In this document: positions 1 through 64,000 of the stretch, one piece after another | How the letters are laid out: each line of letters starts with the position of its first letter | Numbering within the stretch: the first letter of the stretch is position 1 | DNA from: Paragordius varius | Lineage: Eukaryota; Animalia; Nematomorpha | Assembly (NCBI GenBank): GCA_964247055.1 | Contig: OZ176052.1 | Coordinates: forward strand, 3,658,001 to 3,722,000 | Direction: 5' to 3' | DNA: 64,000 nucleotides | Position numbers and translations under genes: made by a program | The notes under the pieces: model-generated | Told to the model about the DNA's origin: nothing | Databases searched by the model: none | Seen by the model: the letters and a program-made list of their open reading frames with translations, nothing else

Positions 1-277
1 TCCGTAGACTTGGCTACTACGGTCACATTCAAAGATTAGATAATGATAATTGGATTAAAAATATAACAATCCTTAAGCCAAACGAACAAAACACAGTTGG
101 TCGTCCAGCAATAACATGGGACAAAAACATTACCCAATACCTACAGGCCAAAAACATAAAAGCCGGAGACTGGTTAAACAAAAAATCCTTCAATGCAATA
201 ATCAAACACCTAAACCCGTCACGACGGGATGCCAAGGGACCCCTTGACAACAGCTATCTATCTATCTATCTATCTAT
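1..277 (+). mobile_element. 3' end of an RTE-like non-LTR retrotransposon (LINE), cut by the window start, ending in a (CTAT)n tail
   Basis: Frame +3 from base 3 reads RRLGYYGHIQRLDNDNWIKNITILKPNEQNTVGRPAITWDKNI. This matches the RRLxW/YxGHxxR...W.K...GRP..TW motif at the C-terminus of RTE/CR1-type ORF2. It is followed by a tandem microsatellite tail, as is typical of RTE elements. The frame is absent from the ORF track because it has no start codon. Confidence 0.75.
254..277 (+). repeat. (CTAT)6 microsatellite, probable LINE 3' tail
   Basis: Six perfect CTAT units at 254-277. Confidence 0.95.
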
Positions 278-324
278 TCATATAAAATTTAAGTATATGT
301 CTGATTGTTTATTAATTATATTTA

Positions 325-3300
325 TTACCTCATAAGATTACTACTAGACATGGTATTGCTGGTTTGATTTGCTCTCAACAACTCAAGTTGATCATTTGAT
401 TCCTCCTCCTCTTCTTCTCCCACTGTATCGTCTGCGTCATCATCATCTTCATCTTCCTCTTGTTCTTCCGGGCTTTCAAACGTTTCCGTTGCCATGACAA
501 CGGACGGTTGGCCATGGCGACGACCCACAGATACAGCTGTTGTTTGTTGTTGGGGAGTTGGATTGAGCGCTAACAAAGGTGAGGGTCGAAATAGGGCGGA
601 AACCTTGAGCCATTAAAAAATATAATTTTTACATGTAAAGACTTTTCCCAATAAAAGTCGAAAGCTACTAATATCTAATTTTATGAAACAAGCTTTATTT
701 TATGTTTTACATATTATTATATTGTTTAATAATGCAAAATTCTGACAAAATTTTAATTTTGATGCAAAACATTTTATTAAAATTCTAAGAATTGGAAACT
801 AAATGGAGCTATAGCTAAAAGTAAACGATATCATAAACTCACGTATTTTCGCACTTGTGAAGCGACACAAACATAGTTTAAATAACACATATCGTCACAA
901 TTCGTTATTGGTGTCTTTTTTTAATTTGTTATGTTTGATAAATTTTAATCAGCAAATTTACATTTAAAAATTTAATTATTGTTAATAATATTGAAATGTA
1001 CTCATTAAATAATCAAAGAATTAAGTTGTACCAATGAGTGCCTATTTATCATTTAAAATTCATTTTAAAAATTATTTATACAGCTAATTTTTCAACATAT
1101 GCAAACTTAATATTGAATAAAGAATTAAGGTTTTTTAATTAAAAATTTATATATAAAACTAATCGCAAATTTAAATAAATCAGTGTTTAAATATTGAAAA
1201 TATAAAGCCAAAACACAAAAACTAAAAGACAAATACGTTTTATAAGATTCAAATTTTTCACTTGATTATATATATATATATATATATATCCATATATCTC
1301 ATAATCGTAATCATACAGGTTATAAAGAAAAAATCAATGGTTTAAGAGAGTATCTTTAAAAAAAATTTGTCTTTTAGTTTCTATTTGTTGTCTCAAATAA
1401 ATTGTAGTACCTGAGCTCCAACTAACAATCGATTATTGCCACGAATACCAAAACCGGGGGGCAAGTTAGCCCCAATCAAGGCATAGGGGTGCAATTCGTG
1501 ATGATGGGCAGAAAATGAGGCAGATCGTGATGCAACATTTACATTTGATGGATTACCTATAGTTGTTTTTTCGATAAGTTTGATAAGGGATATTTACCAT
1601 TTACAATTCAAATTCACCCCAAAAATAAATTATGTGTTTTCGCACTAATATAACTCATTATTAATATGAAATATAGCTTTATGGCATATTTTATTATTTT
1701 TTCAGTATTATTTTAATTGACACAAAATTTTTATTTTTTAAAATTATATTAAAATATAGGTATTTTTTAATAAAATCATAATTTGAAATGAGGGTGAATC
1801 GAATTGTTCGAGGGTGAATTTGAATTGTTCAAGGGTGAATTTGAATTGTATAAGGGTAAATTTGAATTGTAAATGGTATAATAAAAATGTGGAAAAATTA
1901 GAAAAATTCACATTTTAAACACCTATAGTTGTTAGTTTGAATAGTAATTAAAAATGTCCATAGATTGTATTTAGGACACAAATTAAATATGATTTAAGTT
2001 TATGGCAATAACATATTTCAACGTATATTAGACTAATTTAATACATGTAATTACACAGCTTTAACAAAAAAATAATCTGATAAAAGATATATTCTGATAG
2101 GAAGATGTATCTGGTATCGCGTTGCTTTTAGTTTTAGCCCTTACGACTGATTTAATAAAGTTATCGATACTTTTGGGGCAAGTGCTCTATATCAGAAAAT
2201 GGGAAAATTGAGCATATTTTTTTAAATAGAGGTATAATTCCAAAAAACACATAAAATGCAAAACAATATTTTCAAAAAAAATTAACTTTTAGTGGACAGC
2301 AAAAGTACCAAATTTTTTGCCCTTCTAAAATAGGATAGTGTTTTTAAAATAAACTCAAAAATGCTGGGATTGCGCAGTAAAAAATGCTAAATTTTTATAT
2401 CTAGTAAAAATATTTTAAATATATATACATTTTTGCCAAGAATTTAATTTTCAGCGAAATTTTGTTCGGTCAAACTATATTAACACATGATGGAAACGGA
2501 ATAATAACGCTAAGATATTATAAAAACACTTTTCTATATTCGATGGTGCAAACATTTGTATCACCTTACTATATTAAAATCACTCGTTAGTTTTCAAATT
2601 TATGTTAAAGAAAAAAGGTGTTTTTTAAAAATGCACCAAACTTTTAGGCAAACAAACCTTCGAATTAAAATGAAGCGATAGAAATGTTTAGCATCATCAA
2701 ATTATATAGAACAAGTGTTTTTATAATATCTTAAAGCGTTATTAAACCGTTTCCATGATGACTTAAAATACAAGGGAGGTAAGCTTCAACAAAATTTTGC
2801 TAAAAATTAAATTTTTGAAAAAAGATTTTTAGTTGATATCAAAATTTAGCATATATTTATAAATTAATTCGCGCAATGGTATTTTTGGATTATTTTAAAA
2901 GAACTAGTTCATTTTAGAAGAGCAAAATTTGGTAATTTCGGGGACTACATCAAAATTTAAAATTTCTAAAAATATTGTTTTGCTATTTATATCTAGTTTT
3001 TTTATATATTTTAGTGTTTTATTTTGGAATGGAGCAAGCATCGATCTTTACACCAAAAAATGTAATTTAAAAAATTGTGCACAAATTTTCCCATTTTCTG
3101 ATATGGAGCACTTATCACAAAAATATAAATAACTTTTTTATATTACTCGTAAGGGTCAAAACCAAAAGAACTATGATAATCCTGATACATTTTCCTATAA
3201 TATAGTATATATATAAATATATATATTATCAGGTTATTTTTATACCCACTCCCCTAGTTTTGGATTGGTTAATTAATTTTTGTCATCATTAACCACCATT

Positions 3301-4973
3301 ATGATAACATTTACAAATATTAAATTATATATTTAGATGTTAACATATAATATGTGCAAATTAATTACAAAGCTTCTGCATACATAATTACACTACAAGT
3401 AAAAAATCTTGCTAGTTTGGCATTATATAATGCCGAGATATCATATATAGTAAAGAGCAATAATATAGGCTAATAGCAAATAAAGCTAAAAAATAACTTT
3501 TAAAACAATATGTCACCCACTATAGATGCTATCTGGTGATATAAAAAAATTACTCACACTGTATATACCCACATACAGTCTGCACATTTATGTTGGCCAA
3601 TTCACATTATTTATTGCCGATTGGTAATACAGTAGCGTATGTATGATATTAAACAAACTTTGCCCATAATTAAATAAACGAATTTAATGTTGTAATAAGA
3701 TAGCAAATTCTTTAAACTCATTTTCAACCATATGTTGTTTTTTATCCATATGCTGCTGCTGTATTTCTATTTGGTCAAAGACAATGTGAATTGGACAACA
3801 TATGTGTGCATAAAATATAAATTAACTATTTGGCCTCTAAAAAACCCTAAACTAATTTAACAAAAAGGGTTAGTTAACCTCCTCCTCCCCCACGCCTTAT
3901 TACAGATCTTACAGGTACTAGCTGTTGACCCGAGGTAGGGAATGAACCAGTCGCAGTAAAAACTCCTGGAGATGAACCTGTGTGAACAGAAGCCATCGAA
4001 GAACGGGATAATTGAATTCCCCCACCTCTGGTCATTTCATCAACTTCCATGCGTTCCAATGGGACGGTTACACTATGTAACAGGCTTAGGACAGATGAAG
4101 AAGGAGGATGATTCGTATAATGGGTCGTGTTGGTTGAAGCGTTTTGTCTAGATAAACATACATACATACATAAAAATATGATTATTATAGGCTTAATTTG
4201 TAGTTTGTATGATAAATTAATAATTTTATCCCCTATATGTACGCGTTTGTGCCATCATCATTATTTATATTCTAAAATGAGTTCACTGCAGTCATTATTT
4301 TACCACATGTTTTAACAATAAAAAGAGTGAAACATACCTGGATCTTTGTACCCAAGATTTAAATTTATACAAAAATTCACAAGTTTTTATATAATTTTAG
4401 CTGAAAAACATAACAATTTCAGTTAATAAGCAAATTGTATGTAATAAGCTTAGGACAGAGGACGATTATAATGGGTGATGTTAAATAAAGCGTTTTATCT
4501 TTAATCCACTATATAGAGTGTGAGTTGATAGATTGGTTTTTTTAATTATTGACAGACACTCATTAAAATGGATTGTCGATTAAAATGATAAAAAAGGAAA
4601 AACAAAATATGTATTAAGCCAATTTGTTTTTTCAAGTGTTATCTGGCAATATTTGATGAAAACTAGCAATATATATTAATTTCACTCCATATTTTCCATA
4701 TATACAATCATATGTTTTAAGAAAATAAAGAGTGCGGATATCCATATCATATTGTATCAAACAAGATAAAATTGTTGAAACTACAAAATTGTCACCTATT
4801 AAAACTTAAAATTTTATTCAAGTTACCATAAAATATCAGGTAAAATGCCCAATGGGTAATTTTTTCTATTAGGACAAATTATAAGGAACTACAATTGCTT
4901 TAAAATGCAAAAGTTGGATATATATACAAAATTTAAAACGTGTCTTAATGTACTGCTTCGGCGGTACATATAA

Positions 4974-5005
<32 letters not shown>

Positions 5006-8000
5006 GGCCCCTGCGCAAGGATGACACGCAAAATCGTGAAGCGTTCCTAATTTTTTTAGCTTACTGACTGACCGACTTATTTTGACTTTTAATTTTTTAG
5101 CATTATTTTATCAAGGCAAATTTGATTGCTTTATTTATTTTGAGTAAAATGATGCTGTGTGAATATTGCCGCAGTTTGATCACTAATTTTTTCTTTTCAA
5201 AGTATTCGACCCTGTTTTTTATATATAAAGATCGAAGCGCTAAATTGTTAAATTTTAGTTCTCAGGCTTGGGAATTTCAAGTTTTCAACGTATTATTGTT
5301 ATATCAATGGTAAAAGCATTATAAAAACCTAACTAGTGATAAATAAATTAATGTTAGTCAATAGGTTTGCAAGTCCAAAGAGTTAGATATAGTGAAGCAT
5401 GGATGGTGAGCTAAAATAATTGGTGAAGAAAAGATGATAAATAAGTAATGGAGGTCTTCTAAAGGCATTGAAGAAAAAAATTATTATAAAGCAAATTAAA
5501 AGGAAACAATAAGAATTTGTTCAATGTTAACACAGTAATTAGGGGACTGATGCGGTTTATATAGCATAGCATAATGTCAATGTCAGGGCATGTATGTGTT
5601 GATTGAAAAATGACACAATTTTTGACCAATATATGAAATACGCTGAAGTATTATATTAGTTTAAAGAAGGATGCAACAACAGGAATAAGTATTTGACGAA
5701 AAATAACTAACAAAAACGTTACCGGACCAAACAATAAACATAAAATAATGAGTTGACTGATGTATTAAATAGCACTAATCGGCCATATCTGTATTTTAAA
5801 TGGCTAAAACAATATTTAATTTATATGTGTGTTAACACGTATGAGATTTTTCATTTTCTTATTTTAACAACTGTATTTTTCTCCACAGTTATCAAAAATG
5901 TAACTAATAAAACAAAAATTTCATGACAACTGCATCTATAATACAATACTACCATATTAGCTATTTACAATACAAGATAAGGACTAACTATATATTGTAT
6001 TTCAATTAATTAATATCAAAACTTAAGCGAATAGAGACATTGTAACAAACACAGTACCTTTAGAAAGGAAATACAAAATTAGGTATTTGGAAAATCTCTC
6101 AATATGAACAGGTAAATAAAATTTTGGGAATGCAAAAGGGTTAAATGATTGTTTGGAGAAGCTATGTATAGTGCATAGAAAATAGAGAAAAGTCTTGTTT
6201 CGGTTAGAGGGAATATGTGCGTCCATTGTATTGTCGTTAATTTGGATGGATGATTTATATGGTATAACTTTTATATGATGCCCTTGACCCTATTACCTGA
6301 CAATTTGCTATTAATAAAACTGGTTGAAAATATATGCTATTGTGTGTATAAAAACAGGCGGAAAACATGACTTATGGTTTTTGGCCAGGCACGTGTCATG
6401 GAACAATAGTCGCTATAATTGTCATTTTTTAGATGCGGCATGTGGTACGCGTAATAGATTATATAAATTTTAAGTAAAGTGAATTTAATTGAATGGGAAG
6501 TTAGGGGTGTGCTACTATGATTCAACCAACATGAATATTTTACAAACATAGTCGGTCAGAAAATTAATGTGTTCGAATAACATAAATAAAAATGCTTAGA
6601 ATGATGAAAAACAAAAGTTGGGAAAAAAATATAATAAAAAGTAAGTAGTGTTTAAACACAATGAGATTGTTTGGGGACATATACAGAGAATACAACAATC
6701 TAAATGGATTGCTAACATATTTAAAGTCAACTATGAAGTGACCACGAATCGTTGTTGATAACATTAAAAATATGTCTTGAAAACTCTGAATTAAACAGAT
6801 CTAGCGTTTAGTTCGGCTAATGTTCGGTGGAAATTAAAAAACGACGGACTTAAGTTTAAATGATTCCCAGAGAAAATTTTAGATTTCAAGAATGATCACT
6901 AACATGCCATGAATTAATTATCATTTTTATATATAAGAGTTATTTGTTATATTGATAGTTGTTCAAAATATTTTATATATGTATAAGCGGGAAACAGTCG
7001 ATTTCAAGCATTGACACCTATAAACTTGACGTTGTTCACAACCCCCGAGCGCTATTTATATAACCTGTTACATTTATCCATGATGTTATATAATTAAAGC
7101 GTAAAAAAATATATTTTTAAATGATAAAAAATTATTATCTGTTTTGCCGTAAACATTTTATTTTCACAAAAACTGGAATATTGTTTTTAAATAAAAACTA
7201 AAAACGTTACAATGGTATAATCATTATAGAGATAAATTTTCAACAACTTTTGATTTAAAAAACTGTAAATATAGTACCATTAAATAATATAAACGGTTAA
7301 AGGACTGTTTATCGGACCTATAATTTTAAAATTCGAACATTTTTATTAACCTTAAACCTTGATTATTTGAAAACAGTAGTGTTTAAATTTATAAAAACAA
7401 TAAAAAAACAAAAGACTTATATCCGTACCTTTTACTAAAAATAATGTTTTAAGTTATAAAGAATTGAGATATAAACCAATGACACACCCTCATTTCTATA
7501 TTTTACAAATAGTAATCTCAAACAAGGCTTTCTTTATGTGATTCAGGAATATTGTTTTTATCTGTTAATGTTTTTATAAGTTTATTAACTAAAATTACTA
7601 CCTTCCACCACTTTGTGTTACAAGTATTTGTGGTCGAACCGAAGTTGATGAAACATTAACCGTATTATTTTCGTTATTGCTGTCAATATTGGGATTGTTT
7701 TCTTGAGTGACCCTAATATTGATCCGATTATTATTATTGTTATTGCTATTATTGGCATTTCGGCGGACAGGTGCTGGGGTTTCATCAAATCCTTCGCTTT
7801 CTGTTATAAGGGCCCGTTCCAAAATAACTTTTCCCTCTTTATATCTATTGCAAAAAAAGTTTATTTGTTTAGAAAAAAAATGCAATATTGGTTAATTCCA
7901 TTATGGAATGCTTGAAATATTGATGACGTGAATATAATGCATTAATAACTTAATATTATGCTCCCATATTATATATGATTTATCCAAAAGTTTTTTAAGT

Positions 8001-8723
8001 ACATGTGTTTTAAATGATTTACATTAACGTTTTTTTTTATTATCTAATCTCAAATACATATATCAATGATAATACATTTACATCATAATTAAAGATTTTT
8101 AGCACCTACCCGATGATTAAATATTTGGGTGTTTATTATAAAACATACATTGCAACAAAGAAATTTTTAAACAGAAACTTTAAAAATGTCCTAGATAGTG
8201 CAGAGTTTTGCAAAATTGTGACTTAAACCTCTGATTCTCTTCAGTAGCAAATTCATACATCCAACCGACCTTGACCTCGCAATTTTTGCAAGTAACATCG
8301 CGTACAATATGACGGCCTGTTAACATAACTCGGTCTTGTACTTCACTGAAATTAAGATTTACTGCCTATTCAATCATGCATAAATACATTATTTATATAA
8401 ACAAAAAATATTTTTTAAGCAGCGCAACACCTATTATAAATGTAAACAAAAGATAATGTGTTTTAATGTACAATATGGTAAAAACATCCCTCATTACCAT
8501 GGCAACGAATATATATTAGGAATAAAACTAATATAAAAAGATTACATATTATTATAAAAAGAATACATGGATTATTCTATACCTTATTGAATAAAAACGC
8601 CCTTCCAGTCGCTCCAGTAAATCGCGTTGATATCAATTCTGACCGATTTGTCAAAATTGTGTCACAACTTGCGCATGAAAAAAGACGCGTTCCTCCAATA
8701 TGTCCCAAAAATATTCGGCCCAT
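325..8723 (-). CDS. YPEL5: Yippee-like protein 5 (CTLH/GID E3 ligase-associated) with long low-complexity C-terminal extension, ~404 aa
   Basis: Exons 8723-8583, 8365-8229, 7844-7602, 4147-3879, 1556-1411 and 603-325. All introns are GT-AG with consistent phases (0,2,2,1,0), giving 1215 nt. The N-terminus [112 protein letters not shown] is near-identical to YPEL5 as I recall it, with both CxxC pairs. The last exon may instead splice at the GTAATA at 328. Confidence 0.9.
1597..1876. mobile_element. ~280-bp MITE with TA flanks (Tc1/mariner-type target)
   Basis: Terminal inverted repeats CCATTTACAATTCAAATTCACCC ... GGGTGAATTTGAATTGTAAATGG, with TA on both sides. The right arm carries about four tandem ~21-bp units (AGGGTGAATTTGAATTGTTCA). 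A related copy lies at 63553-63802. Confidence 0.8.
2054..3250. mobile_element. Foldback-like MITE family A (long inverted arms)
   Basis: Starts TA-CACAGC...AAAAAAATAA like the copy at 9375. AAGTGCTCTATATCAGAAAATGGGAAAATT (~2180) is inverted as AATTTTCCCATTTTCTGATATGGAGCACTT (~3085-3115). A second internal inverted pair lies at ~2490-2555 and ~2685-2760. The right boundary is approximate. Confidence 0.7.
3581..3810. mobile_element. ~230-bp MITE-like repeat with 28-bp imperfect terminal inverted repeats
   Basis: TGCACATTTATGTTGGCCAATTCACATT (3581-3608) against AATGTGAATTGGACAACATATGTGTGCA (3783-3810). The internal ATTGGTAATACAGTAGCGTATG recurs at ~37222. Confidence 0.65.
4880..4930 (+). promoter_or_regulatory. 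U6 (Pol III type 3) upstream promoter: TATA box, probable PSE region
   Basis: TATATATA at 4919-4926 lies at -31 to -24 from the U6 +1 G. A PSE is expected at about -65 to -45 by position only; I recognised no motif. Confidence 0.55.
4950..5057 (+). ncRNA. U6: U6 spliceosomal snRNA
   Basis: GTACTGC-TTCG-GCGGTAC 5' stem-loop, intact ACAGAGA box, AGC triad, ISL GGCCCCTGCGCAAGGATGAC, 3' CGTGAAGCGTTCC and a T7 Pol III terminator at 5051-5057. Confidence 0.97.
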
Positions 8724-9374
8724 AAGATACTTGGGACTTTTATCAAAATATTTTAAAATATAAAAATTGTTGGCAAATTATTACAGCATCAGATTATTAA
8801 ATGATTGTAACAACTTTGGTATGAGAGCCAGATGGCAGGACAAAAGCAATTGATAAAATACAAATTAATTTATAAATTTTTAAAAGAGAAACGAATTATA
8901 CGATAACTTTATTATTTAATAGTAAAATTAATAGCTTATATAAAAATAGATGTTGTGGAGAATAAGATAAAATCCCTTTATCTTTAAACATTACGGTTAT
9001 AAAGCACTTTGATTGCAAATCATGTGTATTATATGTTATTTGAAACATATTGGGCTTGACGATCCTAACCTTTTAAAAAAATTTTATAGATATTGAGATA
9101 AAATTAAATTTTTTACCTAATTTAATCGAAATATAAAATATTTATTTGAAATGACTTTATAAATAACCAGCTCAAAATTTTAATAAAAAGATATTGATGA
9201 TGTTAACCATTTATTTGTAAATACTTCATTACCTTTTTATTTTTTGTCATATTCGAGTAGTTTTATAGATCTCAATTATGTAAAACTACAGTTAAAAAAG
9301 TTATTTTTGTTTAAATTCAATTATTAAAATGCAAGTCAAGTCAAAAAAAATTTTTATCACCCCACCCTATATTA

Positions 9375-10326
9375 CACAGTGTACAAAAAAATAACCATTA
9401 TATATATATATATATATAGATATTCAAATAGAATGTAATTATCATGACTGTTTTGGCCTTTACAAGTGATTTAAAGTTTTTTACACTTCTGTGGTAAGTG
9501 CTCCATATTGGAAAATGGCATTTGCGCACATTTTTGTAAATGAATTTTTGGTGAAAGCAAATTTATTATATATTTTAAACTATATATAAAAAGCAAAACT
9601 TTTTAAAAATATTTAATTTTTTTTGTAATCTCCGAAAATCCTAATTTTTTCCGCTCTTTTAAAATGGGCTAATCGTCTTAAAATAGATAATTTTGTCAAA
9701 ATAAAAGATTTTAAAAATGCATTCTTTTTGGAAAATTTAATTTTAGCAAATTTCGAAGAGAACATTATGCTATTTTGCGGCATCTCATAATTTTGATTAA
9801 AATATTCGTTCGTCCAATGTCAAATAATTGGATTTTTCACAAAATACCAAAATTGCAAATCAAATGAATTTTAAAATTTATATTTTGAGGTGATAAAAAT
9901 GTTTAGCATCATAGAATTATAATAACAAAATTTTAAGCGTTTTTATACCGTTTCCATTGAATCAAAATAGTATGAAGTACGCTTCAGCAAAATTCTCAAA
10001 AGACATGCATTCTTTAAGAATATTTTTGGTAGCTATCAAAATTTAGCATATCTTTAAAGTTTTTATCGCGCAATATCGCAATTTTGCGTTTATTTTTAGG
10101 AGAACTACCCCATATTAGAAGAGCAAAAAAATTTGGGACTTTCGGAGCCCACATCTAAAAAATATTTACGAAAAATGTGCTAAAATTTTCCCATTTTATG
10201 ATATGGAGCACTTACGACAAAAGTGGAATAACTTTCTTATGTTACTCGTAAGTCCCAAAACCAAAATCGTGATACCTTTTTCTACCAGAATATATATTTC
10301 ATCCTGATCTTTTTGTGTACACCGTG
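9375..10326. mobile_element. Foldback-like MITE family A, complete copy with TA flanks
   Basis: TA-CACAGTGTACAAAAAA ... TTTTTGTGTACACCGTG-TA. Long inverted arms contain AAGTGCTCCATAT and ATATGGAGCACTT. Homologous to 2054-3250. Confidence 0.8.
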
Positions 10327-10844
10327 TATATCAACGATGAAATCTTTGTAATTTATTATGTCTGCGTTGGTCGGAAAATTGGGTAGTACACTTTTTGGGC
10401 CTACAAGTGCTATAATATAATTAATTACACTCTTGTGGTTGCTCTATATTTAAAAATCGCATAATTAGCTTAAAGAATGTTAAATATAAATATTTTGGTA
10501 AAATCTAGATGTCATTAAATATAATTAATATATATCAAATAGTTAAAAAGCAAAACAATTTTCGATGATGTGGACTTTCATAGTCTCAAACTTTTAACCA
10601 ATTATCAAATAGTCTAGTTATTGTATAAACGCAAAAAAGTTGAGCTTTTGTGATAATACTTTACAAGATGAGGTAGATTATGACAGCGAAAACTTTTGTA
10701 AAAAAATTTAATTTATAGCGAAAGGTTGTTGAAACAATTTCCTTAATATTTTGTAGGATGGAAACCTTATACTTTTATATTTTTTAACAGGTTTTTATAT
10801 TTATTTCAATGGTACAGATCATTCTATTTCATGATTTGGATTAA

Positions 10845-11426
10845 CACTTGGATACAACACACTCATTTTAGTCCTTCGATTCAAATTGGGGTAGTTGGAT
10901 ACCCCAGGCCTGTTTAAAATCAAATAGTTTTAAAAGTATGGAAGCAATCTAAACCATGGCAAAATTATGCACTAATATAACATTAATAAACCGAAATATA
11001 TAAAAAATTTTATTCAAAAATACTTGATATTACTTATTTTGAGCTAAAACTGAAAGGTAAAAATTTAGTCAACGTGACATGTGTCAAATTGCAAAATTAA
11101 AAAATAATACAAAATAAACCGCTTTTTCTATTTTTTTCAATGTTAGATGTAATTTATATAAAAAACAAGCTTCAGTTTTACCCTTAAAATTAAATGAGGA
11201 CGATATTTTGCAAAATTTTTGTAAAATAAAAATGGCGTCGAAGTAGTTTGAGGTGGAACTTTTTTTTCTAAACAAAATTTTACCAAGATATTTTGGCATA
11301 TTTGTATAATATTTATTAGGATAGAAGCATAAATTTAAATTGGGACCGTTTCCTTCAGTAGTTTTTTAAAAATTTTAATTTAAATTTAGTCTGGGGTATT
11401 TAGATACCCCAATTTGAATCGAAGTG
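10845..11426. mobile_element. TTAA-flanked (piggyBac-type) MITE
   Basis: TTAA at 10841-10844 and 11427-11430. Inverted pair CTTCGATTCAAATTGGGGTAGTTGGATACCCCAG / CTGGGGTATTTAGATACCCCAATTTGAATCGAAG. A related copy lies at 54675-55145. Confidence 0.7.
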
Positions 11427-11439
11427 TTAAAATCTTCAA

Positions 11440-11995
11440 ATTTATGTTAATTATATATTGTGTTTTTTTAAAAAATTACCCGAGGTGTAAAAAAACCAAC
11501 GTTTTATAATTCTAAAATAATAGAAATGTTCAGCATCCTCAAATTATAAAGAAAATAAATTTATATCTTATAGTGTTTTATATCGCTTTGGTGCTGCTTA
11601 AAGTACGCTTTAACAAAATTTTGCTAAAATTAAAATTTTAATAATATAAATTTTTCAAATTATTTTTGAATCATAATATACCACATAAAAGTTCTTATCG
11701 CCCATTTGGAAGGTGGCCAAAATTTTAAGACTTTAGCCCATATCCAAAAATTTAAAATATTTCTTTGCTTTTTAAATAAAATACAATATATATATATAAA
11801 TGATATTTTTTGGATTGAAGCTTTTAGCTTACCAAAAAAATTTATCATTGCGCTAATTTTGCGATTTTACAATATATAACAATTCCAATAAAGTGTCAGT
11901 TTTCTAATATCAGTAGGAAGGTCTTAATCCAAAAGCCTCATGAGAATCCTGATACATTTATCTATCAGAATATATATTATCAGGATATTTTAAAC
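11440..11995. mobile_element. Partial copy (right half) of MITE family A
   Basis: Shares AGAAATGTTxAGCATC..CAAATTAT, CAAAATTTTGCTAAAATTAAA and ATCCTGATACATTT...TATATTATCAGG with 2680-3240. Boundaries are approximate. Confidence 0.6.
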
Positions 11996-12241
11996 TATTT
12001 GCTAAAATGTAAGCTAGTGGTTGTTTTCAAATAATTTAATATAAAAAAATGTACAAAATCAGGGGTATCTTAACATATTATAAGTTCGATGATGGAAAAA
12101 TTATTGCAAAGATGCTCTTTCGGGACTTCTTTACCTTTTCATTGTAAAACAATTGTTTTAATTGGATAATTTAATTGTTAAACCTAGCTCTCCTGTAATT
12201 TGAATAAAAAGTCTATATTTACAGTTTTTTAACTTCTAGAG

Positions 12242-13397
12242 CAGGGGTGTTGTTTAACAGGTGGTTCCGATGACACTTGTGGCTTTTCTAAATATTTGAG
12301 TCGCTCTTTAAAAAAATTTGAAAAAATCTTTTGCTAAAAGTTTAATTGAGTGGCGATGTTAAAAAATTTTAAAAGTAAAAATTTTAAATTGATTTGCATA
12401 AAAAATTTTATATTTTTTATTATTATGACATTCATTTAATGATTTATTTCCTTTACAATCTGGAAATCTTTTGAATACTTGCCACTGGTAAACTTTTGGT
12501 ATTATTTAGTGAAAGAGCCATATTTCTGAAAACCACGGTCCCACTTTTAATATAGTAATACCTATATTATTGGAGTTAGTTACGTATTCGAAAATATCTA
12601 CAATTGGTAAATGTTTTTTTATTTATTTAGTGAAACATTCTAAAAACCACAGCCTCATTTGTTTACCCATATTAATGGCGTTATAAATTACTTATTCGAA
12701 AATATTTGCAATTGGTAAATGTTTTTTATTTACTTTTCTAACCACATATTTCATTGTAAAAGGAATATGGTAATCTAGGTGAAACAAGCAATGCATTATT
12801 AATATTGATTTATTAAGACGTCGCATATATTTTAATTCAATTATAAAAAATTCCTCGGTAGCCCATACATATATTTATAAAATATTCCTTAGTATATTCA
12901 AAAATTGTATGGTAAACACAGTTCAGCAGGAATTTAAGTGGGATTTCATGTTTAGTGAAAAAATTGACCAATTTTTCGAATAGAATTTATTGTGATATAT
13001 TATATATGTGCTTTCATCAATGGCAGATACATTTAAAAGACCGATTGTCTATGCATTTCATTTTTTGTTTTTACAGATATTAGTACAATTTAACAGAAAA
13101 TTTAGCAATATTATAATATTTTTACCAGTTATCTTGTTATTTATATGAAAAATCTATATATGTTTATATATAAATTTTCCACCTAAGAATTTTTAATAAT
13201 TTTTTTTATGATTATGCGCCCTCTTTATAAAAATTTTTCTAAAAAATGTTTTTCTTTAAAAATATGCAACGAATGCCAATTTGTAATATATCATTCGAAG
13301 GAACAATGAAAACTCTATAAAATGCATACTATGTGGCTATTCGGATTTTTGAGGTCGAAAATGTGGCTCTTCCAGTCATATGTGTTGGACACCCCTG
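12242..13397. mobile_element. Non-autonomous hAT (Charlie/Buster-type) element
   Basis: Ends CAGGGGTGT ... ACACCCCTG, with a perfect 8-bp target-site duplication TTCTAGAG (12234-12241 and 13398-13405). This fits the NTCTAGAN preference known for Charlie/Buster hATs. No transposase ORF. Confidence 0.85.
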
Positions 13398-14509
13398 TTC
13401 TAGAGTCTCTGAATCGGATAGCCAAAACACGATAGAACGAAACAGGTGTTAAAATCAATTTATCAAAAATTTAATGGTAGCTTCTAATAGCAATGCGCTA
13501 AAATATTCCGTTTCAGTCACGAAATTCGACACAATTACCGAATGATAAATATAGGTCTTTAATTTTTAATGACCTCAACTTGTGTGTGTTTCGTTTAATG
13601 TCACTTAACAAAATGAGGTGTGTATAAAATTAATCGACTGCTTACTTTTCTTTGACGTCTTCTACCAGGCCGGTAAAAACTTACATCTGATATATGTAAT
13701 ATTTTATTTATTTTGCAAATTTATATATGATGATAACTATATGTCACAGTTAGTATGAATCACATTAAAAAAATAACAGTTGATTAAATAAATATAAAAT
13801 GACCAAAAAATATATTTATAAAAATAAATGATATATAATATACAAAATTTTTGTAAATGCACCATTTTCGAATTGTATACATGCAAGACATAATTATTTT
13901 AAATGCTATTTATATGAATGATACGGTCAAAAGCCATATATTATTGGTTATAAGGGTTAATCAATCAGTGAAAGTGAATAAAATTTTAATATTATGAATC
14001 ATTTTCACTTAATACATTTAATTTTCACCGATTAAAAGACGCCTATAACTAATATTATGGCTATTTACTGTAAAAGAAAATCAATAAAAATTTTAATTGA
14101 ATAGATATAATTGATTGCATAATTGCACATTTTTATGTAAATATATTGATAAAAATTGTCTGTATATTAAATTTATTAATATATTGAAAATACCAATTTT
14201 GATTATTAAAGTAGTTCATTTCTTAAAAAATTTCTAAATTTGTGCCTAAATTGAAAGTATAAAAATATTTTAAAAATAATTTTAAAAATCTAAATACCGC
14301 TATAGTGTTACAAAACTATGTGTCCCCTTAGTGTATCTTCGTTAATCATCATTACGTCATTTAGTTGTTATTGATGTGAATTTGATTTATTTTCATGCAT
14401 GCCCATTTGTATTAAACTTTAAGTTAACTCCTTTAATATGGTTTATTGAAGAGGTTGTCCTTCCTAAAAGGAACGTCTCTTGAATTAAATAACTCTTTTA
14501 ATTTGTTTG

Positions 14510-17500
14510 TCATTTAACATTTTTATTGTAATTTAGACTATTTAAATAATAACTGGTCCCAATCAATAAATGCAATTTTTCCCAAAATAAATCTTCACAC
14601 CAATGTAAACACGGGTGTCTGATAAAAATATCAGCCAATTCCGAATATGTAGAAACACAAGTTATGTTTTTGAGTGTGCTACTATTATAATTAAAATTTC
14701 CAAAATTATTTTTATAATCATTATCTCTACTGACAATATTATTATTGTATAAGGAATATGTTTGTCGTTTTCTATTTGCCAAATTTAAAGGAGAATTTGA
14801 AATAGATGATGATTTAATTGGGGACCATATGATTATAATAACGCGATTAGCAGAATTAAAGAGGGATTTCGGCACGCATTTATCTTGTGCCCATGTGATT
14901 GCAAATAAATCTAATATCTGGATATTAGATTTATACAAATAAAATCAAAAATGTTAAATTGTGAATAATAATTTTATATATGGTAAAAAAATAAAAATAA
15001 TTACCTCTTTAATATCCTGACGAGGAATATCAATTTGGTTGGGAAATTCAGGGCAGTTTTTTCCAGCTAATTGGTTTAGTTCAACCCAAGAATCTGCAGA
15101 GATTACAAATAAAATTTTTCGACTGCCTCTAACATCTTCCATAATAATTTCACTCAAAAACATATCTCGGCTATAAGAATTGCATATATGAAGTGGATTT
15201 GATCTGATGCCTATGTATTGTAAAATGTAAAAAAATTGGGATTGGATTCATATTAATAACTAATGATTAATTATATAGCTTGTAAAACTAATAATCTTTT
15301 AAACTTTAAAATGGTCTAATGTAATATGCCACAATATATTAATTAGAATAAATTAAAACAAATCTTGGTACGAAACTATGAGTATGATTTCTCTTGATTA
15401 GACAACTCTATATAGATTTATATAGATCAAACTGCTAAAGGAAACATGCTTGTTAAGTTTTCGTCAAAAAGATATTTAATAACTTATTTTTATTTGATTC
15501 TTTACCGTCTGCTTTTTTAACCAAAGTCAACACTATTTTAAATTTTAACCATTTATATTTACAAACCACGAATTTGGTCGCCCGTGAGAAAACTTATAAA
15601 TATAGACCATCATCATCTTTCGAATTCATGGTGTATAAGTTGAAGCTTTTTTACTTTTACATGCCCTTGAAAACTATGCGATATAGATGTTCAGAATATC
15701 TTAAACTGGGCTGCTCTTTCAGCAAAGGTACCCAGCTTACTCTAAGGGAACGCGCAGTGGAAAAATCATATAATTCATTTTATATTCAGGTAATTATAAT
15801 ACTATTTTACAAAAAATTACAGTCTGGGTAATCAGGCTGTTCGAATAATAAATTTTTAATCATGGGTATATTTTATAAAATCATGAACCGACGCATTTAA
15901 TCAATACCTTTTAAATGTTTATCAGTGTATTTATGCTCAAGCAATCCGCTGGTATTATGGTCAGCAGCTGTTTTGGTTAAGATTGGACACAAAGTTTTGT
16001 GAATGAATGATTGTTGATCTGGACTTCCATCATAACTTACAAACACGTCATAAGTGAACAACGAATACGCCTCTATTATAAATTAAAATCACATGTAAAA
16101 TCGAAAAAGATTTAATTCCTTTTTTATAAAACCCTTTTTACCACTTTGTAAAATAAAATTTTGCTAAGTTAATACCATTCTGGAAAACAGATTATTTCGT
16201 TTAAAATTATATAAAAATATATAAACATCAAAAAAACATATTCCCACAAAAGGTTTTTTGTATTTTTATACTGACCAATAATAGTTCACAAAAAAAGTAG
16301 TGTTTTGATAACAATCATTAAAATTAGATTTTCCAAAAAAAACAATCGATATCGACTTATAACCATTTTGCAAAATAATAGAAATAAACCAGGAAGGGAA
16401 CATATTTTTTTAGAATTAACTTTTTGAAATCTTGGGACCAAAACCATCTTTTTATCCCATAACCGATAACGGAAATATTAAGCACCTTCACATGTGGAAT
16501 CCAAACAGCTGACAAGGTGCTGATTATCGGATGTTTTGAAAAAAGTTTCATTAATTCTATCATCGGCCATTGCACCCTCGATCGAATCATACGTGTTAGA
16601 GTTTGTTGAAGCAGCTGATGAGGAGCCATCTGGTGAATAAACAACATCTGGTAGAGGGCGAGAATGGACATTTATTTGGCCTAATAGAGGATATCTGCCT
16701 TTGAGTAGTTTTTTCATTTCATTTTTATGGGGGGTGGTATTATTAATTTTCTTGCCATTGTTTTTATTTGAATTGGTTTTTTTACGTCGTTTGGAAATCC
16801 AAAAAGCTAAAATGGCAAAAAGGACAAAAACAGCCGCAAAAGCCATACTTGTACCTATTATCACAGGTTTAAATAACCACTGATGCCCATTATTTTGGTT
16901 AAAATTCATAACACTATTATTTGTTGATAAGCTCATATTTATTATATCGAATTCGGTTTCATTAGCAAAAGGTAATGGCACAGTTGTTTTGTCAAGATTT
17001 ATAGTGCCATCAACTGTTTTATTTAGCTCATTTTTAGGAATGTTATTGGCTATTGACGTCAAATTATTTGACTGGAAATATGAAGTTGTTTCATTATTTC
17101 GGATAAATTTTATGTTAGAATCTTTAGAATCAGGTTTAAGTATTGTAGGATCATTGTGAAACAAGTCAATTGAATACCGATCTATATATTCGGCAGAAAT
17201 AGAAGTTATATCATAATTAGTGTTAGTATTGTGACTGTATTTAGTTTGACACATTTTATCAATTGTTTCCGATCCTGCTTTTAATATTTCCCTAATATTT
17301 TTTGAGTTTTGAGCGGGTAAGGGAGAAAATATTTCGTTTTTTAAGTCTATTAAGTTGTATTTTGATATTTTCGATTCTGAATTCAAAGTTATTAGAGTTT
17401 GGGGGAATATTGTTGAATGAAATGCTTGAAGAAGTAAAAAATCCGAAGTTGGTGCTTTTAGTAATAATGATGATTCGTGTTTAGGCACCCTGTAAATGCA

Positions 17501-20500
17501 TGTTAAATCCGAAAACAAATCATTGTTTTTGATATTTAATTTAGAAGTAGATTTTTCGTTTAGTCGAAATAAATATTGCCAAAAACATATATCTGTACAA
17601 TTAAATCGGTTTCCAGCCAAATAAAATTTAAGGGGCTCATCGGTATCAGATGGCATTTTATCTATCATATTTTTTAATATTCTAGCATCTAAATGAGTCA
17701 TTCCATTATAACTGACATCAAAATGTGTGATAGACTGTAGCACATTCGATCTTGTGAAAACAGATGATCGTAATTCAGTTATTTGGTTGAGACTTAAATT
17801 TAACGAATTAATTTGTTCAGTTTTGATAAACATGGAATCCGGAAGTTGAGTCAGCTGATTACAGCTCAAATCTAGGGTTTGAAGTGATATAAGACGTGAT
17901 AGCGCTTTAGGCTCTATAGTAGATATTCCACTACCATTTAAGTACAGATGTTTTAAATAAGACAATGGGAAGAAAGCATAATTGCGTAACCTTATAAGGG
18001 GCCTTTCGTTCCTAATAAAAACATGATTATCATAGTTGGTTGTATTATCGTTTTCATGGATTACAACAGGGTTACTTTTGTTAGATACGTTATCAGAAAT
18101 AGTTGTAGATTTGTTTTTATAATTGTATAAATCGCTACTGTGTTTTTGACTAATGCCATCTATATATAATGCATTTATATCAACACCGTCCCACCAAAGC
18201 TCATTTGTAAATCGAGGCAAATTTTCTGGAACTTTATAAAATTCTGGTGGAATACCTTCCATTGACCAAATAACATTATCCATTTTTTGACTATTTTCTA
18301 AAGTAGATGTCAGATGTTGTGAAAGTGTTGATTTTGACAAGTGTGATGTAAATGTCGTTTCGGATGACTTTAATGTGTTATCATTATTTTGGCTTTCAGC
18401 CGTTGTTATTTTATCTATTTTAATTCCAATATCAGTCGCCTCTTCGACAATATTATGATTTTCGGAATTTTTACTTTTGTTAACTACAGTCTTTTCAGGC
18501 CTCACAACGTGGTTAAAAAATTGTTTTGGCGTAGTTTCTTTTTTCGCGGGAGTACTGTTGGATATTTCTTCGGGATATTGTCCAGAATGTTCTTTTTGTT
18601 TGCTTTCATGACTTTTTTCACTTATATTTTGCCATTCATTCCCCACCAATGAATCATTCGTATTCAAAGGAGGTGGTATGTAACGAGGTCCACACTTTAG
18701 CACAGTATGTGCCCAAAATGCGTCTCGAAAACATATACAACCAGGCGGACAAACATATTTGCAATCACAATAAAAGAAGGTGCAACATTGGCACAATGGG
18801 GCACAATACTCTTCGTAAGGGCATAGAAAGTGAGCACCCGATAAAGGGATTAGCTGTTCACGCTTTACCACACGAAGGTAAGTCTGCCAATCAGCTGTTT
18901 TTCTTTGTTTAGCTCTATCATCCCATATGAGCTCGTCAGATTGCGTGGCGTTTCGTCTGCTCGTAATCATCGTCTGCATTTTAGCACTTTTATCTAAGAA
19001 ACATAAACAATGAATTAGGCATATTTTTTGGCTGTTATAATTTATATTTAATATCAGAGACTATAACAAAACCAAAAATCTATCAAAGTGAGGAGTTTTA
19101 CTCTGGCCGTTATTATAATTATATTTTAATGCAAAAACTTAAACCATTTTTTAGCCATCTTTTAAATATAGTCCGTTATTTTAATCCCACAGTATGCGTT
19201 TTAAATAAAATTAAAAGAAAAAAATTGTTTTTTATTAATACAGTGTAATGGTTAATCTGAGCATAGTGACTATTCGTATTGATGAATATTAATTTAATAT
19301 AATAAATATAAAAGAAAATTATTTAGCTGGAAATCCTAAATGGACAAAAGATGGAGCTTCATGAATTAAATTATCGGTAAAAATAAATATTTAATCATAT
19401 ATATTGTTTGAGTAACGACGAATGTTATAATAAATCGTGGGCATGTCGTGAATAATTAAGAAAAAACTTTTTTTATAAGAAATCCTAATATATTTTAGGG
19501 TATATAACGGGGAATTCCGTAATATACCATTTCATACAATTTAATATTAACACATGTGTTAATGGTTTACTAATGTTTTAAGTAAGAGATATCTTAATAT
19601 TTTCTCTATGCTTATAAATTATCATAGATAAATAGATGGTTAAAAATTGTGCTTCTCCGATAAAATGTTTTTTAAATTTTAGAAACGTTCGTTATTTTTT
19701 TAAATGATAAAAACCGAGAAAATGAGAACCGGTACCGGTTCTAAATCACAGCCTTACGCGTTTCAAATTGTATAATGTATAGTAACTAGGGTTGTGCTGA
19801 CCAAATCATGACCCGGTCAATTGACCGATTCATGACTAGGTCAGTGACTATTTATTTTTTGACCATGGTCATTTAAAAAAACAGCTGTTTTTTTGAAAAA
19901 TTGCTGGTAATTTTTTTTTGAATAGAGATGGTATATTTTATTGTTTGTATTTAAAAAATATAAATTAAATATTTAAAAATGCTTAATTAACAATATATTA
20001 AATGTTAAACATGCAACCTTATAACATTAACATTTAAGCATATCCAGTTATTTCGAAAAACAAAACAATCATGCACTTTGCAAACTATGCAATTATTCCA
20101 TATATGTAAACCAATAAAATAAAAATCATCCTATAATTGGATATTTCAATGATGAAAGAAAGCGTAAAACAAACTCGGTAAAATTTGGTTGAATTACACT
20201 GGACAACAAATTTTTCTGCCATTCGAATTTTTTGAATTTTCTGATATTTAGTATCATTTTAACAGAAAATCTGAAATAAAAATTATAACTCGTTGGAAGA
20301 ATTTTGTATAATTTGATTTTTTTGATTATGCGCCCTCTTTATCAAAATTTTACTAAAAAATATTTTTCTTTCAAAATATACAAGTAATGCCCATTTGTAA
20401 TATATCATTCGAAAGAGTAATAAAAACTCTATAAAATGCATACTAATATGTATTACATCGACACTTAATATTGGACACAAAGAGCGAACGCGCGAAGCGA

Positions 20501-22794
20501 GAACATTTTTTTTAATTATTATATTTTTAAAACTAATGGATGAAAATAGCTCAAACTTTGTTTAGATGGTGATGAATGTCCAAAAAAGACAACACAAGAA
20601 AGTTTTTTTGATTAAAACATTTTTTTATTGCTTTTTTGTCACTCAACACAGCCATTTTTAGGTTTTTTGTTTTTTAAAAACTACCATCTCATCAATATTA
20701 ATTTATTTTCTTTATAATGCTGATAATTTCGAAATTTTAAAGATAAAAACAAAGTTTAAGGTATTTTTGATCTTTTATAGCCATTATGGAATAAATTTAC
20801 AGTTATAACTATGCATTTTAGTATCCACTAGGTAAAATATTTATGATAATAATAATTTTTATTAAAAAAGCAAGCCAAAAGCTTTTTCAAACGTAAATTA
20901 AATACTAATTAATAATTATATTAAAATAATTTATATGATTTTCAAATTAGTTTGTCTGTGAAAATTCTTGTCTTATTTAAGGATTAAAAATTTCGACCAT
21001 TTAAATCCAAATAACTTTTACATCCGATTGATTTAAATGACTTACTACCATTTAAAAGATGCAGTATTTTGCGCTCTTTCGAATGATATAAAATACATGG
21101 CTTCATATCTAAAACTTTTAATTTTCGAAATTTCGAGTTTAATGTTAAATCGGGGCCAAAAATTATCGATAAACTCTAATATAAAAAAATTCTTCCATGC
21201 TAGACCAATTTTCTTTTCAGATATACTAATTATGTACTTAAATGAAACAAATTTTAAATTTACAAGAATGGCAGTTAAAAAAAGTTAAAATTTGTTGTCT
21301 AGTGTTATTCAGTATTAAAATCTATGTATTTGAAGATTCAGAACACAAACGTGTGCAAAATTTATTTGAATACAAAATTCTTGATCAAATTCGATTTTAA
21401 ATATTTGTAAATAATAAATATCAAAAAATGTATAATACTAACTATTAAGAAAAAACATGAAATTATTTTAGTGAAACGCAAATGTAGTTCGAACGTTATT
21501 TTCACAATCCAATATCGCATGATATTTATTTAGGTAAAAAGTGGTCATGACCATGGTCTGACTGGGTCTGACCGGACTTTTTTGAAAAAGCAGTCAAATG
21601 CACAACCCGAATAGTAACCAGGAATCAATTTGGTATACTGTACTCTTTTAATTTTTAAAATCTAAGGTATTTTTTGCATTCATTTAGTAACTATTCATTC
21701 TGAAATCTTATGCACGTATACATTTGCCAAAATCTGAAGTATTAAAAAATAATTTTATTACCAGATGGTTGTTCAACCATAAGTTGATATTCTACGGTAG
21801 TTTTGGAGGCATCTAAGCAGTGAACCTCCTGTTCATCCAAAAGCTTTAACTGAATAATTACAGACATGTTTGGATCATCAACGGTTTTATTTCCCGTATT
21901 TATCGAATAATGAAACTTTGTACGCTGAAACCAATGGCCCCAATCATTTTCACAATCACAAATGATTGGATTTCCGCGAAAATAAATCCCCGCCATTAAT
22001 GACAGCTGATTCATTTTACGGGAATTATCATGGGACTGAACTATTTTATGCGGCGACTGAGCAAAATTAATGTATCGTACATTACTACTGCTACTAGTAT
22101 CAATATGATTAGGTATACGTTTAATATTATTGTATGAAAAATCAATCCAAAAATGGATTGAACGATTTAAATTATCAGTATAATGTTTTTGTGTTTGGTT
22201 AACAAAGGCATCAGAGTCAATCGTCTGCAACAGCTGATTATTGGTAGTTAAGAAAGTTTTAAGAAGTATATCTAAATGATCCAATGTATGGATTGCATTA
22301 TGGCTTAGATTTAGACCTAACCGGGGTTTAATGTTCCGAAACTTATCATATGTTTTAGTGATATTATGCCAATCATATGGTATTGTGATTGAATCAGCTA
22401 TTTTATTATGATCAACAGATAATGTAGATTGACTATATTGAGTCAAATTGTGATAGTATGTTTTGATATAGTTTATGGTGTTATTTTTGCTAAATTCACT
22501 AAAATTATTTGAGGACTGAAAATTAATTTCGATGTTTTTTAACGTTTCTATCGACCTGTGGGATAAATCTATCATTGTTGGTTTTATTCGTAGGTTAATA
22601 TTATGATAATCTGCTTTTGTCAAATCCTAGGATAGGATCATTCTCCAAAGTTGTAAAATGAATGATATTTATAATTTATCATATTTTCTTTTCATTACAT
22701 TACGAAGCAATTGAGTTTTCGAGAAGGTAAAAGTTGAGCAATTAATTCCAATTTAAGTTTTTTTTCAAGCAAACAACAAATAAAACATTGTGGT
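14510..22794 (-). CDS. Toll-like receptor, multiple-cysteine-cluster (protostome Toll) type: LRRs, Cys cluster, LRRs, TM, TIR; 5' end unresolved
   Basis: Exons 22794-22704, 22626-21762, 18993-16486, 16072-15908, 15210-15005 and 14917-14510, all GT-AG and phase-consistent. Degenerate LRRs and a GNPIICDC cap, then the CPYEEYCAPLCQCCTFFYCDCKYVCPPGCIC cluster (~18690-18826). A second LRR block (LKHLYLNGSGI, LQTLDLSCNQL) ends in a GNRFNC cap. TM segment VIIGTSMAFAAVFVLFAILAFWI is followed by KRRKK. TIR motifs YDVFVSY, SRKILFVIS and LHW..LFWEKL are present. Confidence 0.88.
19787..21610. mobile_element. Non-autonomous hAT element in a TLR intron, carrying a nested MITE
   Basis: Ends TAGGGTTGTGC ... 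GCACAACCCGA, with a perfect 8-bp TSD ATAGTAAC (19779-19786 and 21611-21618). Clustered TGACC/GGTCA subterminal motifs occur at both ends. Confidence 0.85.
20197..21304. mobile_element. ~1.1-kb Tc1/mariner-type non-autonomous element (family B), nested in the hAT
   Basis: TIRs CACTGGACAACAAATTT / AAATTTGTTGTCTAGTG, with TA on the left and TT on the right. A second copy lies in the opposite orientation at 42226-43288. Confidence 0.8.
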
Positions 22795-25526
22795 CTATAA
22801 ACCGTAAAAAATAGTTATTATATTCTAATAATCAATATTGACGTGCATTTTAAAAAATTTATAAATCATACATATACTGTTAAAATTTTCTAATCTATCC
22901 TCTTGTATGAAATCAATTAAAAACCTAATATAAAATGACATAATAAGAAAATTAAATAAAAATGATTAAATCAATATTATATCTGTATTTCCATTTTTTA
23001 AAAAAATATTACATACTTATCGGATTTTCACAAAAATAAAAACACATAAAAAAATTCAAAAATTATAAATTAATATAAAAAATTTCACACTTACCTCAAA
23101 GTAATTTATTAGAATTTGAATTTTTTAAATTTTTTGTTAATTACAAAATAATTTAAAAATAATTTTTATTAAAAAAATAAATGATAAATTTTATACTAAA
23201 AGGATGATTATTAGAGATATTTGTATTTGTTATTATTTTTTGTTTGTATTTCTGATTTTTATAAAATAAATAAATAAAAAGCCAGCCAGCCTTTTATCTG
23301 TTTTTTTCATGATTTGAAAGTCCATTTGGTTTTTTTATATATGTAGTTAGTCTGTGAAAAGGAGAATAAAATATTTTATTAATTTTTTTTTACAAAATAA
23401 TACGTTTTTATAATTATAATAAAATATTTAATGTTAATAATTCATCTTATAATTAATGTTTTTAATAATTTTTTTTGTAAAAAAATTAATAAAATGTACA
23501 AAATATTTGGAATAAAACCAAACGGTTAGTAAATTTTAAAAAAATTAAAATATATTTACATAAAAGATAATGTATAAAAATATGCGGATGAACTCTTAAA
23601 GATGATTTCACATATGAAATTTTTAATTGTGTATTTACATTAGAAAATTTATGATTCATTTGATATTACTATTTCTATTTTTAATTGTTATATATTTACT
23701 CATTTTTTTAATAATTAAAAATATCATTTATAAAAATAAATGTTTATCCCAATTAAAATAAATATAGGTGAAATAGTATTAAACAGCTTTAATTTGTGTG
23801 ATTTTTAGTTTTATGTATATTAATTTGTCATGATTTTTGATTTCCGACAATTTGTATAGTATAGGTTTTTTTATATCTAAATCCATTTTCTATACCATAT
23901 TTTAGACCAGATTTAATCGACTTTTAATGTATATTAATCTTATAAAGCGAAATAATATTTAAAATTTGGGAAGGATAATAAAATATATTTTGTAAAAAAA
24001 CGTTTAAAAATATTTTATTAATTGGAATATGTTGTTAAAAGTGCGCTAGGATTAGAACCATTATAGTAAATAGTTTATTTGGAACCAAAAAACGATCTAA
24101 AATGGGTTCAGGAACCAAACGGTTCCAATTTATTTCCCTATTTCGATTTTTAATACAGTATTTAGTTTGTTTTTTATTTTTAGATTTTGTAGCAAAAAAA
24201 GTAGCACATAATTTGTTGTTATTAATATACTTTACATAATCATATTTAAGAATAATTATGGATATGAAGATATATATATATAACCCAAATTAGAGCCGTG
24301 CCGGAAATAAAAATGCCTATATTCCAATTCCTTATACGAAAATGCTTTTAGCTTACACCACTCTGTTTCAATTCGATTTAATCAACTTTGATTAAAACAA
24401 ATCACACATGCTAAAACGGAATTATCATGTTATTTCTGGCATATATTGTTAAAATAACTATATTGACATTACCTTAAAAACCCTTTTTTATCAAAGTTAC
24501 GGTTGAACTTTTCGGATATTTTTTTTATTCAAGAGGTAAGCAAAAAAACATACTTGTGGAAAATTAGGTTGCAGCGTGCGAATATGTTTGAATACGCTTC
24601 ATGACCTTTTCACATTTTTTCTGCAATGGGTAGTTTTATATCCAAGAAGTCAATATTGTAAATAAAATTTGTTTAGATTTAGTTACCAAACATTGTTCTC
24701 AGATAGAAAAGTTGTTATTTTTTTAGAGTTTTGTATCTAGAGTCTAAAATCGGAACATTTTTGAAGGATTCAACTAAACAGCCGATTTTAAAATCCATAA
24801 ATATGAAGCAAGTTTTTGCCATTAAATTCAACCAGAAAACTTATTAAAGTTAATTATTTATATTTTCTAACCATAATATGTTTTTATTTGCCTATTGTAT
24901 TACCGATTTTAAAAAATTTAAAGAAAAAAATGGCGGCGAAAAAGTTTGAGATGAGGATTTTTTTACAATTTAACATTTGAAAAAAAATGTGTATTATGCG
25001 CCTAAAAGACTAGAGAAAGCATATTTTTGATTTTGGCCACCTAAATATTTAAGTTCAAATTTCAATCGCTCTGAAAACTAAAGGTATTGATGTGTTAAAC
25101 ATTATATGAATATTTTTAGTTGATACAAAGTATTTTCTTGTGGGATTTTACTCTCCATGTGTCAAGCAAAACATTAACTTTACTCTTATTTTTTTTACTT
25201 TATGAAAATGCTCTATTAAAGAGTGCCTTGCCTTAAAAAAGCTGGAAATGGATTTATTTATTATAATGTTTGATATAATAAAATGCTAAAACAGTTGTTT
25301 TTCGATTCTCCAGATTGATTCATAGTTACAAGCCCGGTCGTCACCAGGTTACAAAACTAGGTAACAAAAGCTCGGAATGGTATAAGATCATTGGAATCCA
25401 AAGTATCGGAAAAAAATTGTCTTTAAAAATAAATATTTATAAAGTTTTAACCAGAACAGAAGATAATTAATTCCAAATTTATAAACAGCTTGCCGTTGAA
25501 AACCACCTTAGTCATGATCAAACATA

Positions 25527-25775
25527 CAGAAGCGTATCTTTCCGACGTGCTTGTATCCGTGATGGCCCCCTCAACCCTTGAATATTTAAAAAAATTATCA
25601 AATTCAACCCGTAAACATGATCATTCATAAATGTGTGATTTTTTATGTATTACTTAAAATAATAACTTTTAAATACCTTTTTGTGAAATAAAATTAAATT
25701 TTTTTAAAATCCTGATCCTTTTTAACTATGGGGTCTGGTGCATCAGGCTCTTTCCTCCCCCTACCTACGCCCCTG
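25527..25775. mobile_element. ~250-bp hAT-type MITE
   Basis: Ends CAGAAGCGTAT ... CTACGCCCCTG. The flanks CAAACATA and AAAACATA give a 7/8-matching 8-bp TSD. A truncated related copy begins CAGAGGCGTAG at ~26568. Confidence 0.6.
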
Positions 25776-26797
25776 AAAACATATGAATACCATTTAAATT
25801 TCATAATTTTTTAAAAGTTAAGTAATACGGTTTATGTCACCTCCAGAAACAATTCAATTTGTATTTCATTTTTTTGAAGCAAACTTTTTTGTATTATTCA
25901 ATAGCTGCCCATAAGCAAATGACCATAAAAATTTGAAATTTATAAAAAAACTAGTATTTAATTTATTGAATTTTAAGATAAATTAATAAGGAACATGAGC
26001 AAAAATTAAAAGTTATATTACGTTATAATAATTTTGTAAAAATAATGTATTTAACGTCGCTGTGAAGGTGTTTTAATGTCCATTGATTAAACTATAATTA
26101 TATAAATAGAAAATTAAAAAAAACAATTCGCAACTTTTAAAGTGCAATAAAAATACCTGGTATTTTTAAGACGGATGGCACTTTAATATACAATTAGGAT
26201 AAAATTTTTGGTTAAAACGATAAGTACAATCGAATTCATCAAAAAATATGGATAAGTATATTTTTAGTTTTATATTATTTTTTCCCTATTTTTGTTAACT
26301 CAAAATTGAGCTTAAATATTAAGAGTTAAGTAATAATCTTTCAAGAGTGATCATAGATACATATAATTAGATAAATACTAAATGAATTATTTAAAACAGT
26401 GATACTTAAACCGCGGCCCACGGATAGCATGTGGCCCTAAAAGTGCTTTTTTACGTGAAATATTTATTGCATTTTATTGTGTCAAGTTGTAAAATTTTTA
26501 TCGGTATTATACGGTGCACATCCTAAGATAAATATTTTTTGCGGCCCTTTTATATTTTTTGGTGAGTCAGAGGCGTAGATTGCATTTCAGGCGCCCCCCT
26601 TCAGCTCCATGCAACCCCTTGCATTTTAAAAAAAAATCAGGTTGAAACCGTGGTCATGACCACCCATAGGTGATTTTTTATGTATTATATATAATAATTT
26701 TTAATACCTATTTTTTTGAAATAAAATTAAAATTTTAAAATACGTTACGTTTCTGTATAAATGCAAATTTACTGTAATAATTTTTGAGTTAACATAC

Positions 26798-26883
26798 ATA
26801 TAATCATAATGCTTACTCTGACCGTATACTCCAGTAACTGCAAGTAAGAAAACCCACAAGTCACAAAGATAAAAAAGGGCCAT
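26798..26883 (-). CDS. Candidate first (signal-peptide) exon of the Toll-like receptor
   Basis: ATG at 26883 gives MALFYLCDLWVFLLAVTGVYGQSKHYDY, a hydrophobic core followed by small residues. A GTATGT donor at 26797 is phase 2 and joins in frame to the acceptor at 22795, giving a 1442-aa receptor. A competing GTAAGC donor nearer the ATG has the wrong phase. Confidence 0.4.
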
Positions 26884-28221
26884 ATCGAGTATTTTTTACA
26901 ATTAAAAGAGGATTCAAGAAAATAAGGTTTTTTGATATATGTATTATGTTAATAAAAGTTTAAAAAATAGTCCTTTTATAGAAACCAGATTCATCTAGAT
27001 ATGGCATAAAAATATTTTTCTTTATCCATCATTGTCAATATAAACCCTTTATTATATATCGGCTGTCGAAATGTCAAAACATTCTGATTTTCTTATAGTT
27101 CTACCGCCATCTTCTTTTTTGCCTGTCCAAAATATAATTTTTTATGTCATTTTTTGAATACATTCAAAATATTATACTTGTGACATGTTGTTACCCATTT
27201 TAAGAGATCAAATGGTCATAAAGAATAATTTAGAACCAGGATAGTATTAAAAAACGTGACTCTTCCGACCCTAGAACGGGATCTTATCATTCCTTGGACA
27301 TAGCGATAGTTTTTGTACTATAGAGTTCCTGTTAATTTTAAAAAATTATAAAAAAAAATAATTTTAACATAATACACACCTTCTAAACCTATCGAATACG
27401 CATTAAAATATGTAAGAATAAGTTTCTGATGATTGTGTTTTAGGGATGATAAAATCACCACATGCCAAAATTAAATTGATAACAGTAAACGATCCCACCA
27501 ACCATTAATGTAAAAAATGATTTAATTAAGTATCGCTTTGTTTCATCACTTTAAAAATTTGAATTACTTTTTTACGGACATTTGGCATATATAAAAGAGG
27601 TAAGAACACGATTCAACATTAACACAACAAACTATAGGCTTTTAAGAATAGCAATATAACTATTGATTTATCAATGCAATAAAGTTAACAGTCAGACAAA
27701 ATTCTTATGGTCATATATGGATAACTGCTATATTGTAAACATAAAAAACATCAAATATGGGTGAAAACCACAAAATCGGTTGTATATTTGTGGCATATGT
27801 GAAAAAGTTAAATATGGGTGGAAATGAAGGAAATATTTATGGTATTAGATTACGCTTATTGATGGCTTTTCTCAACGTTAAAAAATAACCAGTTGTGTCA
27901 ATTACTCATTTATTAATATTCTAAAATAAATTCTTTAAACATTATTAGCAAAAAATTAAATGGTTTAAATTGGGCGAGAACTCTCACAATAAAAACTTTA
28001 ACGCTAATGGCACAAATTAAATTTCTAAATTGGTTACAATATTTGACATTTCCTTTGTACTTTAATATAAAACCATTCAACATTAGAATTTTAGCAAATT
28101 ACCAAAACGTACTAAATTATGTATTTATTGCAATGATATATATGGTTGGTACAAAAACGATATGTTATTGGTTATTTACATTTGTGAAAACACATTACAT
28201 ATAAAGACATATTTGCACAAA

Positions 28222-29764
28222 TTATCCAATTTTAGCCTTGGAAAAATCCATTTCAGGATGTTGAGCCATAAATTTTTTGAGCATGTCCATCTTTTTGGCC
28301 TCCTCTGAAGTGGGTAAACCTAGTTCTTTCTGTTTTTGATCATACATCATTTTTTCAACCATACCCCGGGTCTCACCATCTAAATCGGATAGTTTGGAAT
28401 TTTCAGGCACAACTTTTTTCGTATCAATTTCAATGGGATCATTGGTTAGGAGTTTGGACCACCATTCCATTTTATTAACTTTCTCCAGGGTTAACTGTAT
28501 AAGAATAAAGTCAAAATGAAAAATATGAGAAGCGTATAAATAAAATTTGATGTTTTGCTGTTTGTCCACATAATTGATAGGTAAATGTACGAAAAAAAAT
28601 TCTTTAATGTATCACTTTACAATTTCCACAAAATAAAAATCAAAAATATTTGATATGTATATAAAAATAGATAATAAATATCATGGAGCTGTTTATTTCC
28701 TTATACAAGTCGATTTTATGCATTTTCCCTCCTTTAACAATTAATTTATCTTAGAAACATTGTATAGATCCGAAAATGACAGGCATAGTCTTGTATAATA
28801 TTTTCAAGTTAAAAATTAAAATATTTTTGATCAAAAAAATATTAAATTATACATTAATGGTATTTCCATCCGTTAGGAGCCAGGTAGATTCTTCAATCTT
28901 TACCAAATGTTGCAGTTTGCCATTTATGATTGGAGTCGTTATACCTTTTATACTGACTGTCAAGTTATCACGCGTTATGTCAACCTTAATGTCCTTACTC
29001 TTTAACTTAATAGATTTATCGGGGAGGAAATCACCCAGGGGTATTTTAATCTCAAGCTCAGCCAAAGTTTGACACCATTTATGGGTTGGTAAATCAGCCC
29101 CGTTCCCACTATTTGGTTTGACTTTTCCTGAAAAAATAGAAAATAAGGATATATGAAATGATAATTATATAAATTTAATATTGATTGCAGAAGGGTAAAT
29201 TTGTAATTATATTAATAGATTATATATATCGAGACCTAATGGGATTTAAAAAATTTCTATCCTTAATTATTAACAGAAAATTTTTTATTTATATATATAC
29301 CTTCATCAATTTTATCTATATCATCGTCTGAATCGTTCTTTTTTTCTATTGCGTCCCCATTTGCAACAATGTTGCTTTTAACGGCATTACTCTCCTCAAA
29401 TTTTTGTTTTTTGACTTGGATTTCTTTTTCAAGTTTTTGCGCTTCCTCGTCAGTAAGTTCCTAAAAATAAGAAAATTGATACTTTAATTTTTGGTTCATT
29501 TTGTGGGATTATTTTTTTATGAGATTCTTTTTTCAATTGTTTTGATGCCGCAATAGATTTGTATTTTTCAAAGTACTCAAGGACTAACTGTTTTGGTTTT
29601 TCTGCAGATTCCTTATTATTATCGACAAAACACATGGAATAAAAATCCGTTTTCCGTTGCAGAAAGCTGAAAAATATATCTAAAAGTCCTTGAACACCAT
29701 TTTCTTGCTCTTGAGCAACATGTAAAAGAAGAGTATCAAATTTTTCTAAGTCCGAATTTTCCAT
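28222..29764 (-). CDS. NUDC: Nuclear migration protein NudC (Hsp90 co-chaperone, CS domain), 329 aa
   Basis: Exons 29764-29483, 29460-29301, 29127-28853 and 28494-28222 (990 nt). Motifs [65 protein letters not shown] and [14 protein letters not shown] are diagnostic of NudC. Confidence 0.95.
29461..29482 (-). other. 22-nt GT-AG intron (NudC intron 1)
   Basis: GTATCAATTTTCTTATTTTTAG. Removing it fuses EPKIK to ELTDEEA, restoring the conserved NudC motif. Retaining it causes a frameshift and a stop at 29452-29450. Confidence 0.8.
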
Positions 29765-29953
29765 GTTAAATTAATTTTTCAAAAGTAAAACCTTACAATA
29801 AAAGCTTTTAACAGTTGTGGTAATTTAGAAAGCACATGGCTTCACAATTTGATTTGAACAAACCCGCAAAAAGCGTTTATAAACAGATTAAAAAGGTTTT
29901 TTTGTAAAATATTTTGAAGAATAACAAATTAAAAAATAAAAAAGAAATTTAAG
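29765..29953. promoter_or_regulatory. Putative bidirectional promoter shared by NudC and RIOX1
   Basis: Only 189 bp separate the two divergent ATGs (29764 on -, 29954 on +). Confidence 0.7.
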
Positions 29954-32900
29954 ATGACTGAAGTTTCCAAAAATAATCATCATAATGGCCAAATCTTATC
30001 GATTGAATCAAATGATAAGAGTAACAAGCTAAATAAAGTATTTTATTATCAATAGCTAGCCCTATCTATATTCAAATATTAACGATAGCATATTATGGAG
30101 TAATAATGCCTTTGAATGGTTGATTAATCCAATAACCAAAAATGAATTTTCCAAGTTTTTATTATTATAAAACGTAATGTAGAAAGTATTGGGAAAAACA
30201 GGCCCTATATATTCAACGGGATCACAATGGCTATTATTCTCATTTATTTTCATTTAACAAATTTGACCAGATCATTACTGAGGTTTGTTATTTAATTTAT
30301 GTTATGTTATAGCATTATCTTTATTACAACGAAAATATCGACGTAACTTCCTACAAAGATGGTGTTAAAGAATTGCATAATCCTAATGGCAAAGTTTTTT
30401 CCCCGGTTTTATGGGAATATTTCAATGTAAGATTTTTTTTCTATTTAAATCATATTTACAAAATATAATCCTGTAATAAATTGTCCTTATTAATTGTTCC
30501 GGGTGTACCAAGATTTATCTTTAACGAAACATAACTACAGGCGAGTTTTTTGATTACTGGTTTTTTTATGATATATTCCCTTAACCTTATTATATTATTT
30601 ATAAATTTTATATCAAATGTTGTTAAGTGTTTAATGTTACGGTGGTAGTAAAAAATTAGCGGAATGGATTTTACCTGATATGGTTATTTCATCCCACTCA
30701 TGCTTGCGTATGAGTTTAATTTTCTAATTAGACAAAATTTTAATAATTTCTATCAGTCGTGTCATGCGAGTATTTGAACCCTATTTGTGCCCATATTACC
30801 CAGTAAAAATTGAATTTTTAAATATTTTTTTTAAAAAGCCAACCATATTTTTTAAGATTTAATTTTTCAATATAACATAGCGTTAAGGAATAGATAAATT
30901 AATAAAACACTATAAATATTTTACATATTTAATCATAAATTTTTTGCACAAAAACTTTAGGTTTAACAAAGTATACCACTTTTTATAAAAAATAATCTTT
31001 CTTTCAATTTTTTGTTTTGTATAAAACATTGTCAGATGCATATTTGTCTCAGAGTTTTTTTGGAAATTGACCCACTCCAAATATTTTTACTTTCTTTTTC
31101 TGAGCACAAAATAAACTTTTAAACGTATATATAAATACAACAAACGTATTTAGGAGGGATGTTCTGTGCGTTTTTTGAATCCTGCCAAATTTAGTCGTGC
31201 TGTATGGTCCCTTAATGCGGGATTACAGGAATATTTTTCATCATTCGTTGGTTGTAATATGTATCTCACGCCGGCTTATAGCCAAGGCTTTGCCCCTCAC
31301 TACGATGATATTGATGCCTTTGTCCTTCAAATTGAAGGCTCGAAACATTGGAAAGTATATGCCCCTTTCAATAATGGTAATTCTTTTTAACACTTTATTA
31401 CCTTTTTATTTGTTCGTTCGATTACATTTTGATATATCTTTGTACCCCAAAGAGCTTTATTTATAAACTACTGTTTTAAAGGTTATTTTGGTTAAAATGA
31501 AATTAACAAATATTGTTATCCTGTATTTGATAAAAAGGCTTATATTTTTTGCAGTTTTCTCACTGAGTAAGTTCGAAATTGGGCTATTATAAAAACTAGA
31601 TTGAGTGGTACAGCTGAATTCATAATTATTAATCAGAATTTTTGCTAAAATGTATCGAAAAGCTTTTTCAAGTTAATTATTTACCTATATTAACTGTATA
31701 TTCATATATTTGCCTATTGTATTCAATTTAAATTAAAAAAAATTGCAGCCAAAGGGTTTGAAGAGAGTTTTTTTAAATTTTGTTCAAAAAAAAATTATTA
31801 ATCATGCACCAAACGTCTAAAGAATGAATATATTTCCAATATAAAAGCTTTTGAAAATTTTCGAACTTTAAATACCGTGGGCACAAAATAGCTTTAAAAG
31901 ATAATGAAGTGTTAAAGTGATTATGGTTTTTAACTTTTACGTGCTTAATTGACCTGAGTTTTGGTTCATAATAAATGGTTATCCGTTGATTTTTAATATT
32001 TATGCATAAAATTTAAAAATTTAAGGAAATCGATTTTAAGGTTCGTTAATATTGGATACCAGCATATTTTATATAAGATAAAGTCATTTAGTTTTAATAA
32101 ATCTATTTTTACTGTTTTTCTTTCACTTCAATGAATCAAATTTAAATTATATATTTTATTGATGAATTTTGTAAAAGCATCGCCAAAACCGCACGTCCTT
32201 TTTTTCCCCATGCCCAATCACAGTAAAAATTAAATTATACGGGAAAATCATAAAAATATAAAGACAAATTCTTTAAAAAGACAACCAACCATGCTATTTT
32301 AAACCTTAATTCTATAAAAATTATTAATTTATAATAAATGGAATTATATACCTATTTAATTGTCATACCAATATATATTCTATTTCATACTTTACAGTTT
32401 TACACAATGTTTTAGTTATATTTAAAAAATCAAGATGCAAATTTATAATTTTACTTGTCCGTATAGTTCCAATTTTACTATATTCCTTTTTTTCTGACTT
32501 TTATTGTGTGTTAAATTCTGCGGAAATTATTCTAACAAGATTTTGTAAATTATATGTATATACGGTGTTATTTTATTAATTGAATAAAAAATATCATGTT
32601 TCCATATACAATAAATATATTAATAATATTTTTTAATGACTATAGCAAAATAGTTTTTTTATAAGCGCTATTTTATTTTCAAATATTACCTAATATAATC
32701 TCGATTATTATTATTATACATGGATGGTGAATAGATTTAACCTTGCCCCTAAAATCAAGCGTGGATTTTAACGAAACATCCACATTTACCCCTGAATATT
32801 GGCGAAATCCAATCCTTGAGGTGTGTTTGAAACCTGGTGATTTGCTTTATATGCCACGCGGGTTCGTTCATCAAGCTTCTACCATACCACCCAATGAAAA

Positions 32901-35900
32901 TGGTTAAAGAAAATTTATTTTTAAATTAATTTTAATTAAGATTGCTTTTTATATAATGATTATAGAATACTTTAGCGAATCTATTAATATAGTTATAACT
33001 TGAAAATATTCTCCTTAAGCTGTTTATTTTCAAAAATGTAGCTGAATTGAAGGTTTTTATTTTTGTTTTTCAATTGTTTCTACTTTCCGCATCTTCACTC
33101 TTTAGTTTGGACTCAGTAAGGTCGTCGTATATGGAACTGAAATAGCTTTTGAATAGCTTCCCAGGTTTATCTTGTGGTCTACTATAGATGTGACCAGCCC
33201 ATCTTAGTCTTTTGGCATTTAGAAAGGGGTTTAGAGCAGTGATTTTAAGGATTTTTAGAAATCGAATTGATTACAAAAGGAGATATTTTAAGATTATGAA
33301 CAAATAGAATTGTTAGTATTTTGGATTTAAAGTTTTGGAATTTACAAAGATAAATTTTGTCATAGACCAGTATATCGTGGCATAGGTCAGCGCAGCACGG
33401 ATAATTATAGAATATAACTGCGATTTCATTTCAAGTATGATAAATCTATTATTAATTATGTGTTAGGTTATGGTATATTATTATGCCTTCAGGTGACGTT
33501 TTTTGAGGCTATCATTAATACCGCCTTTAGCGGGCATTTTATCGCCTAATTATATTAAGTGAGTTACCGTTTCGTAATTGAAATTATTGGGGATTGCAAG
33601 ATTAGGTTCTGGTAGTGGTAACTTATCAATGCAGTTTGAGCAAGTGGACTTATCTACCTTAAGTTAATATAGGTTTGCGCATTTTTTATGTTGCCGGAAA
33701 TTACATTTAGTGTACAATATAGAGTTTGCCTTCACAGCTAGCTTGCAAATGCTACATGGGTACTTAATGGGGTTTTTTATATTATCATGCATTAATTTTG
33801 TTTTGCTTGGATTAATTTGAGATAACTTTCCAATCAATTTTTCCATTGATCAGATTGATTATAGGAGGTCGTCTTCCGGTGAATTCACTCATAACAAGAT
33901 TATCTGCAAAGAGCAGTTCCAAGTTGGACCCCTACGTATATCCATTGTAATTTCATCATTTATTATAATAAACAGTGGGGAACCTTGGTGTAGCCCTCAA
34001 GGTACGCTTATTGTTTCCGAAAGATTAAACAAGGTCTTAATTCGGGCTTTGGAGTCGGTGTTTAACAACGTTATTATGCTTTTTATCATCCATTCTTAGA
34101 TTAGCTTTTAATTTGATTTTTGCAATCTGGCAAAAGCACAATCGATGCGATTTTTATACTTTGTCAGCTGCCAGCGGTTCTTCTCTGAAATTTATCCCTG
34201 TATTACCCCTTCTTTGACGTAGTAAAGGCGTTTGACTTTATCCCAAGATCGATGATAACATGAACCATAAGAAGAAAAAGGATTTTCAAAAGCATAATAC
34301 TGTTATATTCCGACTTTAAAGCCCAAATTAAGATATTCTATATGGTCTTTCTGAAACAATCAGTATACAATCAGGGCAACATCAAGATTCTTTTAAAAAT
34401 TTGGACTGATTATTTAAAAGTGAAGTGGTTATCACAGTTACGGTCTGGAAAATATATTTTAAATTTTGTGTTAAATAATTTTTTAGCCATCCTTATGAAT
34501 AAAAATAATTTTGCTGATTATACTTATTGTGTTTAGATTCGGCATCGCATTCACTTCATTTAACCTTATCAGTGTGCCAATCATCAACATGGGGTCAAAC
34601 CATTGAAAAAGGATTTTTACATGCACTTCGAACACTTATGCATACGGATGTCGAATTTAGAAAATCTTTACCACCCGGTCATCTGAACTACATGGGACAA
34701 ATGTTTGAGGGCAAAGATGCAGTATTAGGTATGAATTATTTAGGTTGAAGTTTTGAAAAGTTTTTTATTGAACAAACTTTAAATAATAATTTAATGTTGT
34801 AGACAAATGTGGTTTTTGAGAATATATGTGTTTGTCGCTATATTTTTAATTGTACAAAGATTTTTTTCTTCCGGTGTGGACAAACAAAATATTACACATA
34901 TTAATATATTCAGGTTTATTTTCTGTTTAATATTGAATCTCGAATATTGGGCTAACTATAAAAAAATTATGTGTTTTATCTTTTTCAATCTTAATTTATT
35001 GGAATATACGCTTGTCAAATACGTTAATGGCGTAACCGTTTCGCTTTATAAACATTTTTATAATGAAGTTTATTTGGTGGTATTTACGAATTGGTGTTAC
35101 GTATTGGCCTTAAAAAATATTTTATTTCGTAACACGTTTTTATCCTATATGGATTTTTTAATTTCCTTAGCAATTATTTATAAATAAATGACTTTTTGCG
35201 TAAATTATATTTGTTTTATTGGTCAATGCCTGTGCGCTTTTATAGCATTTATAAATCTTCTAGGTGAATTGTTGGTTTAAGATAATTGCATTTACTCAAA
35301 ATGTTTATACTTAAAATCTTTCTTGACATATAGCTAATTAATGGTTATAAAGATAGAAAAAATTTTTTTATATTGATCTATTTACCATTTTAATTTTTAT
35401 ACATTATCATATAATTACATATTTTATTTTTATACACTATCATACAAATACATATTTCATGTAAATTAATTTTTGTAAATTCCTTAACATATACTCTTAT
35501 ACAAATAAAACAGGTGTTGACTATGAAAATAAACGGAAACAATTTAAAACAACCATCTCGACACTTGTGAATCGCGTTTTTGAAACAATGTCTCCAGACA
35601 CTGCGGTTGAATCTATGACTTTATCACGTTATATTCCAGAAAGTTTACCACCATACCTTGCGACAAAACAAGAAAAGCTATCCACAATCCATAGTTTTCA
35701 TCAGTCAACTGATGTTAGTTCAAAAGGTAATTTATTTGTTTTGCACACTAATTTTGTTTATATAACTTAAAATAATGACAAAATTCCTCCTATGAATGAT
35801 GATATAACTTAAATCTTTAAATATTAACTGCATATTTATATTGTGCTTTTAGCGATAGTAGTTGAATATAAAAATCATAAATGATCTCATGGTATGATAC

Positions 35901-37108
35901 CTATGATATTTTAAATCTAAGAACCACAGAAAAATTCATTTAAATTGTTTAGTTAGAATTTAAAAAAAATATATAAAAGTTTTACCATTTTTAGATTATT
36001 TTTTACCAAATGAAAAAGTTAATTTGGTATGTAATTTATATTGCAGTTTTAATGGGAGAATCTCTTTTCCCAAATTTGTCATTACGGACACGTATTAAAT
36101 TGGTTCGATATGGATCTCATCGTATAGTAACACCTGACACGTGCTCTTTTGAAAAAGGTTGTTTGTTTCATAAAAATATTTGGTTAATAAACTTAAGTTT
36201 TCGAAGGTAACTTGAAAAAAAAATTTATATTTGATTCTTTATAGGTCAAATCATATTTTTACTATGCTAGATATAAACGAAATTATGGTGAATCCGCCCA
36301 CATTACAAAATGATTTGATGGAAAATGAAAGCCCCTCCTACTATATGGTATACCATAATTTAGAGAATGGATTGAATTATAAGGAAAAACCCATACAAAG
36401 TTTTGCAATAACTCCTGAGGTATTTATATAGTTAATAAAAATTAAACATAACTTAAAAACTACTAAATACAAATATTTTTGTCCCATGTATAGCCATACA
36501 TAGTTTATCCCTAATTATTTTAAATTATCTGAGTAATTACAATTGTGAAATTGAGTATACCAATGTACATCTTTATTTCACAACCCAAAAATTATTAGAT
36601 CCAAAAATTCTAGCTTTCTTTTAAAAAATATTTGTTTTAGTCAGCACATTTTGTATTTATAATTTCTGATTTTTGGGCTAAAAACCTTTTTTTCCAATTG
36701 ATATACTTTATTAAATTAAAGCTTTAAACCCCCTTTTTGAATTATATTAGGTATGTTCAGTTATTAAATATTTAATGAAGACATATCCAAAATACATTCC
36801 CATCTCCAAATTACCTTTGAGTGAGGAACGTGAAAAGGTATTTTATGTGATTTTTAACATTTTTAATTTCTCAATAAATCGTAAATTATTCTCGAAAATA
36901 TAGCTTTAATATTGCATTACATTGGTTTAATTAAAATTATTTTAATGGTTATATAATATACATTCACACACTTTTTACTAAATAATACGTATTTTAATAG
37001 ATTGATGTCGCATTGTCATTGTTTGAAAAAGGGCTCATCAAACTTCATTGCAAGCCAAAACCAGGCAAAAAAGTTACGAAAAAGAATTCATTGATAATTA
37101 TTGAATAA
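29954..37108 (+). CDS. RIOX1: JmjC ribosomal oxygenase / histone demethylase NO66-like, ~547 aa
   Basis: Exons 29954-30037, 30060-30154, 30183-30282, 30313-30426, 31154-31376, 32735-32902, 34537-34728, 35514-35726, 36047-36157, 36271-36419, 36751-36837 and 37001-37108 (1644 nt, phases consistent). Motifs [69 protein letters not shown] and FEKGLI are present, and the HxD...H iron triad is intact. The first exon and start codon are less certain. Confidence 0.9.
30038..30059 (+). other. Probable 22-nt GT-AG intron (RIOX1 intron 1)
   Basis: GTATTTTATTATCAATAGCTAG. The acceptor is fixed because its TAG is an in-frame stop. The donor could alternatively be 30021 (39-nt intron, different ATG) or 29963 (97 nt). 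Confidence 0.5.
30155..30182 (+). other. 28-nt GT-AG intron (RIOX1 intron 2)
   Basis: GTTTTTATTATTATAAAACGTAATGTAG separates [14 protein letters not shown] from [12 protein letters not shown], which are contiguous in NO66 proteins. Retention gives an in-frame TAA and a frameshift. Confidence 0.85.
30283..30312 (+). other. 30-nt GT-AG intron (RIOX1 intron 3)
   Basis: GTTTGTTATTTAATTTATGTTATGTTATAG lies between FDQIITE and [14 protein letters not shown]. The terminal TAG is an in-frame stop if the segment is retained. Confidence 0.85.
33080..33945 (-). mobile_element. Degenerate RTE-X-like LINE, 3' part (RT YADD region, Cys/His finger, C-terminus)
   Basis: Reading through frameshifts gives IRRG.(P)[35 protein letters not shown]...C...[13 protein letters not shown] and KRLRWAGHI. 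It lies in RIOX1 intron 6. Confidence 0.8.
34020..34340 (+). mobile_element. Degenerate RTE-like LINE reverse-transcriptase fragment (upstream RT motifs), opposite orientation to the adjacent piece
   Basis: [15 protein letters not shown] (~34126-34170) and [13 protein letters not shown] (~34210-34248) match the GRSTTDAIF..RQL and F.DLEKAFD.VPR motifs of RTE-type RTs. Confidence 0.75.
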
Positions 37109-37194
37109 TATTATTGACATGGTGTAAAGAATAAATAAACATATAGTTATATATATATATAATTTTTTACGTATATTAATTAATATATTCACAA

Positions 37195-37372
37195 TTACAG
37201 TATGCATAATAACGTTGATCCATTGGTAATACAGTAGCGTATGGTATATAACAAATTTTGTCCATTAATTAAAATTTTATGTTATCAGATAGCAAAATCA
37301 TGTGACAAGTTTTGTTATTTTTTACCAAAAAATATGAAGTTGACTTAAACTAATGTGCATACATGTGTGCCT
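37195..37372. repeat. Second, diverged copy of the 3581-3810 MITE-like repeat
   Basis: Shares ATTGGTAATACAGTAGCGTATG...AACAAA.TTTG.CCAT.AATTAAA...AGATAGCAAA and CATA..TGTGTGC.TA. Boundaries are approximate. Confidence 0.6.
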
Positions 37373-38439
37373 ATAACATGTAAGAGTGGAGAATTATAGG
37401 AAAGGCTAGACTTTATAACAATGATCTCTAACCTAGGGCCCCATAAAAATTATGGGGGGCTGAATAATATTTTTCCCTTTTTTCTAGTTACTAGAAATAT
37501 AGTAAAACCTAATAATTTAAATCTTTAAATAAGTTGTGTCCATGATTTCATAAGCAAAATTTGTTATCATAAAAGATAAATTTTTCTATCATTTGCTTCT
37601 AAATATAATGATATATGCCATCTCAATTTTAGGACTAATAAAAATAATAGAGCTATAATCAGTATTTGTGAGATCGAAATAAATTCGATAGGACCGTTTC
37701 GATTCAAATTATGGCATGGAATATATTTTTAACTTTTAGGAGGACGTATAGACAGAGAAAAGTTTTAAAACCGTAGTATTATCGATTGCGGATATATGCA
37801 TTTTTTAAAAATTTGTAATAAATATTTTTTGTAAGTTTTAAACCATATATCACGTAACAATAACTCAAAATCTGCATAATTCTAAATATTCAAATTGTCC
37901 GAGAGCTAGAGAAAGCGTTATATCGTGTATTATAAATAAATGAAAATAACTTAGTTTATAGAAAAAACTTTGTTTATTAGCGAAGACTGGTAAAGAAAAA
38001 AACTGTTGTTTAGTTGACATTTACCTTAGAGGTACCGCGCACAAAGCTTGGTTGTCCATCCTACATGCTTTTTTTAATATTTTTTCCTCAAAAATACATT
38101 TTATATATTTGACTTTTACTAGATAATTTTCTAATATTATTTTATATAAAATGTATGAAAATAAAAATAGTTACAATTTTTTTCTTATTTCCTCTTTTCG
38201 GAATTCTTTATTGAGTTGCTTTCCATCTATATTATTTGTTAATAAATATATATTTGGTTTACACACATATTGTGGTTCTGTTGCCCATAATTCCCCTTTG
38301 ATCAAGAATAATATTACTAATGAATTAAATGAAACCAATTTTTTACTAAATCTATGTTAAACTGACATCGAACTTACGAATTAAGTGCCATTTCAATTAT
38401 TTTCATTCCGTGTAAAGCGAAAAACAAAATGTACTTTTG

Positions 38440-38922
38440 ATGGCCCTATCTATTACACCGTTATCGTCAACGAATCCCCTTGTCACTCAGTATTACACCT
38501 TACCAATAATTTCATCTGCCGATAAAAATGTTCCTAATAATATCACTAAGAATACATTACTCACAACAAGTTCGACATTCAATGGCCTGGGTAATTTGAA
38601 CTTATCATTTATTCTTCGTTTCCGTTTTTACTTTAATATTCTTTTTAATTTTTCATATTGCTAAAGTTGCTGCTAAAAAGTTAACCTTTTAACTGTAGTA
38701 ATTTGAATTTTATTATTAATTAGACTCCTGTCAAAATTTGCATAAGTTTAAAAGAATCCAAAATACCGTAAGTAAGTTGTAACAGATATGCACCAATATT
38801 TTATATGATATTTATTTTTAGATTAGTTTCTTTAGAAGGTATCAAGACATTAATGCTTTTAATTTTAATTTAAAATGCCGTGTTATAATTTTATAATAAA
38901 CACAAGACAATTAAAAGTCAGC

Positions 38923-38958
<36 letters not shown>

Positions 38959-41900
38959 TAGTGTCTATTCATAAGTTTTTACGGGTTTTATATTAAAAAC
39001 ACTAGTAATTTTGAAAGGGATCAATATTTAATTCAAATATTGTGTGTCGCTTTCATACCATTCCTCTCATCATAAGGTAAAGCATAATTACCGTGCCAGA
39101 AAAACTGATTAACATTTGCGATATATCAATCGTCAAGCCATTTTTCAATGTTTTCAAAATTATTTCAGTGCTACTCTGCGAGGGGCCCTATTGATGCGAG
39201 GTTATATTAAATGGAGCTTGCAGGAGTCAGATGATGCGGAAAAAATTACCGTCGAAGCGATTTAAATGTGTCTCGTTGGTTTGCATGACGGGACGTCGTG
39301 TAGCATAGCAATATTTGTGGCTCATTCCAGTTGTTTTACAAATGCATGGTTTTAATTTGGAATAGCGACAGTGTTTTGCATAAATGCTCTTCTTCCCAAT
39401 TCGATGCTAAATTCGATGTTAAAGCAGGATTTCACAAGTTAGTTTGCAATTAACGATTTGATGTTTACTCCATTTATCATGTTTATTGGTCTTTCCTATT
39501 GCTCTTAGACATCTATTGATTGCTGATACATGTAATGGTGTAAATCTTTATCATCTTTGCAATTTGTAGCGTACAAGAGCGCCAACTTTCTTTCATCTTG
39601 TAAACTAAACGTTTACATTTTTAGAAACGATGTTTCACATGTTTCAATCAATGGAGCATGTTAACCATATGTTTCTACCAAACGAAACTTTCAGCGGTGT
39701 TAATTTCTCTGATGATGCAGGCCGCAAAATTCCTCTTCAGACACAAAATTCGACATAATTACTGAATGATAAAAACTAGACGCTAGTTTTTGGTATATTC
39801 AACTTGTGTGTGTTGTCGTTTATGTCAGATCATTGGGGTTTATAATAAATCGTTCGCGTATTTTTCTTTGACGTCTTTTAGTTAAACCAGTAATAGCTTA
39901 GGAATACAATACGTATATATAACAATGAATTAATCAAATCTGTCTCATTTAAGGCTAATTTGGTAAAATACACCTATATACTAAAATAGGTAACAATAGA
40001 AGTACCACAAACACATCTCAAAATCAAAACTTACCAGTTTATGAAACACACCATTATTTAATGAACAAATTACCCTATCAAGCGTCTTCAATCTTTGATA
40101 TAGCAACGCTCAAGAGTGCCGATATTATTAATAGCAATCTCAATCACAATCATCAGTATAGTAGTAATCTAACCAATAACTTGCAAAATACGTTGGATTC
40201 TTCCCTTTCTTCAGCATTTTCCACGGATTTCACTTCCCCAACAAATAGTAGCGTGAGTTTTGATGAAGTTTCCTACAATAACTTCAACAATAATAATATT
40301 AATAATTCATCGACATACATTAGTAACAATTTGTACCAAAGTGGATTTAGCATTTATGGTTTCCCTCACAATAAACAACGCAAAAGGACACATTATACTC
40401 AAGAACAACTAAACTGTTTGGAGGATTTGTTTCAAAAAAATCATTACCCAAATTCGGAGGAAAAGAAAAAATTATCATACAAAATCGATATTGAAGAGGC
40501 AAAAATACATGTATCATATTAAATAATTTTGATTTTTTGTTTAATTTAAATGTTTCTTGGGAAAATATTTCAATTTTTGGAAGTTATGAACAGATTAGCA
40601 AAAATACATAGTTTTATGGGGTACGCTTAAACCATATTTTATATATAGATTAATATGCTGTTTCGCATTCATTTATAAGTTTTTGTATTTTTAAGTGGTC
40701 AACCATCCTTTAAATAAATTAAGCACTTAGAGAATTTTTTTTGAAAAGACAACCATACTTTTTAAACTTTGAATTATCTTAATAACTATATTCCTTGATT
40801 GGGTGTGTTACCAATTTATATCTATATTCATTATTTTGCCAACCCAAAATAATGAGTTATAAACTTAAAAATCTTATTTGTCTGTTAGTTTATATATTTT
40901 GTCCGTATAATTTCAAAAATTACTGTACTTTAATTTTAGGTATGGTTTCAAAACCGAAGATCTCGCGAAAACAAAAGCAAGAAATTTGGCAATAAGAAAA
41001 TGAAGATGGCAACCAATTCGTTCGAAGGTTTTAATACATTGTTTAATTTGATTTATTTTATGGTATCGTTACGTCAGTACACTACTCACTATAATATGTT
41101 AACATTAAACTGAAACTTAATTAACCAGATTTTCAGTGTCGTGTTAATTAAAATATAGGTTTGACAAGACAAAGTTTTTCAAACAATTCCAAAGAATATA
41201 TTTTCCCTAGATGTTATCAGGTGATTAGTAATTTTTGGATGGCGATATTTAAGTAAACAAAAAAATATTTATTATTTTTACCATATATTAAAATGCTAAA
41301 TTCTATTAAATCATGTCCAAAAAATATTTGTGTTTCAATATCAACTTATCCGCAATAATGTTGGATTGTGACCTAATATTATTTATATAAAAATCACAGG
41401 TTTAAATAGGTAACAATCCAAATTTATTGAATTTACTATTTACATTACATATTTATTAAAAACATGAATTTTTAAGTACAAATTTGGAAAAGCAATCAAA
41501 AAGGCTTCATGGTGTTTTAACAGTTTGGGCACGACCTTTTCACTTTTTTGTCAGCGGTGGTAGTTTTTTATCCCAGTGCCCAATCTTGGAAATAAACTAC
41601 TGTTTTAAAGGTTATTATAGTTAAAATTTAATTATCTAAAAATGTTGTTTTGTATTAGATAAAAAGCTTATATTTTTACAGTTTTATGACTTCTAGAGTT
41701 TAAAATTGTTACCGCTTCAAATAAGACTAAACAGCTGTTATTAAATCGATAAATATCATGTTGCTGGTAAAGTGCAATTTGAAACCTTACTGTTTATCAT
41801 TTTCATTTTCTAACCATAATAAACATTTAATTGCCTATTCCATTTATCAAATCAAAAAAAAGATAAAAAATGGCGGCGAAAACGTTTGAGATAAGATTTT

Positions 41901-44900
41901 TTATTTATATTTTCAAAGAAATTTTTTTAGTATCGTGTGAAACGGCTAAATATCGCATATTTTTAATTCGACATAGTATCTTAAATACTTTTGCTTTATC
42001 GCATATTAAACTACACCAAAAGATGAAGTGTTAATCTAATTTTTAACATAGAGCATTTCCTAATCATGTCACTCAATATCTTTAATGTATTTTACAGTAA
42101 AAACTAAAATTATACTGACAAAACGAAAAATATAGAGACAATTTTTTTTTCAAAAGACAACCGTGCTTTTTCAAACCTTAATTTTTTTCCATATAAATTA
42201 TTTAATTACAATTGAAAATATATAACAGACAACAAATTTTAACTTTTTTAAACTGCCAATTTATTTCATTAAAGTACATATCTGAAAAGAAAATTGGTCT
42301 AGTATGAAAGAATTTTTTTATATTAGAGTTTATCGATATTTTTTGGCCTCGATTTAACATTAAACTCGAAAATTAAAAGTTTTTAGATATGAAGCCATGT
42401 ATTTTAAATCATTCGAAAGAGCGCAAAAAACTGAATTTTTAAATGGTAGTAAGTCATTTAAATCAAGCGGATGTAAAAGTTATTTGGATTTAAATGGTCG
42501 AAATTTTCAATCCTTAAATAAGTCAAGAATTTTCACAGACAAACCAATTTGAAAATCATATAAATTATTTTAATATAATTATTAGGGTTATATTAGTATT
42601 TAATTTAAAAAAAAATGTTTAAGCTTTTGGGTTGCTTTTTTTATAAAAAATAATTATTATCATAAATATTTTACCTAGTGGATACTAAAATGCATAGTTA
42701 TAACCGTAAATTTATTACATAATGGCTATAAAAGATCAAAAATACCTTAAACTTTGTTTATCTTTAAAATTTCGATATAATCAGCCTCGTAAAGAAAATA
42801 AATTAATATTGATGAGATGGTAATTTTTAAAAAACAAAAAACTTAAAATTGGCTGTTTTGAGTGACAAAGCAATAAAAAATGTTTTAATCAAAAAAACTT
42901 TCTTGTGTTATCTTTTTTGGACATTCATCACCATCTAAACAAAGTTTGAGCTATTTTCATCCATTAGTTTTAAAAATATAATAATTAAAAAAAATGCTCT
43001 CGCTTCGCGCGTTTGTCGCTCTTTGTGTCCAATATTAACTGTCGATGTAATACATATTAGTATTCATTTTATAAAGTTTTTATTACTCTTTCGATGGGCA
43101 TTACCCGTATATTTTCAAAAAACATTTTTTAGTAAAATTTTGATAAAGAGGGCCCATAATCAAAGAAATCAAATTATACAAAATTCTTCCATCGAGTTAT
43201 AATTTTTATTTCAGATTTACTGTTAAAATGATACTAAATATCAGAAAATGCAAAAAACTCGAGTGGCAGAAAAATTTGTTGTCCAGTGTAATTGATTATA
43301 TTACCAATTTACATCTCGATATACTTTTACTTTTAAAACCATTTATATTATAAAAATCAAGAATTATGAATTATGGTTGCTAGAAAACAATATTTGTCTT
43401 TTTTATATTTTTACGTTTTGTCCTTATAATATCAATTTTTACTGTATTTTTATTTATTTAAAAAATATTACCAGATTCGGAATCAAATTTATCACAAGAT
43501 ATTATGGATATGAATAATGAGAGTTATCAAAATGATCAATGTGAACAAAATAATACTACACATTTTAGAAGTAATAATTTGCTGGATTCAAGCTATAAAT
43601 CCTCCAATATTGGTTACACTTACAATAATAAAAATAATCAATATATTGAAATAGCAAACAATAACTGTAATAACATAAAAGCGCCAGAAACCTCTGACAA
43701 TATGTACTTTTTAAGCAAATACATATATGATAAAAAGACGAATCAAATCATAGAGCAAAAATTTGATTACAATAATGTCAAGAATTTGCTTATTCATAAT
43801 CAATCTCATATGAATGAGGTCCTACCAACTCCCCTACTTTCTAATTTTTTGAATAAATCTACTGGCAGTAATACAATGCAAAATGGTACATCAAATCACA
43901 TTTTACATGCCAAAAGTGGTATGCTAAATGTTCAATGGAACAACAATGTTATGTTTAAAAGCATTAATGATTCCAACAACCTTAATGGTAATGTTGCAAA
44001 CACAACTTACAATTTAAATGATTATATTAACATCAATAAAAATTTAATGGTGGCCAGTAAAGCAATGATTTTAACCAATTCAAACGGTTCTGCATATATC
44101 CCCAAAAATATTGTAAGTGATCAAAATTGTGCCATGGTAAAAGGCAATGATAATATATTAAACTTAAATCGGTCATCATCCATCCTCGATTTGGTTAATG
44201 CACAAAATTCTACGGTTCCAGCTTCAGCAACAACATTAGATAATTTGGTTTATAGCGTTTTGAACAAATGTAAACCAAGCATATATTTAGAGCATAATTA
44301 CAAAACAACATCGATTGAAAACGGAACATCAACTGCAATGACTGGCGACTCAAATAACAAAATTTATAATAATTTCAATATAAATGTTGATAAAGAGCCT
44401 GAAAATTATAATAAATATGATGTTAACACACCGAGTTATGGCCAGCAAGGAATTGACCCAAAACAAAAGTCCACGACGATGGATGAAATGATATCAAAAT
44501 CGTTACAACCAATCTCTGATTACGTTTGTAGCGGCGAACCTTATGAAAATTTTGGCTGCCAAGAGTATCCAGCAGTGTCTGATAATGCACATTGTTCAAA
44601 CAATTCGTCTTGGTCCTTTTTTCTCGATGACACGGTGGATAATGGAATGGATCTTTGCAATGAAGAATTCGCCGCACATAATAGTATCAGTACGCCAAAT
44701 TATTACGAGAATAAAACACCCTCACCCCTATTCGATTTCCCTACCGATATATTTCAATCAAGCCCACTACCTTTGAGTGTTACTACGGGCAAAAACAGTT
44801 TTATTCATACTACACATAATTATTTCCCGAATGAATCAATCAATGATGACTTATATACAGATTCATGTCCACAAGTTGATGATAATTATGAATTAAAAAA

Positions 44901-45252
44901 TTTTCTGGTCCCATCGCCGAAATATGAGATACCCGGTCTGAAATCGCTAAATGAACAACCCAGCTTCTTTGAAACATTGAGCAAAATACAATTTGAGGAA
45001 AGCTTTAAGCAACCGACAAACCAATTACCCCCTTTGTCATTTTATTTTAAGCATAGCAACAATCATAGTTTTAAGGACAATGCTGATACAACAAGCAAAG
45101 AAACGTTTGATTTTTTTCATGATGAAACACCCATAAATATGGCAGAAACTTTACCATCCAATTTATCTTACAATATTAATAATAGCAATCTTAACGGCCT
45201 TTACGATGGGTTTGAAATGGCAGACATATTCCCAAATTATGAAAATATGTGA
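38440..45252 (+). CDS. Divergent PRD-class (Q50) homeodomain transcription factor, ~829 aa, Asn-rich
   Basis: Exons 38440-38590, 40038-40510, 40940-41027 and 43475-45252 (2490 nt, phases 1,0,1). The homeodomain KQRKRTHYTQEQLNCLEDLFQKNHYPNSEEKKKLSYKIDIEEAKIH|VWFQNRRSRENKSK has its intron between residues 46 and 47, the position typical of PRD-class genes. Exon 1 is the least certain. Confidence 0.85.
38923..38958. repeat. (AT)n microsatellite
   Basis: 36 bp of AT repeat with one C interruption. Shorter (AT)n runs occur near 1270 and 9400. Confidence 0.95.
39040..39890 (-). mobile_element. Decayed DNA transposon, probably MULE-type transposase relic
   Basis: Locally higher GC and full of stops. 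The minus strand gives N(H)AFV..WNEPQILLCY across a frameshift, and FFWHGNYALPYDERNGMKATHNI. These resemble MULE NAF...LLCxxH and TNNxxExxxN motifs. The segment 39735-39890 is repeated at ~13515-13670. Confidence 0.45.
41521..42030. mobile_element. TTAA-flanked (piggyBac-type) non-autonomous element
   Basis: TTAA at 41517-41520 and 42031-42034. The internal AAAATGGCGGCGAAAA.GTTTGAGAT.AG and the GAAGTGTTAA end are shared with copies at ~24600-25100, ~31480-31915 and, inverted, ~60650-60900. TIR identity is weak. Confidence 0.6.
42226..43288. mobile_element. Family B Tc1/mariner-type element, inverted relative to 20197-21304
   Basis: Ends AAATTTGTTGTCCAGTG-TA at 43288. It is collinear with the reverse complement of 20197-21304 over about 1 kb. 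The left TIR is damaged (CAGACAACAAATTTT). It lies in homeobox intron 3. Confidence 0.8.
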
Positions 45253-46773
45253 ACATTAAAATCAAGGTGCCATTTTGTGAACAATAATTTATTGCAATAA
45301 TTAGCATTCAGGATCTCCTCTTAATACACGAAATAATGCACAATCGTCGGATAATAGCAAATTATATATACAACTCAGGAGTTTCTAAAGCATATATATA
45401 TATTATAATGCCATAAGAAATTAAATTTGCTCAAATTTTTATTTATACAAATGAAAATATTCGCTAATTTATAATATATGATAGATATATATAGATTAAG
45501 ACCAAAGTTATTTGAATCTATACTATGTAAAACAGCAAATTATTTTGACCTATAGTTAATTCATAGTTTTATTAATTTAAATAAAGTTATATTTTGATAT
45601 TATTATAGTTAATAAATTTTTTCTATAATAATTTTAATTAAATTAAAGAGAACGGTTGCTTATAAGGCTTTTGTTAGATGTATGCTTAAAAATGATGTGC
45701 CAAAATTTTCAGCATTCCTTTCGCAATCCCTTTGGTCCTAACATAGTTTCTTTAACAAAAATAACTTAGATGTATCAAATTTTTTGGACAAATAACACGG
45801 CTCAATACCAGGACCAAGAAATAAAATAAAAAAATGTTTTCCCATTCTACCTGATTCATTAAAAAATAAAAAAATTTTCAAACCAAATAGTTCCGCTTCC
45901 AAAGATTTTTTGCCATTTTGATTTAGATTCCATTTTATTTGGTTAAAGGGTTTGGATTTCGATTTTTTTTTTAAAAATTTACATATAACCTAACTTTATT
46001 ATCAAATGTGATCAACGTAAAATTGAAGCCATATAAATTTATCTTTCTCTTTACTTTACGATAAAATATCTAAATGATAATTAAACGAAATATTTAACGA
46101 TATTCATCTATAAAGTTAAAATTGATTTATGTAAAAGCTATAAGTTTTTTTATTTATTACCTAACCGCAGGTTAACTATTTTAAAAACTTTTTGATGCAA
46201 CACTTCTTGAGGTCCGCCGTTCCAATCCCATGAGTTTTTTTAATTATCTCAGCAACGGTTTAAATTTTTAAGGTGACAGTACTGTCCTTTTAACACAAAG
46301 ACACAAAATAAAACGCGGTTTAAAATTAAAATACCTTTAGATTCAGCAAACTTAGTTTTTTATTTCAGTTACATAATAAATTATAGGATTTAAATTTATT
46401 TACCAATTTTTAAAGTTATGGATGTCGAAATTTAAAAATACAGATTACATATAAAATTACGAAATATTTAAGTTAAAAATAATTGTAAATTGTATGATAA
46501 AAAATATTTGGTTGTATTACAATGATTGTTTTGATATTGCCTGTTTTGCATATATGCAAAATATATAAAAATTTTAATTATAATGTTTGAATATTAATTT
46601 GTTTAATCAATCACATAGAATCCATATTATTCATAAATTAAAATACATAATATAAATTATTAATAAAGCAGCGGTTTACAAGCAGAATCAAAAAAATTAC
46701 AAAATATCATATAAATTAATTTTAAAATTATATGCAAGCAACCTAAAGATCATTATATATACTAAGTATAAAA

Positions 46774-49700
46774 TTATCGAACTGCATGTATTTTACAAAA
46801 TGGTAATCCATCTTTGGCGAAAAAACTTTGGCCTTCCAATGGTTTATTGCACACCTAATAATATATATAAATATTTCAAATTATTCAAACTTAATTTAAA
46901 TAGTGTATAAAAATTTAAATATTAACACTTTATTACCTTTTGGGGTAATTTTATAAAAATTATTTATGATATTGGGTCAAATCTTAAAATGTGCATACTA
47001 TGGCCTTTTAGTCACATTATACATATATATTTTTTAAACATTTAAAATCTAAAATATCTTCAACACAAACTTTTAGCTCTCATTATTTTTTTAATTTTTT
47101 TATAGTCAAAATGCAAGTAATATATTATAGTTATAAAATACAATTATTGAAATATGCTTATATTATTTGATGATAATTGATGATTATGATTTATATATTG
47201 GCTGTTTGCTTTAAATGGATTTGAGTGCTATCTAAATTTAGATGCTAAAATCTACAAATCTTAAAAAAGTGTAAACCATTTTGCCTAAGATATGAGTTTT
47301 TAAATTTATTTTAGTCCATCTTTAAAAAATTTAATATATTAAAATTTTTAAGCTTTAGGAATTAACCCAATTAAGTATGCCATATAAAAATATTCAAAAG
47401 GTAATAAAGTGTGTCCGATGTATCTTCCTTAACACACATTATAATACCGATATTTTGTTAACTTACGCTGCATTTAAAGCATTCTGAATGGAAAGATTTA
47501 TTTAGAGCTTCTACCCAACGTTGATTAGCTTGAATAGGTCTATGACATCCATCACATTTTATCGTGAATATATTGTTCCAATCTATATAAATAATTTAAA
47601 ATAAAGTTAATCTTATCACCAGCCAGAAAAATATTACAGTTAAATAATTTAATTGTTGAAATTATACCATTTTCGCAGTACGGTTGACCATTTTCCATGT
47701 AAAAGGTTGAATTACCAAATGGCCGGTGACATTTGGCACAACAAAAGCATTCTGGATGCCATGGTTTATCCAAAGCATTTAAGCAATCCTTTTAACAATT
47801 GAATTTTACAATTAATAAAAATTACTGATTAATCGCATAGACGTCAAGAAATATGCAAAGCTTAAAATTTATAACTTGATTTTAATTTCCTGACACTTCT
47901 AATTAGTAGATTAATTCTAATGTTTGGTTAAAAAGGCAAAATAATTTGATTATAATATGAATTAATGATTATATTATTCCTGCCTAATTTTTGGCAAGCC
48001 GATTTTACCAATATATAATTGTATCCGACATTTTAGATGCATCGTGGAGAAATGGTTAAAATATAAAGTATTATAAATAAAAATTATTACTCCTAAAATG
48101 GCTCTACCACACTTTGTGCAACGCGGTGCAAAATATTGTTCATAACATCGTTCACAATATATTTTGCCCTTTTCTTCGACGAAACCCGTAGTCTGAAGCG
48201 GGGCATGGCAAGAAGGATGAGAACATTCAAAATGGTTTGGGCACCAAGCTTTGTTGAGCGCGCTGATGTATGGACCTCTGTATTATTTAAAATTATAATG
48301 AAACACAACACAATATGGATAATTTAAAATATTATAATAAGTTTTAGAGGTAAAGAAAAAATTCTTTGTGGTTAAAATTACAGCTTGGCCGATACAAAAG
48401 ATTTGTTTAAACATTCAAATTTTCATCTTTTCATGATATATGATGAAAATTTTACTCCTTATTTATCACAGTAATTTATAGTGTTCAGATTCTGTAAAAT
48501 ACTACAAAGGAAAATATATGCCAATTTCCCATTTTAATACTAATTTTCAAGTAATTATATACGAGTTTGACAAAAATATATAGTTTTAGCCAACTATAAT
48601 CAAAATACAAAAAGTTATTTTCAAAAAAGAAAAAAGTGTTACATAAAATAGTAAATACCGTATAAAATTGTGACATTGTTCACATTGAGGCATTTTTACA
48701 CCAGGCACCAGAGTTTCATTGAAAATTCCATGTCCTAAAATACGTGTATTAAATATTTTTATAATAACTGGTCAATGGCAAATTTTATTTATAATGTACA
48801 ATGATAAAGAAGCATTCAATACGCTATTAGACTAACACAAAGGCACTCAAAACGCGGCCCACGGAAGCGGTTTTAAAAATGCCTTTTTCTGACCTTCAAT
48901 TTTAATCTAATTTTTTGATATATGAAGGGTCTAATAGCCATCCAATATTTGTTGGTATTGTATAGTGCACAGGCAAAATTAATTTATTTGGCCCTTCAAA
49001 TATTTGGTGAGCACACCACTTGTCTAAAAATTAAACCAAAATTTGTCCTTTTATCATTCAAACGATCATAATCTCAACATCTTTTTGTAATTCATTATTT
49101 TCCAACTATCAGACATCGACACAAAAATAGAAAAGCAAATATAAAAAAGGTTTAAAAAATTAGGTTCTACCAATCAACAAGGAAGGAAAAAAATTATTTA
49201 ATGTATTCGTATGTATATATTTATGACAAACCTCGTCGCATCATAGATTTATTGGCTTCAGCCGTTCCACCCCCAATTCCAGCATTTGCGGCCCCAATAA
49301 TTCCTGGTTGACTTGTTACGGTATCGTAATTTCGGTCAGAAGTAACTTGAATGGGTATTTGAGTCGAGTTATTACCGTATGATCCTTGTGGAAGGTAGTA
49401 ATTTGTTTGTTGAGGAGGTGATAATTGCCTTACCTGCTGTTGTTGATAAGTGTTGGTTTGGTCAATATTGTTGGAAACAGAGGGAACTATTTTAAATATT
49501 TTGATGTTAAAAATGTAATATATCAAGTTTTGCAAACTGATATATGACACCACTTAATTTAAGAGATTAACGTTGTTTAAATTACAATCCAATAACTTAA
49601 AAAATAAAGCATTCAATACTTGAGAACAAAAAGAGAAACACAACATTAAGAATTTTTATAAGGATATTTTGTTAATAATTGTAAATTATACCTGGTGGTC

Positions 49701-52700
49701 TCCAGTTAGTTCGGACATTAGGATTTGCAGTTTGGTAAGTTTGTTGTTGATAAATGTTTTCAGGCGCCTGTGGGATAGGATTTCTAAAATGTATATTACC
49801 ATGATTATAGCCTCTGTAGATGGCATATTTTAAATATATGTAACAAGTTAGTTTCTCTAAATATATTAAATTAATAAAATAGGTTATATTATTTGGATAT
49901 TATGAAACTTTATCTGATTAATTTGGCGTTCCATAATAAACTGGTAATATAAATTAATTAAAATATTAATGGCAAAATATTATATTTTAAATCTACGATA
50001 AGATTAGGTGGTAAATGGTAAAGACTCCAAAATATTATAACAATTTATGCCATAAGACAGATGCATCTTGATAAATACAAGTCATGAGCCACACGTTTTG
50101 AATACCCAATCATTATAGCGGTTTTAAACATCGATTGTCATCATAATTAAAAGGGGCTAACTTATTTTTTTTAAAAAAAATTCTAAATATGAGACAAATC
50201 TTGGGCGAATTAATAGTGCATAATATACCTAGCACCAATATTTGGTAAGCCTCCCGGATTTCTGAAATTATTGCCCGTAAACGCTGGAGCCGTTGGTATA
50301 CTGTAATTGTTGTTTTGTGGTTGATTATAATTATTTGGTGGTAAAGATTGGTGATTACCACCACTTGCATATATATTTGAAGCATTTTTCGGATTACCGC
50401 TTCCCACCACATTATTGGGTGTTTGATGAGCCCGGGCATGTACATCACAATACAAACGTTGATTTATATTGTAATAACCTGATGTAAGGCAACAATTTTA
50501 TTTACAAAGTTTGTAAAAAATTTATAAGGCCAAAACAATATACAAATAATTTAATTTAAATATGAGTAGTGAGTAACGACGAGAGTTTGTAACATGAACG
50601 GTGTGGAGATTGTCATAAAATAAGGTAAAAATAAAATGTTTAGTGATACTTAAATTTTCGCCCAATTTTTTATTGTTATATAGGTTTTTTTAAACAATGT
50701 GTCTTTGGTGAAAAGAAAAAAGAAAACAAATTATATTTACATTTATATTTTACGGATCAAAATTTTATTTTCTTCCGTTAAATGGGTATAAGTATTTGTT
50801 AAAGAATGGAAAAAAAGTACTATAAGAATTACCATAGAACTTTTGTATTTTCCATTATTTACCAAATATTTATACCCATTTAACAAAAAAAAATTAATTT
50901 TTGATAAATAAAGGATACATGACTGTATATTTATTTACTGTAAATAGCTAAGTTTTTTACAAAGTATCGAAATATAAAATTGATTGATAGAAATCGTTGA
51001 TTAGAAAAATTACAAATTAATTATTTGGAATATGGATAGAATTAGTATAATGATTGCGTTAAGATAATTGTTAAAACTATTACTTATATGCAAATTTATC
51101 AACATATTATCTCATAATTTTTACCTTGATTCTTGAGAGGTGTACCACAGGTGGAGCATTTAAAGCAGTCGGGATGCAAATGCCTATTTTCACCAATCTT
51201 TACAAATACACCCCTATTCATATAAGGAAAAGTAAATATTATTAGCCCGCTTTAAAGATAAAATGCAAAAATTTATTAATCTCACAAGACTTAACTTACT
51301 AGTTATCGTAAATAATTTTTTTAGCGAATTATCATTATATTTTTATTTTTTTTTATATTTTTTGGGTTAAAAACTTAATTATAGGTGTCACGCTTATACT
51401 ATTTTGCATATATATAATGAGGAATTATATTAAACTATTCTCAAATGTTTCCAGAAAGTTAGGTTTTTACTAAAATATATATTTACACTATGGGTCTTCC
51501 ACATTCCCCACATTCTGTTAATTTTGACGGAGAAACTGTTGAACCGGACGCCATTTGATGTTGATAATTAGATGTTCCATCGCCTAGAATTTACGTTTTT
51601 TTATTATACATTTTTTGAAATTAAATAAAAATGTCATATATTTCAAATATTTTGAAGTGTAATAACCTTAATTCAAAATCTGTTTTACAAATTGCATTGG
51701 AATGTAATCTCAAAACTATAATTATTACGAAAACGCGCAGTAGGGGGTAAATGTATAGTTTCATACATAAGATAAATTTAATTTTTTACAAGATATGTTG
51801 TCTCTAAAAGAAAGGGTGATGTTGTTTTGAGTGGATGATTAGATAACATTTTTCCTAAAAAAATTTTTAGTCTGATATTAAAATTAATGATCCTAATATT
51901 TATTATTTTCCATATTAATGTGCAAAAAATTATTTTTACTATAGATATAATTTGGATTCTATTTAATATAATGAAAAAGTACTATTTGAATGATCTGAAA
52001 CATATCCTTCCAACCGTTTAAAACTACCAGATTGTATTGGGGCAGATGGTTTGACTTGAGCTATCATTACAATAAAAAAAAATTGCGAACATTATAAATG
52101 TTTTAAATATATTTTAAAATTTAGTAGCAAAATTTATCCTTATCTTAAAGAGTTATATAAAATGGTTCTATTTACTATAAAAAAATTATCAAAAAATAGA
52201 AAAATCCATACGCTTTTGTTCGTGGATATATTTGTAGACGGCTGATTCATTGATAGGAGATTTTTCGGTCCGATTATTTAGATTTAGGCTAGTTAATTAT
52301 TAAATGTTTTTTATAAATGTTTATATAATATATAAAAAAAATTATTTAGCTCTCTAACGGTTTTGAATATTAAAATTTCCAAATCTTAAATTTATTAGTC
52401 CTTACCCTTTAATAAAAAAGAAAAAAAAGATGTATTTTATTTTATTTATTGCCCCCAAAAAAAGTTTTATTCAGCGCTTTAAACCATTACTTTTGTAATC
52501 CCGTTGTAATGACGACACCCTTGGTTTGTCCCTCGAAAGCATCAATCACATTTTCAGGTGAATACATACCGATTGGGCTATTGTATTGAGAATGGTAAAC
52601 GGCTTTAACACCAACACCACCCCCTTGTGGGCCTGAGGGGTTAATTGTGCCCCCGCCGCCCCCAATATTACCATATCCAAAAGGTTTTGGTGCATTGTTA

Positions 52701-55700
52701 AATATTTGTTGTTTAGCACTTATATTACTGCTTGTTTCTCTGTTCCCTGAACCTACTGGTACTATTCCTCCATTGTGGTGGTATTGTGTTGCTTCAGGTT
52801 GACCATCTCTTTGATAGGACTGATAGATTACATACATACAACAATTTACAAAACATATATTATGGTGTCAACTTTTTGGGTCCATATTTGTATTCAATAA
52901 AAGATTAGAAAATTGAATTAGGTTAAATACGCTAATAAAAATTCAAAGATCATCGTCATACAAGAGAAAGAATAACAAAAATGCACGGCAGACCAATTCA
53001 TTTTTGAAATACAATATTTGAAACGAAAGGCAAAACAACCACAATAATAATAATAAAAATATTTATATGTATTTAAATGGTTGCTGATTTCATAAATTTG
53101 TAGGGCAATTCGCAACACAAGAGTGTATAAAAAAAGGAAATAATTGTTATTTAACATTTTGTAGTTTTCTCCATACACTACTCTGTTGCAAATTGCCCTA
53201 CTTATAGTGTGAAATAAGCAATTATTAAAATGCATACTGTAAATGCCATTTTTTGTTAAAATTTATATCATGATGCTAAAAATCTTGACTGTATTCCTAA
53301 ATTATGTACTTTTTACTGTATATAATATATACAGTAAAATAGAACAGGAATCGGAACCGAGACCACGTGAAACTGGGACCCGGTTCCAACCGTCCAGAAA
53401 CCATCTTGTTTTCGGCTCAATTTTTCGCGAACCCGTTTAAAGCCTTTATAAAAGCATATCTGATAGAATAAAATGTATAAAAATATATTTAAGAAAAAAT
53501 ACCAAGAGCATAGAATAAAATTACTGAGCATTTGAAAAAACCATTAATCACTCAAAAATTTTCACCAATATATTGTTCCCCCGAAAAATTTAACATGCCT
53601 AATGTGTACTTTTTTCCCGTGTTTTGTTCCTTTTAAAAAAATAATCTTATTAGGAAATATTTTTTAAATATAATGTAGAAGTAAGTATACATTGATCGAA
53701 AGTAATTAATTATTGCCAAATATACAACAAAGGGCAGTATTATTGGCTAATAATAAAATTTGAAAAAAATAACTGTAAGCCAATAATACTGCCCTTTGTT
53801 GTATTTACTGTTTGGCAATTATAAATAACTTTCTAGCAATGTATACTTAATACTGTAAGCCAGTGTTTTGTCATTTATACTTGAAAATTATCACAGCAGT
53901 ATGGTTAAAAAGTTGCTTAATATATGGCGGTTAATTGTTAAAATTTTAAACTATATTTAAATTTTTATTCGGGGACTTGATCTTAAAATATTATGGCAAC
54001 TTCCGGAATATAGTTAAATTAAAATAGCTGAAATTAAGCTTGGTAAATAATCCGATTACCCTTGGCGAAAGGTAATAATATCATTTAATACATCGATTTC
54101 TAAATTTCAATAAAATAATACACAATATTTGATTTTGTGATCATTATTTATGTAATGAGGAAATACATGGTCGTGTTGCAGAGAATGTTTAACAAATGGT
54201 TGTGAATTAGTATTACCATACGTTACAGTTTGTGCCGGCTTCCAAATCCGAGCTCCACCTCTGCAAAGACAAATATAAAAAAACACTATATTAGAAAAAA
54301 ATATTTTTCTAGACCTAAATCTGTGGTTAAAATGTAATTAATTATTTTGTATTTAGTTTAAATATATTTTCAAAAATTTAGGGCAAAACGTGGTTAAGTG
54401 TTATGAGAAACTTATAATTAAACTCTGTAATCCTTTGTAGTAAATATGATATTTTATATATTATTGATAAAAACTGTAATTAGTTTAAATTTCAAAGAAG
54501 CGTATTGTGCCATTTATTTACCCCTACAATCAAGGTCAGTAATAGGGGAACACTCTGCAAATTAATTTGTTAATTATTCTAAAACCAACACTAGAATATA
54601 CCCCTATTTTAATTAATGTGACTTCTTATTATACAGAACCACAATGTTTTACTTTAGCTTAATATTATAATTAACACATTGATTCAAATTGGGGAATCTA
54701 AATACAGCAGACAATATTTTAGTTGATATTTTTAAAAAACTACTTAAAGAAACGGTCTCACTTCAAATTATGTTTCTAAGCTAATATAAATTTTATAAAT
54801 TTACCAATATACCTAATTAAAATTTTTGGAAATAAAGTTTCGCATCAAAGTACTTGGACGCCATTTTTATTTAACAACATTTTCGCAAAATTTCCTTTGT
54901 ATTTATTTCTAAGCCAAAAATTTAGCTTACTTTTTTAATAAAATCACATTCATTAATGTAAAAAGAAAAAATAGTATATTTGCATTATTTTTATATTTAG
55001 TTTAAGCACACATGTCATGTTTAAATTTTTACCTTTTTATTGTTATATAGGTGCAAACTTTTGTCATGGCTTCAATTTATTCCATATTTTTTGAATTAAT
55101 TTTAATTGGTCTGGGGTATCTAATTACCCCAATTAAAATCAAAGCACTGAAATAAATGTCAAGTATCCAATTGTTAAAAAAAATAATATTTTTAAAAATA
55201 TTAATATTAAACCAAAATTTATAAGTCGTCAATATAAGTACAAATACTAAATTTTTTTTAAATATAAATTGTTAAAATTTAATAACATATTTATTAAAGT
55301 AATTAAATTAATTATGAAAAATGTAATTGTTTAATTCAAAAATTGTGTAAAATACTTGACAATAAGACTTGCGCTAATCATTAAGGATTGTCTTTATATA
55401 CGATTATAATGGAAAAAATGGACTACGGAATATGCGATAATTAAATGTTTGTTAACAGTATTTTACACAGTTACTAATATTTTAAATAATAATGATAATA
55501 AAAAATTAAAAATACTATGAAAATAGCGAGTTAGGAGGCGAAAAGGTTAAAAATCTTAAACTTATCTTTTTCTTAGAAGATATATTTTTTGAGATAAGAA
55601 AAGCGACACCGATGATGCATTTGAGAACTACTAATTATAAAAAGAGAATTCATAATATTTTGATAAAACCATAAAAATTAATTAGTGAACGGGTTCAGGA

Positions 55701-58700
55701 ATTATATTTTAAATATCTTTTACGTTATCTCATATAATATGATAAAAAAGTATAAAAATATGATGTATTATTTACAATGCAGGTATATAATATTTATTTT
55801 GTTTTAAAATTAAAACTCAAAAAAAGTAAAATGCTTTAATTAAATAATCAATCCACCTTTGTATAGTGAGTTCAAGATCATTCCTAGCAGCTATGATAGA
55901 GTCTTGTGCCTGTTTATGTGATAAAATGTCTGCATTTTTGCCTGCGATTTTGCAAACCTGATCACCGGCATATAGGCCAACCTTTTCTGCGATCGAACCT
56001 TCAATTACCTATCATAAAATATAGTAGATTTAGTATTTATTGTTTTAATACATGTATATGTGTAAATATATTAATTTGCAACTATCATATGTAACTTAGT
56101 TCTTAAAAATATTTTATAATGTAAGATTATTGTATAAATTAATTTATTGTATGCAAGGAAATGTAAAAAAATTAATTGTTTAGGTAATGTAAATGTTTAA
56201 AGGATTAAAAGCCAATAGAACAGATCAACTTCTTACAACAATTTGAAGACCGACTATATTGATGGAAACATGGTACTATAAAAATCATAAAAAAACATTA
56301 TTTACATCCGTACAAGATTAAAAATCAAGCGATCGGATGTCACAGTTAATGTATAGATTGTTTTACATCAGAGATGTCCAGCACGCGGCCCTTCGAGACC
56401 TATATGTGAGGCCCGCCAAAAATTTAAAAATTCATAATTTGCAAATTGCACTCACAAAATCTTAGAACAACTGTTAAAAAAATTTTTCTACATAAGTCTA
56501 TCCAATTAGCAACAACTATTAAAAAAATGTAATATTGCGTTGGCATTTTGCAGTCTTATGCTTTTCAAATCTAATAAATTATTTATATTATAAATATGGT
56601 ATTTTACGGCACAAATGCGGCCGTCGAAGCCATTTGTTTCGGATCGCCCTGTTTCGCAGGTTTATTCAATTGCTATACGAATTTTGTTTTCGGGTAAATT
56701 CAACACAAAAATTTATAAAATTTACTTTTGCGCAAATACTATTAATTTTTGATAATTATATATTTTTAAAGCAAAATTAATATTTTGTTTGGAATTGTGG
56801 TCGAAAGCTAACTTTTATCGGTCATTTGAAATTATAAATAATTCTTGCACCTTTCTAAAATTAAGCTACACCAAATATATGTTTAAATTTTTAATTTTTC
56901 AAAAAATGCGCTAAAAATGATAATTGGGAAATGATTACTAATTAACAAAGTACACAAATATATAGTATGACTCAGAGGTAGGGGCATTTACTCTATAATT
57001 GATAATGTCAAATCATTATTTTAGTACAGTTGTATCATTGCTTATTAATATATTTTTTAATTAAAGATGGCACGCACCTATTGTTTCTTTAGATTAGGTT
57101 AGTCATTATATAATACTAATAATTTCAATGAATCATACATAATTAAGTAAAACGGACAAAATCATCGATGAAAATTATTTTATTAGACTTATATCACGAT
57201 TAGTGTTGGGGTTCGGTTAAAATGCATTCCTGACCGTGACCAGATTTATGAAACATATGTTTACCAGGTCATATAAATTAATATCATATGATGGTGTAAA
57301 TTCTAAAAGTAAAAAAATAAAAATTAAAAAATTTCAATTTTTTGTCATACAATTATAATACTATAGCATATATTTTTATTTGTGGTATATATTATCCGGT
57401 TTTAACAGGAATAGATGCATAATCAGTGGCCGGTTATTTTTGACGGATCAAAAGTCAACTATTGATTCAAATAAAGACAAATATGGTTTAAAAATTATGC
57501 TACAAATTCAAAACTATTATATCCGGTTTCATGCATATCTCGAAACAACGATTTTCGATAGTATTTTAGAATAGATTAATATAAAGTACCCCTCTGCCCC
57601 TCATGGGTTTTGAAGAAGAGCATCTTGTTTAGCTGATACTGATCATCATACACTTTTTTGATTGTTACATAAAACCCTAAAATTTATGTTACGATTGTTT
57701 TTGAGATACCTACAAAGTTACTAGTTTGTAGGTGTTTTAAAATCCTTATTTAAAGCCAAAAATAAAATTAGTATTTTATTGTACAATTTTAAATAGTTTA
57801 TATTTATACTATTCAATATAATACACACTAATTTTATCAAAAAAAGAGTCATGATGAGGCGAGCCTTGTATCATTCACAATCGGAGACATTATGTAGGGC
57901 CAATTTATTAAGGTTACCTAAAGGTTAATAAGAATAGTAAAAAATGCCCCAAGATATAAATAACAGGGACAAAAAAGACAATAGTAAGCGTTTCAGCCGG
58001 GTTTAAATCACTAAATCGATCGGCTATATACGATGCGGTGTAAAATTTAAAATATCGGCAGGTTTAGAACCTTAAATTACCTAATATAAGACACAATCAT
58101 AATGTGTCAAATACTGGGTTAAAAATGTAATATTGAAGTTTTGGTATTTTCGAGTTCAGAAACTGATTAACTGGAATCCAAACTTCGAGAGTCACGCACA
58201 TTAATACTATGTTCAAAAAAGTTTTTAATCATTGATTTTATTAATATATGAAGTTTTAATTTGAAATTTATCCATGCAAATATAATAAAAACAAAATTTT
58301 TATTATTTTGTTTTTAAAATAAATCGATATAAACCTAATAGAAAAATATAATATGTTGACAGATTAACGGTGAGAGATTTAAATATTAATTTAGTCTTAT
58401 TATCCAGAATTCTCTCATTGACCTATATATTTTCAAAAACACATATGATTAAATTATTCGATTCAAAATGTATAAAAAATTGCCTTGACAGTAAAATAAA
58501 TTACAAAAAAGCTTTGTCATTAAAATTATAATTTATTTTTTATTTTTTGTAACTTAACAAGTTAAATTATATTTTTTATATCACAAATAAAAAAGGTGTT
58601 AATGCAAATTCAATATTGATTACATAAAAATGTATGGTCATTAATATTTTTACTAATGACATTTATATTATATAAAATATTTTATAAAAAAACTGATTTT

Positions 58701-59511
58701 CATTAAAATTATTGGAGTTAAAACTGTTTTGGTAATAACGGGACCATTACCTCTTACAAAAGTTTTGTATAAATTTTAAACTAAACGGTCTTTTAATAAT
58801 GATTAACTAATTTTTATACGATATTTTAAATAAAAATTGAACAAAATACCGCATATATTTTTTGGCGTTTTATTCGCTGAAAATCAAACTGAAATAAACA
58901 CATCATTTGACCGAAAAACGATTTTGCAAAAAATATATAGAAAAACCGTTTTTTTTAACAATTACTCACCGGAAAACAAATACATGTGACCCCCGATTCC
59001 TTTTTGATATCTTTTAAATTATTCTCTTCATAATATGTAATATTAAAATCATCATTTGCAACACATTCACAAATAATTTTATTAATTTATGTTTAAATGT
59101 TCTAAGTCAAGTTTTAAACTTAACAGCTCCAAATGCATACGAATCCTCAAATTTTTTTTGGATTTTGAAAACTATTTGGTTTATTATCTAGGTATATATA
59201 ATATATTTTAAAAACTAAATCAAGCCAAAGCTTGACAGGTGTATTTATAATTATAAGCGCATATGAATTTAGGCTATAAGAAAATTGAATTAACCGTCAA
59301 ATTTGTCGACAAAGTTTATATTTATAATTTAAACGGTTTTTATATAATAATCTAACTTAGATGTTTTGTTGTTAATAGTGTTCGAAAAAAATGATAAAAC
59401 CTTTTGTATGGATAGCGGAATCGAAAAATCACTTCCACCCTGAAGCCGGAATCCCCATGGGACCGAATCAGCGTTTCGAATCATTCGAATAGTCAATATT
59501 TCTCCCGACAT
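46774..59511 (-). CDS. Zasp52: PDZ-LIM Z-disc protein, Zasp52/ALP-1 (tungus) type: PDZ, ZM motif, 1 LIM, then 3 LIM; 734 aa
   Basis: 16 exons: 59511-59401, 56008-55857, 54260-54167, 52819-52491, 52288-52212, 52060-51983, 51583-51487, 51213-51125, 50478-50229, 49783-49692, 49486-49232, 48734-48659, 48277-48091, 47788-47668, 47582-47467 and 46854-46774 (2205 nt, phases consistent). Motifs PWGFRLQGGSDF (PDZ), QYNSPIGMYSPENV (ZM) and four CxxC...HxxC..C..C...YC LIM domains are present. The symbol denotes family, not proven orthology. Confidence 0.92.
53683..53848. repeat. 166-bp palindromic element with a perfect 26-bp inner stem
   Basis: TACAACAAAGGGCAGTATTATTGGCT (53723-53748) and its exact reverse complement at 53778-53803, with a 29-nt loop. 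Imperfect outer arms end AAGTATAC / GTATACTT. Confidence 0.9.
54675..55145. mobile_element. TTAA-type MITE, second copy of 10845-11426
   Basis: TTAA-CACATTGATTCAAATTGGGG left end and CTGGGGTATCTAATTACCCCAATT right arm. The internal GACGCCATTTTTATT is the inverse of the motif at ~11228-11240. Confidence 0.65.
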
Positions 59512-60916
59512 TACAATCAAGATTAAATATTTTTTTATTTTGAGTACTTTTCTTATTCCAGGTTTAATAATTAATGAATTTGAAAAGATGTAGCAATTGC
59601 AATAATATTTTAGGCGTAAATATGGGGTATTTTAATATCTTTGCCACACTTGATAGAAAACTTTAAGGTCTTTTTTGGTTCGTTTATTTTTCTAAGAAAT
59701 GGAGAAACTTTGTTGAATTAAATATAGTTTTTGTTCTCGTTTTTTTTTCGTATTTTATCATTTAATTGTTTCTTTATGAACACGTACAAAAGAAATAATC
59801 ACTATTGTGTTACTTGTAAAAAAAACATATCGTGAAATGCGGTTTAGAGAAGTTAGCTTTTATGTTTAAAGTTGTTGAATGAAATACCCAAATTTTTATA
59901 AGGTAAGTTATTATAAGAGAAAAATATTTTTCAACGCGATTTAAATAACTGTTTAAGGAATATGAGATATGGAAATGAGGGGGAAGAGTATTGATATAGA
60001 TAAGCGGTATATTCACAATGTAAAATAGATAAAATTATTTTTTATACCACAATATTTCAGAGTTTTGAATGAGAAAAATTAATAATATTTTTTAATAATA
60101 ATTTTGAGTAGTAATGATATAAAACAAATTTAGAGAATAAATGATGGATATAATAAAAATGCCTGGCGAATATATACTGGCACTTGCCAAAATCATATTG
60201 AAATGAATGTTTTTCTCGATTACATATAGGAAAAACTATTTCATCTTCAAAATTAAATATATACAAATATTTTTTTTTCGAAAAATAAATCTGTGTTCGG
60301 AATGCTGCCTGCCTCTATTATAAATATAATAAAATATATAAACAAAATTATAAATTTAACATAAATAAATATGTGTTATTATCGATTGTTATAATCGATT
60401 TTTGCGGATATTCTCCCTTGTTCGAATCATGTAAAATATTTTACATGTTCTAACGATCTCAATACGTGTAGGGTTGAATGTTTAAGAATTCGATATGGAA
60501 TTGATTCAATGTTTTCAATAACGAACCAAAATATTCTTATACCTCTAAAATCATATGTTGGCAAAGGTGAAAAAATTTATATCATCCTAAATATGTTAAA
60601 AAATTAAAAATAATAATAATTGGAAATGTTTTTGCGATGTTTTAGGGAAGATTAACACTTTATTACCCTTTAGGGTTGTTTTATATCCCAGATCGATTTA
60701 AAATTTGAATATCTTAAAAAGTATTTAAGGTAACCGAATATAAAAATATGCTTTTAGTCTTTTAGGGGCATTATGCGATTCTTTTAAAAAAAATGTTAAA
60801 TTGCAATATCCTCATCTCAAACTTTTTTGCCGCTATTTTTCATATGATTTTATTAAATCAACAGGCAAATAAATTATTATTATGGTTAAAAATGTAAATA
60901 ATTAACTTTAAGCTTT

Positions 60917-61640
60917 AAGGCTACATTTTACAGGCAAAAACTTGATATATTTTGATTTTAATATCAGCTGTTCGTTTCAATCTTTTGGAGAGGTGCCAAT
61001 TTTATTTAGAAGTCAAAAAACTGTAAAAAATATAAGCTTGCTAAATTTAAACTAATATAACTTTCAAAACAGTAGTTTATCTATAAAATTTAACTCTGTA
61101 TAACTACCCCAAAATGTAAACTAGGGCAAAAAAGTTAAAAAGTAATGAAGTGTTAAGAAATAGTGGAAAAGGGTCCAAATAAGAAAAATCGGAAATATAT
61201 TTTTTCCTTTTTAAATGGGCTTTTATCGAGGGTGATTGAAGGCCGCTCGGTTATATGTTAATATTTAAGTTCAGGCCACATTTTACTGGCAAAAACTTGA
61301 TATATTTTGACTTTAATATCAGCTGTTCGTTTCAATCGTGTTTTGGAAAGGTCCCAATTTAATTTAGAAGTCAAAAAACTAAGCTTTAAATTTTAATTAA
61401 AATAACTTTCAAAACAGTAGTTTATCTATAAATAGTTCTGAGATATAAAACTACCTCAAAATGTAAACTAGGACAAAAAAGTGAAAAAGGTAATGTAGTG
61501 TTAAGGAATAGAGGAAAAGGGTCCAAAAAAGAAAAATTGGGATAACACAAATATAATCCATTTGAAAATTTATTTTTTCCCTTTTAAATAGGCTTGTAAA
61601 TTTGAGGGTGAGCAAAGTCCGGTCGGTCATATGTTAATAA
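60917..61640 (+). repeat. ~355-bp direct tandem duplication of a TTAA-type element end
   Basis: The unit starting AGGC.ACATTTTAC.GGCAAAAACTTGATATATTTTGA occurs at ~60917 and ~61272. Both units contain CAGCTGTTCGTTTCAATC, AAAACAGTAGTTTATCTATAAA, AGTGTTAAG and GGAAAAGGGTCCAAA. Confidence 0.85.
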
Positions 61641-63552
61641 CTAAAATCCTAATATTAGCAATAATAATTTAAAATGGTATGTTTTATCACAACGATTCAG
61701 CATTAAATTTTTATTAACTATTGTAACTTTAACCGATTCCCGCCTTTATATTAATCTAATTACAATATAAACACAAATTATATGATTTATTGAATTAGAA
61801 AAATATTTGTTTACTATATAAAATTATATATGTGAAATTTATTGTTTTATATAATATTAAAAATAATAATTTAATAAAATTCAAAAGGCTAATATTCTCG
61901 GTTGGTTATATAGAGCGCATAAATAGCAAGAAAGCAAGCAACTGTTTAAAACTGAATGTTTTGCATCAGTATATACGTATATAATTTTTTTGTTTCAGTT
62001 TATGAAATAAACCAAACAATAGGAATGGTATTACGGAGGCAGAAAAATTCTTTAAGTTTAATATTTTATTTATTTTATGAAGGCGATTATCTCAGTTTAT
62101 TTAAATGATATGTGTTTAACTGCAAATAGAATTAATCTATTATAAAGTTGCAAGCAGATTTTAAATTAAGCATTATTTCGTACATTAGTTTTAACTATAT
62201 AACATTAGTACTATTTTGTATTACGATTTTCTTAGCTAAATCCTAGTTAAATACATAAATTTATGGAAAAAATACTATAATATTCGATAAATTATAAAAA
62301 AGTATTTAATCAAAGTAGAGTTATGTGTAAAATCAATCAAAGATAATATAAAAAAATCATTTACCTTGTTGGAATATCCGATAACTTAAAAATTCATGTA
62401 TGTTATTGCTGAGGTACAAAGAAACATTATATTTTTAAATACATATTAATTGAGAATCAAGAAAACATATTGGTCAGATAATGTGTTAAAAAATTTGGAC
62501 TTAAAAATAATCAAAAAAGATCAAAGGAGCAGGGTTTTATAAGGGTTAATTATCAATCAGTAAAATTTTCGAAAAAAAGATATCTGATTAGTTATCTTAA
62601 ATAAATAAATTAATTTCGGCACTTTAACAAATAGCATTGAAAAATTTAGATTATTTATAGATGATTGCAAAAAATGTACGTACCTTTATTTTTATACCAT
62701 ATACATGTTTTACTATCTTTTGCATAATATAGACATAGAGTAATAAGAAAAGAAGAGTAAGTACATCTAAAAGCGCATAAAACAAACAGCTAACTAAAAA
62801 TAACATAATTATGTTAAAATTGCATTTTTTTAAGGTATATCCTAAACATATTGTTTTTAACAGGTGAAAAGTTAATTATTGAAAAAAGTAATTATAAAAT
62901 ATTTGTTGCCATATCAAATATAGTTCCTAAAAACCCATTGATAATAACAACAATTTTTGTTCAGAATTATAAGATATCCTCTTTTTGCGTTAGGAAATAA
63001 TTTATAAAACACGGGATTTGAAACTTACTTATTTTAGTTTATAAATTCAAATATATATTTAATTATTGACCATTTTTAAATTACTTCAACCCAAAATTTT
63101 TAATAATCTATAAATCTACCAAAGAGCAGAAAAACAATTTAGATATCTCCTCTATATTATTTTAAATTTTTTTTACCCTTTGCATACTTTTTCAAATTAA
63201 GAAGCATATACGACATTTATTAATTTTTTTTAAATATATAAACATGGATAAGTGTAAATATATTGTGATATTTAAATTATAAAAATTTGTCTTAAAAAAT
63301 AGGGAGATATTCAATTGTTCAACAAAAGTAATATATAAAAAGTAATGTTTGGAATTACAGAATAAGTGTCATACAAAGATATATTTAAACTGTCGTTATA
63401 AAGGAAAAAAAATAAATTTTACATCATTCCATATATTTAGTAATTTAAATTATATAATATAAAATAAACTTTGATTAAATGTATTGTAATAGTGTTGTTT
63501 TTTATGATTTGAGCCGAATTATGGAAAAAAACCGTAAATTGTTAATTATATA

Positions 63553-63802
63553 CCATTTACAAATTCCCCTTTGAACGAATCAAATTCATTCTAAAAATAA
63601 ATTATGTGTTTTTGGGTTTTAACTCATTATTGATATGAAATATATAGTTATGGCTTGGTTTAGCAGTTTTTCAATATTATTTTAATATTAAACACAATTT
63701 CATCTTTTAAAATATAGAAAAATATAGGAAATTTTAATCTTAAAAAACATAATTTGTTTTAGGGTGAATTTGAATTCAAGGATGAATTTGAAGTGTAAAT
63801 GG
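63553..63802. mobile_element. Diverged copy of the 1597-1876 MITE
   Basis: TA-CCATTTACAAATT... left end, shared AAAAATAAATTATGTGTTTT and AACTCATTATT.ATATGAAATATA, and GGGTGAATTTGAATT...GTAAATGG right end. Confidence 0.7.
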
Positions 63803-64000
63803 TGTATTAGTTATAGTGTGGATTATGATTGTAACGTTTCCAAAAATATGTTGGAATTTTCCGTAGGGCATCATATAGTCAGCATTGATCTAAAAGTGGT
63901 TGAGTTTCTGCACGGGACATTTGTTTAAGGTGAACCAAAATATCTTTTTTGGTTATTATACCCAAGAGTTGACTATAAATGTGTTTACAAATATGTTATT

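Follow-up and report, generated by a model that had tools for sequence, protein, structure and literature searches.

Putative introns of 22 to 30 nucleotides in the 5′ coding regions of a head-to-head NudC and RIOX1 gene pair of a horsehair worm

A head-to-head NudC and RIOX1 gene pair

The locus described here is a head-to-head pair of housekeeping genes, NudC and RIOX1 (NO66), of a gordiid horsehair worm. Its features are collected in Table 1, with positions counted from the first letter of the window, by which we mean the whole 64,000-nt stretch of DNA that was analysed. Within NudC, the conserved ELTDEEA motif coincides exactly with the start of exon 2, just past a 22-nt intron, and it is also there that the alignment of the human NudC peptide 7ndx_B begins, at residue 7 of the peptide. 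The open reading frame of NudC exon 1, when used as a query, retrieved no matching protein of 57–182 aa, and its tail gave no useful match in PDB and Pfam. The exons of RIOX1 share only 41–75% protein identity with those of another hairworm, Gordionus sp. m RMFG-2023 (Gordionus below), too little for the window to come from that species. A search with Gordionus RIOX1 as the protein query found no further hairworm RIOX1, and exon 6 of the window RIOX1, used in the same way, returned two unrelated Logan fragments and nothing else. None of these protein searches turned up a transcript-derived protein of the window's own species.

Table 1. Features of the NudC and RIOX1 locus, in window coordinates
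Feature	Position	Strand	Evidence or remark
NudC exon 4, final coding exon	28225–28494	−	Stop codon 28222–28224; ORF end, junction and conserved C-terminus (..MEWWSKLL..) in sequence
NudC intron 3, 358 nt, GT-AG	28495–28852	−	Splice sites in sequence
NudC exon 3, CS domain	28853–29127	−	Pfam CS, E 6e-13
NudC intron 2, 173 nt, GT-AG	29128–29300	−	Starts at +464 nt from the ATG
NudC exon 2, first residues ELTDEEA	29301–29460	−	Pfam NuDC profile positions 11–62, from exon residue 1
NudC micro-intron, 22 nt, GT-AG, phase 0	29461–29482	−	Read-through gives a stop after 10 codons
NudC exon 1, ATG at 29764	29483–29764	−	Pfam Nudc_N match starting at residue 8 (profile position 1)
Gap between start codons, 71 bp, putative shared promoter region	29765–29835	.	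From the revised RIOX1 start
RIOX1 exon 1 (proposed), ATG and 19 codons, ending ..SVYKQIKK	29836–29895	+	Likeness to Gordionus exon 1
RIOX1 intron 1, 58 nt, GT-AG, phase 0	29896–29953	+	Joins the exons in phase
RIOX1 exon 2 (exon 1 of the earlier model), 84 nt	29954–30037	+	Same length as Gordionus exon 3
RIOX1 micro-intron, 22 nt, GT-AG, phase 0	30038–30059	+	Acceptor backed by an orthologue; donor inferred from frame alone
RIOX1 exon 3	30060–30154	+	Alignment with homologues; starts PYL, like Gordionus exon 4
RIOX1 micro-intron, 28 nt, GT-AG, phase 2 (codon split)	30155–30182	+	Gapless contiguity with homologues; shared position
RIOX1 exon 4, 100 nt	30183–30282	+	100–105 nt in four other species
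RIOX1 micro-intron, 30 nt, GT-AG, phase 0, terminal in-frame TAG	30283–30312	+	Gordionus intron of 48 nt between the same two codons
RIOX1 exon 5, 114 nt	30313–30426	+	Equal length in Gordionus, Lingula and Ptychodera
RIOX1 intron 5, 727 nt, first long intron	30427–31153	+	9303 nt at the same position in Gordionus
RIOX1 exon 6, JmjC core	31154–31376	+	phmmer matches to RIOX1/NO66 proteins
RIOX1 intron 6, 1358 nt	31377–32734	+	Contains interspersed repeat 31384–31915
RIOX1 exon 7	32735–32902	+	Pfam JmjC_2
RIOX1 intron 7, 1634 nt	32903–34536	+	Contains minus-strand ORF fragments

The true start of RIOX1 very probably lies 118 nt upstream of that in the earlier model, in an exon 1 that had not been modelled before. 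In local alignment with Gordionus exon 1 (..SIYKRISK), the candidate exon ranks second among 4207 peptides from the window. The first exons of RIOX1 in other animals are of similar size (17–21 codons) and carry a SAFxVFK-type motif. A profile built on the metazoan N-terminal motif proved powerless, scoring the Gordionus N-terminus at 1 bit and the candidate exon of the window at 4.5 bits, and the case for exon 1 rests on the match of one hairworm to the other. Comparison of this exon with PDB and Pfam gave no useful match.

This revision alters the layout proposed in the sequence-only reading, in which a 189-bp gap between start codons was flanked symmetrically by introns of 22–30 nt. The start codons are now 71 bp apart, and the genes constitute a divergent pair (head-to-head, less than 1 kb apart). 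Because RIOX1 begins further upstream with a 58-nt intron, not every promoter-near intron measures 22–30 nt, although the lengths and coordinates of the four introns originally described are reproduced; the same 58-nt intron contradicts the statement that all remaining modelled introns are at least 77 nt long. The next introns on each side are long as reported, with that of NudC at the distance given in Table 1, but the 727-nt intron of RIOX1 now begins at +591 rather than at +473, and the mirror symmetry of 464 and 473 nt is lost (464 versus 591). Longer introns elsewhere were recovered without change, including introns 6 (1358 nt) and 7 (1634 nt) of RIOX1 and the first introns of YPEL5 (217 nt) and Zasp (3392 nt). 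The caution that gene 5′ ends are prone to mis-modelling is well illustrated by the earlier RIOX1 model, which lacked exon 1, and by a public 420-aa Gordionus model, which lacks the entire short-intron zone.

Evidence that the micro-introns are genuine

The four segments of 22, 22, 28 and 30 nt near the NudC and RIOX1 starts are very probably genuine introns, judging from their sequences and from comparison with homologues. All four have exact GT-AG ends, as do the 58-nt intron and the long introns. Were one of the four retained, a premature stop would follow 5–10 codons on, and this applies equally to the 30-nt segment, whose length is a multiple of three. When RIOX1 is aligned exon by exon with the proteins of Gordionus, an aphid and other RIOX1 representatives, the match is contiguous to the residue and gapless across the 28- and 30-nt introns; for the 22-nt RIOX1 intron, an orthologue supports the acceptor side only. 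In the RIOX1 comparison, three of the four micro-introns fall where Gordionus also has an intron, and distant phyla share two of these three positions.

The RIOX1 gene of Gordionus (RefSeq XP_065320687.1) contains introns of 44, 51, 42, 43 and 48 nt, followed by one of 9303 nt. The 42-, 43- and 48-nt introns and the 9303-nt intron correspond in position and phase to the window introns of 22, 28, 30 and 727 nt, which supplies the comparison of orthologous intron lengths in a relative that the sequence-only reading had proposed. The positions of the 28-, 30- and 727-nt introns are also common to Lingula (a brachiopod), Ptychodera (a hemichordate) and Dendronephthya (a cnidarian), where introns at the shared positions range in length from 198 to 933 nt. 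By this positional evidence, at least two of the micro-introns are ancient metazoan introns that have since shrunk, and the minimal spliced length appears to be 22–30 nt in this species versus 42–51 nt in Gordionus.

That the segments are instead assembly errors, pseudogene lesions, or translated or recoded insertions is so improbable as to be nearly negligible. Such origins would not be expected to yield exact GT-AG ends in four of four cases, gapless collinearity upon excision, or coincidence of three segments with Gordionus intron positions and of two of those with positions in distant phyla. Moreover, the exons are otherwise free of lesions, and an indel error cannot account for a segment of 30 nt that keeps the frame and has a stop codon at its end. 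Scanning the complete window by codon usage for hidden micro-introns gave a signal too noisy for use.

The micro-introns are predicted to be ordinary U2-type GT-AG spliceosomal introns. Their putative branch-site context consists of A residues 6–9 nt before the AG together with T-rich stretches, as seen in four introns in sequence that is 77–83% A+T, and a canonical U6 snRNA gene is present in the window. A U12-type assignment of the NudC micro-intron was considered and rejected on its motifs, as the intron starts with GTATC and continues with AATT. The full set of U12 motifs (RTATCCTT at the 5′ splice site and TCCTTAAC at the branch site) was found in none of the introns, and a GTATC start in the NudC intron only.

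Position of short introns within their genes

Introns of 30 nt or less make up 4 of the approximately 9 introns in the window that start no further than about 480 nt from an ATG, versus none of approximately 18 further on, and all of them begin less than 450 nt from an ATG. A rough Fisher test of proximal versus distal introns gives p ~0.007, with introns of one gene being non-independent. In these individual genes, short introns in the first positions are seen in NudC of the window and in RIOX1 of two hairworms, the first RIOX1 intron of the window measuring 58 nt. YPEL5 and Zasp deviate, carrying introns that are 5′-proximal yet long (217 nt at +141 and 3392 nt at +111, respectively). Nor are micro-introns the dominant class in the window, as introns of 58 to 3392 nt reside in the same genes and elsewhere within it.

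The RIOX1 gene of Gordionus has a similar arrangement, in which all five proximal introns are short and none of the seven distal ones is. Its short-intron zone extends to +654 nt, and the last short intron is located at +607, versus +447 in the window. This common layout indicates that, for RIOX1, the succession of minimal introns at the 5′ end and long ones behind them is real and is conserved between hairworm genera, in agreement with the 5′ location first claimed for the short introns. A role for the bidirectional promoter, which had also been suggested, finds no support in Gordionus RIOX1, which keeps its short-intron zone at a locus that lacks a NudC match and where the nearest 10 kb upstream contain no other called gene. 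A fixed distance limit fares no better, given that the Gordionus zone reaches +654 nt, while the NudC intron at +464 is already 173 nt long.

The earlier view that the micro-introns do not reflect general compaction is upheld by the introns of 727–3392 nt that adjoin them, some of which bear repeats. Further copies of the repeat in RIOX1 intron 6 are found at ~24.8, 41.6 and 60.7–61.5 kb. No repeat copies were detected in the 727-nt intron or in the Gordionus 9.3-kb intron, small samples being compared, and repeat and tandem-repeat checks of the latter gave no sign of insertion-driven growth; inflation by insertion is therefore shown for one intron only. As a separate observation, the ORF fragments in RIOX1 intron 7 look retroelement-derived, and their Pfam matches are weak and to zinc fingers only.

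The 5′ bias could in principle represent a mechanistic requirement, in which introns shorter than about 30 nt with weak signals are spliced only near the cap, assisted by the cap-binding complex or by polymerase in early elongation. The cap-binding complex promotes the binding of U1 to the 5′ splice site nearest the cap, and a mode of this kind would suit the fact that all four micro-introns begin less than 450 nt from an ATG, the 5′ layout shared with Gordionus, and the weak donors of the micro-introns (GTAT or GTTT, with the long introns here more often starting with GTAA or GTATA). However, what is known of the cap effect relates to the first intron, whereas the cap-nearest intron of RIOX1 is 58 nt long and its micro-introns are the second to fourth. 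The length of the zone also depends on the species, the 173-nt NudC intron starts at nearly the same distance as the 30-nt RIOX1 intron at +447, and donors equally weak are present on the 42–51-nt introns of Gordionus. We consider such a promoter-proximal mode quite unlikely. A hairworm regime in which a cap- or early-polymerase-coupled spliceosome excises sub-limit introns within the first several hundred nucleotides, with the limit kept only there, is very doubtful; if true, it would mean that transcript position sets intron length within a large, repeat-rich animal genome. A further reading, possible though on balance unlikely, dispenses with position altogether and regards micro-introns as a default minimal class that can reside anywhere, the 5′ clustering reflecting which ancestral introns grew before the hairworm genera split. 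Consistent with this, each RIOX1 intron keeps its inherited length class in both hairworms, the boundary between short and long introns tracks the orthologous intron rather than distance, and YPEL5 and Zasp are counter-examples to a position rule within the window. The proximal and distal counts from the window and from Gordionus RIOX1 nevertheless speak against it, as does Gyrodactylus, where a preference of the short mode for certain ordinal positions has been published and demonstrates that such biases exist elsewhere.

The explanation that we favour, with moderate confidence, is that the micro-introns are U2-type introns at the minimal length of the species, showing a 5′ tendency that involves neither a fixed distance rule nor a tie to the shared promoter. 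The 5′ coding parts of NudC and RIOX1 would thus be interrupted by introns as short as this species can splice. Their removal would most likely proceed by intron definition, with the 5′ splice site recognised, across the intron, together with the branch site/3′ splice site, and signals reduced to a GTA or GTT at the start and a TAG at the end would suffice. Downstream introns would be free of this minimum and range from 173 nt to several kb, some with copies of interspersed repeats. The 5′ bias would represent a tendency in some broadly expressed genes, conserved intron by intron between hairworm genera, and might arise if selection removes insertions near such promoters while deletion bias shrinks the introns to the splicing limit.

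Relation to other small introns and implications

In Drosophila and C. elegans, intron lengths form a minimal-intron peak at ~45–65 nt plus a long tail, first introns tend to be the longest, and intron definition is distinguished from exon definition. The hairworm likewise has two intron-length regimes in one genome, with the short introns probably read across the intron, but the layout is opposite, with short introns at the 5′ end. In ciliates such as Paramecium, all introns are tiny, and their retention is policed via premature stops. The micro-introns resemble these in their length of 20–30 nt and in the stop that would follow retention of each of the four; unlike these unicellular organisms, the hairworm is an animal with introns of mixed lengths.

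Ultra-short introns have been described in myxobolid myxozoans and Dicyema japonicum, and among 51 genomes were reported in myxobolids and Dicyema only, in a study that makes no reference to Nematomorpha in its text (Hadjez et al., Mol Biol Evol 2026, PMC13644364). These share with the hairworm examples the character of animal GT-AG introns of ~20–30 nt at conserved positions between conserved exons, for which conventional U2-dependent splicing is inferred and positional conservation serves as validation. Whereas myxobolids and Dicyema have compact genomes with median introns of 22–27 nt, the hairworm micro-introns are a minority class beside kb-sized introns, concentrated at 5′ ends in an AT-rich genome of low gene density. 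No description of micro-introns in Nematomorpha was found in the literature searched.

Schistosomes have small introns at gene 5′ ends. For neodermatan flatworms, among them tapeworms and Gyrodactylus salaris, intron lengths are documented as bimodal and position-biased (Hahn et al. 2014, PMC4040987), and the Gyrodactylus data confirm the earlier assertion that a 5′-biased class of small introns is published for parasitic flatworms. In a pattern similar to that of the hairworm NudC and RIOX1, the short mode of Gyrodactylus (~32 bp) prevails at ordinal positions 1–2 with longer classes after, and the genome is not fully compact, its average intron being 659 bp. Gyrodactylus belongs to another phylum, however, and its short mode lies just above 30 nt; its contrast is one of 32 versus 58 bp, whereas that of the hairworm is 22–30 nt versus hundreds to thousands of nucleotides.

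Common gene finders and aligners have minimum intron lengths near or above 22–30 nt, and with such settings the 5′ exons of genes containing micro-introns may be lost. The Gordionus genome paper gives a BUSCO completeness of only 71.6%, and short introns that were missed may be part of why completeness is reported to be low in Nematomorpha. If confirmed by RNA, hairworms would be the third animal lineage with sub-30-nt introns, after myxobolids and dicyemids, and the first case of such introns beside kb-sized, repeat-bearing ones, a coexistence that would make intron minimisation separable from genome compaction. The minimal length appears to have shifted by ~20 nt within Nematomorpha, as judged from the 42–51-nt introns at the same Gordionus sites, and this pair of hairworm species may therefore be tractable for asking what spliceosomal feature sets the lower limit of intron length.

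Short introns at the 5′ ends of NudC and RIOX1

The coordinates and lengths that the sequence-only reading had given for four micro-introns in NudC and RIOX1 proved exact on re-reading of the sequence (see table). Were any of these short segments retained, translation would reach a stop within 5-10 codons. The length of the RIOX1 segment of 30 nt is a multiple of three, yet it carries an in-frame TAG at its end. The NudC micro-intron starts 282 nt from the ATG and the 173-nt intron 464 nt from it, and in RIOX1 the 30-nt intron is followed in turn by introns of 727, 1358, and 1634 nt.

Homology searches were run on each exon separately, without joined gene models. In NudC, the Pfam Nudc_N profile aligns with exon 1 from position 1 onwards, and the NuDC profile aligns with exon 2, whose first residue falls at profile position 11; exon 3 corresponds to the CS domain (Pfam). 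Exon 2 opens with ELTDEEA, aligned with residue 7 in 7ndx_B, a human NudC peptide. The best match of the RIOX1 exons is the Montseny horsehair worm (Gordionus sp. m RMFG-2023), with 41-75% protein identity exon by exon, a level low enough to place the window in a different hairworm species; the Gordionus assembly has 26.9% G+C, and the A+T content of the window is 73%. RIOX1 exon ends abut without a gap when aligned to Gordionus, to an aphid, and to one metagenomic protein. Both the exon following the 22-nt RIOX1 segment and the Gordionus exon behind intron 3 open with PYL; the donor of the 22-nt segment is predicted from the reading frame. On these sequence grounds, we regard all four micro-introns as very probably genuine.

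Features of the NudC-RIOX1 region and of other parts of the window
Feature	Window positions	Strand	Remark
G+C-richer open frame	328-612	-	
G+C-richer open frame	3877-4254	-	
U6 snRNA gene, full-length	4950-5055	+	Rfam 114 bits; intact ACAGAGA box and AGC triad; TATA-like A/T-rich stretch ~30 nt 5′ of gene
YPEL5, last exon	7601-7891	-	
LRR open frame	16481-19060	-	860 codons; Pfam LRR_8
Open frame	21745-22626	-	294 codons; upstream of LRR frame
NudC intron	28495-28852	-	358 nt
NudC intron	29128-29300	-	173 nt
NudC micro-intron	29461-29482	-	22 nt; GT-AG
NudC ATG	29764	-	
RIOX1 candidate first intron	29896-29953	+	58 nt
RIOX1 micro-intron	30038-30059	+	22 nt; GT-AG
RIOX1 micro-intron	30155-30182	+	28 nt; GT-AG
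RIOX1 micro-intron	30283-30312	+	30 nt; GT-AG
Interspersed repeat	31384-31915		inside 1358-nt RIOX1 intron
ORF fragments	33313-33846	-	inside 1634-nt RIOX1 intron
Zasp-like gene intron	47584-47668	-	~85 nt; between two LIM-domain exons

A probable revised RIOX1 start and the dependence on position

An ATG at 29836, upstream of the RIOX1 start assigned previously, precedes 19 further codons that run into a GT, and an in-phase AG lies immediately before 29954, delimiting a candidate first intron. The encoded peptide ends in ..AKSVYKQIKK, compared with ..ARSIYKRISK for Gordionus exon 1, and ranks second among 4207 window peptides by similarity to that exon. The first exon of RIOX1 in other animals comprises 17-21 codons with a SAFxVFK-type motif, a profile of which has no power here (1 bit for the Gordionus N-terminus, 4.5 bits for the candidate). 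The upstream exon is very likely to be genuine, and its acceptance places the 58-nt first intron in the gene. From the revised ATG, the micro-introns start at 202, 319, and 447 nt and the first long intron at 591 nt, and the mirror symmetry perceived earlier, with 464 and 473 nt to the first long intron of each gene, is thus an artefact of a truncated model (464 versus 591 nt). The spacing of the start codons, put at 189 bp, becomes 71 bp, and the claim that every start-near intron measures 22-30 nt fails for RIOX1, in which the intron closest to the ATG falls outside this class. The three public Gordionus RIOX1 protein models conflict (630, 507, and 420 aa), and the entire 5′ zone of short introns is absent from the 420-aa model, as are the 3′ exons from the 507-aa model.

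Introns of ≤30 nt make up 4 of the ~9 window introns starting within ~480 nt of an ATG versus 0 of ~18 further on, an excess that is suggestive but not firm because introns within one gene are not independent. In Gordionus RIOX1, all five proximal introns are short, and none of the seven distal ones is. Long introns also occur near start codons, which makes the rule one-sided: the intron at 141 nt past the ATG of YPEL5 measures 217 nt, and that at 111 nt in the Zasp-like PDZ-LIM gene measures 3392 nt. There is also no sharp distance cut-off (NudC, 173 nt at +464; RIOX1, 30 nt at +447; Gordionus, 48 nt at +607), and the border instead tracks the orthologous intron. The ~85-nt intron of the Zasp-like gene indicates that sub-100-nt introns occur far from the 5′ end, though none there is ≤30 nt.

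The last YPEL5 exon continues for ~60 Asn-rich codons past what we take to be the end point of human YPEL5. The 860- and 294-codon frames may form a single large LRR receptor-type gene. The two G+C-richer frames, of which one is very acidic and the other begins with an 11-residue stretch not reproduced here, are without a Pfam match and may be exons of a gene at the window's left end.

Orthologous RIOX1 introns in hairworms and distant animals

Mapping of the RefSeq protein XP_065320687.1 onto its Gordionus locus (L001; OX940786.2:11211409-11260945) revealed five GT-AG introns (44, 51, 42, 43, and 48 nt) in the first 768 nt, followed by an intron of 9303 nt. Short introns 3-5 and the 9303-nt intron share codon position and phase with the 22-, 28-, 30-, and 727-nt introns of the window. 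When RIOX1 of Lingula, Dendronephthya, and Ptychodera was mapped on the respective loci and all introns were set on one alignment, the columns of the 28-, 30-, and 727-nt introns were found to hold introns of 198-933 nt in these animals too. These window introns are therefore ancient. The 28- and 30-nt introns have been shortened in hairworms, to ~45 nt in Gordionus and ≤30 nt in the window, and the next ancient intron (727 nt in the window, 9303 nt in Gordionus) has been enlarged. The same kind of positional evidence was used for myxozoan introns (Hadjez et al., 2026; PMC13644364).

RIOX1 has a genuine zone of short introns at its 5′ end, conserved between the two hairworm genera compared. 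The proposed symmetry and bidirectional-promoter link are not supported. Upstream of Gordionus RIOX1, no other gene is called within 10 kb and no notable ORF occurs in the nearest 5 kb, and the locus contains no NudC match. NudC-RIOX1 pairing is thus not needed for the short-intron zone.

The repeat in the 1358-nt intron has three further copies in the window (near 24792-25028, 41592-41691, and 60652-61504; 67-83% identity between copies). The ORF fragments in the 1634-nt intron, one of them Cys-rich, have only weak zinc-finger matches in Pfam (RING/C1) and look to us like retroelement remains. No repeats were found in the 727-nt intron or the Gordionus 9.3-kb intron in the small samples compared. 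Inflation by insertion is thus documented for the 1358-nt intron and is no more than plausible for the others.

Proposed recognition and origin of the minimal introns

The anatomy, collinearity, and conserved positions of the micro-introns are shown by the sequence data. Mechanistically, they would be standard introns of the major spliceosome whose length has reached a minimum specific to the lineage and whose reduced signals are recognized across the intron; the same has been proposed for myxozoans and Dicyema (PMC13644364). The canonical U6 gene in the window, with its intact ACAGAGA box, fits such a reading and proves little. As the cause of minimal 5′ introns, we favour a combination of deletion bias with selection that would remove insertions close to promoters when genes are broadly expressed. 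A splicing mode coupled to the cap or the polymerase is a less likely alternative that fits the details less well: the intron closest to the cap is the 58-nt one, the length of the zone is variable, and the donors of the Gordionus short introns are equally weak.

The flatworm precedent invoked for 5′-biased small introns is borne out by Gyrodactylus salaris, for which a position-biased short mode of ~32 bp at ordinal positions 1-2 has been published (Hahn et al., 2014; PMC4040987). Among 51 animal genomes, introns of <30 nt were reported solely in myxobolids and Dicyema, in a survey whose text does not mention Nematomorpha (PMC13644364). The word "intron" is absent from the Gordionus genome preprint, and a literature search for hairworm genome papers mentioning introns returned nothing relevant. 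What this analysis adds is an orthologous size series running from hundreds of nucleotides in distant animals through ~45 nt in Gordionus to <30 nt in the window species, together with the conserved site of the first long RIOX1 intron, a corrected RIOX1 5′ end, and counter-examples to the position rule.

Follow-up and report, generated by a model that had tools for sequence, protein, structure and literature searches.

Introns of C. elegans are rarely shorter than about 40 nt, and at the nematode 3' splice site, UUUUCAG/R, U2AF binding does not depend on a strong consensus at the branch site. Animal introns below 30 nt have long been treated as annotation errors, and as of September 2026 the published animal cases comprised two highly reduced parasite lineages and were explained by genome compaction (PMC13644364). 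That comparison of 51 genomes found animal introns below 30 bp only in the myxobolid Myxozoa and in Dicyema japonicum, tied such ultra-short introns to parasitism and genome reduction, and predicted that more cases would follow; Nematomorpha are absent from its main text (PMC13644364, Mol Biol Evol, September 2026). A second comparable system is found in the flatworms, where Opisthorchis felineus and others possess a discrete short class of microintrons beside kilobase introns, clustered and located preferentially near the transcription start, which is missed when the minimum intron length of the annotation software is set too high (PMC6530080). Among the ciliates, Paramecium has tiny introns of about 25 nt and Stentor of 15-16 nt. 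To the lineages with tiny introns that were listed in an earlier note on this DNA, including the dicyemids, the myxobolid Myxozoa are now to be added (PMC13644364).

Here we analysed a window of 64,000 nucleotides from the hairworm Paragordius varius, the whole stretch of DNA to which all positions below refer. From its sequence we concluded, with a probability of roughly 0.88, that the 22-nt segment 29482-29461 is a real spliceosomal intron of the U2 type with GT-AG ends, the first of an intact four-exon gene for the housekeeping protein NudC. Ultra-short GT-AG introns are a known kind, and this one apparently places them in a third animal lineage. A literature search on hairworm introns found nothing relevant, and the word "intron" is absent from both the Gordionus genome paper and the comparative paper on four hairworm genomes.

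The NudC gene and its 22-nt segment

The NudC gene consists of four exons on the minus strand (29764-28222) with 990 nt of coding sequence, equivalent to 329 aa and a stop. Homology searches were run exon by exon, with the exons kept as separate queries. Exon 1 (29483..29764, minus strand, 282 nt) begins with the ATG at 29764, comprises 94 codons and ends in NEPKIK; it matched Pfam Nudc_N at 1.2e-12 with 48 bits (cut-off 31), and phmmer, run with this exon, found 170 NudC N-termini among 1.84 billion representatives. Exon 2 (29301..29460, minus strand, 160 nt), which starts with ELTDEEA and ends in phase 1, matched Pfam NuDC at 1.6e-6 over profile positions 11-62 of 66; positions 1-10 of the profile are missing from this exon, and exon 2 alone scores 28.9 bits (cut-off 30.2). 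Exon 3 (28853..29127, minus strand, 275 nt) carries the CS domain (Pfam CS, 6.3e-13, 50 bits, cut-off 21.3), and exon 4 (28222..28494, minus strand, 273 nt including the TAA stop) encodes the conserved C-terminus, for which 2181 proteins were retrieved at E<=1e-10, the best of them 75-81% identical and those with names being NudC of arthropods, nematodes, and flatworms.

On our own profile, built from seven full-length NudC orthologues, exon 2 begins at position 105, exon 3 covers positions 154-237, and exon 4 covers 239-327, with a score of 169 bits for the C-terminus. A point against the intron reading is that the K/E-rich linker before PKIK falls about 19 residues short of this profile, although its length varies among orthologues. 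Judged by its Nudc_N, NuDC, and CS domains and its conserved C-terminal tail, the gene is a canonical NudC.

Between exons 1 and 2 lies GTATCAATTTTCTTATTTTTAG (29461..29482, minus strand), in the minus-strand context ...AAT GAA CCA AAA ATT AAA / GTATCAATTTTCTTATTTTTAG / GAA CTT ACT GAC GAG GAA GCG.... The earlier note had described this segment as exactly 22 nt long, with GT...AG ends, in phase 0 and inside a conserved motif, and the minus-strand reading bears this out in every respect. Likewise, its protein lengths of 329 aa upon removal and 104 aa upon retention agree with the sum of the exons and with the open reading frame 29450..29764, respectively. Unspliced RNA would shift the frame and run into a stop at 29452-29450, 10 codons past exon 1, and the resulting message, encoding only the 104-aa fragment, would presumably be subject to nonsense-mediated decay. 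Splicing, on the other hand, would join AAA (Lys94) to GAA (Glu95) and thereby PKIK of exon 1 to ELTDEEA of exon 2, restoring the 11-residue PKIKELTDEEA and the full-length NudC.

Among the 150 matches listed, four orthologues contain exactly this motif without interruption and 22 contain a looser form of it. In an alignment with orthologues (A1), the NEPKIK at the end of exon 1 lines up with EEPKIK in P0058 (amphioxus), P0129, and P0010, and exon 2 follows directly, its first residues facing ELTDEEAEKLQAEL, with 0 residues missing or extra; the end of the one exon and the start of the other adjoin opposite EEPKIKELTDEEAEKLQ of P0058 and P0129. Every GT..AG pair around the segment that keeps the frame open was enumerated, and in the other pairs (37, 88, 91, 124, 139, 145 nt and more) either the acceptor lacks a T tract or the donor is the weak GTCCTT, and all of them delete residues conserved in A1. 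Among all of these pairs, the 22-nt GT-AG segment is the only one whose removal would yield the orthologous protein.

The segment also resembles the two longer introns of the same gene, namely intron 2 (29128..29300, minus strand, 173 nt, GTATAT...TTTTTTCAG) and intron 3 (28495..28852, minus strand, 358 nt, GTATAA...TTCTTATACAG). Its G+C content is 18%, compared with 17% in intron 2, 22% in intron 3, and 30-39% in the exons, and 59% of its bases are T. All three introns open with GTAT, that of the 22-nt segment being part of the 5' splice site GTATCA, and all three (3/3) have CTTAT, a form of yUnAy, near the 3' AG. In the short intron this CTTAT lies at 29467..29471 (minus strand), with its A at 29468, which is intron position 15 and the eighth base back from the 3' end, and a T5 tract and the AG follow (29467-29461). 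We regard CTTAT as a putative branch site on the strength of the motif and its recurrence in introns 2 and 3.

These features are those of a U2-type GT-AG intron: the terminal GT and AG fall at exon boundaries that were set independently by homology, for which the probability by chance, at the local base composition, is about 0.002 for both ends together, and a branch-site-like CTTAT and a T5 pyrimidine tract, if they function as their sequence suggests, precede the AG. With a length below 30 nt and a 5' motif reduced to GTa, the segment also has the properties of the ultra-short introns. Almost the whole of the 22 nt would be signal, in that a minimal 5' splice site (GTA, then TCA) is followed by a short spacer, then by CTTAT, and then by the nematode-style TTTTTAG/G. 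The overall reading of the earlier note, a spliceosomal intron in an animal NudC gene, is thus supported by the domains, by the join in A1, and by the intron-like signals.

Alternative readings of the segment

One alternative, which we consider very unlikely, is that the gene is a young pseudogene whose frame was broken by a 22-nt insertion, for example a footprint of DNA repair or of a transposon, and that the RNA always retains it. Retention does truncate the protein, and the position is intronless in the other animals that we checked: there is no intron at the PKI(K)/E(L)TDEE join in the NudC genes of amphioxus (contig L001), Trichinella (L003), and GCA_902177915.1 (L006), in each of which the motif lies within one exon. 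In both amphioxus and Trichinella an intron does occur downstream of the join, at a distance of 17-20 codons. Since the motif is contained in a single exon in all three, the position is not that of a widely shared ancestral intron, and its conservation lends no support to the intron. An insertion, however, would need to have brought GT and AG exactly to the homology boundary, together with T-richness and the GTAT and CTTAT shared with the other introns; the remaining 990 nt show no damage and strong conservation; and the neighbouring RIOX1-like gene has the same kind of segment three times. If the segment is an intron, as we prefer, it may be a lineage-specific gain, and it could have been born as a micro-intron.

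We also looked for the NudC gene of a close relative, and none was found: a word search with the 104-aa open reading frame and a search with exon 3 returned nothing, and none of the 2181 matches of exon 4 exceeded 81% identity. The most promising match, P0153 (contig L005), was rejected as a relative on account of its 48% G+C and divergent CS exon, and P0006 (contig L007), with a contiguous SKIQELTDEEA, was set aside as a metagenome contig with a homopolymer frameshift.

Equally improbable is that the intron is real but that the main mRNA uses another pair of splice sites, of which the 37-nt and the 124-nt pairs both keep the frame open. The 37-nt option would use the donor at 29482 with an acceptor at 29446, CTGACGAG, which lacks a T tract, and would delete ELTDE, that is, the most conserved residues of the motif. 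For the 124-nt option, the earlier note had calculated an intron from the donor GTCCTT at 29584 with a loss of 34 residues, and this arithmetic is right, the intron being in phase 0 and the residues lost 61-94; with its acceptor at 29461, this pair combines an unfavourable donor with the deletion of residues that align with the orthologues, including LVLEYFEKY.

An assembly artefact, in which the 22 nt would be a spurious insertion or the collapsed remnant of a longer intron, has a probability that we judge to be smaller again. The sharing of sampled words over 28000-31000 (X1 0.76, X2 0.61, X3 0.43) does not resolve the site and to that extent leaves room for an artefact. Errors of long reads, however, are homopolymer indels and do not take the form of a 22-nt insert with splice signals; a collapsed intron would hardly keep perfect GT...AG ends in the correct phase; and the stretch is present in six listed sequencing runs from three studies, none recorded as RNA.

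Least probable of all is removal by means other than the spliceosome, whether as an intron of the IRE1/XBP1 type or one cut by a tRNA-type endonuclease, by ribosomal bypassing, or by programmed DNA elimination: the size is near that of the 26-nt XBP1 intron, but spliceosomal removal is indicated by the GT-AG ends and by the signals that ordinary introns also have, the 82-nt context is unstructured (MFE -4.7 kcal/mol, z = +0.79, with 158 of 200 shuffles folding at least as well), and CNG loop motifs are absent at the junctions. The XBP1 type, with its twin stem-loops bearing CNGNNGN loops at the cut sites, and the tRNA type are excluded because the context has no such fold and the junctions no CNG loops, and ribosomal bypass and DNA elimination were rejected on the sequence at the junctions and the fold test.

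Within the spliceosomal reading, a U12-type intron was also considered. The U12 consensus is RTATCCTT at the 5' end and TCCTTAAC at the branch site; here GTATCAAT fits the first five bases only (GTATC) and TTCTTATT fits the branch consensus at 5/8 positions, and the U12 type was rejected. The other candidate micro-introns of the window start with GTATTT, GTTTTT, and GTTTGT.

The neighbouring gene and the rest of the window

A RIOX1/NO66-like gene is divergent from NudC on the opposite strand, with the two ATGs 190 nt apart. The head-to-head spacer between them (29765-29954) is likely a bidirectional promoter; Rfam and ARAGORN scans of the whole window gave no match at 29922-29958. We assigned the RIOX1/NO66-like identity because two of its exons match JmjC_2, at 31166-31387 (plus strand, 3.1e-18) and 32743-32904 (plus strand, 1.9e-8).

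Judging from its reading frame, the 5' part of this gene seems to contain a further three tiny introns, all of them AT-rich GT...AG segments on the plus strand whose removal is needed for an open frame: 22 nt at 30038-30059, 28 nt at 30155-30182, and 30 nt at 30283-30312. They lie 84, 201, and 329 nt after the ATG, within the first 360 nt of the gene, and an intron of roughly 700 nt comes after them. The exon pieces between them are too short for homology, and only exon 3 touches human NO66, at residues 41-69 with an E of about 0.5. In the small local picture that two genes provide, micro-introns seem to cluster at the 5' ends of genes while the later introns are long.

The window has a G+C content of about 27%; the 26.93% G+C and the repeat load of 63.8% published for the genome of Gordionus montsenyensis are both compatible with it. 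With only a handful of genes in its 64 kb, it is gene-poor and repeat-rich. It contains a full-length U6 snRNA gene (4950-5055, plus strand; 114 bits to Rfam RF00026) in which the ACAGAGA and AGC boxes are intact and which has a TATA-like element upstream near 4929-4937 and a T-run terminator; given this canonical U6, nothing in the window points to an unusual catalytic core. The remaining open reading frames include one with a homeodomain (40061-40519, plus strand, 4.3e-11), one for an 833-aa LRR protein (16481-18979, minus strand), and one with DUF4749 (52490-52837, minus strand), a domain of PDZ-LIM proteins, and all three fit an animal genome.

A repeated element is present at 43132-45252 (plus strand) and 20271-20353 (minus strand). 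Both copies contain identical 19-nt GT...AG segments, GTTATAATTTTTATTTCAG and GTAAAATTTTGATAAAGAG, flanked by open frames, and in the plus-strand copy a 31-nt candidate (43444-43474) comes next, followed by a 582-aa open reading frame that has no Pfam match. The element may be a transposon gene with micro-introns of its own. For the micro-intron candidates obtained by scanning, at 36207-36244, 38356-38385, 43196-43214, and 43444-43474, the flanking open reading frames had no Pfam match.

Relation to known short-intron systems

On the reading that we prefer, the 22-nt intron of NudC would be recognised by intron definition close to the promoter and would belong to a discrete class of about 20-30 nt at the 5' ends of genes, in a repeat-rich, gene-poor genome whose other introns run to hundreds of bases. 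That the genome as a whole harbours such a discrete promoter-proximal class beside introns of hundreds to thousands of bases, and removes it with a spliceosome that is otherwise canonical, is a tentative proposal to which we give somewhat less than even odds. If true, a third animal lineage would join the two with introns below the 30-nt limit, and it would be the first of them whose genome is not compacted. A 22-nt intron beside introns of 173 and 358 nt in a gene-poor, repeat-rich genome does not fit the compaction account, and it points instead to position-dependent, promoter-proximal splicing like that of the flatworm microintrons, at a shorter length. It would also offer a natural minimal substrate for the question of how a canonical spliceosome fits a 5' splice site, a branch point, and a 3' splice site into 22 nt.

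There may also be implications for annotation, as a gene finder that accepts no intron below about 40 nt would either cut the NudC model short or miss the gene altogether. Were the class to extend genome-wide, the gene-loss and BUSCO figures of hairworms would need to be re-checked, for example the 71.6% reported for Gordionus montsenyensis, and part of the hairworm gene loss and low BUSCO completeness could be an annotation artefact, because standard gene finders skip such introns.

Compared with the known systems, the 3' ends of the first two NudC introns, TTTTTAG/G in intron 1 and TTTTTTCAG/G in intron 2, are like the nematode 3' splice site. The size range is shared with the tiny introns of ciliates, as is the creation of a premature stop upon retention: neither 22 nor 28 nt is divisible by three, and an in-frame TAG is present in the 30-nt candidate of the RIOX1-like gene. 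In Paramecium and Stentor, however, all introns are tiny, whereas here an animal would have a two-class intron system.

The architecture is like that described for the flatworm microintrons, in that the first intron of NudC, 282 nt after the ATG, and the first three of the RIOX1-like gene would form a discrete short class, clustered and 5'-proximal, beside long introns, in a sample of two genes only. The lengths, in contrast, are 22, 22, 28, and 30 nt here, compared with a peak at about 37 bp in the flatworms (PMC6530080), which are another lineage.

With the Myxobolidae and Dicyema (PMC13644364), the locus shares the presence, in an animal, of a GT-AG intron near 22 nt in length with the 5' signal reduced to GTA, a single A a few bases upstream of the AG, and the retention of a canonical spliceosomal RNA, which is U6 here and U2 in that study. 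Those lineages, however, have compact genomes with a median intron length of 22-27 bp, and AG is all that is left of their 3' signal. Such a dominance of short introns is not seen here, where the same gene has introns of 173 and 358 nt and the RIOX1-like gene one of about 700 nt, the window has few genes and many repeats, and the intron still ends in a TTTTTAG tract.

Follow-up and report, generated by a model that had tools for sequence, protein, structure and literature searches.

Three probable micro-introns in a NO66/RIOX1 gene, most likely of a nematomorph, and a candidate class of 22- to 36-nucleotide introns

Background

Three segments of 22, 28 and 30 nt in an intact gene for the JmjC ribosomal oxygenase NO66/RIOX1 are very probably genuine U2-type GT-AG introns. 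The gene lies in the window, the whole 64,000-nucleotide stretch of DNA analysed here, and as judged from sequence comparison its micro-introns appear to be members of a distinct size class (22-36 nt) present across the genome. This class prefers gene 5' regions and often occurs in one gene together with ordinary introns, whose lengths run from ~54 nt up to several kb. They would be shrunken forms of ancestral short introns, removed by intron-definition splicing. Introns shorter than 30 nt were long thought absent from animals, and gene finders routinely drop them.

The host, whose DNA is AT-rich, is most likely a nematomorph, because its mitochondrial genes contain coding palindromes and its closest NO66 relative, the homologue of highest identity, is that of Gordionus sp. 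(the Montseny hairworm; RefSeq XP_065320687.1). The mitochondrial contig of 15.7 kb carries inverted repeats in protein-coding genes, spread across the contig, with arms of 52-208 nt and 95-100% complementarity, and the longest of them mostly have little or no spacer. Coding palindromes in mitochondrial genes have been described only for Nematomorpha (PMC6649704). An arthropod, such as a mite, was also considered and dropped: the mitochondrial gene blocks had looked arthropod-like, the ESM Atlas labelled a COX1 piece as Arthropoda, and a KDM8-like ORF had its best match in an oribatid mite. Insect odorant receptors were looked for and not found, a result that carries no information on the host.

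Results

Structure of the NO66/RIOX1 gene

The features of the gene are collected in Table 1. Exons were searched individually; exons 3-5, taken singly, are too short for significance against the PDB, and only the positions of their weak NO66 matches were used. Exon 4 aligns in this way to residues 44-72 of human NO66 (4e4h), collinear with the later exons, while exon 6 gives E values of 6e-25 with human NO66 structures and 5e-18 with Pfam JmjC_2. The JmjC_2 domain (Pfam PF08007, on two exons) retains its HxD...H iron-binding triad, the motifs APHYDD and HSLHLT aligning to human NO66. All catalytic motifs are intact, as are at least five downstream exons collinear with NO66. Putative additional C-terminal exons, where the winged-helix domain (WHD_RIOX1) would be expected, were noted at about 35465-35767 and 36216-36428; neither open frame has any Pfam match at E<=1, and the former, which has no PDB match, is aligned by one homologue at 35495-35692.

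Table 1. Features of the NO66/RIOX1 gene in the window, and micro-introns of other genes
Feature	Position	Strand	Length (nt)	Description
First coding exon, NO66/RIOX1 (probable)	29836..29895	+		20 codons, MASQFDLNKPAKSVYKQIKK; ATG start, GT at end, phase 0
Intron 1 (putative)	29896..29953	+	58	acceptor 29953; or 49 nt with acceptor 29944; frame kept by both
Exon 2	29954..30037	+	84	K/N-rich N-terminal region; open, starts and ends in phase 0
Micro-intron	30038..30059	+	22	GTATTT..CTAG, phase 0; acceptor pinned, donor putative
Exon 3	30060..30154	+	95	aligns with Gordionus exon 4
Micro-intron	30155..30182	+	28	GTTTTT..TGTAG, phase 2
Exon 4	30183..30282	+	100	aligns with Gordionus exon 5, E 8e-7
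Micro-intron	30283..30312	+	30	GTTTGT..TATAG, phase 0, final in-frame TAG
Exon 5	30313..30426	+	114	Gordionus exon 6 also 114 nt, E 5e-17
Ordinary intron	30427..31153	+	727	GTAAGA..TTTAG; zero discrepancy in 48/60 homologues
Exon 6, JmjC core	31154..31376	+		HxD iron-binding motif APHYDD
Ordinary intron	31377..32734	+	1358	GTAATT..AATAG; frame, phase, NO66 collinearity
Exon 7	32735..32902	+		human NO66 196-230 and MINA53, E 3e-7 to 1e-6; boundaries from sequence
Ordinary intron	32903..34536	+	1634	GTTAAA..TTTAG; frame, phase, NO66 collinearity (230 to 232 of 4e4h)
Exon 8	34537..34728	+		second iron-binding His (HSLHLTLS); human NO66 232-288, E 4e-9; 3' end approximate
Kinesin micro-introns			22, 22, 22, 23, 25, 33	pinned by homology; two at the IFAYGQTG.GK motif
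Myosin micro-introns			27, 27, 32, 33	pinned by homology
CCT gene micro-intron			36	pinned by homology

A preliminary description of this DNA had numbered the micro-introns 1-3. They become introns 2-4, as it had missed a probable upstream coding exon whose final 10 residues resemble the final 10 of Gordionus RIOX1 exon 1 (local alignment score 35; 187-nt segments taken from the window as a null score 19.1 +/- 3.2; empirical p 0.0007). Its ATG start and phase-0 GT end are as in Gordionus. Only two AGs, at 29953 and 29944, allow an in-frame join from this exon to the open frame starting at 29933, and the first of these makes the next exon 84 nt long, the length of Gordionus exon 3. Exon 2 so defined equals Gordionus exon 3 in length and phases; the sequence similarity between them is weak. 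A 24-nt intron at 29896-29919 was also considered after the new first exon and was ruled out, as the downstream frame meets a TAA at 29950.

Homology pins the micro-introns of NO66

All three segments begin with GT and end with AG, and the coordinates, lengths and frames first given for them, with exons of 95 and 100 nt between, were reproduced. When 80 full-length NO66 homologues were compared with the window by tblastn, removal of 30155-30182 left zero residue discrepancy in 13/13 homologues, and a 10-residue gap opened exactly at 30283 in 47 of the 64 alignments spanning 30283-30312. The best E values around these two introns were 2e-16 (exons 3 and 4 together) and 4e-17. The exon matches and the collinearity with homologues thus bear out the earlier claim that the 28- and 30-nt introns are flanked by NO66-like sequence. 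Each also contains an in-frame stop, as had been described: retention of the 28-nt intron leads to a TAA six codons on, and the 30-nt intron ends in an in-frame TAG.

The 22-nt segment, which the preliminary description had marked as doubtful, has gained support. Gordionus exon 4 begins (PYL..) at window position 30060 in the same phase, following a 42-nt Gordionus intron, and use of an acceptor at 30055 instead of 30059 would leave an in-frame TAG. The donor sits in the non-conserved N-terminal region, where the frame would also be maintained from two further GTs, giving introns of 39 nt (ATG at 29985, donor 30021) or 97 nt (donor 29963). It is accordingly conceivable, though unlikely, that the 28- and 30-nt introns alone are genuine and that the upstream junction uses one of these donors or another start. 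This alternative draws on the lack of conservation in the upstream exon sequence, but has to contend with an acceptor pinned through Gordionus and with an implied 84-nt exon that matches Gordionus exon 3 in length and phases. Moreover, the 97-nt model would leave an internal exon of 9 or 18 nt if the upstream exon at 29836-29895 is accepted, and 22-nt introns are established by motif in kinesin genes.

The positional homology extends to all three segments. In Gordionus RIOX1, the counterparts of the 22-, 28- and 30-nt introns, identical in codon and phase, measure 42, 43 and 48 nt, respectively, and an intron of 9303 nt lies at the codon of the 727-nt intron. The two orthologous genes share exon sizes of 100 and 114 nt and an order in which short introns come first and a very long one follows. 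They differ in that the five 5' introns of Gordionus measure 42-51 nt, making them ~20 nt longer than the three aligned here, and in that Gordionus has one extra N-terminal exon. In contig L001, a 70-nt intron (GTAAGA..TTTTTCAG) occupies the same codon and phase as the 28-nt intron, and the exon is uninterrupted where the 30-nt intron would be. The sequence comparisons therefore support the view that the three segments behave as true spliceosomal introns, their excision being deduced from these comparisons.

A class of micro-introns in the genome

Introns of this size recur in other genes. Eleven more, of 22-36 nt, are pinned by homology in kinesin, myosin and CCT genes, including two of 22 nt at the kinesin P-loop motif. 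A micro-intron of this kind was also seen in a NudC gene. Micro-introns make up ~12 of ~85 sampled introns (roughly 14%); the others, of 54-2870 nt with medians in the hundreds of nt, form the bulk, so that tiny introns are not dominant, and no sampled intron falls at 37-53 nt. Class statistics come from a small sample drawn from three protein families, with 66 ordinary introns and 13 firm micro-introns. In it the micro-introns tend to occupy the leading part of the conserved domain (Mann-Whitney p 0.013, scored within Pfam domains and not from transcription starts). GT..AG ends were found in 16/16 catalogued micro-introns, intron ends having been picked by requiring them.

De novo scans in two designs looked for open frames linked by short GT..AG segments and found no more of them than with decoy dinucleotides, since open frames of 28-30 codons are too common in this sequence; homology was used instead. 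A ciliate genetic code was considered for stops inside Pfam matches and ruled out: these stops lie at match edges or within GT..AG segments.

Splice signals and composition

The preliminary description had held the donors to be weak, the polypyrimidine tract absent and G essentially confined to GT/AG dinucleotides. The donors do depart from GTRAGT, but this is not particular to these introns. T at +3 is found in 8/13 micro-introns and in 18/66 ordinary introns of 54-2870 nt (Fisher p 0.12), and its presence in the latter indicates that weak donors are a property of the genome. A polypyrimidine tract is indeed wanting in the 28-nt intron, whose 4/12 pyrimidines before the AG are the poorest content among the 16 catalogued; the other two NO66 introns have 7/12, like the class overall. 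T makes up 57% and A 31% of the micro-introns throughout, a composition that makes them U-rich and not pyrimidine-lacking. The confinement of G is not strict, since each of the three has 2-3 internal G. Both classes share a 5' splice site of the form GT[A/T][A/T]N[T] and end in [T/A]AG at the 3' splice site.

The genome encodes a U2 snRNA (178 bits) carrying GTAGTA and U1 snRNAs (119-124 bits), of which two of the three copies read have the canonical 5' end ACTTACCTG and the third has ACTTACTTG. The micro-introns may be removed by intron definition, through a spliceosome of the conventional type whose U1 and U2 snRNAs are canonical. Minimal signals would suffice: GU and AG at the ends, U in position +6, and a body rich in U and A and poor in G and C. 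An A-containing branch region is predicted a few nt upstream of the AG. Motifs resembling TAAT or TCAAT occur 6-18 nt from the AG; chance would also produce them at 87% A+T, and the sample is too small for a logo. The earlier suggestion that length and AU content may govern recognition would fit a discrete 22-36-nt class set apart from introns of at least 54 nt.

That real micro-introns might in addition regulate NO66, inefficient removal exposing premature stops and nonsense-mediated decay tuning its output, we consider improbable. Retention of either pinned intron (28 or 30 nt) would bring in a premature stop, the 28-nt intron has the lowest pyrimidine content noted above, and the very short introns of Microsporidia are reported to splice inefficiently (cited in PMC13644364). 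Against such tuning, like introns in kinesin, myosin, CCT and NudC genes leave nothing specific to NO66, and stops are expected by chance at this A+T content, so that any retained intron here would generically give a premature stop. Among the six firm micro-introns whose length is a multiple of three, moreover, one, the pinned 33-nt kinesin intron, has no in-frame stop.

Discussion

The evidence argues strongly against the segments being retained in the mature transcript, as they would be in a decaying pseudogene or as assembly or insertion artefacts. No same-species transcript or protein was found by a word search with an exon, a profile-free full search or a word search with the Gordionus protein, and annotators usually take animal introns below 30 nt as errors (PMC13644364). 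Nevertheless, the GT..AG ends of each segment coincide exactly with an orthologous intron position, the gene keeps all its catalytic motifs and, further downstream, at least five intact exons collinear with NO66, and the pattern recurs in essential genes, which together make retention very improbable. Removal by an IRE1- or tRNA-type endonuclease, or ribosomal bypassing, has only the unusual length in its favour and is hardly credible given the GT..AG ends of all catalogued segments, positions that are those of ordinary spliceosomal introns in relatives, and the fact that no hairpin or further motif was seen to be conserved.

Excision by the spliceosome thus remains the preferred explanation, and the lengths of 42, 43 and 48 nt found for Gordionus introns in these three positions suggest that the micro-introns are shrunken forms of ancestral short introns. 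A broader proposal, for and against which we see the balance as about even, is that hairworms have a two-regime intron system, in which a discrete, 5'-biased class of 22-36 nt, shrunk from a 42-51-nt class kept in Gordionus, coexists with ordinary introns under the same conventional snRNAs. The length gap between the classes would then mean that the micro class is recognised in its own way or by factors of its own. On this proposal hairworms would represent a third independent animal origin of introns below 30 nt, and the first with tiny and kilobase introns side by side in one gene.

If the micro-introns are genuine and the host is a hairworm, introns of 22-36 nt exist in a third animal lineage, an ecdysozoan, alongside ordinary introns in the same genes, and two intron classes can be compared within one gene under one spliceosome, a natural internal control for studying how minimal introns are dealt with by a metazoan spliceosome. 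The 42-51-nt versions at the same sites in Gordionus offer a close comparison for intron shrinkage. Many gene models of this genome will come out broken or truncated from annotation pipelines that set the minimum intron length above ~20 nt, and the probable first exon overlooked at 29836-29895 shows how easily gene-model errors arise.

Tiny introns are known from Paramecium (about 25 nt), in which introns of 3n length without stops are depleted, from Stentor (15-16 nt) and from the Bigelowiella nucleomorph. The introns described here resemble those of ciliates and the nucleomorph in size range, AT-richness, minimal signals and intron-definition logic, but those organisms are protists, and their introns are tiny almost without exception. 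In parasitic flatworms (Schistosoma, tapeworm), introns are short at the 5' end of genes and long at the 3' end, with bimodal lengths. The small introns at the gene 5' end, the large ones at the 3' end and the two length modes are shared with the present case; the small class of flatworms peaks at ~30-40 nt and occurs in another phylum. Human ultra-short introns (43-65 nt) are spliced with SPF45/RBM17 in place of U2AF (PMC4463651, PMC8363638). They are likewise short, with truncated pyrimidine tracts, and offer a mechanistic lead in that the introns here may also need another 3' splice-site factor, although the human introns are twice as long.

The nearest parallels are the ultra-short introns of myxobolid Myxozoa and of Dicyema japonicum (Hadjez et al. 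2026, Mol Biol Evol, PMC13644364). As of September 2026, that study recorded introns below 30 nt in only two parasitic animal lineages and predicted more. Common to those lineages and the present genome are animal GT-AG introns of ~20-30 nt (22 and 28 nt in NO66 here), a conventional U2 snRNA, splice motifs amounting to little beyond GT(a/t) and AG with no long polypyrimidine tract, short introns with short neighbours, and a parasitic host. In myxobolids and Dicyema, however, introns are typically tiny (median 22-27 nt), whereas here tiny introns are a minority, separated from ordinary introns by a length gap and placed towards gene 5' ends, and the host, as a nematomorph within Ecdysozoa, would be unrelated to either lineage.

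Results

Homologue collinearity across the NO66/RIOX1 segments

The preliminary description had proposed that the NO66/RIOX1 gene, which lies in a window of ~27% G+C, is interrupted by three consecutive micro-introns. The three segments, as read from the sequence, match that description exactly in coordinates, lengths and ends; they are separated by exons of 95 and 100 nt, and read-through of either the 28-nt or the 30-nt segment leads to a stop. Because the short exons gave no significant match when compared with PDB one at a time, the NO66 genes of relatives were brought in. A large protein search yielded 150 relatives, 80 of them full length, and all homology searches were run exon by exon, with exon-wise tblastn for relatives against the window. 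Removal of 30155-30182 leaves zero residue discrepancy in all 13 homologues aligned on both sides, and a 10-residue gap begins exactly at 30283 in 47 of the 64 alignments spanning 30283-30312. The 727-nt intron downstream of this segment is exact in 48 of 60 homologues. The NO66 gene on a Logan contig (L001) carries a conventional 70-nt GTAAGA..TTTTTCAG intron at the codon and phase of the 28-nt segment, and its exon runs uninterrupted over the site of the 30-nt segment; aligned to the window by tblastn, that exon shows a single gap of exactly 10 residues at the 30-nt segment (E 5e-13). Since the downstream exons are collinear with human NO66 and those at 32735-32902 and 34537-34728 bear the remaining catalytic motifs, the gene looks intact.

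Features of NO66/RIOX1 in the window, and motif-pinned micro-introns elsewhere in the P. varius genome
Feature	Position	Strand	Length (nt)	Ends or evidence
NO66/RIOX1 gene	window	+
Probable first exon	29836-29895	+		encodes MASQFDLNKPAKSVYKQIKK
Segment 1	30038-30059	+	22	GTATTT..CTAG
Segment 2	30155-30182	+	28	GTTTTT..TGTAG
Segment 3	30283-30312	+	30	GTTTGT..TATAG
NO66 exon	31154-31376	+		human NO66 crystal-structure sequences, E 6e-25; Pfam JmjC_2, 5e-18
NO66 exon	32735-32902	+		collinear with residues 196-230 of human NO66 structure 4e4h
NO66 exon	34537-34728	+		collinear with residues 232-288 of 4e4h
CCT micro-intron			36	conserved motifs
Myosin micro-introns			27, 27, 32, 33	conserved motifs
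Kinesin micro-introns			22, 22, 22, 23, 25, 33, possibly 24	conserved motifs

Intron positions shared with Gordionus

The highest-identity NO66 relative, at 75% over the JmjC exon, is that of the horsehair worm Gordionus sp. m RMFG-2023. When its RefSeq model (XP_065320687.1) was placed on its own locus (L064, OX940786.2:11218409-11253945; 24.8% G+C), introns of 44, 51, 42, 43 and 48 nt were followed by one of 9303 nt. This architecture resembles that of P. varius NO66 but is milder, with five 5' introns of 42-51 nt; the later introns are of 9.3, 2.2, 0.4, 11.6 and 3.7 kb. Gordionus exons 4, 5 and 6 each have a single aligned counterpart in the window, at 30060-30154 (E 0.02), 30183-30282 (E 8e-7) and 30313-30426 (E 5e-17) respectively. 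Exons 5 and 6 equal their counterparts in length (100 and 114 nt), with identical phases; the 22-, 28- and 30-nt segments therefore occupy exactly the sites of the Gordionus 42-, 43- and 48-nt introns. The 22-nt intron had been the doubtful one, and because Gordionus has an intron exactly there, its predicted acceptor is pinned at 30059/30060. With a donor at 30038, the preceding exon would be 84 nt long and would agree with Gordionus exon 3 in length and phases; other donors, giving frame-keeping introns of 39 or 97 nt, are less likely. Homologue collinearity and the Gordionus positions thus confirm and strengthen, at the level of sequence, the proposal of three micro-introns.

The preliminary gene model probably lacks the true first exon, since an upstream exon (29836-29895) resembles Gordionus exon 1 in the final 10 residues of both (empirical p 0.0007, with randomly drawn 187-nt stretches of the window as the null), terminates at a GT whose phase also matches, and keeps the frame when joined across a 58- or 49-nt intron. 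If NO66 starts at 29836, only 69 nt separate it from the start codon of a divergent NudC gene (29766, minus strand), and so, given this probable exon, the two genes must have overlapping 5' UTRs or an extremely compact shared promoter. The NudC-like gene itself has, after exon 1, a 22-nt GTATCA..TTTTTAG segment (29461-29482, minus strand) whose removal is needed for an open frame; its flanks are of low complexity and provide no homology pin.

Three long ORFs with abundant Asn/Ser runs, all single-exon, also lie in the window (16478-18979, minus; 40061-40522 and 43504-45252, plus). They comprise an LRR membrane protein of 833 aa, an exon with a paired-class homeobox whose end falls at the usual 46/47 homeodomain intron site, and a 582-aa low-complexity ORF.

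Micro-introns elsewhere in the genome

The genome (110.6 Mb, 44 contigs) was surveyed by six-frame Pfam searches followed by inspection of loci. Micro-introns are not special to NO66, as motif-pinned examples occur in CCT, myosin and kinesin genes. In kinesins, a 22-nt intron interrupts IFA/YGQTG (slash at the intron), another directly precedes LIFAYG, and a 23-nt intron falls within GYNG/TIIAYGQTG. One kinesin gene (C3:3075341-3075980) opens, like NO66, with a run of micro-introns of 22, 23 and possibly 24 nt; the 24-nt segment lacks an in-frame stop and may just as well be coding. With a constrained junction solver, 71 inter-exon junctions received a unique or best solution. Among the ~85 introns sampled, lengths were either 22-36 nt or at least 54 nt, with none of 37-53 nt, and micro-introns made up ~14%. 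Within conserved domains they sit nearer the start: their median relative position is 0.24, versus 0.61 for ordinary introns (Mann-Whitney p 0.013).

Outside this survey of introns, an intronless KDM8/JMJD5-like ORF of 534 aa (C6:4137472-4139076) has as its best database match, far ahead of other animals, an unnamed protein of 905 aa from an oribatid mite, Medioppia subpectinata (E 5e-116, 32% identity). The 15.7-kb mitochondrial contig (15,693 bp) has ecdysozoan gene blocks, and its coding genes contain dozens of perfect palindromes with arms of 52-208 nt, often without a spacer; perfect inverted repeats inside mitochondrial coding genes are reported from Nematomorpha only (PMC6649704). Taken with the Gordionus match, these repeats favour a hairworm as the host, and an earlier reading as a mite was rejected. 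A tandem array of ~72-nt hairpin units lies upstream of cox1 (mitochondrial 6745-7451), and a nuclear COX1-like fragment is found at C1:10612280-10612597.

Splice signals

The donors of the NO66 micro-introns are weak, as had been noted, but this is a genome-wide trait, because ordinary introns are weak-donored too: of their 66 bases at +3, 43 are A, 18 T, 3 G and 2 C, versus 5 A and 8 T in 13 micro-introns (p 0.12). T occupies +6 in 11 of the 13, and micro-intron interiors are 57% T, 31% A and 13% G+C. The stated lack of a polypyrimidine tract holds for the 28-nt intron, an outlier with 4 pyrimidines in the 12 nt preceding AG, but not for the other two; micro-introns average ~7.6 pyrimidines there, the same share as the 3' ends of ordinary introns. 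Genes for U1 and U2 snRNAs are numerous, and their sequences for pairing with the 5' splice site and the branch point are canonical. Both form large clusters (U2, C3:257000-528000; U1, C6:565000-634000) in which many copies score far below the best and are degenerate or pseudogenes; one high-scoring U1 copy begins with ACTTACTTG rather than ACTTACCTG.

Discussion

The interpretation first offered for these introns is partly supported. Recognition through length and U/A-richness is a plausible hypothesis, and the suggested coupling of NO66 to nonsense-mediated decay is generic. On the sequence evidence, the NO66 trio is one more well-pinned case of a putative genome-wide class of micro-introns.

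In the literature searched we found no published report of micro-introns in Nematomorpha, and the Gordionus genome preprint nowhere mentions introns. According to Hadjez et al. (September 2026; PMC13644364), known cases of introns below 30 bp in animals are limited to myxobolid Myxozoa and Dicyema, where short introns cluster and splice motifs are reduced, and more such lineages were predicted. The micro-intron class described here would make hairworms the third animal lineage with introns of less than 30 nt.
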